A stretch of DNA of 59,355 nt, taken from the NCBI GenBank assembly GCA_002269645.1, contig NIVC01004122.1:1-59355 (forward strand), written 5' to 3'. The notes beneath the pieces were generated by a model. The model was not told the DNA's origin. It ran no database searches and worked only from the letters and a program-made list of their open reading frames with translations. Below, piece after piece: positions 1 to 59,355 of the stretch; within the stretch, counting starts at the first letter, position 1, and the number at the start of each line of letters is the position of its first letter. The translations under genes and the position numbers were made by a program. This DNA is from Macrostomum lignano. Taxonomy: Eukaryota.

Positions 1-63
1 CTGAAGGATCTGAACAAAAATCTTCAGGATCCCAACTAAAGCCGGCTGTCTCACAAGTCTCAC

Positions 64-2373
64 CCTGATAGCAGACGGCGCAAATCTCATCAATAGTTGG
101 AAAGTCATCGGAAGCGTCCAGCAGAGACTGCCAGCTGCTGCTGCGCTGCTCAGGCTGCGGAGCCGCAATCCGCTCGACGGTGCCCCGGCCGGCCGAACCG
201 GCTCGCCACCATCACCGTGGAGAACTCCAGCCGGTCCAGTGGGCACGTGTTGGCTGTTCGAACACCATTCGGTCAGGCAGGGCAGGCAGAAGGCGTGCCG
301 GCAGCAGTCGGGCGGGCCACCCGGCCGCTGATTGGCTCGCAGCAGACCGGACAGGAGAAGCTCGGGTGCTCGGCGAAGTCGATCCGGTCGACAATGCGAC
401 CGCCTGGACGACGACGCAGAGTGACGGAGTCGAACTGGATGCCGCAGTTGGGCACCGGGCAGGGCAGGGCGGCGGCCGCTGTTGCTGATGAAGTTGATGA
501 GGCTGAGGCGGCGGCTTCATCCGTAACGCGGCGCGCGCTGCTCAGCGTAGGCGAGCAGACAGGCCAGGTGGAATCGGTGCCGCGGCAGGACTCGGCGAAC
601 TCGTACCGGGTGAACTTGGCGTTGCACAGCCGGCAGTGACGGTCGCCGCACGCAGGCTGCGGGCAGGTACAGGGAGAGGGGGAGAGCCTGAGGATCTAGG
701 AGGCTGGCCCAGCAACTGGGGATCTGGGAGGCTAGCCCAGCAACTGAGGATCTGGGAGGTGTAGGGCGTAGGCCGTGCGCTGCACTCTCTGCCCCACATT
801 ATTGTTCATGACTCATTCTCTCGCCTAAACTTGTTTACCAATTCTCGACCAATCGCGCCATCGCTGCACCCCACCCCACAATATTGACCAATAAATATAT
901 TGAGTAAACAGAGCCATACAGAGGCCACCTTTTCGGCACGCAAACCCAGACTTCACATGAGGCTGGCCCAGCAACTGGGGATTTTGGAGGCCTGCACAGC
1001 AACTGGGGATCTAGGAGGCTGGCCCAGCAACGGAGGATCTGGGAGACTGGCCCAGCAACTGAGGATTTTGGAGGCCTGCACAGCAACTGGGAATCTGGGA
1101 GGCTGGCCCAGCAACTGGGATCTGGGAGGTTGGCACAGCAACTGGGGATCTGGGAGGCTGGCCCAGCAACTGGGGATTTGGAGGCTGGCACAGCAACTGG
1201 GGATTTGGGAGGCTGGCACAGCAACTGAGGATCTGGGAGGCTGGCGGGAACAAAGCCATCAGACAGGCATCAGCAAGGTGCCTCACCGACTTGCTGCTCG
1301 AGTCCTCCACGCCACGGTCCACCGCCTCCGCATCGGCAGGCGCGGTCGTGAGAACAGCGGCGGCAGCTCCGGCAGCAGCGGAGTCGTCAGCGTCTTCTGC
1401 CGAACTCGAATCCGGCACGGCCGGTCGAACGACACGCGGTCGTCGAGTAACCGGCGGCGAAGTCGAAGAGGTTGACGATGATGACGAGGAAGCTGAGAAA
1501 GCGGCGACGCGTTTCCGACCGGCTCGAACGGGAGCGCCGATCGGGCTGGACGAGGAGGAGGAGTTGTCAGTGTCGAGATTTTCAACGGCCCTTTCAATTG
1601 CGATCGACAGTCTGGACAGAGCCAGGACGGCGCGACGGTGGCTGCTGCTGCCCGCAGCAGTCGGCGTGGAAAGCGGCCTCGCAGTCGGCGCACTGCACCG
1701 CCAGCCGATCGGCTACGGGGCGACGGCAGACGCCGCAGTCGAGCAGCCGACGCCTGCCGCACCGACGGAACAGGTCCGACACGGAGCCTGAGGACATGCC
1801 AGGCGCCGCGGCAGGCCGGACGTCAGCAGCAGACAGTCGCTCTCGCCTCAGCAGGGTCCGCCAAGCCGGCTGTAGCAAAACAACAGCCGATAGTGCCGCC
1901 TGCAGGCCGGACACCTGTCCGACTGCTCAGACCAGTGCCGCAGGCAGGCCAGACAGAAGGCGTGATCGCAGCACTCCGGCGTGGCAACTTCGCCAGCTGG
2001 ATATTCGAAACAGACCGAGCAACGATGCTGCGACGGGTCGAGTTTCAACACCTGATCGCCGCAGTAGGCAATATCCAAGCCGGCTAAGTATTCGTGAAAG
2101 CAGATTTCATTGCTGCTGCTGCTATTAGGAGAGCACTGTCCGGGACAGCTAGTCAGATCAGAGCCGGCAAGGCTGGCAAACAGGCAGGCAGGGTGAAACC
2201 AGTGCTGACTGCAGCCGGTCAGGTGGCACAGTTCAACCGAGCTGCCGCAGCCGCCGCTGTCGCCTGATTGGCAAATCTGGCACTGACGAGACTGCTGCGG
2301 GGCAGCGAAAGGTCGGATGAGAGAGGAGCCTTAAAGCTTGGGGGTTGACTTCTAACGCATGGGTTTGTGCCAT
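64..2373 (-). CDS. Multi-zinc-finger (RING-H2-like/RING-HC/PHD) protein, PHRF1/SCAF11-like RINGs; 3' partial and frameshifted in this sequence
   Basis: Exon ~1287-2294 (possibly from ATG 2373) encodes CQIC..CSQHWFHPAC..CPGQC, CSVC..CCDHAFCLAC..CPAC and CGVC..CADCEAAFHADC..WLCPDC. A GT-AG intron spans 657-1286. Exon 64-656 encodes CRLC..HRFHLAC..CPVPNC, CPVC..CCRHAFCLPC..CPLDR and the start of another finger (EICAVCYQ), then a GT donor at 63. The reading needs about 8 single-base frame corrections. Confidence 0.8.
686..1245. repeat. Intronic minisatellite, ~28-bp unit GGATCTGGGAGGCTGGCCCAGCAACTGG
   Basis: Degenerate tandem copies fill intron 657-1286. Confidence 0.9.
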
Positions 2374-2679
2374 AGACGCTAACAAAATCTAGACCGCTGG
2401 AATAACCGCGGCTGCACAGCTAGCCTTGGGACTAAACTTGTCCTTAAGTTAAGAATTGCTTTCCTAATCCCTGCCACAGATTTTAAAATAACTAGATGGG
2501 CCACTCAGGCATATATACTTAGTAAAACAGCTTTCTACTTTCAGTTCAGAAGCAATGAAGAATACATAAGCTATTTTATAAAAATAAAGGCAGCTGAAAT
2601 GACTTTGATAAGTTCAGAACCCAAGCTTGCAGGCGTAAACAACTTGCTCATTGGTTCAGCAGTAATGTACTTTGGCCAG

Positions 2680-2860
2680 TCCACTGAAATGTACATGGCA
2701 GCTTTAGGCTGGAATTCCGAGGAAGGCAATAAAAACTGGGGCGGGGCGAGAGGGGGGGGGTTAGTGTGGATAGTTTAGTTGGAGGGTTGGAGGGTTTAGG
2801 CTGGGGGGTAAGAGCCGATAAATGAGCTTTAAAAATACATTAAAATATTGTTTAACTTAC
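2680..2860. repeat. Dispersed repeat; inverted relative of the ~130-bp unit at 9770-10335
   Basis: It shares AATGTACAT.GCAGCTTTA, GGCTGGAA and AAGGCAATAAAAACTGGG with the reverse complement of the 9770-10335 unit. Confidence 0.65.
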
Positions 2861-2949
2861 TACTGAACTGAAAGTAGCTTACACGCAAATGTGATGAGTG
2901 GCTTATCTAGTCAGTTATCCTATGTCTGTAATCCCTCCCGCCTAACAAT

Positions 2950-4285
2950 TATACTCCTGACCAATCAACGCATAGTAGACTCTAATCTACTCCTGACCAA
3001 TCAGAGCATAGCAGACCCCAATCTACTCCTGACCAATCAGAGCATAGCAGACCCCAATCTACTCCTGACCAATCAGAGCATAGCAGACCCAAATCTACTC
3101 CTGACCAATCAGAGCATAGCAGACCCTAATCTACTCCTGACCAATCAGAGCATATCAGACCCAAATCTACTCCTGACCAATCAGAGCATAGCAGACCCTA
3201 ATCTACTCCTGACCAATCAGAGCATAGTAGACCCTAATCTACTCCTGACCAATCAGAGCATAGCAGACCCTAATCTACTCCTGACCAATCAGAGCATAGC
3301 AGACCCAAATCTACTCCTGACCAATCAGAGCATAGAAGACTCTAATATCTACTCCTGATCAATCAGAGCACAGCAGACTCGAATCTACTCCTGTTCAATC
3401 AGAGCACAGCAGACTCTAATCTACTCCTGACCAATCAGAGCATAGTAGATTCTAATCTACTCCTTACCAATCAGAGCATAGTAGACTCTAATCTACTCCT
3501 TACCAATCAGAGCATAGCAGACCCTAATCTACTCCTGGTCAATCAGAGCATAGCAGACCCTAATCTACTCCTGATCAATCAGAGCATAGTAGACCCTAAT
3601 CTACTCCTGACCAATCAGAGCATAGCAGACCCTAATCTACTCCTGGTCAATCAGAGCATAGCAGACCCTAATCTACTCCTGGTCAATCAGAGCATAGCAG
3701 ACCCTAATCTACTCCTGATCAATCAGAGCATAGTAGACCCTAATCTACTCCTGATCAATCAGAGCATAGCAGACCCTAATCTACTCCTGGTCAATCAGAG
3801 CATAGCAGACCCTAATCTACTCCTGGTCAATCAGAGCATAGCAGACCCTAATCTACTCCTGGTCAATCAGAGCATAGCAGACCCTAATCTACTCCTGACC
3901 AATCAGAGCATAGAAGACTCTAATATCTACTCCTGATCAATCAGAGCACAGCAGACTCGAATCTACTCCTTACCAATCAGAGCATAGCAGACCCTAATCT
4001 ACTCCTGTTCAATCAGAGCACAGCAGACTCTAATCTACTCCTGACCAATCAGAGCATAGTAGACTCTAATCTACTCCTGACCAATCAGAGCATAGTAGAC
4101 TCTAATCTACTCCTGACCAATCAGAGCATAGCAGACCCTAATCTACTCCTGACCAATCAGAGCATAGCAGACCCTAATCTACTCCTGACCAATCAGAGCA
4201 TAGTAGACTCTAATCTACTCCTGACCAATCAGAGCATAGCAGACCCTAATCTACTCCTGACCAATCAGAGCATTGCTGATCCCAG
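2950..4285. repeat. Minisatellite, 36-bp unit CTACTCCTGACCAATCAGAGCATAGCAGACCCTAAT, ~37 copies
   Basis: Direct tandem repeat visible in the sequence; the ORF over it is periodic (LLLTNQSIADPN). Confidence 0.97.
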
Positions 4286-4704
4286 ACTTCTCAATCTATT
4301 ATAAAAGAAAGCCTTGCAAAAAACAAAAGTTAAATAATGATGGGTTGAAGAGTTTATTTTGCAGTTAGCTTTCAAAGAAAAATATTCTAGCAGACAGGCG
4401 AGATTTAAGAGGCAGAAAATCTGCAATATACTCACATAAGTCTATCTAAAGCTGAGAAAGTTGAAGGGTAAAACAAGATAGAGCTAACAGCTATTAAAAA
4501 ATTAAAATTGTTTTTTGAAGCTGCTAATATTTTTACAAAGGTAAACAAAAAGTGACGCAGCTAGCTTGAATACTGTTTATAAAGTGAGTTCTAAGATCTG
4601 GTTATGTATTTCTTTGCAATTTGAGTGGACTTTATCCGATAGTTTTTTAATTACTTGATTAATAAGAATTGACCAACAAATGGATGTGAATTTTAGTGGG
4701 GTGG

Positions 4705-5455
4705 TGGAGAGCTCGGGACGAGGGGATGTATATTTGGAATGGGTTGGTTGGCCAGACCGGGACGAGGGGATGTACATTTGGAATGGGTTGGTTGGCCAGA
4801 CCGGGACGAGGGGATGTACATTTGGGATGGGTTGGTTGGCCAGACCGGGACGAGGGGATGTACATTTGGAGTGGGGTGGTTGGCTAGTTCGGGACGAGGG
4901 GATGTACATTTGGAGTAGGGTGGTTGGCCAGACCAGGATGAGGGGATGTACATTTGGAGTGGGGTGGTTGGCCAGACCAGGATGAGGGGATGTACATTTG
5001 GAGTGGGGTGGTTGGCCAGACCAGGATGAGGGGATGTACATTTGGAGTGGGGTGGTTGGCCAGACCAGGATGAGGGGATGTACATTTGGAGTGGGGTGGT
5101 TGGCCAGACCAGGATGAGGGGATGTACATTTGGAGTGGGGTGGTTGGCCAGACCAGGATGAGGGGATGTACATTTGGAGTGGGGTGGTTGGCCAGACCAG
5201 GATGAGGGGATGTACATTTGGAGTGGGGTGGTTGGCCAGACCAGGATGAGGGGATGTACATTTGGAGTGGGGTGGTTGGCCAGACCAGGATGAGGGGATG
5301 TACATTTGGAGTGGGGTGGTTGGCCAGACCAGGATGAGGGGATGTACATTTGGAGTGGGGTGGTTGGCTAGTCCGGGACGAGGGGATGTACATTTGGAGT
5401 GGGGTGGTTGGCTAGTCCGGGACGAGGGGATGTACATTTGGAGTGGGGTGGTTAG
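4705..5455. repeat. G-rich minisatellite, 44-bp unit GGAGTGGGGTGGTTGGCCAGACCAGGATGAGGGGATGTACATTT, ~17 copies
   Basis: Near-perfect tandem copies. Confidence 0.97.
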
Positions 5456-6032
5456 CTGTAACAAAGTAAATGTATTCATAAGCTTTCATATGATATGAAA
5501 AATTCTTCTAAATCTAAAAAATATTGAAAGCAAATTTTCAGGTAGCTCGTAAAATGTCACTAGATACAATAAGATGTAAGTACCTTAGTAATGTATTTAA
5601 TCTGGCTTGGATAAGAAAATACAAGTAATGACTAAATCTATGAATAGATTAAAATTTACATTGCAGTCGCAGAGGTTCAAGCAACTCAATCAATATTTAA
5701 GCTGATTGGAGCGAATTGTGGATGCTAACTAATCTGCAAAACAATAATACAGCTCGTACCGAGGCACTGTAGATATGCTACAGGTAGATATTAGGTATAA
5801 AATCTAAAAAGGCGTAGGATTGAAGCAATTGAAAACAGGTTTCGTCCTTAAGAAAGGGTGATAATTTGCGTACTATAGTACTGACAATGCCAACAGTAGC
5901 ATTCTGGGGATTGTGCAGGCAAAAATATGTCAATTTTTATAGGGAAAGTTAATAAAAAGACAGAGGGTTTGTTTGACAAGTCTAACATGTACTTTAAGAC
6001 GGTAAAACAAGCCCTCCAGTTAGCAGTCAGTC

Positions 6033-9000
6033 TCATGACATCAAGCAGGTGCTATTAAGCTGCTTACTGCGACTCAAACTGAGCTCGCCTTTCAACAGGA
6101 AGTTGAGCGCAGCCTTGGCAATAAAGCTGGACGTGCCCCGGGACACGACCGCTTCGGTCTGGTAGAACAGCACCATCGACTTGTCGGCCTCCGGGCCCGT
6201 CAGCTCGCGCTCGGATTTGAAATCTCGCCAAGCCTCGTCGATAATCCGCAATACGTCGAGTTCCTCTTTGACTGCCAGTTCCGGATTGCGCTGCAGGATG
6301 AGCTCAATGATGACCAGGGCTTCCACTAGCATCTGGCGCAGTGCCGGGTTGCGCGTCTCCCTGCACAAGCGTTGCAATACGGATTTATTAATTAAATATG
6401 CACTGAGTGAACCAATAGAAATCCCACAAAATCGACGTAGATCCCACATAAACGTAAAATAGCGCTAAGAATCTTAAAAAATGTAAACCCCACACCTATC
6501 AGAGATCCCATACCCAATCTAACAGATCCCATACCCAATCTAACAGATCCCATACCCAATCCAACAGATCTTATACCAAATCTAACAGATCACATACCAA
6601 ATCTAACAGATCCCATACCCAATCTAACAGATCCCATACCAAATCTAACAGATCCCATACCCAATCTAACAGATCCCATACCAAATCTAACAGATCCCAT
6701 ACCCAATCTAACAGATCCCATACCCAATCTAACAGATCCCATACCCAATCCAACAGATCCCATACCCAATCTAACAGATCACATACCCAATCTAACAGAT
6801 CCCATACCCAATCTAACAGATCCCATACCCAATCCAACAGAATCCACACGCAATCCAGATCCCACAAACAGCATATAAAGCAGTATACCTGGCCAGAATA
6901 GCCTGCACAGCGAACACAAAGTTGGCATCGTTGCGGGACATGTCATTCAGGCAGGGGTACTGCTCTATCAGGGTGCTGCCGATGCGCACACCGCCGGTGC
7001 AGGCCTCCAGCACGCCGTAGACGCCTTCGTAGAAGCCGGGCGGCACCCGACAGAGGCAACCGTCGATCCGGCGCTGCCAGTAGGGATCCCGGAGACGGTC
7101 CCGACGAAGGATGGACACCAACAGGGATTGGATCTGCGATGGTGTGGCGGCATTTTTGTGTTGAGTATTGGCACCGTCTCCATCAAGCCCTTTGAGCCTC
7201 TCACTTTATAAGTCCAGTGATCCCATCTGTCCAGTGATTCTATCTATCCAGTGATCCCATCTGTCTAGTGATCCCATCTATCCAGTGATCCCATCAATCC
7301 AGTGATCCCATCTGTCCAGTGATTCTATCTATCCAGTGATCCCATCTGTCTAGTGATCCCATCTATCCAGTGATCCCATCAATCCAGTGATCCCATCTGT
7401 CTAGTGATCCTATCTGTCTAGTGGTCCCATCTGTCAGTGATCCCATCTGTCAGTGATTCAATCTTTCAGTGATCCCATCTGTCTAGTGATCACATCTGTC
7501 TAGTGATCACATCTGTCTAGTGATCACATCTGTCTAGTGATCTCATCTGTCAGTGATCGTATATATCCAGTGATCCCATCTATCCAGTGATCCCATCAAT
7601 CCAGTGATCCCATCTGTCAGTGATCCCATCTGTCAGTTATCCCATCTGTCTAGTGATCCCATCTGTCTAGTGATCCTATCTGTCTAGTGATCCCATCTGT
7701 CAGTGATCCCATCTGTCAGTGATCCCATTTGTCAGTGATCCCATCTGTCAGTGATCCAATCTGTGCACTGATCCCCCAGAGACACCCGTGCCCAGCCCGC
7801 TCAGCTGTCACCTTATACGGGGACAGATTCTGCAGTATCTTGCAGCCGCCATACAAGGCATCATCAACATTCTCCAATTCGATGTCCAGAGCGTCAACCA
7901 GCGGGTCCAGCCTGATATAGTAGATACCGCGAAACAGCGAGTTATCACGGCTGATGAGCGAGCCCAGGAACAGGATCAGCTCCTGTAGCAGCACCGCCTT
8001 GCCAGACGGTCCTGGCGGGTACTGGGCATACATAATCTGACACAGCTCTTTAGGCGTGAGCGGCCTGTCTATGACAATATCCGAGCCAATTATGATCTTC
8101 TTGCCGGCAACGATAACGTTGGATAGGGAGGGAGCCAGGCTGTCCACTTCTTTGCGCAGGATGGCCGAAGCGTAGCGCACGATGGCCCAGCGCTGCTGGA
8201 CACCGGCAGTGCGACTGAGGTCTTCCAGCCGGTGCGAGACCGTTTCGGTTCCGCCTGCGGCGGGGGGCGATGTTGTTCTGGTGAGTTAGACAGCACAAAA
8301 TTTGCGAATCAAGGTATTCGAGGTGTTAAGTTGTTAGGAATATCATCAAGATATTTGCGATTACAAGGTTCTCAGGGTCACGTGTGCAGGGTTCTCAGGG
8401 TCACGTGTGCAGGGTTCTCAGGGTCACGTGTGCAGGGTTCTCAGGGTCACGTGTGCAGGGTTCTCAGGGTCACGTGTGCAGGGTTCTCAGGGTCTCGTGT
8501 GCAGGGTTCTCAGGGTCACGTGTGCAGGGTTCTCAGGGTCACGTGTGCAGGGATCCCAGGGTCACGTGTGCAGGGATCCCAGGGTCACGTGTGTAGGGAT
8601 CTCAGGGTCACGTGTGCAGGGATCTCAGGGTCACGTGTGCAGGGATCTCAGGGTCACGTGTGCAGGGATCTCGGGGTAGCATGCACACTACAGAAATTTC
8701 AGGGTAGCATGTACTGGAACTTCAGGGTAGCATGTACAGGAACTTCAGGGTAGCATGTACAGGAACTTCAGGGTAGCATGTACAGGAACTTCAGGGTAGC
8801 ATGTACAGGAACTTCAGGGTAGCATGTACAGGAATTCAAGGGTAGCATGTACAGGAGTTTCAGGGTTAGGATATAAGACCACAACATTACCGTGAGGGAT
8901 CTCCCCAAACCCACCTGACAGAGCGTACAGCGGTCCGTGTCTGTCGTGCAGAATGTGCAGCAGCTGAGTCCTCGGTCCCATATTCAAAGATGCCGTGTCA

Positions 9001-12000
9001 ATGAGCTGGCAGAGGTCCTCGGAGCTGCTGGACTCCACACGCCTCACATCGATCCATTCTTCACGTTCAACGGCCACCGCGGCGTGGCCCTGAATGTTCA
9101 TCAGGGAGCGAAACGATTTCTCAACGCTGAGCTCTTCAACGCTGGGCAGATCTTTGAAAGCGTCGCCGTGGTCCTGCAGATAGTCCAGGTGGTCAACGCA
9201 AGCGCTGGCTAGCAGGTTCTGGGCTCGGCCAAGCAGCACCCGGACGCCATTAACTCGGCCGCTGCGCATTCCAGTGAGGAAAGCGATGAGCTGCTTGGCG
9301 CCAGCCGCCCGGATCATGTCCTCGCGGAGTAGAAAGCAGAATGTTGGGCGGCCGCGCAGGCGCCACCAGGTGGATAGGAATTGCAGATTGGTGCGCACCT
9401 GACAATAGGGAATAGATTAATGATTGACAGATCGGCTTGAGATTGGCTGCTATAGATACTAAGATAGATTTTTGAGGTTACTATTAGTTAGCAGGGAGGC
9501 TTCGGCCTTCGGGCACCGTCGCGAATCAAGGCGACAGTCGACCCGCGCACACGCTCATACAGGGTGTACTGTGTACAGCGGCCCTGGTTTTTCTATCATC
9601 ATTATTGCACTAAAAACCAGGCCCTAAAAATTAATTTGGCCGCGAAAACCTCAGATTCATCAGATGCTATAATAACTATTCATAGATGGGACACCCAGCA
9701 CATTTCCATGTAAGCTACTTTAAGTAGAGGGTCAAAAGTTATTTTAATATATTTTAGGACAAGGCTCGTTTATTGGCCCTCTCACCTCCAAGCTAAACCC
9801 CTCCGACCGCGTCTTTCCGCACAAAATCTCTACCCCCCCACCCCGCCGCCCAGTTTTTATTGCCTTTCTCAGTGTTCCAGCCTACCGGTAAAGCTGCAAT
9901 GTACATTATATAGGCTCGCTTATTCTCATCCCCCCACTAAAGCCTCGGCCGCGTCTTTCCCCACAAAATCTCTACCCCCGCCCCGCCGCCCAGTTTTTAT
10001 TGCCTTTCTCAGTGTTCCAGCCTACGGTAAAGCTGCAATCTACATTATATACGCTCGCTTATTCTCATCCCCCCCTCCACTGAAGCCTCGGCCGCGTCTT
10101 TCCGCACAAAATCTCTACCCCCGCCCCGCCGCCCAATTTTATTGCCATCCTCGGGGTGTTCCAGCCTAAAGCTCCAATGTACATGTACATTGCATTGCAT
10201 AGGCTCCTTTATTGGCCCTCGCATCCCCTCTCCCCGAGCTGAAGCCTTCGGCCGCATCTTTCCCCACAAAATCTCTACCCCCGGCCCAAATTTTTATTGC
10301 CTTCTAGCCTAAACCTGCCTGCCATGTACATTTTCAACGGCGCTGGCTTATGTACATTACGGCTGAACGAATAGTGGGCTGTTTACTTCTGCAGGTCACG
10401 CCAACTGCCTCTTTTCTTTTTATAAACCGTCCTAAGTGAGCATCATCTAGTTCTGATAGTACCTGCGGCTAATATATATTAGAAATGACATCAGACGCAT
10501 TAGCCGATATGTATCGAAAAGAAATGTTAAACAAAGCAAGCGCACACCTCGTCGATGACCATGTCCATATCGTGTAGCAGATAAAAGTCGCGCATCTCAA
10601 ATAGCAGCGGATAGCACAGCACAGTGCGGCCGGGCACCCTGTAGAATTTCGCCGTGCCCAGCTGGCCAATTGGACGGAGTGGCCGGCCGGACAAGCCAAG
10701 TCGTTCGCACTGACCGAGGCACTCTTGCACTTTAATGAGGTTCTTCGACGGCCAAAGGGTGATTGGTTCAACCTGCGAAGCACATTGTGTAGGGCGATTA
10801 TTAAGGAAAATGGAGAGCGATTATTAAGGAAAATGGAAGGCGATTATTAAGGAAAATGGAGGGCGATTAGTTACACGTAGGACATTGGAGGGCGATTATT
10901 TACATGTAGGACATTGGAGGGCGATTAGTTAAATGTAGGACATTGGAGGGTGATTATTTACATGTAGGACATTGGAGGGCGATTATTTAGGACATTGGAG
11001 GGTGATTATTTAGCAGATTGGAGAGCGATGATTTGGAGAATGCAGGTGCTGATTGAGAATATAGTACTAAGAGTCGTGAGCAGCCTCACCTGAGTAGGGG
11101 TCTGACTCTGCACGCCGAACGTAGCAAGCATCTGCTGCAGGCGCACAGACTCAGATATGAGCACAACTTGCACAACCAGATCCTGTAGCTTATTTATAAA
11201 TGGCACCCGCCTAGACAGATCCAACGGGCGTTCGTGAAAAGATTTGTACCGCCTAAGCAGATCCAGGTCGTGCGCCATGAGATAGCCGGACTCCAGCAGC
11301 TCGGCTATGAGGGCTACGGCTTCGCCCCATAGAAAGACGGTGTCGTTGAGTTCGAAATTCGGTCGCCGAGCTTGACTACCGGGCCGATCGCGCTCCTCTT
11401 GAAGATAGTCGCGCGGCACGAAGTAGAACTTTGGCAGCCAACGGCTCGACTGAGGAGGCTGCGAGCTGTCGGGACTGGAGTGGAAGGACGGTGAGGAGTA
11501 CGGATTAGGGACAGGGTGGATTAGGGACTGGCTGGGTTAGGGACTTGGTGAATTAAAGAGAGGGTGGATTAGGGACTGAGTCGATTAAAGACAGGGTGGA
11601 TTAAGAACTAGGCGGATTAGGGACAGGGTGAATTAAAGAGAGGGTGGATTAGGGACTGGGTGGATTAGGGATTGGGCGGATTAGGGACAGGGTGAATTAA
11701 AGAGAGGGTGGATTAGGGACTGGGTGGATTAGGGATTGGGTGGATTAGGTACAGGGTGGATTAGGGACTGGGTGGATTAGGTACAGGGTGGATTAGGGAT
11801 TGGGTGGATTAGGTACAGGGTGGATTAGGGACTGGGTGGATTAGAGGCTGGGTGAATTAGGGATTGGGAGGATTAGGGACTTGGTGGATTAGGGACTTGG
11901 TGGATTAGGGACTGGGGGGTTTAAGGAATTGGTGGATTAGGGACTTGGTGGATTGGGAGTTGAAAGGATTAGCAATAAAGCAGGAAATCAGATTAATGAA

Positions 12001-14833
12001 TAGTCATATCATACCCAAACGGTAAGTCGCATTCAACACGCAGGTCGTCCAGTTTCTGTTTATAGAGCGTGGCAGTGGTGCGATCGCCCTGCAGGCAGTG
12101 CTCAATGACCAGGAAAGCGTACATTATCGGCCATTGGCATTCGATTGCTTCGAAGCTTTTCAACTCTCCGTGACTGTATAGGGCGCCTCGGCTGGGCTCC
12201 AGCACTGTGCCGTAGCCGTCTCTGCCAATCAGAAACTTTGTTCATGTATTGTTGCTAATCAATCAGATATTAAACAATTATTGTATAATATTAGCGGCCT
12301 TGGTAAATTTACATTTCCAGGGTCAAACAGGCAAGTTAAAGCCGATCCGAAGCCTAGCTGCAGTGTCAAGCTATAGTCATCTACAGTCAAGCTACTCTGC
12401 CTACTCTCTGAGGTACTCTACCTATTCTAGGCTACTCTACCGACCTACTCTTTGAGCTACTCTACCGACCTACTCTAAGCTATTCTACCTACCTACTCTC
12501 TGAGCTACTCTATCGACCTACTCTAAGCTACTCAACCTACCTACTCTAAGCTACTCAACCTACCTACTCTAAGCTACTCAATCTACCTACTCTGAGCTAC
12601 TCAACCTACCTACTCTGAGCTACTCAACCTACCTACTCTAAGCTACTCAACCTACCTACTCTAAGCTACTCAACCTACCTACTCTGAGCTACTCAACCTA
12701 CCTACTCTGAGCTACTCAACCTACCTACTCTAAGCTACTCAACCTACCTACTCTTTGAGCTACTCAACCTACCTATTCTAAGCTACTCAACCTACCTACT
12801 CTAAGCTACCGCAGGCAACGCAACAATACCCAGAGAAAAATCGCAGCACGAGCCTCACCTCGAGAACCGTTTAAAGCCGTACTCGCCGCGAAATCTGGAG
12901 AAAATATTGTGCAGAGCGGTCTTCCTAACCGGCTCGTGTGTGGCGTGCCCCGGCCAGCACAGGGTGGGTATCAGGGCACTGTCACAGCCCTTGCTGGCGC
13001 TCTCCCTTGGCAACAGATTGGTGAGAATGATCCGATTCCTAGAATGAGCATCAATGTCAACGTGGATCACGGTGGTGTGATCGCCAGACTGGCCGAACAC
13101 GTTAAAACTGTTGGCTGCTTCGAGCGCGGCTTTGGCGAAGCCAACGGAGCTGGCGTGCAGCTCTACGCTGCCAGTGTTCTGCTTGGTGCCGCGCTCCCAC
13201 ATGCCGAAGTCCGGGATGCGGTAGGCCCGCTCCAGGTAGAATATCAGGTTCTGGAATACGCTCACCTGCATGGGCGGAATAGGGATTCTATTAGGCGGGA
13301 TAAGGGGATGATAGAATTATCAGCTTATGGAAGAATGAATGATAAAGTAGGAAGCGTCCGGACTTCTCAGGTTGTCAGGACATTCCATGGGGGAGCACAC
13401 GGGATGAAGGGAGACTGTCTCAGGACATTCCATGGGGGAGCACACGGGATGAAGGGAGACTGTCTCAGGACATCCCATGGGGGAGCACACGGGATGAAGG
13501 GAGACTGTCTCAGGACATTCCATGGGGGAGCACACGGGATGAAGGGAGACTGTCTCAGGAAATCCCATGGGGGAGCACACGGGATGAAGGGAGACTGTCT
13601 CAGGAAATCCCATGGGGGAGCACACGGGATGAAGGGAGACTGTCTCAGGAAATCCCATGGGGAAGCACACGGGATGAAGACAGGCTGTCTCAGGACATTC
13701 CATGGGGGAGCACACGGGATGAAGGGAGACTGTCTCTGGACATCCCATGGGGGAGCACACGGGATGAAGGGAGACTGTCTCAGGACATCCCATGGGGGAG
13801 CACACGGGATGAAGGGAGACTGTCTCAGGACATTCCATGGGGGAGCACACGGGATGAAGGGAGACTGTCTCAGGACATCCCATGGGGGAGCACACGGGAT
13901 GAAGGGAGGCTGTCTCAGGACATCCCATGGGGGAGCACACGGGATGAAGGGAGACTGTCTCAGGACATCCCATGGGGGAGCACACGGGATGAAGGGAGAC
14001 TGTCTCAGGACATCCCATGTGAAGGGAGACTGTCTCAGGACATTCCATGGGGGAGCACACGGGATGAAGGGAGACTGTCTCAGGACATCCCATGGGGGAG
14101 CACACGGGATGAAGGGAGACTGTCTCATGACATCACATGGGGGAGCATACGGGATGAAGGGAGGCTGTCTCAGGACATCCTATCGCACACGATACGAAGA
14201 GGCTATCTTGAGATATCTCAGACAGAAGCCAACAAACCTCAGTTTTAGTGTGCACGATCTCCATTCCTGAGCTGATCATCTGCACACTCATTAGCACAAA
14301 CAGCGCAATGCAGTCCAGCTGATGATGCTGATAGGTGCTGAATGCGCTGTCGGTCAGTTCCCGACCTGTTCGGTAATCGAACAGCGTCAACAGGCAGTTC
14401 TTCGGACACTGCTGCACTTTAAAAGCTTCCAGCCTGTCAGTCTGCGACATCCAAAACGCTAGCAGGGAGCGCATGCACTTCAATGCGCGCTGCCGCAGCT
14501 CCCAGCAACGGCCGCTGTCTCGGTCAGTTTTCCTATAGACCTGGGCCAGGGCCCAGATGCTAGTGGCAATGTAAATGTTATCCCTGGCGTGTCCGGCTGG
14601 CCCCCGGATCCCGGATACAATGGGAACAGTCCGCTAATGGGATGCTGATAAGCCAGAATGTGATCAGCGCACTGGCGATAGAATCCTTCCAGAGCCGCGT
14701 CGTCGTATTTTGGCAGATCGTTGCTTAGAATGGCGAAAACTGCGTCATCGACTGAGGTGTTGGCGTTGGACGCCGGCGCTGGAGGCCCGCCAGCCACTGC
14801 GGCTGCTGCTGCAGCAATAACTGCACTAGCCAT
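6033..14833 (-). CDS. PHKB: Phosphorylase b kinase regulatory subunit beta, 9 exons, ~1100 aa
   Basis: GT-AG exons: 14238-14833, 12859-13265, 12015-12221, 11090-11465 (acceptor approximate), 10548-10772, 8915-9398, 7812-8254, 6889-7133, 6033-6360. Diagnostic motifs are YQHPISGLFP, ERAYRIPDFGMWERG, LLPRES, GFKRF.RDGY, LGLSGRP.RPIG, QRRIDG and the C-terminal CAAX box CLMS. The exons total 3311 nt, i.e. one base is missing, most likely in the G5 run at 14601-14605. Confidence 0.95.
6495..6865. repeat. PHKB intron 8 minisatellite, 21-bp unit ATACCCAATCTAACAGATCCC
   Basis: About 17 tandem copies. Confidence 0.95.
7215..7760. repeat. PHKB intron 7 minisatellite, 15-17-bp unit (C/T)AGTGATCCCATCTGT
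   Basis: More than 30 tandem copies. Confidence 0.95.
8365..8865. repeat. PHKB intron 6 composite minisatellite: 23-bp CAGGGTTCTCAGGGTCACGTGTG then 23-bp CAGGGTAGCATGTACAGGAACTT
   Basis: Two adjacent related arrays at 8365-8670 and 8690-8865. Confidence 0.93.
9770..10335. repeat. PHKB intron 5: four diverged tandem copies of a ~130-140-bp unit
   Basis: CCGCGTCTTTCC.CACAAAATCTCTACCCCC..TTTTTATTGCC recurs four times. Confidence 0.85.
10790..11010. repeat. PHKB intron 4 minisatellite (GGGCGATTATT core, 23-30-bp units)
   Basis: Tandem copies of GGACATTGGAGGGCGATTATTT and GGCGATTATTAAGGAAAATGGA. Confidence 0.85.
11500..11965. repeat. PHKB intron 3 minisatellite, ~16-bp unit GGATTAGGGACTGGGT containing TTAGGG
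   Basis: About 28 degenerate tandem copies. Confidence 0.92.
12400..12810. repeat. PHKB intron 2 minisatellite, 23-bp unit CTACTCAACCTACCTACTCTAAG
   Basis: Tandem copies. Confidence 0.93.
13365..14180. repeat. PHKB intron 1 minisatellite, 45-bp unit CATGGGGGAGCACACGGGATGAAGGGAGACTGTCTCAGGACATCC, ~18 copies
   Basis: Near-perfect tandem copies. Confidence 0.97.
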
Positions 14834-14989
14834 GCGCTAAATGAAATTATTCAATACAATCTTATGGCAGCACTTTTTGGTGAGTGAGATGCAGAATCGG
14901 CGCATGAATTTTCGAGACAATTCAATGTTTTGACTTGCTAAACTTTATATTATAGAAACTATTTTCACTTCTACTATTAGCACTACTAA

Positions 14990-15890
14990 TTGGGCGATAC
15001 TCACGGATGTTTTGGGGCGATTCTCACGGATGTTTTGGGGCGATTCTCAGGGATGATTTGGGGCGATTCTCACGGATGTTTTGGGGCGATTCTCAGGGAT
15101 GATTTGGGGCGATTCTCACGGTTGTTTTGGGGCGATTCTCGGTGATAATTGGGGCGATTCTCGGTGATGATTGGGGGCGATTCTCGGTGATGATTGGGGG
15201 CGATTCTCGGTGATGATTGGGGGCGATTCTCAGGGATGATTGGGGGCGATTCTCAGGGATGATTGGGGGCGATTCTCAGGGATGATTGGGGGCGATTCTC
15301 AGGGATGATTGGGGGCGATTCTCAGGGATGATTGGGGCGATTCTCAGGGATGATTGGGGGCGATTCTCAGTGATGATTGGGGGCGATTCTCGGTGATGAT
15401 TGGGGGCGATTCTCGGTGATGATTGGGGCGATTCTCGGTGATGATTCGGGGCGATTCTCGGTGATGATTGGGGGCGATTCTCAGGGATGATTGGGGGATT
15501 CTCGGTGATGATTGGGGGCGATTCTCAGGGATGATTGGGGGAGATTCTCGGTGATGATTGGGGCGATTCTCAGGGATGATTGGGGGAGATTCTCGGTGAT
15601 GATTGGGGCGATTCTCGGTGATGATTGGGGGCGATTCTCGGTGATGATTGGGGGCGATTCTCGGTGATGATTGGGGGCGATTCTCAGGGATGATTGGGGG
15701 CGATTCTCAGGGATGATTGGGGGCGATTCTCAGGGATGATTGGGGGCGATTCTCAGGGATGATTGGGGGCGATTCTCAGGGATGATTGGGGGCGATTCTT
15801 GAATATGATTGGGGCTGACTCTCGGTGATGATTGGGGGCAATTCTTGAATATGATTGAGGGCGATTCTCACGGATGTTTTGGGGCGATTG
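14990..15890. repeat. G-rich minisatellite, ~24-bp unit GGGGGCGATTCTCAGGGATGATT, upstream of PHKB
   Basis: About 38 tandem copies. Confidence 0.95.
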
Positions 15891-16584
15891 ATTTAAAGTC
15901 TTACAAGAGTGATTCTAATTAGGCTGCTAGCTGCTAAACTTTGAATAGAATTAGTTTTAACTTAGCGAATATGCATGCAAAAACTAGAATATAAACAAAT
16001 GAAATTACATTTGAAAAAACCTACTGAATTAACCATAACTTTTTGCTTCTGTTTCAAGAAGAACTGAGCCAGCTGCTAATACCAATATATTTCATAAATT
16101 AAAAAAGCGACGATGGTTTAGTTAAGGTTGGTAGGTAAAAATGAGTTAAAAAGCGGTTAAAATACAGATTGAATAATAATAAACAGAGCTATACCGCCTG
16201 TAACAGTAGGGAGAAGTTTAAAAATATAAATAGATCGCGCGCGCAACTTGCAGTTGAGCCGAAAGCGTTACGGTTAATTAACAAAATAACAGAAGCAGAT
16301 TCAGATCAAGCCAAATACAAAGCAAAAAACTTACAAGCAGGCAGGCAGGCAGGCTAGAACAGATGAGCTAGAGAAGTTGCAAATGATACATAATATAATA
16401 TAGCAGTAAAGCAAACGGAGAGCCAATTAAAGCGAAAAGCAACATAGTTTACAGATAATCATTAACTTAATTAATTATTGGCTAGCAGAAATAAAGCACT
16501 GAACAAAATTTCTTTTTAACATTAGACTCCTTTTCAAATGGCTTTTGCGCACACAAATTGCCAGATTGAAGGGGTTTTAATAAG

Positions 16585-17575
16585 CGAGACAATGTAATTA
16601 ATGAGATCTAGGGGTGAGACAATGTAATTAATGAGATCCAGGGGCGAGACAATGTAATTAATGAGATCTAGGGATGAGAAAATGTAATTAATGAGATCCA
16701 GGGGTGAGACAATGTAATTAATGAGATCCAGGGGCGAGACAATGTAATTAATGAGATCCAGGGGTGAGACAATGTAATTAATGAGATCCAGGGGTGAGAC
16801 AATGTAATTAAAAAGATCCAGGGGTGAGACAATGTAATTAGAGAGATCCAGGGGCGAGACAATGTAATTAATGAGATCCAGGGGTGAGACAATGTAATTA
16901 ATGAGATCCAGGGGTGAGACAATGTAATTAAAAAGATCCAGGGGTGAGACAATGTAATTAGAGAGATCCAGGGGTGAGACAATGTAATTAGAGAGATCCA
17001 GGGATGAGACAATCTAATTAGAGAGATCCAGGGGTGAGACAATGTAATTAGAGAGATCCAGGGGTGAGACAATCTAATTAGAGAAATCCAGGGGTGAGAC
17101 AATGTAATTAGAGAGATCCAGGAATGAGAAAATCGAATCAGAGAGGGATTCAGTGGTGAGACAATCGAATCAGAGAGAGAGATACAGGGGTGAGACAATC
17201 GAATCAGAGAGAGATTCAGGGGTGAGACAATCGAATCAGAGAGAGATTCAGTGGTGAGACAATCGAATCAAAGAAAGATTCAGGGGTGAGACAATGGAAT
17301 CAAAGAGAGATTCAGGGGTGAGACAATCGAATCAAAGAGAGAGATACAGGGGTGAGACAATCGAATCAGAGAGAGATTCAGTGGTGAGACAATCGAATCA
17401 AAGAAAGATTCAGGGGTGAGACAATCGAATCAGAGAGAGATTCAGTGGTGAGACAATCGAATCAAAGAAAGATTCAGGGGTGAGACAATGGAATCAAAGA
17501 GAGATACAGGGGTGAGACAATCGAATCAGAGAGAGAGATTCAGTGGTGAGACAATCGAATCAGAGAGAGATTTAA
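16585..17575. repeat. Composite minisatellite: 30-bp ATGAGATCCAGGGGTGAGACAATGTAATTA grading into ~32-bp GAATCAGAGAGAGATTCAGGGGTGAGACAATC
   Basis: Both units share the GGGGTGAGACAAT core; the unit switches near 17120. Confidence 0.95.
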
Positions 17576-18114
17576 AGAGAATAGAGTTTATAAAACAGAG
17601 GCATAGCAATGAAAATGCTTTATCCATATTAATGAATTTACTGGCATACAGAAAGAGCCGTTTTCAACGCACGCACCTATTAAGAAGCTGCGGTGTAAAT
17701 GCGCAACCTGCAGAACTGAAAGGCGTACACGATCGGCCCGTGACGGAGCACGCATCGTATATGATTAACAAATTTAAAATAACAAGCAAAATATAACCCG
17801 AAAGCAACTAATAAGCTAGCTAATAAATATTGGGAAAAATAGGAGAGAAAGCCTTTTTTAAAACTAGTATGGGAAATTTTAAAAAAATTTCGTTGACTCA
17901 GAAGGTGAAATAATTAAATAAGAAATCGCAAATTCCAGGTCGGCACGCAGAAAATCAGGCCAGAATTCAGAACAGCAAACTGGGAGCTTGTATAAAAATA
18001 TATAGTGAGTTAGCAATTAATGGATGGCAGGGGAAGCGACAAACGGAATTGGGGATTTGGGATTTTAGTTGAGGAAAAGGATTCTGGGTGAATGAAAAAG
18101 CGATGGACAAGAAA

Positions 18115-18725
18115 CGAAGCGAAGGGAGAGGGTGAGAATTGGCAGACAGAGGGTGAGAATCGGAGAGGGAGGGGGAGAATTGGAGGGAGAGGGTGAGAAT
18201 CAGCAGACAGAGGGTGAGATCGGAGAGGAAGGGGGAGAATGGGAGGGAGAGGGTGAGAATCGGAGGGAGAGGGTGAGAATGGGAGGGAGAGGGAGAATCG
18301 GAGGGAGAGGGTGAGAATTGGAGAGGGAGGGGGAGAATTGGAGGGAGAGGGTGAGAATGGGAGGGAGATGGGGAGAATCGGAGGGAGAGGGTGAGAATTG
18401 GCAGACAGAGTGTGAGAATCGGAGGGAGAGGGTGAGAATCGGAGGAGAGGGTGAGAATCGGAGAAGGTGAGAATCGGCAGACAGAGGGTGAGAATGGGCA
18501 GACAGAGGGTGAGAATCGGCGGACAGAGGGTGAGAATCGGCACACAGAGGGTGAGAATCAGCAGACAGAGGGTGAGAATCAGTAGACAGAGGGTGAGAAT
18601 CGGCAGACGGAGGGTGAGAATCAGCAGACAGAGGGTGAGAATCAGTAGACAGAGGGTGAGAATCAGCAGACGGAGGGTGAGAATCAGCAGACAGAGGGTG
18701 AGAATCGGAGGGTGAGAATCGGCAA
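18115..18725. repeat. Purine-rich minisatellite, ~21-bp unit GAGGGTGAGAATC(GGCAGACA/GGAGGGA)
   Basis: Tandem copies immediately downstream of the tandem-RING gene stop. Confidence 0.93.
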
Positions 18726-18750
18726 ACAAGCAACACTAAAATGAGCTCAG

Positions 18751-20127
18751 TCAGATGATGCGCAGCAGACTCGAGTAGAAACAATAGCCGTAGAAATCGC
18801 CATCGGCCAGCCGACGAATGCTCATAAATCTGAGATAGCCGAGCAGGCTGTTTACGTCCAATGGTAGCGCTGGAGAAGACTCGTCAGCGGTGGCGGCGGC
18901 GACGCCGGCGGAGTCGACAGTAGCATGACGGCGCAATGGTCTGCGATGCTGATGCTGATCTACGAGAAGGCCGGAGTACTGAGCGGCAGCGGCGGCGGCG
19001 GCAGTTAAAACTGGCTGCTGCTGTTGCTGTCTATTATTACTACTATGAGTAGTACTATTAGTATTCGTATTACCAACGCGAATAGTGCGCAGTAGTCGGC
19101 GAGATCCGATGCGGGGCCAGATTCGAATAGAATCGAACGGCAGACGATCCAACGGGCAGGTGGCGCTGCTGCGAGACCATTGCCGAAGGCAGGCGGGACA
19201 GTAGGAGTGATCGCAGCAGTCTGGGCTGGCGCACTCGCCAACTATGGTCTCCTGGCAGATTGGACAGGCAAAACTGCGATCAGCTGGCAGCTGCTGGATC
19301 ACCTTGCCGCCAACCTGCGGATAGGGTAGGTATGGATTTATACTTGTAGATGATTGACAGGTAATTAGGGGAATTCTAATTAATGATTGACAGGTAATTG
19401 GGGGAATTCTAATCAATGATTGACAGGTGATTGGGGGAATTCTAATCAATGATTGACAGGTGATTGGGTGAGTTCTAATCAATGATTGACAGGTGATTGG
19501 GTGAGTTCTAATCAATGATTGACAGGTGATTGGGTGAGTTCTAATCAATGATTGACAGGTGATTTAGGGGGATTCTAATCAATGGTGATGGAGATTTTTA
19601 ATTATGGTGGATATCTAATAATTAAAGATAACAGGTGATATCTAATCAACAATTGACTGGTTGATGGGGGAGATAAGGGGAGTTAAGGACTTAAAGAATT
19701 AAACGAAAAAACCGCTCACCTCTCTACGAATGAAGATAGTAGTGAAGGCCCGTTTGCAGGCCTCCATAGGGCAGGCCAGGCGGCGCGGTCCGGCACCGGA
19801 CTTCTGTTGCAAATCCAGCCAGTTGTTGAGACAGATCAGATGAAAATTGTGACCCGGACACGACTCCGGGCTGGCCAGCTCCCCGGTGAGAGCTTCAGCG
19901 CACAGCGAGCACTGTCTAGTGGAGTCCAAGCGAGACTGGAAGCTGCCCAGGACAACGCAGCGACGCTTCGACCTGCGAAGAGACGGACCAGGCGATGCCG
20001 GCTTCGGAGACGTTCGCTGCGCAGACGGTGAGTCGTTTATCTGATGGCTACGTCGTTTCCTTGATAATGGCGACTTTGGCGGCGGCTGCGTCCCTGCTGA
20101 CGGCAACAGCTTTGATCTGGTTGCCAT
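18751..20127 (-). CDS. Tandem RING-finger protein (atypical RING-H2 + RING-HC), 323 aa, putative E3 ligase
   Basis: Exons 19720-20127 and 18751-19314 join in frame through a GT-AG intron. Motifs are CSLC..SCPGHNFHLIC..CPMEAC and CPIC..CCDHSYCPAC..CPLDR, with a basic N-terminus (RKRR, RRSKRR). Confidence 0.88.
19345..19585. repeat. Intronic minisatellite, 33-bp unit AATGATTGACAGGTGATTGGGTGAGTTCTAATC
   Basis: About 7 copies in intron 19315-19719. Confidence 0.92.
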
Positions 20128-20209
20128 TGGCGACTGGCAGCAACGGGAGAGGCGACAGCGACGGCTGCTACTAATATTGCCGCTGTTTCTGAAATAGTTG
20201 GAAAGAAAT

Positions 20210-21510
20210 TTGATTGCAGATTGGGGATATGTGGTTGCAGATTGGGATATGTGGTTACAGATTGGGATATGTGGTTACAGATTGGGAATATGTAGTTACA
20301 GATTGGGGATATGTAGTTACAGATTGGGGATATGTAGTTACAGATTGGGGATATGTAGTTGCAGATTGGGGATATGTAGTTACAGATTGGGGATATGTAG
20401 TTACAGATTGGGGATATGTAGTTACAGATTGGGGATATGTAGTTGCAGATTGGGGATATGTAGTTACAGATTGGGGATATGTAGTTACAGATTGGGATAT
20501 GTAGTTACAGATTGGGATATGTGGTTACAGATTGGGATATGTGGTTACAGATTGGGATATGTGGTTACAGATTGGGATATGTGGTTGCAGATTGGGATAT
20601 GTAGTTGCAGATTGGGGATATGCAGTTACAGATTGGGGATATGTGGTTACAGATTGGGATATGTGGTTACAGATTGGGGATATGTGAATGCTGATTGGCG
20701 GATATGTGATTGCAGATTGGGATATTTGGTTACAGCTTGGGGATATGTGGTTGCAGATTGGGATATTTGGTTACAGCTTGGGGATATGTAGTTACAGATT
20801 GGGGATATGTGGTTACAGATTGGGATATGTGGTTACAGATTGGGATATGTGGTTGCAGATTGGGATATGTAGTTGCAGATTGGGGATATGTGGTTACAGA
20901 TTGGGATATGTAGTTACAGATTGGGATATGTAGTTACAGATTGGGGATATGTGGTTGCAGATTAGGGATATGTGAATGCTGATTGGGGGATATGTGATTG
21001 CAGATTGGGGGATATGTAGGATATGTGGTTGCAGATTGGGGATATGTGGTTGCAGATTGGGGATATGTGAATGCTGATTGGGGATATGTGGTTACAGATT
21101 GGGGATATGTGAATGCTGATTGGGGATATGTGGTTACAGATTGGGGATATGTGAATGCTGATTGGGGATATGTAGTTGCAGATTGGGGATATGTAGTTGC
21201 AGATTGGTGATATGTGGTTGCAGATTGGGGATATGTAGTTACAGATTGGGGATATGTGGTTACAGATTGGGATATGTAGTTACAGATTGGGGATATGTGG
21301 TTACAGATTGGGATATGTGGTTACAGATTGGGAATATGTGGATGCTGATTGGCGGATATGTGGTTACAGATTGGGATATGTGGTTACAGATTGGGATATG
21401 TAGTTACAGATTGGGGATATGTGGTTACAGATTGGGATATGTGGTTACAGATTGGTGATATGTGGTTGCAGATTGGGGATATGTAGTTGCAGATCGGGGA
21501 TATTTGATTG
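20210..21510. repeat. Minisatellite, 20-21-bp unit GTTACAGATTGGG(G)ATATGT(A/G), ~60 copies
   Basis: Tandem copies begin just upstream of the AG acceptor at 20189. Confidence 0.96.
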
Positions 21511-22639
21511 CATAATAGGGATAAGTTTAATAGAGAACATATCCTAAATATTAGTTACACATTTTATAATGATCAGAATTTTTTTTCACTATTAGTATCT
21601 TACCTACATTACCCAAATTTTATCAACACTTTGGAGTCTGTCCTCTCATAATTTAGATTTACTATAGCTGTAGCCATCAAAACAAAAAGTATTAAAGATA
21701 AATAACATTTAATAGAAAAACAATGAAAAATATTTTAAAATCTTAAAGATTTTCAAGTATTCAAATAATTTAATTGCCTTTAATAATTCCATAAACTAAT
21801 TTCATCCTAATTCATATAATATTATTACTGGTAGAATTAATTTAATTTGATATATATGTTTAATGATAGAAGTGAACAATAAAACAAAAAATAATTAAAA
21901 CAACCAAGCTTAGTTTTTGTTTCATGAAACAATTGAAAAGATTCTTAAAAATAAAATTAAGAATAAATGATGACCCACAAACTATTTACCAAGTGAAAAC
22001 CAAGTGAAAGTTAATATTTATTATACATGTGCAACTGCTAGCCCACCTGGCCAATCTGGCCAGGGTAAATTATGGTAGACCAGGGGTAAGTTGCAAAAAT
22101 GACCCACAAAATAATAATATAGATATAGTACTAATTAGATGATTAGGCATTTAGCCCTAATAAGACAATCATATTACTCATGCCATTTATCCAAATTGTG
22201 TTAATTTTTGCATTAGGGTTTCTTTTGCAGATGATTCGCATTTTTTGTCAAAAAGTAAGCTGCATACTTAGTGTAAACTAGAGGGGTTGCATATGTATGA
22301 TATTCATTGAATGATAAATGTTTCTTTGCCTTATTAGCAAATATTTTATATAATGCTAATGTTTGTAATTAAAATATATTTAGTTTCCATTTACAAACAA
22401 AAATGATTGAAATATAGGCCTAGTTTAGGAAAATTTACATTTATACATAATGACAAGCCAACTCCTCCAATAGTAGAATAAGGGAATAGAACTCCCATTG
22501 CCAGAATTTCATTGTGAAATCCATCAGCTGAATCCCATAACCTAAATCTCATCTTCTAAATGCTTTCCAAATATTCTAAATATAACACCTCAAATACCAT
22601 ATCTTGTTTTCTATTTGCAAAAATTGATTGCCATCATCT

Positions 22640-23313
22640 AGACTGACTCTTACCTGTCTCTTCTTTGCTCTCTTATCTCTAGTCTCTCTTCTCTGCTCTC
22701 ATCTCCTCTATCAATTTTTACCCTCTTATCATTTTTTATCTTATCTCTTATCTCTACTCTCTGATCTCTAATCTATCCTCTCTGTACTCTTATATCTATT
22801 CTCTTCTTTCTCCTTACTACTTTTTCCTCTTTACCTTTTCTTCTCTCCTCTTTCATCTCTTATTTCTCCTCTCTCTCCCCTTATCTATACTCACTTCTCT
22901 TCTTTTTTGTCTTTTGGCTCTACTCTCTCTTTTCCTCTCTCCTCTGTTATCCCCTTTTCTTCTCTCCTATCTCATCTTTCCCTCTTCTCCACTTTCTCCT
23001 TTATCTCTCCTCTGCTTTCTTATTTCTCTTCTCATCTTTCTCTCCTGTTCTATATTTTTCTTTCTTATTTCTCATTTCTACTCACTTATCTCTTTTCTCT
23101 TATCTTTTGGCTCTATTCCCTCACGTCTTCTCTCCTATTTTTCTTCTCTCTCCGCTCTCTTATCTGCCTTCTCTTTTCTCCTATCTCATTTCTCCCATTT
23201 TCTCTTTTCACTTTTCTCCTCTCTCTTCTCTTGTCTTTTTCTTTCCTTTCTTGTCTCTCATCTCTCTTTTCTCATCTCTACTCTTTTATCTATTGTCTCT
23301 CATCTATCCTGTC

Positions 23314-23387
<74 letters not shown>

Positions 23388-23640
23388 GCTATCATTTTTT
23401 ATATCTCTTACTCAATATATTCTCTTTACCCTTTCCTTTTTTACCTCATCTTACCTTTCTGCTCCCCCTTTTTTCTTTCCTCTTAACTCCCTTATCTTTT
23501 CTCTAGCCTTACTCTCTTTTCTTCTATTTAATCTCTTAATTTAATTCTTTCTTCTCATGTTCCCTTTCCTTTAATATTATATTTCTTTTCCTTTTTGTCT
23601 CCTTTCATCTTTCCTTTTCTCTTTCTTCTATTCCCTTTCA
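22640..23640. repeat. CT-rich low-complexity tract with a pure (CT)n core at ~23317-23378
   Basis: Almost exclusively pyrimidines on the + strand. Confidence 0.93.
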
Positions 23641-26600
23641 TTTCACTTTTCATCTTTTCCATGAAACTGATATTCTTCAAAATCCTTGCCATTAAACTGC
23701 AATCCATTGTATATCATCTCTTTCATTCAAGCTACAATCTATCAATAAATATTATCAGTTATCCCATCCCCATCATATTGCAATAATTCAAGATTCTGTT
23801 TAATGTTCAATTGAGATCATATTTTTTTTTAAGTATTGAAATTGTTTTTGGAATACTGCCTTTTTGTTTTTATATCTAAAGCAAACAACTTATGTCCCCA
23901 AACTTAGCAATCTTTATAGCAATATAAGTCTTTCTTCTTATAGTTATTGCCTATTGAAAGGCACAATAATAAAACCAATTAAAGCTTGACACTGTGCTAG
24001 CTATCTATTATAGTCTCTGTTTGCAATGTACATTGCTATGTATACTTAGCTTAATTTCCCTGTTTCAACTCATTTGAGTTGGTAGCCCTCTAAGAGGAGA
24101 TATGCATTAAACCTAGCTAGTCAATTGAACAATCCATTCAGCTTTAGATATAAGATTTTTATTTTATTTTATAAATTTATAACTAATACTATTATCTTAA
24201 TAATCATAAAGAACAAAAATCTAACTGCTTTCTTGCATCTAGTAGAAGGCCTAATATTCTTGCACTTAGTAGTAGTACTAGCAATCTAATGCTCTTCTTT
24301 GGGGCACCTAATAAAAATATGATGCAATATTTTTGAGAATCAGAATTCAGCTAGTCATTTCTTCTTTAGCATTCTTTCAATGCATTTCAAGTTGAAAATT
24401 CTATTTGACCTTTGCAAAAAAATGTTTTTTTAATATTTAATCCCTTTAAAATTGAGCAATTTGCATGTATATACCATTATAGGAAAATTTCTGATCAAAC
24501 AGTGTAAGTTTGAAGAAAATTAATTGAGCCATTTTTTAAAAAATCTATCACATAGAGACAAACAATTCACTTAAGTATTTTTAGATTATTAGCATTTTTG
24601 GCATTTGCCATTATATTATGATAAGGTGACCATGCTCTAGATATCTTTGTCTTGTATAATTAAAAAACACTAATAAATGATAGTCTATAAGTTTAAAATA
24701 TGGAGAAACATGCTTGTTTTACTTTGGCTTGTTTAATAAAAGTTTTAATGTAGAAATCTTATGCAGGTCCCCTTAATGTGCTATTAAAAATGCTATAGGG
24801 GGGCCTATTTTTAAACAACAAAAGTGCCTATTAGAACTTAAGTTAAGCTACCATATATTTAATTGGGGATTGGGAACTTAATGGTTTTGGGTTATGTAGG
24901 GTAGGCCCCTATAAAACATCATTAGGGGCCTAACCAAAAAGTTAGGTCTATATTGACATGGGTCTGAATAAAGTTTCATTACATTTTTATTTTGACACTA
25001 ATTTTTAAATTCAGACTTGTTGAATTCAGTATAAAATTATTGTTTATTAGGCATGAAACACGTGCCTTAATTTTTTCATTTGTTTACAATTTAGGCCTAG
25101 CTCTGTTCGGTTAATGATTTGATTTTGTTCGCTCTGTTCGTGACGTTCGTGTTCAGGATGGCCTACTCAAATCAAACCGAAGAAGAAATCATCAACCGAA
25201 CGCTGAAAAAAGTTGTAAATAATTCGTTTAATCCTTATGAATAAGGTCAAATTTAACACTTTTTATTAAATTGAAAACACTACTTTAACTTGTTTTTCTA
25301 TTATTTGTCCAAGAAAACAAAAAAATGTTTTAAAATACAAGCAAAACATCGAATTTTCTCTTCTTGATTTATAATCTTTTGCGAAAATCGCTACATTTCT
25401 TGCTACTGGCAGTAACGAAACGGCAAAAACCCTTGGGCCTATCTTTAAATTTCAGATCGAAAGGTCGACGAACTTTGACAGCTGGAGATTTGCCAACCGG
25501 AACGTTGCCAGCCGCTAAAATTTGCTGCAAGGAAGGTACTACGTACCAGCTCAGAGTTTCAGCAGCTGTCTAATTTTACTATTATAAGAGCTAAAGTGTA
25601 TCTATATTGTATTTATTTATTAGATTGAGCTGCATAAAAACCAGTATTGAAAAAATTAAATAAATGCAAATCAAACGAAGCGTAATGCAAACTCCGACCC
25701 CCGAAGCCTCTATAGGGGACAGTGCTGCGTCAAGGCGGTCAGAAAGTGCTGAGAGTAAAGACGGTCTCTGACTGTTTTTACCCCGGCTGCCTCTCTAGTG
25801 GCATTTCTCGGGTTGCACGCAATCCAATTGGCCTATCTCTCGGTAGCCCAATCAAAAGAGTCCTTGCCGGAGACAATGTACTCATTCTAAAAATAACCCC
25901 ATTTATTTCCAATTTTCGGCCCTCGGCCTTGGTTTAGGGGGGGGGGGTGTACCTGGAGTGGGTTGGCATTCTGGACTGCAGTGTGGCTAGAACGGGACTT
26001 GAGCCCCCCAGGTCGCACCCGCCCGCAGGAAAGACGACCATTCACTAAAGTGTACGGTAGAGCCCAGTTGATGCCAGCCCTGAGGCTGAGTCGCTGAGGT
26101 TGTGTGATCCTCCTTTGTTTTATCTCCCCTTGTTTTATCTTGGCACTTGAGCCACCCAAATATTTGGAGTTGCCAATCTCGCCTCGGTGAGCGCGCACTA
26201 TAGTCTTGGTCCACTTGCTGTCTCCTCTGGAAGTTCCCTGCTTTTATGTCTCGGCTTTCATATCTGACAGTGGATTGGAGTCCTGGGGAATAAGTTCGTC
26301 CCGAATCGGGGAATACCGGCTGAGTACGGATTCCTCTTGCTCCTTGTGCCCCTCTCCAACCCCTTGGCCTGGCCCTTATTGAGCTGGATAGCGAAAAAGC
26401 CTGAGGCTCGCAGCCCTATAGGTATTTCGAGCTCTGCTGACAGGAGACTCGCCCCTGGTAATAAGCTTCCAGACTCGCTCCAATAGATAAGCCTTTTCCG
26501 TAGACTAGGAAATTCCCTCTCTCGGACCGCTCAAGCATACTCCAATATTGTTTAGAGCTGGGTGGTGAATAAAAAAGCCTTGAGGCTAGCAGCCCTATAG

Positions 26601-27939
26601 GGGGAATTTGTACCTTTCGTCTTCTGATAGGAGTCTGGCACTTGGTAAATAGCTGCCCAGACTGGCACCAATCTAAAGCCTTTTCCGTAGACTTTGGAGT
26701 TTCCCCACTCTCGGACCGCTTTTCCAAAATTTTTCGCGCTCACACTCTGGTTGTTGGCGGTGTCTTAGTCCATAGGCTTGAGCTAGTAGTCCCAATGTTT
26801 TTGCAGGTCCCAAGCGTGGCCTCTCGGGCTATATGCCCCTGGTAGTATGGCCCACAGACAGATCCAGCGGCAGAGCCCTACTTGGGCTGATCCGTGGGGC
26901 CCCTGGCTTTCCGCCCTGGTTTTACAACAAATGCTAAGAGTAGCGGGCCTGTGTGCGTGATATTTGCAGCTGTGTACGAGCGTATATCGCCCCCATCTAG
27001 CGGTATTTCTAAGTATGATAGGGCTCCTTGGATAATGCGTAGTTATGCAAAATTACTACTGAGAAATAGGATTACTAATACATGGAAGTTTATTCACTGA
27101 AATTCATGCACAAGCGCCGATTATTAATGTACCGGAATTACGCGACGTTGTGACAATTATTTGTTTTAATGCACTGAACTTTCGGGGTAAAAATACCGCG
27201 CGCACCAATTTGAATTTTCGCGCCCTTTTACCCTGGCCTTTTGGTTTTGCCACAGATTTGGCTGGTGGTTACCCTGGTCCAACCACGGGCCTTGAATAGT
27301 TAGTTAGTGAGATATCTAGTTACGAATACTCGACATGAGTCCGAGTGATATCGAAACTCTGAATTATTGAGAATAGTTAGGTCTCAGACTTAAACGTTAA
27401 CTTGCTCTAACAAACTGTATTGGTAAGGACACAGGAGGCCGAGCATCTATTTATGTGTTTTTGCTAATTATTTGGTTGTTAATGATGAGGACGCACTTTT
27501 TTCCAAACTTCACGCTCGCACATTGGCTACAAACTTACTAGCCTACTAACGAGCTGGTCTGACAGCCACCTGCGCCTCACTCAATGCTGAGACTGGCGCC
27601 AGATAGTCTGAGAGGATACGGGTGGTAGCTTTTTTTCTCATCATTTTGACAGGTCATCAAGATTTATGAGGTCAGGGCCTATTGTTCGTGTTCACCCAAG
27701 CGTGTGACAGCTTTGACAGCTATGCGTTTTACCCCTAAAAGTACGTTGGGATTAGCGATTAGCGATTTTTCTTAATTCACTTTCTACTTAATAAGAGCTT
27801 TCTAATGTATATTTTTTCAATAATTTTAGTCATTCCTACGCAAAAGGTCATAAATGATTATGTAGCGATTTTTAGTGATTTATGACCGTACCTGTCGTAT
27901 TTTTATGGCCCCGAGGGAACTGATAGGATCTTCTGGTCA

Positions 27940-28080
27940 CGTGAGTTTGGGTGACAACAAGCTCAGCCAATCAGAAAATTCGACGTGCGTTATAACAAAT
28001 CGGCTCAGCCAATCAGCATCGAGGTGTTCCATTATAACAAATTGCGGTCCACTTGGCGGCTATTTAAACCGGTGTTTTTG
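27940..28080 (+). promoter_or_regulatory. Pol II promoter-like module (two CCAAT boxes plus TATA), possibly an LTR/TE promoter
   Basis: GCTCAGCCAATCAG..TTATAACAAAT is duplicated (CCAAT at 27967 and 28009), followed by TATTTAAA at 28061. Confidence 0.4.
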
Positions 28081-28564
28081 GCCCGCTCGGACTCTACCTC
28101 CTGCACCCCCTCCTGCTCCGCCTCCTGGGACTTTGGCCTAACTTAGACCTCCCGGAGCTCAACCGTCGTCTCTTGATCCCCGGATCGCGACTCCCCCCAT
28201 CATCATCAAGGAAGAATCCCCCGGTCGTCAGCAGCGAACATCAAGATTAAGAACATCACCTGCTACGAGCGTAGCTATCTGCGAAGATTGTGACATCAGC
28301 ATCATCCCGGGCCTACAGCTGCGAAGCACTAAGCCGATTCGGTCACTGTGGATTACCTGGTCTCCGGCTGTTGAGTTTCTGATTGGTTGGCTGAGAGGCT
28401 ACGTAGACTTGCTTGATTGGGTGATTCCTTACCTGTCCCCTATTTCAGTAGCTGGATTAGGCGCACACTTTTGCTCATTTTGTTCAGCAGTGCTGTTATC
28501 GAGGCAAAAATCATTCAATAATACTGTTAGTAGTCCGAAACTCTAATTCAATCTGAAGTGTAAA

Positions 28565-28675
28565 GTTAAATCTGACAGTCTGACAATCTGACAGTTAAAC
28601 CTGAAGGAGAAGGTTAAATCTGACAGTCTGACAATCTGACAGTTAAACCTGAAGGAGAAGGTTAAATCTGACAGT
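28565..28675. repeat. Short direct duplication (~48 bp x2) TTAAATCTGACAGTCTGACAATCTGACAGTTAAACCTGAAGGAGAAGG
   Basis: Visible tandem duplication. Confidence 0.85.
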
Positions 28676-30699
28676 TATTTTTATCAGTTTTATTTCTTTG
28701 TTCGCCGATGGCTCAGATGAGTAGCCTCAGATGAGTAGCTAAGCTAGTAGGCGCCGGTTACAGTGGACCAATGGCAAGGCAGTTCTCAGTCGATCAATCT
28801 ATCAAATCAGTTAGCAAATCGGCGCTAGAGATATACTCTGTGCACTCTAGATTCGCCAAGCGGCTCTTGTAATGAATCATGCGGCCTCTGCAGTTCGAGT
28901 TAGTCTATCATCAGCGCTACGAGAGGCTAGTTGGCGCGTTGAAGGCCAAAAGTACAATTCCTCGTATTTAGCAATGTAATAGTACATGTAGCTACCCCAT
29001 AGTCTCGCCACTGCAAGAATCCCCTGCACAAGTCCCCTCTGTACCTGCATGGCCAATGCGATCAAGTCCCAGCAGTGTCCCTTAACATCGGCTATGACTT
29101 CGAGATTGACAGCAAAAAGACACTAGTTGGCAGGCAGGTAAGTGCTAAGCCCCCTCTAGTCGGAAGCCCGATTTCGAGAGTCCCGGTTTGGTGAGCCTGA
29201 ACGCACGGGCTGGTGGCAGCGGGTTAGTTAATCTGCGGATTGGCTAATCTCTACCTTCAAAATTCTCCCTGCTTGTCTCTCGCTGTCCCTCTCTTAGCTA
29301 TAGGACCTAGACTGCTTGCCACAAGATCAAGCTACCATGGGGCTGACCATCTGACAGGAGTGGGGGGCCAGGACTCTAATAGATTTATTTCTGAGACTTG
29401 AGGCCCGAAGGCTTCCCGAAAGGGGCCGAAAAGGCCGAAACCCATCATTAAGTTTATTAATCTTAGTTCTGCTTGTGCTCTAGTTGATTTATCAGTTTAA
29501 TAGTTACATGTATATTCGTTAGTTACGGTTTCGAACTTACAATTTAAGTTATTAAGTTTTAACTAATTGAATCTTTTGCTAAGCGACTTGTCTCAGTCAA
29601 TTTAATTTATAGCTTTGATTGGTGGCAGCGAACTACCTTTCGTGATTTATTATATTTCGTGATTTATATTATAGCATTGGGATTGATTATCGAATTGAGA
29701 GGAAACACAACTTATCAAGAAATTATCGGTCGCACTCTATCAGACCATCTCAGGGTACCGCTCTTCAGCTGGTGCAGAATAAGCAGTTTTGCCTTAGGCC
29801 CAAGCATCGCAGCTACCGCTATTTAAAGTTATTTGGGATATCTGTCAGCGGAAATAGAGAGACCGCTCACTCCGTCAGCTAAGAGTTCGGGGACATTTAG
29901 CCCAGTTAATCCGAGCCAGACGCTTAGTCATTACCGGTTAAAAGTCCTGGTGATTCATAGTCTGCCGTTAGACAAAGACACCGTGGGAAAGGTAGCCCAG
30001 CGGAAATCTAGACTCATAGCGAGACCATTAGCCCAGGAGAATTCTAGGGCGGTCGAGACGATTGGCCCAATTCCGCATAGTGCCAGACCGCGGGTCCTAT
30101 CACAGCTGGCTCTCTCGGTGGATGCAAAAAGCCGGCTACGGTCTGCGAAATCCGCTGTTATTTGAAACGGCTGATGCAGTGTCTCGACATCCCGGGTTTG
30201 ATAAGCGAGGATCTGCGCGACACAATCGGCGCTCACTTGGACAGTTTGTCCTATTTAATGTTAATACAAACGGTGTCCGCACTTGAAAAAGTAATGTAAT
30301 TTTTAATTACCTACCATTACCTGAAGCAGCCCACTAGGAATTGGACGGCATTGGATGGAAGGCGGAATACTTTGACGGGCTGGTTGACCGCCCAGAACTG
30401 TGAGCTGCTCACCAGCGAGAAAATTAAAGCCATGTTTGAGATGAAGGATGCTGTGCTGGCAGAAGCGCGGTCATACAAGGACAGGTGAATTTAATTTTTT
30501 TCTAAGACTTTTTATGTCAAGGTTTAAAATTAAAGAGTTTTCTGTCATGTTAAGATTATTCGACTAATAGATTTAAAAAATGGCGCTGGCATATAACAGT
30601 GGCACTGGTATTAAAAGTGGCACTGGCATTCAAAGTGGCAAGAGTAAATCTCCCTCCATCTTATCTCTAATTGGTTGATTTTCGAGGTCGCGGTGCGCA

Positions 30700-31805
30700 G
30701 TGCCGAAACACCGTCGACCACCTGTTTGGAGTTGGATGTTAAAATCAAACATACCTACAAGTTTATTGTGGATACCGGAGCCTGATCGGTTTCCATTGTT
30801 CCACCTCACCTCGTTAACGCACTTGTTATGCAAACATTCGTTTAGTTACTGCTACCGGAGCCGCCATACAAATTCACGGGTCGGTCCTACTGGATGTTCT
30901 CAATCCCCGGTTTGCATCGCACCTTCCAGTGGACCTTCAGTAGTAAAACCCATCATTGGTTACGACTTCTTGGCTTACCATGGGTTAGTTGTCGATTACC
31001 AGCGCAAACACATTCGAGACTCAGAAACGGGACTGTCAACTGTTACCTTGTCAATTTCATATGTTCATTGTGGCCCACTCACTGAGTCGGTAGAACTGCC
31101 ACCCAACCTAGATTCTCGGACGAGCACGCTGTTGACAAATTTTGCAGATTGTTTTTTTTTCGTTGAAAGCGGAGCCCTTCCGCCAGATTCAGAGGTCAAG
31201 CATGAGACTGTTCACCGGCTAGACACTGGTAGTGGAGAACCGGTTCACTTGCGACCTTGGCAACTGCACCCTGCAAAACTGCAGGCTGCAAAGTAGGAGT
31301 TTCAGCAGTTAATTGATGCCGGCTACCTCAGACCATTCTCAAGCGCTTGGGCGTCACCCCTCTACATGGCACCCAAGGGAGCTGGCTGGCGTCCATGCGG
31401 TGTCTATCGCGAACTGAACAAACGAACAAATTCGGACAACTATCCGGTTCCACATATTCATACCTTCACTCGGTACCTACACGGAAGCACTGTGTTTTCA
31501 AAGTTAGACCTTGTTCGCGCCCTTCATCAGATTCCAGTCGCAGAAGAAGATATATGCAAAACCGCTATCACCACACCGTTTGGATTGTTCGAGTACACAC
31601 ATGCCCTTCGGCCTGAGGAATGCAGCACAAAATTTCAACGCTTCATTGACTGTTTTTTACGGACTGTCATTCATCATATCTTACATCGATGATACCCTGA
31701 TATTCTTGAGGACTCGGAAAGACCACTACTCGCATTTGGAACAGGTTTTGGACCGCCTACAAACACGGACTGCAGGTTCACTTGAAGAAATTTGAGTTCT
31801 TGAAC
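30700..31805 (+). mobile_element. Degenerate Ty3/gypsy pol fragment (protease + reverse transcriptase)
   Basis: Protease FIVDTGA at 30771; PIIG.DFL..HGL.VD; SAWASPL; YPVPHI; FSKLDL; [13 protein letters not shown]; MPFGLRNA; YIDD at 31682. It has multiple stops and frameshifts. Confidence 0.9.
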
Positions 31806-32533
31806 ATTAGACGGTGGTGGCCGTGGAGGGCCTCGTTACGCAGATCTTCGGCACCCCACGGTCCCCACTGTCGGTCCTGGGCTCGGACCCGGCCGGTGTG
31901 GTCACACTGGCTCGCGCAACCCTGCGTCACGCGAGGTGTTAGCCTGCAGCCAAAGCTGGAAGAGGCCTGTAGCTGGCTCTGCAGGCAGGAAAGAAGTTGG
32001 CAGAAGGCAGCTATCCTCACAGACAGCGCGAGCGCCCTGAAGGTAATATTCGGAAACAGCAAACACCAACACGCAGGAGAGATCAGATGGAAGCTGGAAG
32101 AGTTGAAGGAGAGGGGAAAGATTGTCGAGCTTGCCTGGATCCCAGCGCACTGCGGGCTCCCGGGAAACGAGGAGGCAGACAAAGTGGCTGCGACAGCCTG
32201 CGAGGAGGACCAGCAAGAGGCGACGGTGGGCAAGAGCGCTGTGTGACAGGCGATCGAGGCGGCAGAAGCTGAGAAAGCTAAAAAAGCTGGAGGGGCGCAC
32301 CCGCGCTGTGAAAAGACCTACAGCGGCAACCGAGCAACCATTAAGAAGACGACCTTTGAAAGCACAGGAGACGCCACCAGCTTCAGGAGAGCTAGAACTG
32401 GCCACTCGCTCGAACTGGCGAGCTACAGGAAAAGACTTGGAAAAGAAACGGACGGCATCTGCAGAAAATGCGGGCTTGAGGAGGAAAGCATCGAGCATGT
32501 CAGTGCCCAGCCACCTTCTGGAAAAGACAGGAG

Positions 32534-32791
32534 TGTTAAAGATGTTATAAGTAATCGTTTATCTTAAAATAGTCAACTTTATATTTATAGTAAGTGAATC
32601 CAAGTTTTCCTTCTAGAATTTTCTATAACAGACTGCTTAATTATATCTATGGTTTTCGACTCCCTTACCTGTACCACTAAGTTTTGTTTGAGCTACGCCA
32701 GTGCTAAATTCCATGTTAACCCTTCTTTTGCTATCTTTCTCAAAACTCAATAAACGCCGATTCATTATAATTTAACAAGGCTTTCTTAATA
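32534..32791 (+). repeat. Copia 5' LTR (TG...TA)
   Basis: Direct repeat of 36938-37195. Confidence 0.97.
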
Positions 32792-32805
32792 GGTTATGGG
32801 CCCTG
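32792..32805 (+). other. Primer-binding site of the Drosophila copia type (initiator tRNA-Met fragment)
   Basis: GGTTATGGGCCCTG directly follows the 5' LTR. Confidence 0.8.
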
Positions 32806-32945
32806 CGCCCTTCCACTGTGATCTACTGCAGTGTGAACAATAAAGCTGCTTCAGTGGCAGTGCGTCAGTCGGCGTGATTGTCAGGCTCTACCGTCTCTTA
32901 GAAAGTTCAAGCTCAGCAGTCCAGTTGTGCTGGTGGATCGACACG

Positions 32946-33887
32946 ATGTCTTTCGATGCCAAACTACTGGTTGAGAAGTTGGATAGTTCCAACTACACTG
33001 TCTGGAAGTTCAAGATGAAGAACGTCCTGATGGAGCGAGAACTTTGGGAAGTTGTTGATGGTACAGAGACACTTGCTGAGGACGCGACCAACGAGGTCAA
33101 AGTTCAGTTCAAGCGGCGTGCGAACAAAGCCCTAGCGACTATCGTATTGGCTGTTGCGGATAGTCAAATTCATCTAATTGAGGATGCAGAAACTCCGAAG
33201 GAAGCGTGGGATAAGCTTCAAGCATATTTCGAGCGGAGTTCACTGGCAAATAAATTGTTTCTTAATCGGAAACTACAAGCGCTCAAGATGGTGGAAGGTG
33301 CATCCATGCAGGAGCATGTTAATCAGTTCAAGGATATCGTCAAACGACTGTCGGCTATCGGGGCAGGTGTTCCCGAGGACTATCAAGTCACGATTCTGCT
33401 AAACAGTTTGCCGAAGTCATATGACGGGTTGATTACTGCCCTGGAATCGCGAGCGGACGACTTGACGATGAATTTCGTACTCGAGCGGCTTTTGCACAAG
33501 GAGTCAAAACGACTTGAACAGGAAAGCTGTGAACCTAGCAGCAATTCAAAGGCTCTGGTTGGATTCAAGAGGCAACAGCACCAGAGTGTCAGACCAAAAG
33601 TATGTTTTTTCTGCAATAAGCCTGGTCACATAAAGAAGCACTGTTACAAATTCAAGAATAGCCTCTCAGTGACAGGTGGATCGAACACAAATTCAAGACC
33701 ACAGGATTTGAAGAAATCCAACAGAAGGCATCAGGCGAGGATTGCAGACGCCCCAGCAAAAGACTTAAAGGACTTTTCAGCTTCAGATGAGGAAGATTCT
33801 GCATTTCCGGCGTTGTCTATGGGCACATCACGACAGCTAACGAGTCTAGTACATGGATTGTGGACTCAGGCGCAACGAATCATATGA
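32946..33887 (+). CDS. gag: Copia Gag (UBN2-type capsid region + CCHC knuckle)
   Basis: KLDSSNYTVWKFKM, A.EAWDKL, LLNSLPKSY, CFFCNKPGHIKKHC. Confidence 0.92.
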   Translation: MSFDAKLLVEKLDSSNYTVWKFKMKNVLMERELWEVVDGTETLAEDATNEVKVQFKRRANKALATIVLAVADSQIHLIEDAETPKEAWDKLQAYFERSSLANKLFLNRKLQALKMVEGASMQEHVNQFKDIVKRLSAIGAGVPEDYQVTILLNSLPKSYDGLITALESRADDLTMNFVLERLLHKESKRLEQESCEPSSNSKALVGFKRQQHQSVRPKVCFFCNKPGHIKKHCYKFKNSLSVTGGSNTNSRPQDLKKSNRRHQARIADAPAKDLKDFSASDEEDSAFPALSMGTSRQLTSLVHGLWTQAQRII

Positions 33888-36838
33888 CTAATGATCGGAC
33901 AAGTTTTGAGGAATTTGAAGATTTTTCGGTACTGGAGAACATTTCGCTAGCAGATGGACATAAGCTCGAAGCCACTGGAAAGGGAACCGTTCGGTTGTAT
34001 ATCAATACTGGTTCTGGTAAGAAATTGTGCGAGCTGAGCGACGTTCTATATGTACCACTTATGGAACAGAATTTGTTCTCAGTATCAGCAGTTACAAGAA
34101 AAGGCTTCCGTGTACAATTCAGCGACGACAAGTGTCAGATTTTGAGCGCAACTGGTAAGATTGTTGGAGAAGCTTTAAAAGTTGGCAGACTGTACAAATT
34201 GAAAGGCTTTAACCTAACTAACGAGACTGCATCTGTCGCGAGAAACAACAGCATCGACCTATGGCATCAGCGCTATGGACACCTAGGTGAGCAAGACCTG
34301 AAATCTCTAATTAATGGAAAGCAAGTGGACGGAATTGAGCTTAGCAAGGATGACGTAAAAACTGAAGGCATCAGTTTCTGCACAGCATGTGTGGAAGGAA
34401 AGCTACATCGAACGCCATTTGCAAAGGGTGAAGCGTCAAGGTCAACTGAACTATTGGGTCTAATTCACAGTGACGTGTGCGGTCCCATGAAAACTACGTC
34501 AATTGGAGGATCAAAGTATTTTGTCACATTTATTGACGACTATTCGCGCTATTGCTCAGTTTACTTCATTAAAAGCAAGTCAGAAGTCTTAGAAAAATTC
34601 AAGATCTTTCAGGCTCTCGTCACGAATCAAACAGGCAAGTCTATCAAGATTCTTCGGACTGACAATGGTGGAGAGTATACATCGGGAGAATTTGAGGCAT
34701 TCTGTGCCCGAAACGGAATCATTCACCAGACTACTGTCCCACACTCTCCTAAACAGAACGGAGTAGCCGAGAGAATGAACCGAACCTTGGTGGAGGCAGC
34801 ACGAACAATGATTGCACATGCTCATATTGGCAAGGAATTCTGGGCAGAAGCAATCTCTACGGCAGCATATCTGCGTAATCGATCAATAACGAGTGCAGTC
34901 AACAAAGCGACACCATATCAAATTTGGACCGGCAGCAAGCCGAGTGTTCAGCATTTGCGAATATTTGGATGCGTTGCCTACGCGCATGTCCCAGCTGAGA
35001 AACGTCACAAGTTTGACTCAAAAGCTCGGGAAGTCAGATTTATTGGATACTCGGAAACCTCAAAAGGATATCGTTGTTTTGATTTCCAAACACGATCAGT
35101 TTTCGTCAGTCGCGATGTAACGTTCCAAGAGTCGTGCTTCGTGAAGCAATTAGTGGAGAAGCAGGAGACACTTCAACTGAATGCAGGTACCGAACCAGCA
35201 TCGTCTGATTTCAAATGTGTTCCTGAAACTGTCGACAAGCAAGAAGTTCGGAGATCAACTCGAGAGAAGAAGCCCGTTGACAGGTACGTGGCATCCGTCG
35301 CAACACAAATTGACGAACCGAAAACTCTACAGCAAGCATTAGACAGCTCATTCTCTAAAGACTGGCAAGAGGCTGCGAACGCAGAGTACGAGTCACTGAT
35401 GGAGAACAAGACATGGAAACTGGTTGAGCTACCAAAAGGACGTCAAACTATTGGCTGTAAGTGGGTATTTCGTGTCAAGTATAAGGCAGACAACTCAGTA
35501 GACAGATACAAAGCAAGATTGGTAGTCAAAGGATACTCTCAAGAGCATGGAGTAGATTACGAGGAGACGTATGCACCAGTAGCTCGATTTACATCAATTA
35601 GAACTCTACTGACTGTTGGAGTTCAACGAGATTGGAAAATTCACCAGATGGATGTCGTAACAGCATTTTTAAACGGCAAACTAGACGAAGAAATTTACAT
35701 GGAACAACCGGAAGGATTTGTGGTTCAAGGCAAGGAAACACTAGTATGCAAACTAGAAAGAAGTCTATATGGACTCAAGCAGGCTCCTAGATGTTGGAAT
35801 CAAACTCTACATGATGAACTTTTAAGTCTTAACCTAGTGCAGGCAAAGTCAGAACCGTGTATCTATGCTAACTCTCAATCTGCGATCGGTGTGTATGTGG
35901 ACGACATTCTATTAACAGCATCTGACGACTACATGCCCGTACTGAAGCAAGAACTGCAATCTAAATTTAAGATGAAGGATCTAGGCGAATTTCACTATTT
36001 TCTTGGAATTCAAGCTACCTGGAAGAATGGTTCATTGTTTCTAAACCAAGAGCGGTATCTAAATACCATCCTTTCTAAATTCAACATGATGGACTGCAAA
36101 CCGGTATCAACACCAATGGACACAAGTGTCAAGTTCTACACTACACAGACCTGTGATGCTAAGGTGGACAAGACTATGTATCAGGCGGCAATAGGAAGTC
36201 TAAACTACGCAGCACTAGCTACACGACCAGATGTGTCATCTGCAGTGGGAGTTCTCGCGCGATATTGCTCAGACCCAACTGAACAGCATTGGAGTGGCGT
36301 GAAGCGTGTCCTGAGATATCTAAAGGGAACCATTTCATCAGGATTGGTTTTTCAGAAGGACTCGCGTGCAATCGATCTAATTGGATATTCCGATGCAGAC
36401 TGGGCTGGAGATCACAATGACCGACGTTCTACAACCGGATACATATTCAAGTTGGCTGAATGTCCGATTAGCTGGAGTAGCAAGAAGCAACAAACTGTAG
36501 CCCTATCGACGACGGAGGCCGAGTACATGGCACTCTCAGCTGCTACCCAAGAAGCCACATGGTTACAACAGTTACTACTAGATCTTCGCGTAGAAAGTCT
36601 CAAATACGTTACTATCCTAGAAGACAATCAAGGCTGTATTGCTCTAGCTAGGAATCCTGTCTTCCACAGTCGTTCTAAGCACATTGATATCCGTCACCAT
36701 TTCGTGCGTGAGAAGTTGGTCGGTGGAACTTTAAAGCTAATTTACTGTCCGTCAGAGGAGATGATCGCTGACATTCTTACTAAAGCACTGTCTAATGCCA
36801 AGTTTCAAGTGCTCAAGGAACTGATTCCTGTTCGTTAA
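33851..36838 (+). CDS. pol: Copia Pol (protease, integrase, reverse transcriptase, RNase H); in the -1 frame relative to gag
   Basis: WIVDSGAT, LWHQRYGH, HSDVCGP, QNGVAERMNRTL, YKARLV, HQMDV..AFLNG, LYGLKQAPR, YVDDIL, YSDADWAG, KHIDIRHHF. Confidence 0.97.
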   Translation, partial: TWIVDSGATNHMTNDRTSFEEFEDFSVLENISLADGHKLEATGKGTVRLYINTGSGKKLCELSDVLYVPLMEQNLFSVSAVTRKGFRVQFSDDKCQILSATGKIVGEALKVGRLYKLKGFNLTNETASVARNNSIDLWHQRYGHLGEQDLKSLINGKQVDGIELSKDDVKTEGISFCTACVEGKLHRTPFAKGEASRSTELLGLIHSDVCGPMKTTSIGGSKYFVTFIDDYSRYCSVYFIKSKSEVLEKFKIFQALVTNQTGKSIKILRTDNGGEYTSGEFEAFCARNGIIHQTTVPHSPKQNGVAERMNRTLVEAARTMIAHAHIGKEFWAEAISTAAYLRNRSITSAVNKATPYQIWTGSKPSVQHLRIFGCVAYAHVPAEKRHKFDSKAREVRFIGYSETSKGYRCFDFQTRSVFVSRDVTFQESCFVKQLVEKQETLQLNAGTEPASSDFKCVPETVDKQEVRRSTREKKPVDRYVASVATQIDEPKTLQQALDSSFSKDWQEAANAEYESLMENKTWKLVELPKGRQTIGCKWVFRVKYKADNSVDRYKARLVVKGYSQEHGVDYEETYAPVARFTSIRTLLTVGVQRDWKIHQMDVVTAFLNGKLDEEIYMEQPEGFVVQGKETLVCKLERSLYGLKQAPRCWNQTLHDELLSLNLVQAKSEPCIYANSQSAIGVYVDDILLTASDDYMPVLKQELQSKFKMKDLGEFHYFLGIQATWKNGSLFLNQERYLNTILSKFNMMDCKPVSTPMDTSVKFYTTQTCDAKVDKTMYQAAIGSLNYAALATRPDVSSAVGVLARYCSDPTEQHWSGVKRVLRYLKGTISSGLVFQKDSRAIDLIGYSDADWAGDHNDRRSTTGYIFKLAECPISWSSKKQQTVALSTTEAEYMALSAATQEATWLQQLLLDLRVESLKYVTILEDNQGCIALARNPVFHSRSKHIDIRHHFVREKLVGGTLKLIYCPSEEMIADILTKALSNAKFQVLKELIPVR

Positions 36839-36937
36839 TATGACTGCTAACTCTTTATCTAACTTTGATATTCAAGACACAATATGAACTGTTTGTACCA
36901 GTATGCACTAGTTTTTAAGCTAAACATTAAGTGGGAG

Positions 36938-37195
36938 TGTTAAAGATGTTATAAGTAATCGTTTATCTTAAAATAGTCAACTTTATATTTATAGTAAGTG
37001 AATCCAAGTTTTCCTTCTAGAATTTTCTATAACAGACTGCTTAATTATATCTATGGTTTTCGACTCCCTTACCTGTACCACTAAGTTTTGTTTGAGCTAC
37101 GCCAGTGCTAAATTCCATGTTAACCCTTCTTTTGCTATCTTTCTCAAAACTCAATAAACGCCGATTCATTATAACTTAACAAGGCTTTCTTAATA
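36938..37195 (+). repeat. Copia 3' LTR
   Basis: Direct repeat of 32534-32791. Confidence 0.97.
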
Positions 37196-37337
37196 AGGAG
37201 TTGGGCATCCAGACTCTTGGTGACTGGTGGACGGAGGAGAAGGCGGCGCACGCCTTCTGGAAGTGGTGGAAGAGGAATGGCATAGGCACAGCTTGATCCG
37301 GCAACAACAACAACAACAACAACAGCAGCAGCAACAG

Positions 37338-39225
37338 TTGCACGTGGGACATGGTGTCCGATTTACGGCGCTCTTCGACCTCCCCCGAAGGAAGAGGGTC
37401 CCCTCCGCGACGAAAACGCGGCGCCGAGTAGGAGCTGCGGGATACCCGCAGTCTAGGCGTAAAGCCCAGAGGGTACTGACTACATCGTCCAAGAGGTCGA
37501 TTACAGTGGATACGCGGACGACCTCGCCATCTGGGCCTCCGGCAGGAATATCACAGATGTCCGTGAGCGCATTCAAAGGGCCCTCCACCTTATCGAAGAG
37601 TGGGCCAATAATCTTCGCATCGAACTCAACCCTTCAAAAACTAAATACTGCCTGTTCTCTCGCAACCGAGCCGATCGAGACACCACCGTTCATCTCTCGT
37701 TGCTTGGGCGTCCTATCCCCAGTAAGCCGGCGCTGAAGTTCCTCGGGGTCTGGATTGACCGCGGACTTCTTTTCGACAAACATCTGAGCGAAATCAAGGA
37801 CAAAATGCTCCGTCGAACTGCCATCATCAAAGCTTTAGCAAACCAGGATTGGGGATGGGATCGCCTCCTCCTCCTCAAAGTCTACCGTGCTTTGGTCGAG
37901 TCGGTGATCTGGCATGCTGCATCGGCCTGGACGCCCTGGTTGTCCAAGACTCGCCTGGATGAACTTGACCGCGCTCAAAGGGAGGCGCTGCGCACCATCA
38001 CCGGCCTGCCACGATCGACCCCCCACGGAAGCTATTTACCTGGAGGCTCAGGTTGACCCTATCAGCGTTGAGGCCCGCAGGCGTGCTCTGCTCACCTACG
38101 AGAAAGCCATCCGTCGCCCTCTCAGTGACCCGTTTCGCCAGATCTGTGAAAAACACTCGAACGTCCGACTCGCGGCCAACAGAGGCCTGCGCGAACAAGC
38201 GAGGCGCATCTGCGATTCCATGATGCCGCTCCCGCGTATGCCCTTCCACCTTGCTCGCCGTCCACCCTGGACCTCACTCGTCGACCAGGGCATCAACTGT
38301 TTCACCGACCTGCCAGACCTGGGAGCCACTTCGACTGAACAAACTCTTGCAGCCATTGAGCAACGCTGCCCAGGATCCTGCACCTACTACACCGATGGCT
38401 CGGCCACCGGAGGGGTCGAAAACGGCGGAGCCGCTTGGATCTTCCTCAATCATGATGGCACCAGCCGTCGCCGCGGGCACGCAGCAGCTGGTCGCTGGTG
38501 CAACTCCTACGAAGCCGAATTAATGGCCATCAAGCTCGCCCTGGAAGACATTATCAGCTCCGAACCGCGCCATGCCGTCAAACTGACCGACAGCCTGAGC
38601 GCCATCGCCGCCATCAAAACTGACCGTCCAACCCTCAACCTGCGGCTTGAGCAAGTTAAAGATCTCCTCGCTAACGCAGCCATGCACACAAAGATTACCC
38701 TGCAATGGGTTCCGGGACATTCGGGAGTGCCCGGTAACGAACTGGTCGACGCAGAGGCCAAGCTCGCGGCCACACTGTCTCAAGACGAGTCAGAAATTAC
38801 CCTTGCAGCTGCTAAAGAGCGCATCCGCCATCATCTCAAGTACCGCCCTACCCTTCATGGGCACTTGGCCGAGGTCTATGGTAAAACGATCTCCTTCCAT
38901 CAGGGACCGCGTCGCCAACAAATCCTCGTGGCGCAGGTCAGAGCAGGCCACTGCCCTGACTCCAACTATTATCGCAACCGCACCGGCATCACCGAAGGCG
39001 GCCCCTGCCGACCTTGCCTGGATGTTCCGGACCAATTTCATTTCTGGACCTGCCCTAAGCTCGAAGCTAATCGGCGCAACATCGGCGTCACTAGTCTGAG
39101 TGACTTTGCACGTGGTGACTTGGTGGCGCAGCTCCTGGGAGCCGTCGACTGGCGGCCCCTGTGAGTTGCTCACCGCAGACAGCAACAACAACAACAGCAG
39201 CAGCAGCAACCGCAACAACAGCAGC
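37338..39225 (+). mobile_element. LINE fragment B (I-group/Ingi-like): RT C-terminal half + RNase H, ending in a (CAA/CAG)n tract
   Basis: YADD at 37511, LNPSKT, KFLGV.ID, YTDGSATGG, SYEAEL.AI, LTDSLSAI, WVPGHSGVPGNE; stop at 39164; one frameshift near 38030; CAR repeats at 39180-39225. Confidence 0.92.
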
Positions 39226-39795
39226 CTACTGTGACGGCTCGGCTGCCGGGGGCACGTCCTGCGGAGGCACCGCGGCCGTCGTCACCGTCGGCGACCCTGA
39301 GAATCCGACCATCCAGGACACCTTCCGTCAACGCGGCGCTCCCTCCACATCGTCTTTCGAGGAGGAGGTCCGAGCCGCTGCTCTCGCCATGAACTGGATC
39401 AATTAATCCGTCACCTTGGGTGCCATCAGCATCTGCACGGACAGCCAGGCCCTCCTCCGTGCGCTTGCCAGCGGCAGCCCCACCATCAGAGCCCAGCTGC
39501 CCTCCTCCACCGTTGACATCATCTGGCAATGGGTCCCCGGCCACCAAAACATCACCGGTAACTAACTCGCCGACCTCGCCGCCAAGGAGGCCACCGCGCT
39601 GGACCTCCCTCCCCCTGCCCGGTCAGCCTGCGCAGCGCTAAAAACGCTATCTTCCGTGTCCTCCAAGACCCACCGATCAGCCACGACCGCTCTCGCCTCA
39701 CCTACAGCCAGCTCAACCGCCAACTTGAAGATGGCTTCATCACCGATCGTGCTGACGCTGTGCTTCTCGCCCGCATACGCTCGGGCCACTGCAAT
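39226..39795 (+). mobile_element. LINE fragment C (degenerate RNase H region)
   Basis: YCDGSAAGGTS, SSFEEE, ICTDSQALL, WVPGH..I.GN*LAD.AAK, LARIRSGHC; contains internal stops. Confidence 0.85.
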
Positions 39796-40869
39796 AACAA
39801 TCAGTTAGCTGAAACAGTGGGCATTCTCAGCATAATGGGAGGCGATGAAAATCAGTCAGCCAAAAGTACACACATGCCTTTGCACTGCTAATACGAGCTA
39901 AGCCAACAGCCCGTCACTCCTTTCTGCACACAAATCAGCCTAGATTAAATGAAATACACTGGTGAAATAGGCAGGGATGTTGATAAAATCTCAGTTAAGT
40001 CAGACAAATTGGCAGTCGCGAAGCTTCTCTTTCAGTGAGAAGGGGAATTCCGAGGCAAAAAAATGTTTTTCGAATATTTAATGCGAGATAACGCGAAAAC
40101 ACCATAAAATTGGTTGAGGCTTTCAGTCTGTGGAGCGTTCTACACGGACAGTATGGATAAGAGATTTATTACCCGGTACATAGTGATGACTTTGACATTC
40201 GATACAGGTGGATGATGATGATGATGACGATTTAGTAATAGTGATGGATATAGGTGGCGGGATGGATAACGGATTGGTATGTGGCACTGTGTGGGTTAAA
40301 TTCTGCATGCCAAAATAAAATAATTTGAACTTGAACTATTTTGTTTACGATGAGCCGTCCCTCATGTGCTGAGATGGCTAGCTGAACGAGTGGCGAACAT
40401 TCTCTGGCAAACAATTGATGTTCCAGATGAAGACAAGGTGTCCAGCAAGTCTTCGTTCAAGGAGACTGCAATTACTTTTGTCGAGTTTCTCAGCAGTGTT
40501 TTTCGTGACGCCACGAATGAAGACGGCCCAACTACGAATCCGCTGCATTTTGAAAGTTGACTGAGCTGCTTGTTGATAAGTGGCTTCCTCTGGCTCCTAT
40601 TTGAAACCATTTTGTGTCTAAAGCACCAAGCCAATTTGAGCTGACGAAATCGTGGTAAATGTGACTGCGGAAAATTACTTTAGGAGCATCAAACATGATG
40701 TGTGCACTGCAAGGCAGAAAGGGACTTCGTGCACCAGACTTTATGACTGCATTTCTAGAGGGGACTAGACTTAGACAGAAATCAACAAGCATTATCAAAT
40801 TCGGTATGCCACAAGCTGTTACCACCAAGAAGCGATCGGAGGATTCATCACGGGCTGAGGACGTTTAAT

Positions 40870-41770
40870 CCCATAGAGTATCTACGGCGGGAAGCGAGAA
40901 GCTTCAGGTTCGGCCGAAGCTCTGGTCTTACTCAGCACGCGAGGTAGCTGCGGGGATGCCGACATGGTCCAAAACTGCAGCAACCCCTAGTCCAGTGCCA
41001 CCACTGCGCCCCCATCAAAAACTTGGCCGAGTATGCGGATGCGGATGCTGTCCCGGTTGCGGCTCCGCCCTCGACCATGAAAACCATCAGTGAGGCGGAA
41101 AAAACAACTCGCTTCAAGTCAGCAGGAAGCTGCGCGGACCACCCGCGGAATTTCCGGGGTGGAATTCCTGCATCTTAACATGCACGACTGCATCGCGGCC
41201 TCGAGCAACCTGATGCAGGTGGCGAATTTCACTAAACCTGGTGTTATCTTACTTCAGGAGCCCTATGCGAAGAAATCTAAGATTTTGAATATTCCTGCTG
41301 GTTTCGACTGTTTCCTAGGACCCCTTGAAACCAAAGAGCATCCATATTCGTGCATACCCATCTCAAAGCTTTGCATAGACCAGGTCTTTTAGACAGAGAC
41401 ATCTGCGTAATTTAATGCAATCACATTATCACCAACCATATGGTCATTACAGCCTCGATTTCTGACGATGGCAAAGCAGTTCTACCAATCCGTCTAACTT
41501 CACTTCCGCATCGTCCTGCTTGGAGTCAATGGTCCTCTCGGGTCATGGCTATTTTTTGAGTCATCCTTACCTCCAGAAAAAATCTATTGTGAGAATCGCC
41601 TATTCTGCCTCTCCGGTGTTCAAAATGCGGAGGACTTCATTTGCGAATTTCCTCGCTTTTACTCAGGACAGGCTCACCTGCCTCGGCCCAAACCACTACC
41701 TAAGAACTACCGGGCGAGCCAGCATCCACCTCCTCGACTATATCCGGATGCCCGGAACCCCCTGCAGCTA
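40870..41770 (+). mobile_element. Decayed LINE remnant (ORF1 Cys/His end + ORF2 AP-endonuclease start)
   Basis: FLHLNMH....A..NL....VILLQEPY is a typical APE N-terminus. It is preceded by degenerate CG..QNC..CHHC. Confidence 0.6.
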
Positions 41771-43129
41771 AGTCGTGATTCAATAGTATTGCTTTGACTC
41801 TGTCCGACTATGAGCGTTATGATGCACACAGGGCGTCAAAGAGAGTATCTAATATCCGTCATATAGCAATGCAGCGGGACGTTTATTCTCATAATTATTT
41901 AACCGGTTTAATAACTACGAAATCTAGTGACCCTGGTTGGATGTATTTATTAACCGTGGTTACCACAGCATTCAAAATGTGACATAGTGACACGATGAAC
42001 TTTGCTATAGGTTGCATGCACTGTAGTGTTGACTCACTAGCAGTGGAGTTGTTATTGATCGGCTTAGAGATTGTATTTTATTCCACCCCACCCCATGCGC
42101 GCGTTTGAATCTGTCTGCACCCACCACCTCAGTGCTAAATAATAAATGTTAACAGCCTAGCTCTCAAGCGAGCACCTTTTACTCACTCCTGCAATTCCAC
42201 ACTTCTGCCTCGCTTAACAAAGTTATCACACAAAACTGTGCAGTCGTGCTCCATCGCTGACTGAATAACAAATTCGCGCAAAAACTCGTATAGCCAAAAT
42301 ATCAACCTTCCTTCGCTTTCTGAGGCACCATATCTTAAATAAATATCTTAAAATTGTTTGGCAGTCATACCTGCCCATTATTTGGGTCACCGATTTCTAG
42401 TGGTTGCTGATAAATAATTGTTTTTTTTATTTCACCAGCGTGTCTCGAAAACTATTTTGGAATACATTTCATTAATTTAGAAAGTCCTAAACATATGAGC
42501 ATAGATATGGAATATTTTATGCAAGAACCATCTGATGCATTCAGCAAGTCGGTACGCATGTTTACGCAAAAGAACACCGAAAATGTTAGAGAAATTGCTT
42601 ACTTATTTAACTTTATTATAACATTCAATATCATTGAAAAATGCTACAAAAACATGACGGTATTTTTGTCTGAGACCTATTAAGGCTGTCTTGGTTCACA
42701 AGATCAACTGAATACATACTGATTCTGGACGGTTCAATCAGTCGGTCGTCGGTCCGTCGTTTGGAGACGGTTGACTGTACTTTAAGGAGCAATTATTTGA
42801 TGCTGAATCAATCAGCGCCCCCCGTTGGGGAGCCAACAAAGAATATACTAAAATTTTTTTAATACACCCATGGACTACTCAAATACCGGGACGAGAAAAT
42901 AGGCAAATCATAACAATTTTTTACGAGGCTGGTTTGTTATTAGCAGCGAGGATGACTGGCTGACTTATTTGCATGGAGCGATACTGTGTTACTTAATTGT
43001 TGTTTACGGTTATTGTTTATCAGTTACAGCTTGTGCTACAGCTACGAGCTTATATCGACTGCAGGCTAGCAATAGACGCTGGCATTATAGCAGCTAAGTT
43101 TCTTTTTCTGCTTCTGTTGTTGGCTTAAA

Positions 43130-43264
43130 ATGCCAAGAAAGTGCAGCGTTGTTGGCTGTAAGTCAAATTACGAGTCCGAAGGATTAGTTACGAAAGTCCA
43201 TCTGTTTCCAAAGGACTCGGTTGAGCGAGAGCGATGGAGAAAAGCCCTACCGAACACTCTGGAG
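43130..43264 (+). CDS. THAP zinc-finger N-terminal exon (THAP gene or P-element-like transposase), remainder absent from the window
   Basis: MPRKCSVVGCKSNY..VHLFPKD..RERWRKALP followed by the donor GAG|GTACG. Confidence 0.8.
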
Positions 43265-43356
43265 GTACGCAATATTTACTGTAAGGTTAATTGTGCTAAT
43301 ATCTTTTTGTGAGTTACGCAGCGCGTTTTTCCTTTATTCCGCCTTTTAGTCCGTGA

Positions 43357-43385
43357 CTAGCAATCAACGCCCCCCGTTGGGGAGC
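43357..43385 (-). terminator. Helitron 3' terminal hairpin + CTAG
   Basis: 7-bp stem with one G-T pair and a 3-nt loop, 8 nt upstream of CTAG|T. Confidence 0.8.
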
Positions 43386-43459
43386 AAAAGAAATGCAATA
43401 CAGGTTTTTTTAATAAGCAACATGTAGCTAAGCCTTGAAATCTTAAAAAATCTCCTGTC

Positions 43460-43690
43460 AAACTTCTAACCATAACCCCAACCCTAACCATAACCCTAAA
43501 TTTAATATTTTGTTCACGAGTTTTTGCATGATGCTTGCATTATTTTTTGCATGACGCTTCCATAAACATTTTAATAGGCTACATGAGCTAAGTTATAAGC
43601 TACCATAACCCTAGCCCTAAGCCAAATCTTAACGCTATACCCTGAACCTAACACTAAACCTTGAAACCCTAACACTAACCCTACAGCCTG
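43460..43690. repeat. Degenerate telomere-like (TAACCC/CCCTAA) tracts in the Helitron subterminal region
   Basis: CTAACCATAACCCCAACCCTAACCATAACCCTAAA; TAACCCTAGCCCTAAG; AAACCCTAACACTAACCCT. Confidence 0.7.
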
Positions 43691-43719
43691 ACATTTTCAT
43701 AAGTTTGTGAAGCGCTTAT

Positions 43720-45065
43720 GCACCAAATTTTTGTGAACAGAATATTCTCAGTGAAATGAAATATTTGAAGCTTTATTTATTCCCGGCATAGCACATCACT
43801 ACAAAGAACGTGCATATACGCGTACCATTTAATACTTGCATACTTTAAGCGTAGGATGATACGAAACTGCGTGAATAAATTCGCCGAACTATTAAACATT
43901 TCTGTTAGTTTCACGATTATTATACACAGTACATGTACAAAGTAACAGTACTGTTCAACTGTACTGTTACGAGCTACAACAAACAAAAAACAACAAACGA
44001 CCGGTACGTGCTTTTAATTAAATTTTAAACAACCGAAAATTGACGTTCAGCAGTTAAAACAATATTTAAACCAACACTTGCATTTATTCAAATGATATGA
44101 TATGATCTTCTGCTGCTAATACGAGCGTAGCAGGTGAAAATTTGCAATGATGTAATAATTTATAACAAAAGGATAGACTGTTGCTTCAGCAGATGGTGCC
44201 ATCGACAAGCAGCCAGTATAGCTTTTTAGCGGTACAAAAATGTACATGTATATGCCATCCTGACTACCTGCCGACTCGCGTCACTGCTCAATTGCATGCA
44301 TTGGGTGTAAGCAAAGGTAGAGACACTCATTCTCAAACCAAACATTAAGTCGCTCCGCTCTGCTTAAGGCTGCTACAGAGCTTGACTGCAAATGCTCCTT
44401 TTAGAGTCTGGAACCACAGGGTATATAGAGCAGCTCCTATATCCCATTTAAAAACTCTTTTAGCCCAGTTAAGATGCAGTCAACCTACTCTCAATGAGGG
44501 CTGCTTCATAAATTCCAATTATACATACAGGTTTGACCTGCTTATACCTGTACTATATCTGTTTACTGACTGTATTTTATGGTCTGTTCAGCGACTGTAT
44601 TAGTGACTGCATTATTGTCTGTTTAGAGGCTGTATTGTCTGTTAAACGACTGTATTGTCTGTTTAGAGGCTGTATTGTCTGTTAAACGACTGTATTGTCT
44701 GTTTAGAGGCTGTATTGCCTGTTTAGAGACTGCATTGTCTGTTTAGAGGCTGTATTGCCTGTTTAGACATTGTATTGTCTGTTTAGAGACTATATTGTCT
44801 GCTTAAGGCTGTATTGTCTGTTTAGAGGCTGTATTGCCTGTTTAGAGGCTGTATTGCCTGTTTAGGGATTGCATCATTGTCTGTTAAAAGACTGTATTTA
44901 TTCTGTAATTTCTACTTTAAGTACTGTTACATTTATGTCCTATGAGTATAAGGAGGAACTTACGAAACATTCCTCGTAAATAGGATTTACTCAATGCACT
45001 CTCTCAGGGCTATCAGTTCATTGAGACTCTACGCGACTTTGATTTCACTCTCAGCCATCAGACGC
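43720..45065. repeat. Copy 2 of the internally duplicated Helitron block (direct repeat of ~50060-52410), with ~13 copies of the 20-bp repeat at 44612-44875
   Basis: 44232-44717 is identical to 50562-51047; the flanks are homologous but diverged. Confidence 0.92.
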
Positions 45066-45102
45066 TCGGGTCAAAAAAGTGGCACGCGCCAACTGTGGCA
45101 AC

Positions 45103-46671
45103 TCACTGATACGAAGTGCTGTTCTGTACGCTGTGATCATCGAACGGCATTCTGCTCGACTCATCCTGACCGTCGACACCTCCACTGCGGTGAAACTGAC
45201 TCCGGTCATCACCCGTCGACACTCGTCTGTATCGAATCTGCGAGAAGAAAAATTTTATAAGGATATAAAATATGTGTGACAAGAAAGTCCTATTAAGCAT
45301 GAATACATAAAAGCAACACAATAAGTACTGTTCTCTTTGCTATTCAATTTGCGATTTTCAAAATAAATAGCTTAACTGAACACCTGTCTAACTTGGTAAC
45401 CTAACAAACTTTATTATATTTAATCTTAATACTAAAAGTGGTGCGTTGTTTGTCTGTATAATCAACTAAATTTGTAGAAAATCACTCACCTTTTTGCCAT
45501 TTCCGAAGTCCCTCACAATTTCCTTCGAGTGTTTGTCATAAAACTCAAACAAGGCAGCAGGCTCCCGAATTATGGTCACACTTTCGTCTCCAATCTCATC
45601 AGCACCAAGTCCTGGAGTAGGCACTGGAGCGGGCACAGGTTCAAACCGGGTATCGCCTTCCTTTGCATTCCTATACCAGTCAGCCAAGACTCTGGCTTCA
45701 CCATCGTCACTGTTGCATTTTACGTCAGAGTTCGAGCATCCCAACGTGACGGAGCCCGAATACTCCTGCACCTTTGCTCTTCTTATGGACAAAACATCGC
45801 CGATGTTCCACCTGTCCACTTGAGCTGAGGACGAACCCCAAAACGTGCAGCTTACAGAGCCGAAGGTTCGGTCAATCAAAGTCACTTTGGCTACGTTAAC
45901 CTTTTTCCCAGCACGCGTTCGGACTTCTTCAGACGGTTGCCTGGCGTCGATCACTCCAAGCACATCGACGATTCTGATAGTGAAAGGGAGCAATACTTTT
46001 TTTAACTATTTGCACACTAACTTAAGCATCACATTAGATTTCTATTTGTACACTAACAGGAGCATCATGAAGCTAATAACCCAGGCTTCGTACAGTGTTG
46101 CGATGATAAATATTTTCAAACACAAGACAAACTAACTGTCACCCAAAAACACGATTACATGTACTTTCACTCCGCGATATTTGAGCACTAATACATGACG
46201 AAAACTACTAAATCAATTAGTCACTCACCTGTCCAATCCAGTCTGTTGCAGTTGATTAATGCTAGTGTAATCAATTACTGGATCTCGAGCAACCGGCACT
46301 TCGTTGCTTCTATAGATGAAGCCCTTGGAATCCACGGAAACGGTCATCTCAAGTGGATTGTCCGTACACTTGTACTCTGGCTTGGCAGTCTTCACCATCC
46401 CGCCGGATATGCGAACGGCTTCAGCATCGTTGCATACTTCCCAGATAGCTTGCAAATCCTTACCGAAGACGCTGACTCGCATCTCAGATGAGTCGTCCAC
46501 CAAGATGAACGAAAACACTTGGCCCTGACCTTTGTTGTTATTATACGTGTGAACGTCTTTCAGGTTCGTCACAAGGCCAGTGACAGGCGTAGGCATTTGC
46601 CCAACTGTCAGACCGGCAATCCCATCCTTCTTCGACTTCTTTTTCAAAGGTGACTCTGAATAAGAGGCCAT
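45103..46671 (-). CDS. RPA70-like tandem OB-fold ssDNA-binding protein carried by the Helitron (~350 aa)
   Basis: Exons 46229-46671, 45490-45973 and probably 45103-45237, with phases consistent. Motifs VFSFILVD.S.EMRVS.FG, IVDVLGVI, TLID.T..V..TFWG and L..WY resemble RPA70 DBD-A/B. The N-terminal KKKSKK is NLS-like. Confidence 0.82.
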
Positions 46672-47099
46672 TTTGCAGAAAATATTATTCAACAATTGAA
46701 AAAAGAACTGATAAAAAGTATCAATCAAACTTTTTCTAAGCAATGATAAGCTTTAACTGTAAGACAACAAAATTGGCTCAACAAATCACAAGCTATATAT
46801 ATGTAGAAATAAAAGTAGCCACGAAAAAAACACCACCTCCCCTCCAGCCCAGTACATTGTACTCAATTTTGCATTCATTTTTACTTTATTACACAATCTA
46901 ATTGGCTGGACACACAACCCAACCCAATCACTCCAGTGCCCAGCATTAAAGCACACACTGCACCCTCTGATGTACGCTAAGGTCTCCTCACTTTTCTCAC
47001 CTAATCCTTTTGTTTGTTTGCTATCTCGTTTTATGGTGACACAATTCTCACCGACTGACTCAGCAAGTGTAGGCAATACTTTAAGAGTTCGCGGCCGCG

Positions 47100-47420
47100 T
47101 GTACTTCACTGCACAAACAAAACTTGTATGGCGCGGCTGACTGGTTGAGCCATTTTCGCACCTTCTAAGCCGGGAAAGAAAAATAGGCGACCCTCCTCAA
47201 GTCAGGCTGCATGGCCACCAGTACGCTAGACAATTTTTAGGCCAATCGCCGCTCTAAAGCCCCGACCTGCACAACCGACCAATAGGAAGCCTCAGACTTG
47301 TACAGAAAACCACCGTAAGGCTCAGCGAAGCGACGACGCACAACCCATAACCCCTAATTTTATTCGCCCCTACACCTCAGTTTCAGTGCCTATATAGTCT
47401 GATATAGTCTGATTCATATA
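47100..47420. promoter_or_regulatory. Putative bidirectional promoter between the RPA-like and RGG/knuckle genes
   Basis: GC-richer island between divergent genes, with CCAAT at 47242 and 47279 and CCTATATAG at 47389. Confidence 0.4.
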
Positions 47421-47494
47421 TTTAGAGTCATATATTTCTATATTAGAGTCTCAACAAATCATATTTTCTCAATCAAATCATCAACAAATCAACA

Positions 47495-49802
47495 ATGCAT
47501 ATTACACAAATATTTGGTGGCGGCGGCGGCGGTAGGCGAGGCGGCGGTCAGCGCGGCGGCTGGCAGCGCGGCAGGGGCGGCCCACGCGGAAAGAGCAGTG
47601 AGTACCTTCCTAAGACACTGTAAATCTTGTGCTTTGAGTACATTCGAGTATAGTCTTAAATTTTATCTAATTGTAGCCTGTTACTGACTTTCATGCTACT
47701 CGTATTATTACTGATAAATTTTGCAAAAATTTCCCTTCTTTTAATTGCCAGTCGTTTGTTTCTTCTGTGGAGGCCGCCACCGCGTTGCCAGCTGCAACGC
47801 GATGAAGGCCGCCGCCCGCCTTCTGCAGCAGCAACAGCAGCAGCAACAGCAGCTCGGTGGATTCGCTGGATCCGCGGCTTCCTGTCGGACCGTCACAACG
47901 CAGTCCGCTGGGTTAACGCCACGAGCCGCAACAGAGTCTTCCGCGAAGGTCTGCCACAGGGCAGTGTGCTAGCGCCCACGCTGTGGAATATCTATGTCAA
48001 CGATTTAGCCCAAGCAGTCGCCGAGGCGAACCCTTTGGTTAGCCTCAGTCTCTACGCCGATGACTCGGCCTTACTGGCGACCGCTCGCACACTCGACATC
48101 TGTGCCAGAGAACTCCAACCAGCCCTGGATGCAGTGGCCGACTGGTGCCGAGATTGGAAAGTCTCCATTAGTACTGGGAAATGCTGCTACTCCACCTTCA
48201 CTCTAGCGGCAAATGAAAACAACGGCAAACGGAGAGTGAACCTCCAGATCAACGGCGACAAGCTTGCCTTTCGATCCAACACCGACCTTCCTGGGACTCA
48301 CTCTTGACGACAGCCTAAGTTTCAGCCACCATGCATCAAAGATCCGTAAAAAGATGGCCGCCCGCAGAAGACCTCTCACTGCCCTCGCTACCAGATCGGC
48401 CGGTGCGGACAGTCAGATCCTCCGCATGGCTTACATCGCCACCGTTCGCTCTGTTGCCGACTACGCGTGCGGGGTCTGGGGGTCTTTCACTGCAGCCAGC
48501 TCTAAGCTGCTGATCGACCGCCAACAGCACAGCTGTGCGCGGATCATCACTGGGTGCCTCCAACTTACTCACATCCGGGACCTGCTTGCGGTGGCGAACC
48601 TGTCGCCCTTCAGCCATCTGGTGCTACAACGTAGTGCGACGCTCAGAGAAAGAATCCTACGTCTCCCGCAGGACACTCCAGCACTTCAGGTCGCCAAAAT
48701 GGACACCCGACCACGACTGAAGAATCGAGCCTTTGAGAGCCACCAGAGAACACCGAGAGACCCAAAGGACATCGTCACCGTCCTCCACGACTACCAGCGA
48801 GAACACCGTGGTTGCTGGCGCCGCGTTAGCCAAGAGCTCGACAGACAGGGGCTGCTCAACGGCCCCACCAGGGAGCCCGCTCCGCAGCTCCAGCCGCCGT
48901 GGACGGCCCACGAAGCGATCACTTTCGACCTCAGTTTGGCTACGCAGTGCAGCCGCAGCCAGCCCCAGAGCCTCCGCAGCGATACTGCACTGAGGTACCT
49001 CGAGGAGCGCGGCTCCCACCCGGTCAGCGTTTGGACTGACGGCTCGGCCGCCGGCGGCACATCGGACGGCACCAGCGCAGCGGTGATCATCACCCCATGC
49101 TGGGGTCGGGTCGTCACCAGCGCTGCAGGGAACATCTGCAGCAGCACCCAGGCGGAACTCCAAGCCATACTGCTTGCCATCCAGAATACCAGAGAGCATC
49201 AATGTATCGACATCTTCACTGACTCCCAGGCGGCCATTTACAACATCATGGCGGGCCAGCGCAGCAACAGCAGAATCGTCTCCGAAATTTGGAACCAGAG
49301 TAGCGATCACTCCATCCGCATCACCTGGATACCGGCTCACTGCGGCATCCCCATGAACGAACGCGCAGATAGGGCGGCAAGACTGGCGACCGCAGATCAG
49401 AGCGACCATGGTGTCCCCATCATGGCAGCCAGCGCTTACCTCTGCCGGGAAAGACGTGATCTAGACCTCGAGCTTTGGGGCCGTAAGGCGCCATGGCCAA
49501 GACTCCCAACCTTGCCGAGGAAATTTGAGGTCCTGGTCAACCAGCTCCGCGCCGGCTGCAGCAACCTTGCCGCCGCCACTAGACTCCGACTCGGCCTGTC
49601 CGACTCCGACGTGTGCCCGGACTGCGGAGCTCGCGACACCGAGCAGCACATTCTTTTCGACTGCCCACGAGGGTTCGCGGCCCGCCCCGGCGAACAAGAC
49701 GCACTCCTGGTTGACGCGAGCCTCACCATCAACCTTCTTCACAGGCTGGGGCGCATCTAGCGCCCCCGTCTCTTGCAGCTCAGCTGACATCGAGACGTGC
49801 GG

Positions 49803-49833
<31 letters not shown>

Positions 49834-49971
49834 CAACAGCAGCAGCAGCAGCCGCAGCAGCAGCCGCAGCAGCCGCAGCAACAGCAGCAGCCGCAGCAAC
49901 AGCAGCAGCATCAGCAGCCGCAGCAACAGCAGCCGCAGCAACAGCAGCCGCAGCCAATGAATGAATTGTAA
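47495..49971 (+). pseudogene. Small RGG-box/CCHC-knuckle/polyQ-P gene (110 aa reconstructed), disrupted by LINE D
   Basis: Exon 47495-47597 encodes MHITQIFGGGGGGRRGGGQRGGWQRGRGGPRGKS. A GT-AG intron ends at 47751. Exon 2 encodes IVCFFCGGRHRVASC..LLQQQ. Removing 47854-49843 restores the frame into Q/P repeats ending PMNEL*. Confidence 0.75.
47854..49831 (+). mobile_element. LINE D (5'-truncated I-group/Ingi-like: RT + RNase H + Cys/His finger), (GA)n tail, 12-bp TSD AGCAACAGCAGC
   Basis: GLPQGSVLAP, YADD, FLG.TLD, WTDGSAAGG, FTDSQAA, WIPAHCGIPMNE, CPDC...H...C; stop at 49760; TSD at 47842-47853 and 49832-49843; one frameshift near 48270. Confidence 0.93.
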
Positions 49972-50059
49972 ATTCCAAAATATACTATGACTTTTTTGAC
50001 TTTTGATTAAAATCCGCGATAGACTTATTTATTTTTTTGGACTTTTGAAACAATGGCGC

Positions 50060-52410
50060 ACCAGTACAAAGTTTTGTGAACAGAATATTCTAATGCCATG
50101 AAATATTCAAAGTATAATTCATTCTCACCATAGCATGTCATGACAAAGAATGACCGTACATACACACTTACCATTTCATACTGGCTTACTTTGAAAGTAG
50201 AACAATACGAATCTGCATGAATAATTTCGCCGAACTATTAAACATTTCTAAGTTTTACGATTATTATACACAGTACAAAAAACTGTTTTATCCATTTTTA
50301 ACTGCTATAACTAACAAAGAAGCAAACGGCGAATTAAATTTTAAACTATTAACAACCACAAATTGAAGTTTAAAAATTGAAACAAAAGTTAAACAAACAC
50401 TTGTATTTATTCAAACGATATATGATCTGCTTCTGACTACTAACGCTGAGCAAGTTTAATATTTCGTACAGATATTGAAAAATGTAATAATTTATTACAA
50501 AAGGATAGACTGTCGCTTCAGCAGATGGTGCCATCGACAAGCAGCCAGTATAGCTTTAGCAGTACAAAAATGTACATGTATATGCCATCCTGACTACCTG
50601 CCGACTCGCGTCACTGCTCAATTGCATGCATTGGGTGTAAGCAAAGGTAGAGACACTCATTCTCAAACCAAACATTAAGTCGCTCCGCTCTGCTTAAGGC
50701 TGCTACAGAGCTTGACTGCAAATGCTCCTTTTAGAGTCTGGAACCACAGGGTATATAGAGCAGCTCCTATATCCCATTTAAAAACTCTTTTAGCCCAGTT
50801 AAGATGCAGTCAACCTACTCTCAATGAGGGCTGCTTCATAAATTCCAATTATACATACAGGTTTGACCTGCTTATACCTGTACTATATCTGTTTACTGAC
50901 TGTATTTTATGGTCTGTTCAGCGACTGTATTAGTGACTGCATTATTGTCTGTTTAGAGGCTGTATTGTCTGTTAAACGACTGTATTGTCTGTTTAGAGGC
51001 TGTATTGTCTGTTAAACGACTGTATTGTCTGTTTAGAGGCTGTATTGTCTGTTAAACGACTGTATTGTCTGTTTAGAGGCTGTATTGTCTGTTAAACGAC
51101 TGTATTGTCTGTTTAGAGGCTGTATTGTCTGTTAAACGACTGTATTGTCTGTTTAGAGGCTGTATTGTCTGTTAAACGACTGTATTGTCTGTTTAGAGGC
51201 TGTATTGTCTGTTAAACGACTGTATTGTCTGTTAAACGACTGTATTGTCTGTTTAGAGACTGCATTGTCTGTTTAGAGACTGTATTGTCTGTTTAGAGAC
51301 TGTATTGTCTGTTTAGAGACTGTATTGTCTGTTTAGAGGCTGTATTGCCTGTTTAGAGGCTGTATTGTCTGTTTAGAGACTGTATTGCCTGTTTAGAGAC
51401 TGCATTGTCTGTTTAGAGGCTGTATTGCCTGTTTAGAGACTGTATTGTCTGTTTAGAGGCTGTATTGCCTGTTTAGAGACTGTATTGTCTGCTTAGAGGC
51501 CGTATTGTCTGTTTAGAGACTGTATTGTCTGTTTAGATACCGTATTGTCTGTCTAGTGACTGTATTGTCTGTTTAGAGACTGTATTGTCTGTTTAGAGAC
51601 TGTATTGTCTGTTTAGATACCGTATTGTCTGTCTAGTGACTGTATTGTCTGTTTAGGGACTGTATTGTCCGTTTAGAGACCGTATTGTCTGTAGAGACTG
51701 TATTGCCTGTTTAGAGGCTGTATTGCCTGCTTAGAGACTGTATTGTCTGTTTAGAGGCCGTATTGTCTGTTTAGAGACTGTATTGCCTGTTTAAAGGCTG
51801 TATTGTCTGTTTAGAGGCTGTATTGTCTGTTAAGAGGCTCTATTGTCTGTTTAGAGGCTGTATTGTCTGTTTAGAGGCTGTATTGCCTGTTTAGAGGCTG
51901 TATTGTCTGTTTAGAGGCTGTATTGTCTGTTTAGAGGCTGTATTGTCTGTTAAGAGGCTCTATTGTCTGTTTAGAGGCTGTATTGTCTGTTTAGAGGCTG
52001 TATTGTCTGTTTAGAGGCTGTATTGCCTGTTTAGAGGCTGTATTGTCTGTTTAGAGGCTGTATTGTCTGTTTAGAGGCTGTATTGTCTGTTAAGAGGCTC
52101 TATTGTCTGTTTAGAGGCTGTATTGTCTGTTTAGAGGCTGTATTATTGTCTGTTTAGAGACTGTCTGCATAGTGACTGTATTATTGTCTGTTTATACCTG
52201 TACTACTATCTGTTTAGTGACTGTATGATCAGTGGCTGTAGTTTTGTCTGTTAAATGACTGTATATCATGTTCGTGTAAAACTGTTATAGATGAGTATAA
52301 GAAAGAACTTATGAAACATCCCTCGTAAATAGGATTTACTCAATGTACTCTCTCAGGGCTATCAGTTCATTGAGACTTCACGCGACTTTGATTTCATTCT
52401 CTACAGTCAG
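50060..52410. repeat. Copy 1 of the duplicated Helitron block, including the 20-bp array TGTATTGTCTGTTTAGAGGC (~60 copies, 50942-52200)
   Basis: Direct homology to 43720-45065 plus a visible tandem array. Confidence 0.95.
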
Positions 52411-52472
52411 ACGCCAGACACTTCTCAAACACATCTCTTGGACTTGAACTCACGAATAGCGTCCGAAATTGC

Positions 52473-55400
52473 TTAGTCTCCAGTCAGCACCTCTGGGTAC
52501 ACCACGTTCCTCGTCTTAGTTCCAGAAGTACGGACACGGACATTAGCAGCGTTCCTCGCTCGCGACAGAGCCGTATACAGCTGGCCATGAGTGAAGCAAC
52601 CGACAGCGAGGTCCACGCCAACTGTGTCCAGAGACTGTCCCTGCGACTTGTGGATCGTCAGGCAGAAGCTCGGCTTCACAGGGAACTGCAGCCGCTTGAA
52701 ACTGACGGGGAGGTCCGCATTGCTAGGAATAAGCGGGATTCGCGGCAGAAGAATCTCGTCTCCCGTGAACTGGCCCGCAGCAATCTTGCATCTAAGCACG
52801 TTCTCGCCCATCGCGAGTATGATGAGCCGCGTACCATTGCACAACCGTGGCGGGTTGATGTTCCTCAAAAGCACTACTGGCATACCTACTTTCAGCTTCA
52901 ACAAGTGAATCGGAAAGTTCGGGGCATCCAGCTGGTTGAGCAACTCAGGCGGGAAGTGCGTAGCGGCATCCTCATCGGCCACACTGTCTATTGAGCGGTA
53001 CTCCCGCAGGCTGCCGGGGAACATGCCCAGACACGTCTCATTGATGGCATCCACTGAGTCATTGTAAGGCGCCAGGATCACTCGGCTTGCAAAGTAGCTG
53101 TCTCTCTCCACTGGTTCTTCAAACGATGGGAACACAAAATTGATTAGATCAGTGAGAGGCCCTTCCGCAGAAATCACGATCTCGGCTGGCAGAGACACTT
53201 TCTCCTCCGCATCCTGCTTCATTGTTCCGGATCCGATGTGTGGATTGTTAAAATGTCGAATATTTCATAACCTATACACACTTTTAAGCATAGACATTCC
53301 TAAATGACGCAAACTTAAAAAAATTGAGCTCAAAAACAAATCCGCGTCTAGTGTATCATTGTCAATCATTTAATAAACTGATGAAATCAGACTTACCTGC
53401 TTGAGTAGCTCGGTGTACATCTGATACGCTACAGAATCGGAACTGCTCAGCATCCGGATGTTTCTCGTCAGGCGATGCCGTTGGAAGTATTTCCACAGTG
53501 AGGATCGGCTAACACACGCCATGACACTGTTAGCACGAGTCCCATGCACCACAACGGGTAGGAGCTGCCGGAAGTCACCAGCGCACACAAACACCAGTCC
53601 GCCAAATGGCGAGTCCTGCTTCCGCACATCTCGCAAGCACCGGTCGACCGCCTCCAAATCCTTCCGGTTTGTCATAGAAATCTCGTCCCACACAATTAGA
53701 CGCGCTGTGCGAAATACAGCAGCTTGTTTGGACTGCACTCCAACAGCGCACACGTCCTTGTTTGAGCGTAATACCCGAATTGGTATCTTGAACCTGACAT
53801 GGAAAAATTTGGGTATCATACAGCAGAGGAAGTATTCACATATTTACTTGTTTAATTATTCGTAAGTTACTAATAATTTACAAATTAAATATAAACAACT
53901 CACGTGGAATGCGCAGTTTGTCCACCTGGCAACAGAGTCGCTGCGATTCCTGAAGCCGCAACGGCGAGAGCGACTTCACCCCGGCTGCGCACGAAGGCCA
54001 GCAAAACCTCCAGCAGGAAAGTCTTGCCAGTACCAGCGGGCGCGTCCAGGAAGTGCAAGCCGCCGTTGCCGCTCACAAGATCCTGAGTCACTGACTCGTA
54101 CACGTCTTTCTGCTCGTCTGTCAGCATTGGTAAGCGTGCCTCAGTAATCTGCGCTTGCTCAATCGTATCGAACTGCATCGGTCCATCTTGAGGCATCACG
54201 GAGGCCGCAGGCAAGCCGTACTCTGGCAGGCTTCTCCCACCCATGGAGGTCAGCATGCTCTGCAGCTCGCGGAGCGCTAGGTCAGTAATCTCCTCGGCAC
54301 TTAAATCTCGATGGTGGAACCGCAGGTCCTCGCACATATCTTCGGCAAAAGAGCACCAAAGGTCGTTGCCATCCTCAGGCTCGCCCAATATGAGAATGAC
54401 AGCCAGAATGTGTCTCAGGGCTCTTGGCATTCTTGACTGAACGGCCTCAGCTAGGCACCGCCGCCAGTGGTCATCTCGCTGCAGCAGACCAAGTGCCATG
54501 CAAGCAGCCTTGGCGCTCGGATGCACAACGCCGTCCACGGTCTGCAGCGCCTCGAAGCTGGTTGGTCCCTTGACTCGCAAAAGAAGCATGCGAACATAAA
54601 ATAAATCACCAGTTCTTGGGCTCACCGTGTACATGCGTGCAACGTTTGTGTTCCGCACTACACCCGGGTGGCCATCGACTTTCGCGCCTCGCTTGGCCCG
54701 CCGCCACACTCTTTCACTGGCATGCCACACGAAGTAGGACGGCACCTCCGTGTAGAGCAAGGACCGAGCAAACTCGTCAGTACGGCACAGCTTGAAAAAT
54801 GCTGTCAACGTAGAGTCCCTCGGCGTCCTGGCTCTAGCACTTGCGGTCTGCTCGTTGAAATACACGAGCTGCTCCTCCGACTTGTGAACGCAGAGCCGGA
54901 TGACCGCCGGAAATCTGTCATGCACCTGATCAGAAGCTGGGAGAGAAATAATCGCTTTTAAGTTTTTTCTGAATACAAAAAGCCACAGTTTTGCAATATT
55001 TACTCTTAAAATTTAAAATATTTATTACTTCAAAGCCCAAAATTGTATTCACAGCTTCCATTGGGCCAATGTAGCGCGCAGACAGATACTCCTTGATTTC
55101 ATCACGCGGCCTCTCTCCATCGTTTGCCGCTACCGTTTGCGTCGGCTGCTGACTACCCGCACTCTGTTCTGTCGCTTCAGCAGAATTCTGATTGGCATTG
55201 ACTTTGAACGTTGCCATGTCGCCGCCCTTCAGCAAGTACTTGATCACGTACTTGACCGACTTTACAGTGGCGCAAACTTCAACGTTCATGTGGCACGCAA
55301 ACTGGAGCAACAGTTCAGGGCTATAAGGCACAACCCACCTGTGGTTTAAGGAAAAAAACATTGTCAAACGTTTCCAACATAAAATACAAGAGGCACCTAA

Positions 55401-58400
55401 TACTCATGACTCGCCTGTTGTCCATGCGAATGCTGCGGCCTTTGAACAGTTTGTCCACTGTAAATCCACCCATCTCAGGCGACAGTCTGCGGTACAGTGG
55501 GTAGCCAGTATCGCTGGTCAGCGTCACCTGCTGGAACTCCTTCGGAAAGCCCTTGCTGCATTCGCCATTCTCCATGCACGGGCACGCTGGATTGTCCTTG
55601 CCACAAGGGCCATGGATCATGTGCGTTTTCACCAGCTCATACAGCACAGGCTGCTGCTGTGGGTCCGGAATCTCGGCAGACACGATGTCATCGTATCGGT
55701 CCGGAGTCACCGCTGGCCACTCGCTAGCCACAGCAGAAAGTGCACATGGGGGAGACCTAAATTATCAAGAAAAGTATCAAGACATCTTTCAGTCCAATTA
55801 TCCGATCTGTATCGAATTTGCATCACACAAACCCACCTGTATTTAGTATCTTTATAACGATATAACTATATAAATTTCATAAAACATAATACTGAGACTT
55901 GTACTCACCACGCTTTTGGTACTCTAGCGAGCAGACGTGCGCAGCCTCTTTCCCATAGCGCTTCGTTAGCTGGGCCAGCAGAGCTTTCTTCTTCATTTCA
56001 AAGACTCGGCTAACAATGTCCGGTCGGTGTTCAGCCCGCTGTCCAGGCAGCAGCTGGGCGCTGATCTCCGGCCAATTCGGATTGCATGTTGCCGTGACAA
56101 ACAGGTCCGGCTTACCAAACTTGTGAACATAGGTCATAGCGTCCTGCAGCCTCTCCATCAGGTACCTTGGCCCGCCAACGAAGCTTGAGGACAGAAGCAC
56201 ATGTGCGGGCTTGCCTATGTCACTCGGATCTCTGTCCGTAGATCTGCCATCAGCTGCAAACAGAGCGTCCCGCAGACCGCTGTACGTCTCGCTGCGCAGG
56301 TCCTGCTGATGTGTCCGCAAATACAGCAGCCTCTCTGCCTCAATCTTTGCACACATGTCCACCAGGTACTGCTGAAACAACCTTCGGCCATAGTGCAGCA
56401 CACTGAACTGGCCCGCTCGCACCATGATTTCGCTTGCATAGTATTTCATGGGGTCAGTTTCTTGTCATTACTCATCCGCAACTCCGGGTGCCAGCCATCT
56501 TCGCCATTCGGGAACAGCAGCACATACTCCAGCGGGTCATATGAGCGGTGCGTCTCACTGATTCGCTGAGAACTGCCCCCACGCAGTTGAATCACGACGT
56601 CCCGACTGGCCGGTGCGTCCTCATTGTCCTCAACGATCAGGATACCGACCTCATTTGCCGTAGGCAAGTTGTAGCGCCTGATTTTAAACGGAGTTTGTGG
56701 GACACAAATTCTGTACAAATTGAATCACGTACTTATTACGCATTTTTGCGAGTTCGAGTTACAATCAAAATTCATAATCTCATTTTGATTTCGCTTTCGT
56801 TTACATTTTTAAATTTCGTTATAACAAACACGCTAACTTACCGAATGTGTTCCCCAGATGGTCGACGGTCAGGGTGAATCACAATTCGCGCATCTCCCAG
56901 CTCTGGGTCTTGGCTAATTCGCTCAGCAGCAGCCTTCAGGCTGCGGACATAGCCGTTGCACTCGTGAAGCAGCGTCTGCAGCAGCTCCAGTAGCTCCGGC
57001 TTTACCTTCTGGCTGAGACTCTGGCGGCTTTCGAGTTCGCGATCATTGAAATACACCTGCCATCCCTGAGCTTCAGCAGAATCCTCTGCAAACAGCGGCG
57101 CCGTGCGGTGATGCATCTGGCCGCTGATGATGAAGCTAGGACACCAGCCTGGCACCAACCGCAGTTTGGCACCCAGCGAGGTCAGGTGCAGCGCCGAGTT
57201 GTAGCTCCTGATGTTGGCCAGGAACGTGGCACTCAATCTGTGCCGCCCCATGTACAGATCCGCCAGCACTTGAGGCACGGTGCGGCTGGGCAGCTTTACC
57301 TTGCCTTTGGCGCAGCAGAAATTCCTGGTCTCTGCGCGCCAGAGTAGAGCACCGCATTCCTGGCATGCCCTGTCCATTGGGCCGCACTCATGGGCCGTGG
57401 CCTCTGGCCTCGGCATTCTGTCAGGCCTGCGATCGAGTTATATGCATGCACAAATAGTTACTATAATATAGACTGCCGATATTTATGAAATGTAAAGTGT
57501 ATTATGTAGTGCAATATAAAAAATTACTGTGACCAGTAGCACAAAAAAGCCTACCTATTTTGAGCAGATCCTGCATCAGAATGACCTGCACCAAAATGAC
57601 CTGACCCAGAAAGATCTGCCCCCTGCTCCGTTAAACTCGGCGCCTCTGTATCTGCAACGGGCTCGGAAACTGGCAGTGGATCAGTCACGCGCAACGACTC
57701 ATAGTGCTCATGACGTAAAAGGATGCGCACAATTGCAGTGGGTGGCTGCACAGTGGACATGCAGTACTGCAATACACTGCCATTTGCCTGATAAATAACC
57801 AGGTCAACATTGAAAAAACGGCTTAAAAGTGGCACGACTTCATCAGGAACATAGGTGCCCTCAGAAAAAGAGTCGTTAATAATGGAATCAGCATTTTCCG
57901 GTAAAATAAAACCTTCGTCAATCAGTTCTGGCATTACCTGCACTGCACGGCATGTCAGTTCATGCCTTAAAGACGCTGCATTGGTCTCAAGCGGAGTGCC
58001 TGCAACTGGTCACATACTGCATGAAAAAAGCAATTTCCATCACCCGGGATCCGAACAACAGTTAGCGTATTGAATGGGACCACAGCTCGTGTGGCCAACT
58101 CACCGCGCTGCCAAACCTGAAAGATTGAAATTATACTTCTGACTCTGAAAAACTCATTAACAGTTAAGACATAAAAACTTTGACTCATTCTTAAAAATAC
58201 ATATTCTTAGAAACTCATTATCTTCAGTACAAATTCTTAAAATATGATTCACAAATACTGTTTCTTAGAAACTAATTCTCGAAAATACAGATTCTTAGAC
58301 AGTCATTCTTACAAATTAAGATTCTTAGAAAAGTTTGTTGCAAATGTAGATTCTTATAAACATTCCTAAAAATACGGGTACTTAGAAACTTAATAGTCAC

Positions 58401-59339
58401 AACTACAGATTCCTAGAAATAGAGTACAGAATTCTTAGAAACAGAAACCCTTTCTTACAAATACAGACTGTTAGAAACATTCCTAGAGTAACAGATTCTT
58501 AAAAACGTTTCTTAAAAATACACATTCCTACAAATACAGATTCTTAGAAAACACTTTCTTAAAAATACAGATTCTTAGAAATGTTTTTTTAAATGCAGAT
58601 TCCTAGAAACTCTTTTTATCCAATTCTGATTCCTAGAAACGTTTCTTAAAAATACACCCTCTTTAAAACTCATATCTCTATAATAATTCAATAATTTTTC
58701 AAATTAAATTAAAATGGTCCTCTCACCTGTCAACCGACACTCCTCGACGGCGAATTTGGTCGGCTTCCATTCGAGTCTTCGCTGAGCCTCAGTTTCTGTG
58801 GCCCTGCGCTCAATTGTGCGCCGCCGATCTGCAGCCAGGCGCTCTTCGCGCCAGAGCGTCGGTCTCCCTGGCCCTACGCTCAGTCTCCTGCTGCCGGAGT
58901 GCAGCCAGGCGCTCTTTCGCGCTGAGTGTCGGTCTCCCTGGCCCTCGCTCAGTCTCCTGCTGCCGGAGTGCAGCCAGGCGCTCTTCGCGCAGAGCGTCGT
59001 CTCCCTGGCCCTACGCTCAGTCTCCTGCTGCCGGAGTGCAGCCAGGCGCTCTTCGCGCTGAGTGTCGGTCTCCCTGGCCCTACGCTCAGTCTCCTGCTGC
59101 CGGAGTGCAGCAGGCGCTCTTCGCGCTGAGTGTCGGTCTCCCTGGCCCTACGCTCAGTCTCCTGCTGCCGGAGTGCAGCCAGGCGCTTTCCGCGCTGAGT
59201 GTCGGTCTCCCTGGCCCTACGCTCAGTCTCCTGCTGCCGGAGTGCAGCCAGGCGCTCTTCTCGTTGAACAGCGGTCTCTTGCTGACGCTTCTTCTTGCGT
59301 CTCTGCTCTTTTTAAAGCGCTGGTGCCACGTCGAGCCAT
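52473..59339 (-). CDS. Helitron RepHel (~1790 aa): STPR-like 23-aa repeats, OTU protease, Cys finger, HUH Rep, PIF1 helicase; 9 exons, several 1-bp frameshifts
   Basis: Exons 58727-59339, 57555-58116, 56842-57426, 55909-56677, 55415-55756, 55029-55338, 53904-54925, 53397-53793, 52473-53237. Motifs are PGDGNCFFHA..HYE, CQECGALLW..CCAKGKV, RYNLPT, EYQKRG|LPHVH, HGPCG, DNRWVVPY, KYVIKY, DAPAGTGKT, WDEISM, GDFRQLLPV, TIHKSQGQS and HGQLYTALSR. Confidence 0.95.
58190..58660. repeat. Degenerate AT-rich repeat (AGATTCTTAGAAA core) in RepHel intron 1
   Basis: ATTCTTAGAAA/ATTCCTAGAAA recurs many times. Confidence 0.75.
58790..59270 (-). repeat. Coding 69-bp tandem repeat (~7 copies) encoding ETDTQREERLAALRQQETERRAR
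   Basis: Minus-strand translation of the repeat unit; some copies carry indels. Confidence 0.9.
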
Positions 59340-59355
59340 TTTAGAGTTTCGATTT

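What the first reader, a model, noticed from the sequence alone, without database searches (positions are those of the whole stretch)
37290..49860. RNase H-bearing LINEs that appear to target (CAA/CAG)n microsatellites, including a polyQ-coding exon
LINE B starts immediately after the CAR tract ending LINE A, and LINE C starts immediately after the CAR tract ending LINE B. LINE D, whose own tail is (GA)n, sits inside a CAG/CAA polyQ tract with a 12-bp TSD, AGCAACAGCAGC. Three of three resolvable 5' junctions abut CAR triplets. Microsatellite-specific LINEs are known for other repeats, but a family homing to glutamine codon repeats would be a directed mutagen of polyQ genes. Where its own tail is CAR it would also self-stack (inference).
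Basis: partly seen in the sequence, partly recalled or inferred. Interest (0 to 1): 0.72.

Follow-up and report, generated by a model that had tools for sequence, protein, structure and literature searches.

The report
Stacked LINE fragments with CAA/CAG tails
Four decayed, unrelated-family copies of an RNase H-carrying LINE retrotransposon sit at CAA/CAG repeats because two or three of them carry such a repeat as their own tail and later copies landed in earlier tails; this is ordinary LINE behaviour with an unreported repeat type, and only one copy truly interrupts a glutamine-coding repeat.

Summary
The sequence facts hold. LINE B (37338-39225) starts directly after the CAA/CAG tract that ends LINE A. 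LINE C (39226-39789) starts directly after the tract that ends B. LINE D (47854-49833, (AG)14 tail) splits a CAG/CAA tract with a 12-bp duplication, and removing it restores a 111-codon ORF.

The tally of "three of three" is really three of four. A's 5' end can be resolved: it lies in a Gypsy reverse-transcriptase fragment with no CAR.

A-D are four mutually distant families (25-34% aa identity) of one group. Full-length relatives carry an APE endonuclease, RT and RNase H. Tails are lineage-specific in relatives from other organisms:
- (CAA)n or (CAAA)n on the B/C side;
- (GAA)n, (GGAA)n or (GA)n in D's clade;
- poly(A) elsewhere.

So the CAR tracts ending A and B are their own tails.

My best reading is that CAR-tailed copies primed reverse transcription in earlier CAR tails, giving a head-to-tail stack. 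A single event with template switching is not excluded.

Four of four D-clade relatives sit in non-CAR sites, with 12-13 bp duplications that mostly start AGC in the three where a duplication could be found. That weak preference, or chance, explains D. A dedicated polyQ-homing family is not supported. The finding is a new member of a known kind, of modest interest.

The parts
30700..31805 (+). Gypsy-like pol fragment (protease/RT up to '...GLQVHLKKFEF'). It is the upstream flank of LINE A.
   Evidence: Read from the translation; no family search was run on it. The RT reading frame stops matching at about 31800-31806, where the LINE A RNase H motif begins.
31806..32533 (+). LINE A, part 1. It is 5'-truncated at the RNase H motif ('TLDGGGRGG') and contains the RNase H and CCHC region. 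It carries at least 2 frameshifts and 1 stop.
   Evidence: Pfam RNase_H 1.7e-6; tblastn to relatives from 31911; motif reading.
32534..37195 (+). Copia-type LTR retrotransposon inserted into LINE A. LTRs are at 32534-32791 and 36938-37195. The 5-bp TSD AGGAG is at 32529-32533 and 37196-37200.
   Evidence: LTR pair 99.6% identical; gag-pol ORFs 32874-33887 and 33860-36838; sequence.
37201..37301 (+). LINE A, part 2: the C-terminal codons, a stop, and a 5-nt 3' UTR.
   Evidence: The reading frame '...WKRQE|LGIQTLGDWW...NGIGTA*' is continuous across the Copia insertion.
37302..37337 (+). CAR tail of LINE A, (CAA)7(CAG)3CAACAG. It is also the 5' flank of LINE B.
37338..39179 (+). LINE B body, from mid-RT ('CTW DMVSDLRR...') through YADD, RNase H and CCHC. 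The stop ends at 39164, followed by a 15-nt 3' UTR with a hairpin. There is a frameshift near 38030, and the first ~150 nt are decayed.
   Evidence: Pfam RVT_1 5.4e-7 and RNase_H 1.6e-13; tblastn; 5'-end alignment; hairpin z = -4.2.
39180..39225 (+). CAR tract after LINE B: CAG(CAA)4(CAG)4CAACCG(CAA)2(CAG)2C. It is B's tail, possibly followed by the rest of A's tail, and it is the 5' flank of LINE C.
39226..39789 (+). LINE C. It begins at the RNase H motif 'YCDGSAAGG' and breaks off at '...RIRSGHC'. Its 3' end and tail are missing. It carries 2 stops and 1 frameshift.
   Evidence: Pfam RNase_H 1.9e-10; 43% and 40% aa to P0031 and P0028; no continuation found.
47495..47597 (+). Exon 1 of a small ORF (RGG-rich).
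   Evidence: ATG at 47495 and GTGAGT donor at 47598.
47752..47853 (+). Exon 2, upstream part: a CCHC-like knuckle followed by the start of the polyQ tract (CAR 47826-47852). The last 12 nt are the upstream TSD copy.
47854..49805 (+). LINE D body, from mid-RT ('RWIRWIRGFLSDR') through YADD, RNase H and CCHC. The stop ends at 49760, followed by a 45-nt 3' UTR with hairpins. There is one frameshift near 48285.
   Evidence: Pfam RVT_1 1.3e-15 and RNase_H 6.7e-17; 40% aa to the Amphibalanus protein P0004; hairpin z = -2.9.
49806..49833 (+). (AG)14 tail of LINE D. Its last AG overlaps the TSD.
49832..49971 (+). Downstream TSD copy (49832-49843), then the rest of the polyQ/P-coding tract, ending in PMNEL and a stop.
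   Evidence: Joining the two flanks gives the 111-aa ORF MHITQ...QPQPMNEL*.

Best explanation
A, B, C and D are old, 5'-truncated copies of four distantly related families. They belong to one group of LINEs built as APE endonuclease, reverse transcriptase, RNase H and a C-terminal CCHC motif.

In this group the RNA ends in a short 3' UTR, often a hairpin spanning the stop codon, followed by a lineage-specific microsatellite tail. This part is shown. For A and B the tail is (CAA/CAG)n. For C the same is inferred from its closest relatives.

The proposed mechanism is inferred from established LINE biology. Target-primed reverse transcription starts where the nicked target strand can pair with the tail. 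A CAR-tailed RNA is therefore favoured at CAR DNA. The commonest CAR DNA is the tail of an earlier copy. B therefore landed in A's tail and C in the tract after B, building a head-to-tail stack.

D is a separate case.
- Its clade uses (GA)n or (GAA)n tails and makes 12-13 bp duplications. In three of the four known sites these begin AGC, and in the fourth AC.
- A CAG repeat is a dense array of AGC, which raises the odds of a hit about 7-11 fold.
- D's landing in the glutamine-coding tract is otherwise a one-off, not evidence of homing.
For: Domains and group:
- RVT_1 and RNase_H are found in the window copies.
- Full-length relatives add Exo_endo_phos / Exo_endo_phos_2 at the N-terminus.
- A-D share only 25-34% aa identity.

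Tails follow lineage (rough NJ tree):
- (CAA)5 in L017 and (CAA)>=5 in L020, the closest relatives of C.
- (CAAA)4 in L018, the best blastp match to B at 32% aa.
- A CAA/GAA/CAG mix in L010.
- In D's clade: (GAA)n in L014, L016, L019 and L001, and (GGAA)n in L003.
- Poly(A) in L021 and L022.

Shared 3' layout: stop codon, a UTR of 5-28 nt, then a CAR-type tail, in A, B, L020 and L010.

Hairpins just before the tail have z = -2.2 to -4.2 in B, D, L003, L016, L020 and L010.

TSDs:
- L014: AGCTCGCCAAAC.
- L016: AGCTCCATCCTGG.
- L019: ACTCAATATCTG.
- D: AGCAACAGCAGC.

AGC density puts 1.6-2.7% of candidate sites in the tract, against 0.24% of bases.

Literature:
- Tail repeats correlate with the first TSD base (PMC6007223).
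- The I element ends in TAA repeats that are needed for precise initiation, and stringent-type LINEs have 3' hairpins (PMC3747384).
Against: - No copy of any of the four window families was found outside the window, so the preference rests on two stacked junctions (B and C) plus D.
- C's tail is missing, so it is inferred.
- A, which is CAR-tailed, has a non-CAR 5' flank. The full-length CAA-tailed L017 lies in AT-rich DNA with no CAA visible upstream.
- The downstream end of the stack is lost, so A's TSD cannot be checked.
- The apparent repeat of A's last 15 nt inside B's tail (14/15) is uninformative in such low-complexity sequence.
- Disabling mutations per kb are similar in the three: A about 3.5, B about 2.6, C about 5.3. 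This fits one event as well as three.
- Even with an AGC preference, D's position is only a ~2% event.
Confidence: 0.5

Rival explanations
1. A-B-C arose in one event. The reverse transcriptase copied C RNA to a break, jumped to the 3' tail of a B RNA, copied it to a break, and jumped to the tail of an A RNA. Only then was the cDNA joined to the target, the Gypsy fragment. No insertion into a pre-existing tail took place.
For: - Each junction is a complete tail followed at once by a truncated body, with no extra bases.
- Only the outermost 5' junction (A) touches non-LINE, non-CAR DNA.
- Decay is similar in A, B and C.
- The truncation points fall at two shared hot spots, as expected if RNAs break or the enzyme stalls at fixed places.
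- Template jumping by LINE reverse transcriptases is established for R2 (own knowledge).
Against: - It needs RNAs of three families, at 25-34% aa identity, in one complex.
- It cannot explain D, which is a standard single insertion with a TSD.
- The downstream end needed to test for a single TSD is lost.
Confidence: 0.2
2. The endonucleases of this LINE group recognise CAA/CAG repeats as such, so the elements home to CAR microsatellites, including polyQ exons, independently of their tails.
For: - Three of four resolvable 5' junctions in the window are at CAR, across different families. They include D, whose tail is not CAR.
- All large CAR tracts in the window are occupied.
- TSDs of D-clade elements tend to start AGC, the unit of a CAG repeat.
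Against: - Four of four D-clade relatives with readable 3' junctions are in non-CAR DNA: L001, L014, L016 and L019.
- A is in a Gypsy RT.
- L017, L018 and L022 show no CAR beyond their own tails.
- The endonuclease domain is absent from every window copy, so nothing about it can be read here.
Confidence: 0.12
3. The association is passive. Repeat-rich, recombination-poor junk DNA accumulates LINE fragments and microsatellites together, and rearrangements brought the fragments side by side. D's position is pure chance.
For: - The window is a transposon graveyard. It holds Gypsy, Copia and Helitron sequences, another LINE fragment at 40860-41790, and dozens of minisatellites.
- C is broken at its 3' end by an unexplained rearrangement.
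- Passive accumulation was proposed for Waldo-A/B at CA repeats (PMC3812793).
Against: - The junctions are exact to the base, all in the same orientation, and each is tail-to-5'-end.
- D has a clean 12-bp duplication and a restorable ORF.
- Random placement gives 0.24% per insertion for the polyQ tract.
Confidence: 0.1

Closest known systems
Drosophila I factor (I clade of non-LTR retrotransposons)
   Same: - Domain order: APE endonuclease, RT, RNase H and a C-terminal CCHC.
- A trinucleotide-repeat 3' tail, (TAA)n, rather than poly(A).
- The tail repeats are needed for precise initiation of reverse transcription (Chambeyron et al. 2002, cited in PMC3747384).
   Different: - The tails here are (CAA/CAG)n, (GA)n or (GAA)n.
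- Clade membership by RT phylogeny was not tested.
- Head-to-tail stacking is not a described hallmark of I (own knowledge).
Microsatellite-specific APE-type LINEs: Waldo (ACAY)n and Mino (AC)n, Kibi (TC)n and Koshi (TTC)n, Dong (TAA)n
   Same: Copies are flanked by one microsatellite type. Tandem head-to-tail copies separated by the repeat are also seen in these families (own knowledge of Kojima & Fujiwara 2003/2004). Some of the elements end in the same repeat that they target.
   Different: - CAA/CAG is not among the targets listed in the 2013 review (PMC3812793).
- Specificity here is unproven: 3 of 4 junctions in the window, and none of the resolvable relatives.
- Those families are defined by most copies being in the repeat.
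Stringent-type LINEs with a 3' hairpin plus repeat tail (eel UnaL2, (TGTAA)n; CR1/L2 group)
   Same: A hairpin just upstream of a short tandem-repeat tail. Tail repeats are thought to pair with the target and to allow slippage (PMC3747384). Tail repeats also correlate with the first TSD base (PMC6007223).
   Different: These are different clades, with no RNase H domain in L2/CR1. The function of the hairpin was not tested here, and covariation could not be assessed.
Tail-into-tail insertion and head-to-tail arrays (Alu/L1 into older A-tails; Zepp of Chlorella; HeT-A/TART)
   Same: A new copy primes on the tail of an older one, which gives same-orientation stacks of 5'-truncated elements (own knowledge).
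   Different: Those use poly(A) tails or chromosome ends. Here the shared tail is CAR, the stacked elements belong to different families, and there is no evidence of a chromosome end.
Template jumping by R2 reverse transcriptase
   Same: It would produce tail-to-5'-end chimeras without target duplications between the units (own knowledge).
   Different: It has been shown in vitro for an RLE-type element. Nothing here distinguishes it from sequential insertion.

Membership tests
APE-type non-LTR retrotransposon with RNase H (I-superfamily-like: I / Nimb / Ingi / LOA / Tad1 / R1) | Reverse transcriptase domain with YADD. | tested here: met
   RVT_1 in B (5.4e-7) and D (1.3e-15). YADD is read in both. 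A and C are truncated downstream of the RT.
APE-type non-LTR retrotransposon with RNase H (I-superfamily-like: I / Nimb / Ingi / LOA / Tad1 / R1) | RNase H domain C-terminal to the RT. | tested here: met
   RNase_H (PF00075) in A, B, C and D, with E-values from 1.7e-6 to 6.7e-17.
APE-type non-LTR retrotransposon with RNase H (I-superfamily-like: I / Nimb / Ingi / LOA / Tad1 / R1) | N-terminal apurinic/apyrimidinic-type endonuclease. | tested here: inconclusive
   It is absent from all four window copies, which are 5'-truncated. It is present (PF03372/PF14529) in full-length relatives at 29-37% identity.
APE-type non-LTR retrotransposon with RNase H (I-superfamily-like: I / Nimb / Ingi / LOA / Tad1 / R1) | C-terminal CCHC motif (C-x2-C-x7-H-x4-C) with no restriction-like endonuclease after it. 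| tested here: met
   B has CRPCLDVPDQFHFWTC, D has CPDCGARDTEQHILFDC, and A has CRKCGLEEESIEHV..C. Only about 30-40 codons follow before the stop.
APE-type non-LTR retrotransposon with RNase H (I-superfamily-like: I / Nimb / Ingi / LOA / Tad1 / R1) | Placement in a named clade by RT phylogeny against reference elements. | not testable with these tools
   No reference LINE library is available. The only named relatives are uncharacterised Amphibalanus amphitrite proteins. The NJ tree of session hits contains no reference elements.
Microsatellite-specific LINEs (Waldo, Mino, Kibi, Koshi, Dong type) | Most copies are flanked on both sides by the same microsatellite. | tested here: inconclusive
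   In the window, B, C and D are, and A is not. In the relatives, none of those with readable flanks is (L014, L016, L019, L001, L017). No second copy of any window family was available.
Microsatellite-specific LINEs (Waldo, Mino, Kibi, Koshi, Dong type) | A fixed insertion position within the repeat unit. | tested here: inconclusive
   The junction registers are ...CAACAG|B, ...CAGCAGC|C and ...CAGCAGC|D. With three sites in low-complexity sequence, no conclusion is possible.
Microsatellite-specific LINEs (Waldo, Mino, Kibi, Koshi, Dong type) | Endonuclease with sequence-specific cleavage of the repeat. | not testable with these tools
   The domain is absent from the window copies, and the test is biochemical.
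Stringent-type LINE 3' end (hairpin plus tandem-repeat tail) | A tandem-repeat tail that is conserved within a lineage. | tested here: met
   Tail type follows lineage in 14 elements.
Stringent-type LINE 3' end (hairpin plus tandem-repeat tail) | A stable stem-loop just upstream of the tail. | tested here: inconclusive
   Six of ten 3' ends fold better than shuffles (z from -2.2 to -4.2). A, L014, L017 and L018 do not. The sequences are too divergent for a covariation test.

The most novel reading that the evidence does not exclude
This RNase H-bearing LINE group has a real, graded attraction to CAG/CAA DNA through two routes.
- CAR tails anneal to CAR targets.
- The first nick prefers sites where the duplication starts AGC.

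CAR microsatellites, glutamine-coding repeats among them, would then be insertion hot spots in the host genome.

In addition, the pairwise identical 5' ends could mean that these elements spread mainly as fixed, 3'-coterminal sub-length RNAs. The pairs are A with C at the start of RNase H, and B with D at the RT 'RWI..FL.DR' motif. The L010/L006 family starts 12-14 codons away from the second site.
Probability: 0.15. Interest if true: 0.6.

Novelty: new member of a known kind. Interest (0 to 1): 0.33.

Why it matters
If the tail-directed reading is right, the finding adds (CAA/CAG)n to the short list of repeats that LINEs both carry and seek. It also shows unrelated families sharing a tail and therefore stacking on one another.

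The stronger claim would link transposon activity to the evolution of glutamine repeats. That claim is a LINE group that preferentially breaks polyQ-coding tracts. It rests on a single insertion, in an ORF that may itself be Helitron cargo.

The practical value is for annotation. CAR tracts next to RT/RNase H fragments in this genome should be read as LINE tails, not as independent microsatellites or coding polyQ.

Tried and rejected
1. Looking for the window's own genome.
- A search with D's ORF gave only 3 hits, none near-identical.
- An exact-product look-up of B's ORF found nothing.
- No second copy of any of the four families could therefore be collected.

2. Scans of public contigs.
- The metagenome scan with a 4-sequence profile gave 9 short loci.
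- The prokaryote-genome scan gave 2 useless fragments.

3. A retracted observation. I first took 'AACAACAAC' at the 5' edge of the L010 element as a CAA target. It is RT coding sequence (ITTTT) shared with a second copy, L006.

4. The TSD of B inside A's tail. There is a 14/15 match, but any CAR tract gives such matches about half the time, so I rejected it as evidence.

5. The Gypsy fragment or the rest of C downstream of 39790. Neither was seen, so the stack's 3' boundary is lost. The search for the rest of C used tblastn. The Gypsy check was only a by-eye reading of six-frame translations.

6. The idea that the CAR tracts are internal polyQ linkers of one long LINE. I rejected this because A's stop codon and C-terminus lie directly upstream of B's CAR flank.

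7. Rfam and tRNA scans of the window gave nothing.

8. Full-text searches for LINEs with CAA tails or targets found no relevant paper. That is absence from the open-access library, not proof of novelty.

9. A named clade (I, Nimb, Ingi, LOA) could not be assigned, for lack of reference sequences.

Full report
**What is there**

The window is eukaryotic and animal-like. It has a THAP exon near 43130, TTAGGG-type degenerate repeats and dozens of minisatellites.

The region of the finding contains four fragments on the + strand that encode RT and/or RNase H.
- Pfam gives RVT_1 plus RNase_H for B and D, and RNase_H for A and C.
- The four share only 25-34% amino-acid identity with one another. They are four families, not one.

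A profile built from them and a few relatives retrieved 80 proteins.
- The full-length ones add an N-terminal apurinic-type endonuclease (PF03372/PF14529).
- The group is therefore endonuclease, RT, RNase H and a C-terminal C-x2-C-x7-H-x4-C motif.
- The closest named relatives are uncharacterised proteins of the barnacle Amphibalanus amphitrite (about 40% to D).
- No reference LINE set was available, so I could not name the clade.

**Anatomy and junctions**

LINE A:
- It begins at about 31806 with the RNase H motif 'TLDGGGRGG', inside a Gypsy-like RT fragment.
- It is split by a young Copia element at 32534-37195. The Copia has LTRs 99.6% identical and a TSD of AGGAG.
- It resumes at 37201 and ends in a stop, 5 nt of UTR, and (CAA)7(CAG)3CAACAG at 37302-37337.

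LINE B:
- It starts at 37338 in mid-RT and runs to a stop ending at 39164.
- It has a 15-nt UTR and a CAR tract at 39180-39225.

LINE C:
- It starts at 39226/7 with 'YCDGSAAGG' and breaks off at 39789.
- No continuation was found.

LINE D:
- It starts at 47854 in mid-RT and has a stop ending at 49760, a 45-nt UTR and (AG)14.
- It is flanked by AGCAACAGCAGC on both sides.
- Joining the flanks gives a 111-codon two-exon ORF. The ORF has an RGG-rich region, a CCHC-like knuckle, and polyQ/P ending in PMNEL*.

A's 5' junction is resolvable and is not at CAR, so the tally is three of four.

**Is it more than chance?**

- Every CAR tract of 27 nt or more in the window touches a LINE end. The only free ones are 12 and 15 nt.
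- The 12-mer TSD occurs five times in the downstream tract, so it proves little by itself.
- Three D-clade relatives have clean 12-13 bp duplications, which makes D's duplication credible.

**Whose are the CAR tracts?**

I read the 3' ends of relatives fetched from public contigs.

On the B/C side:
- L017 ends (CA)4(CAA)5CAG.
- L020 ends (CAA)>=5 after a 14-nt UTR.
- L018 ends (CAAA)4.
- L010 ends in a 57-nt CAA/GAA/CAG mix after a 28-nt UTR.

In D's clade:
- L014 ends (GAA)5.
- L016 ends (AGA)7.
- L019 ends (GAA)4.
- L001 ends (GAA)3.
- L003 ends (GGAA)n.

L021 and L022 end in A-runs.

A rough NJ tree groups the tail types by lineage. Six of ten 3' ends fold into a hairpin just before the tail, better than shuffles do.

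This is the architecture of stringent-type LINEs and of the I element with its TAA repeats (PMC3747384). The CAR tracts ending A and B are therefore their own tails, and C very probably had one.

**How the stack arose**

The simplest account is tail-directed insertion. A CAR-tailed RNA primes best where the nicked target can pair with it. The commonest such DNA is an older CAR tail.

A link between tail repeats and the first base of the duplication is documented for other LINEs and SINEs (PMC6007223).

I could not separate this from one event with template switching, for four reasons:
- The junctions carry no extra bases.
- The downstream end of the stack is lost.
- Decay is similar in A, B and C.
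- TSD-like matches within CAR tracts are uninformative.

**D and the polyQ tract**

D's clade is not CAR-specific.
- L014 sits in a mariner-like transposase (read from the translation).
- L016, L019 and L001 sit in unrelated sequence.

The four known duplications are AGCTCGCCAAAC, AGCTCCATCCTGG, ACTCAATATCTG and AGCAACAGCAGC.
- Three of the four start AGC.
- The leading A or AG also pairs with the purine tail.

A CAG repeat is an array of AGC. With that preference the tract holds 1.6-2.7% of candidate sites in the window, against 0.24% of its bases. This helps, but D's position remains an unlikely single event.

The ORF it interrupts lies head to head with an RPA-like OB-fold gene. It also lies between two copies of a Helitron-associated segment, with a Helitron Rep/helicase further on. 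It may be transposon cargo rather than a host gene.

**Comparison with what is known**

The microsatellite-targeting APE-type LINEs listed in a 2013 review use ACAY, AC, TC, TTC and TAA (PMC3812793). My full-text searches found no CAA/CAG case.

The present elements work like tail-guided, stringent-type LINEs. Whether they qualify as microsatellite-specific is untested, because no further copies of the window's families were reachable.

**An unexplained extra**

The 5' ends coincide in pairs across families.
- A and C both start 1-2 codons before the RNase H 'xTDGS' motif.
- B and D both start 2-4 codons before the RT 'RW(I)..FL.DR' motif.
- Two copies of the L010/L006 family share one 5' end 12-14 codons further on.

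With uniform truncation this would be roughly a 1e-4 coincidence. A is not at CAR, so microhomology with CAR targets cannot be the whole answer.

**Verdict**

Self-stacking on CAR tails is likely, and polyQ homing is not shown.
- This is a new member of a known kind, of modest interest.

Noticed in passing
window 31800-31806 and 39226 (A, C); 37338 and 47854 (B, D); L010 ~1631 and L006 ~576: The 5' truncation points coincide pairwise across unrelated families. A and C start at the RNase H 'xTDGS' motif. B and D start within about 6 nt of each other, before the RT 'RW(I)..FL.DR' motif. Two copies of another family (L010 and L006, 76% identical, different flanks) share one 5' end 12-14 codons downstream of that site. 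This suggests pause or break hot spots, or fixed sub-length RNAs.
   Followed up: partly
window 32534-37195: An apparently intact Copia-type LTR retrotransposon. It has gag and pol ORFs, LTRs 99.6% identical and a 5-bp TSD AGGAG. It is inserted inside LINE A and is the youngest element in the region.
   Followed up: partly
window 52300-58000 (-), 45466-46743 (-), 43724-44898 and 50067-51226: Helitron Rep/PIF1-type helicase coding sequence, with stops and introns, lies on the minus strand. An RPA-like OB-fold gene (REPA_OB_2, 3.5e-13) is also on the minus strand. Two 86%-identical ~1.2-kb segments each end in a 20-bp minisatellite (TATTGTCTGTTTAGAGGCTG). The interrupted polyQ ORF lies between these segments.
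   Followed up: partly
window 43466-43499 and 43600-43690: Short degenerate CCCTAA-type (TTAGGG) telomere-like repeats lie about 3.7 kb downstream of the LINE stack, just upstream of the first Helitron-associated segment. They are probably interstitial, with no sign of a chromosome end.
   Followed up: no
window 40860-41790: Another LINE fragment on the + strand. It has the start of an endonuclease ('FLHLNMHDC...LLQEPY') and a degenerate CCHC C-terminus with most of the body deleted. It has no microsatellite tail and was not hit by the A-D relatives.
   Followed up: no
window 18751-19548 (-): A RING-finger-like ORF (CPICQE...CPLDR) with a short QQQQQ run encoded by a 15-nt CAG/CAA tract (19015-19029). 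This CAR tract is not occupied by any LINE.
   Followed up: no
window 1-22000: An unusually dense series of long minisatellite arrays, with periods of 17-48 bp (and 143 bp), up to 62 copies, and strong local GC skew. The first 2 kb have 63% G+C. Nature not examined.
   Followed up: no
L010 3566-4775 (metagenome contig Ga0049107_10008674): Directly after the CAA-rich tail of the RNase H LINE comes a repeated element (also present in L006) that ends in a CAR-like tract (4172-4200). This is followed at once by a 5'-truncated fragment of a different LINE that ends ...TTATTAA CAGCAGCAACAACAA. It may be a second head-to-tail stack on CAR tracts, in another organism. CAGCAGCAACA is shared at both ends of the last fragment.
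   Followed up: partly
window 43131-43270: A THAP-domain-like exon (MPRKCSVVGCKSNYE...), identified by eye. It is flanked by two copies of a 'CAGCGCCCCCCGTTGGGGAGC' motif at about 42810 and 43365.
   Followed up: no
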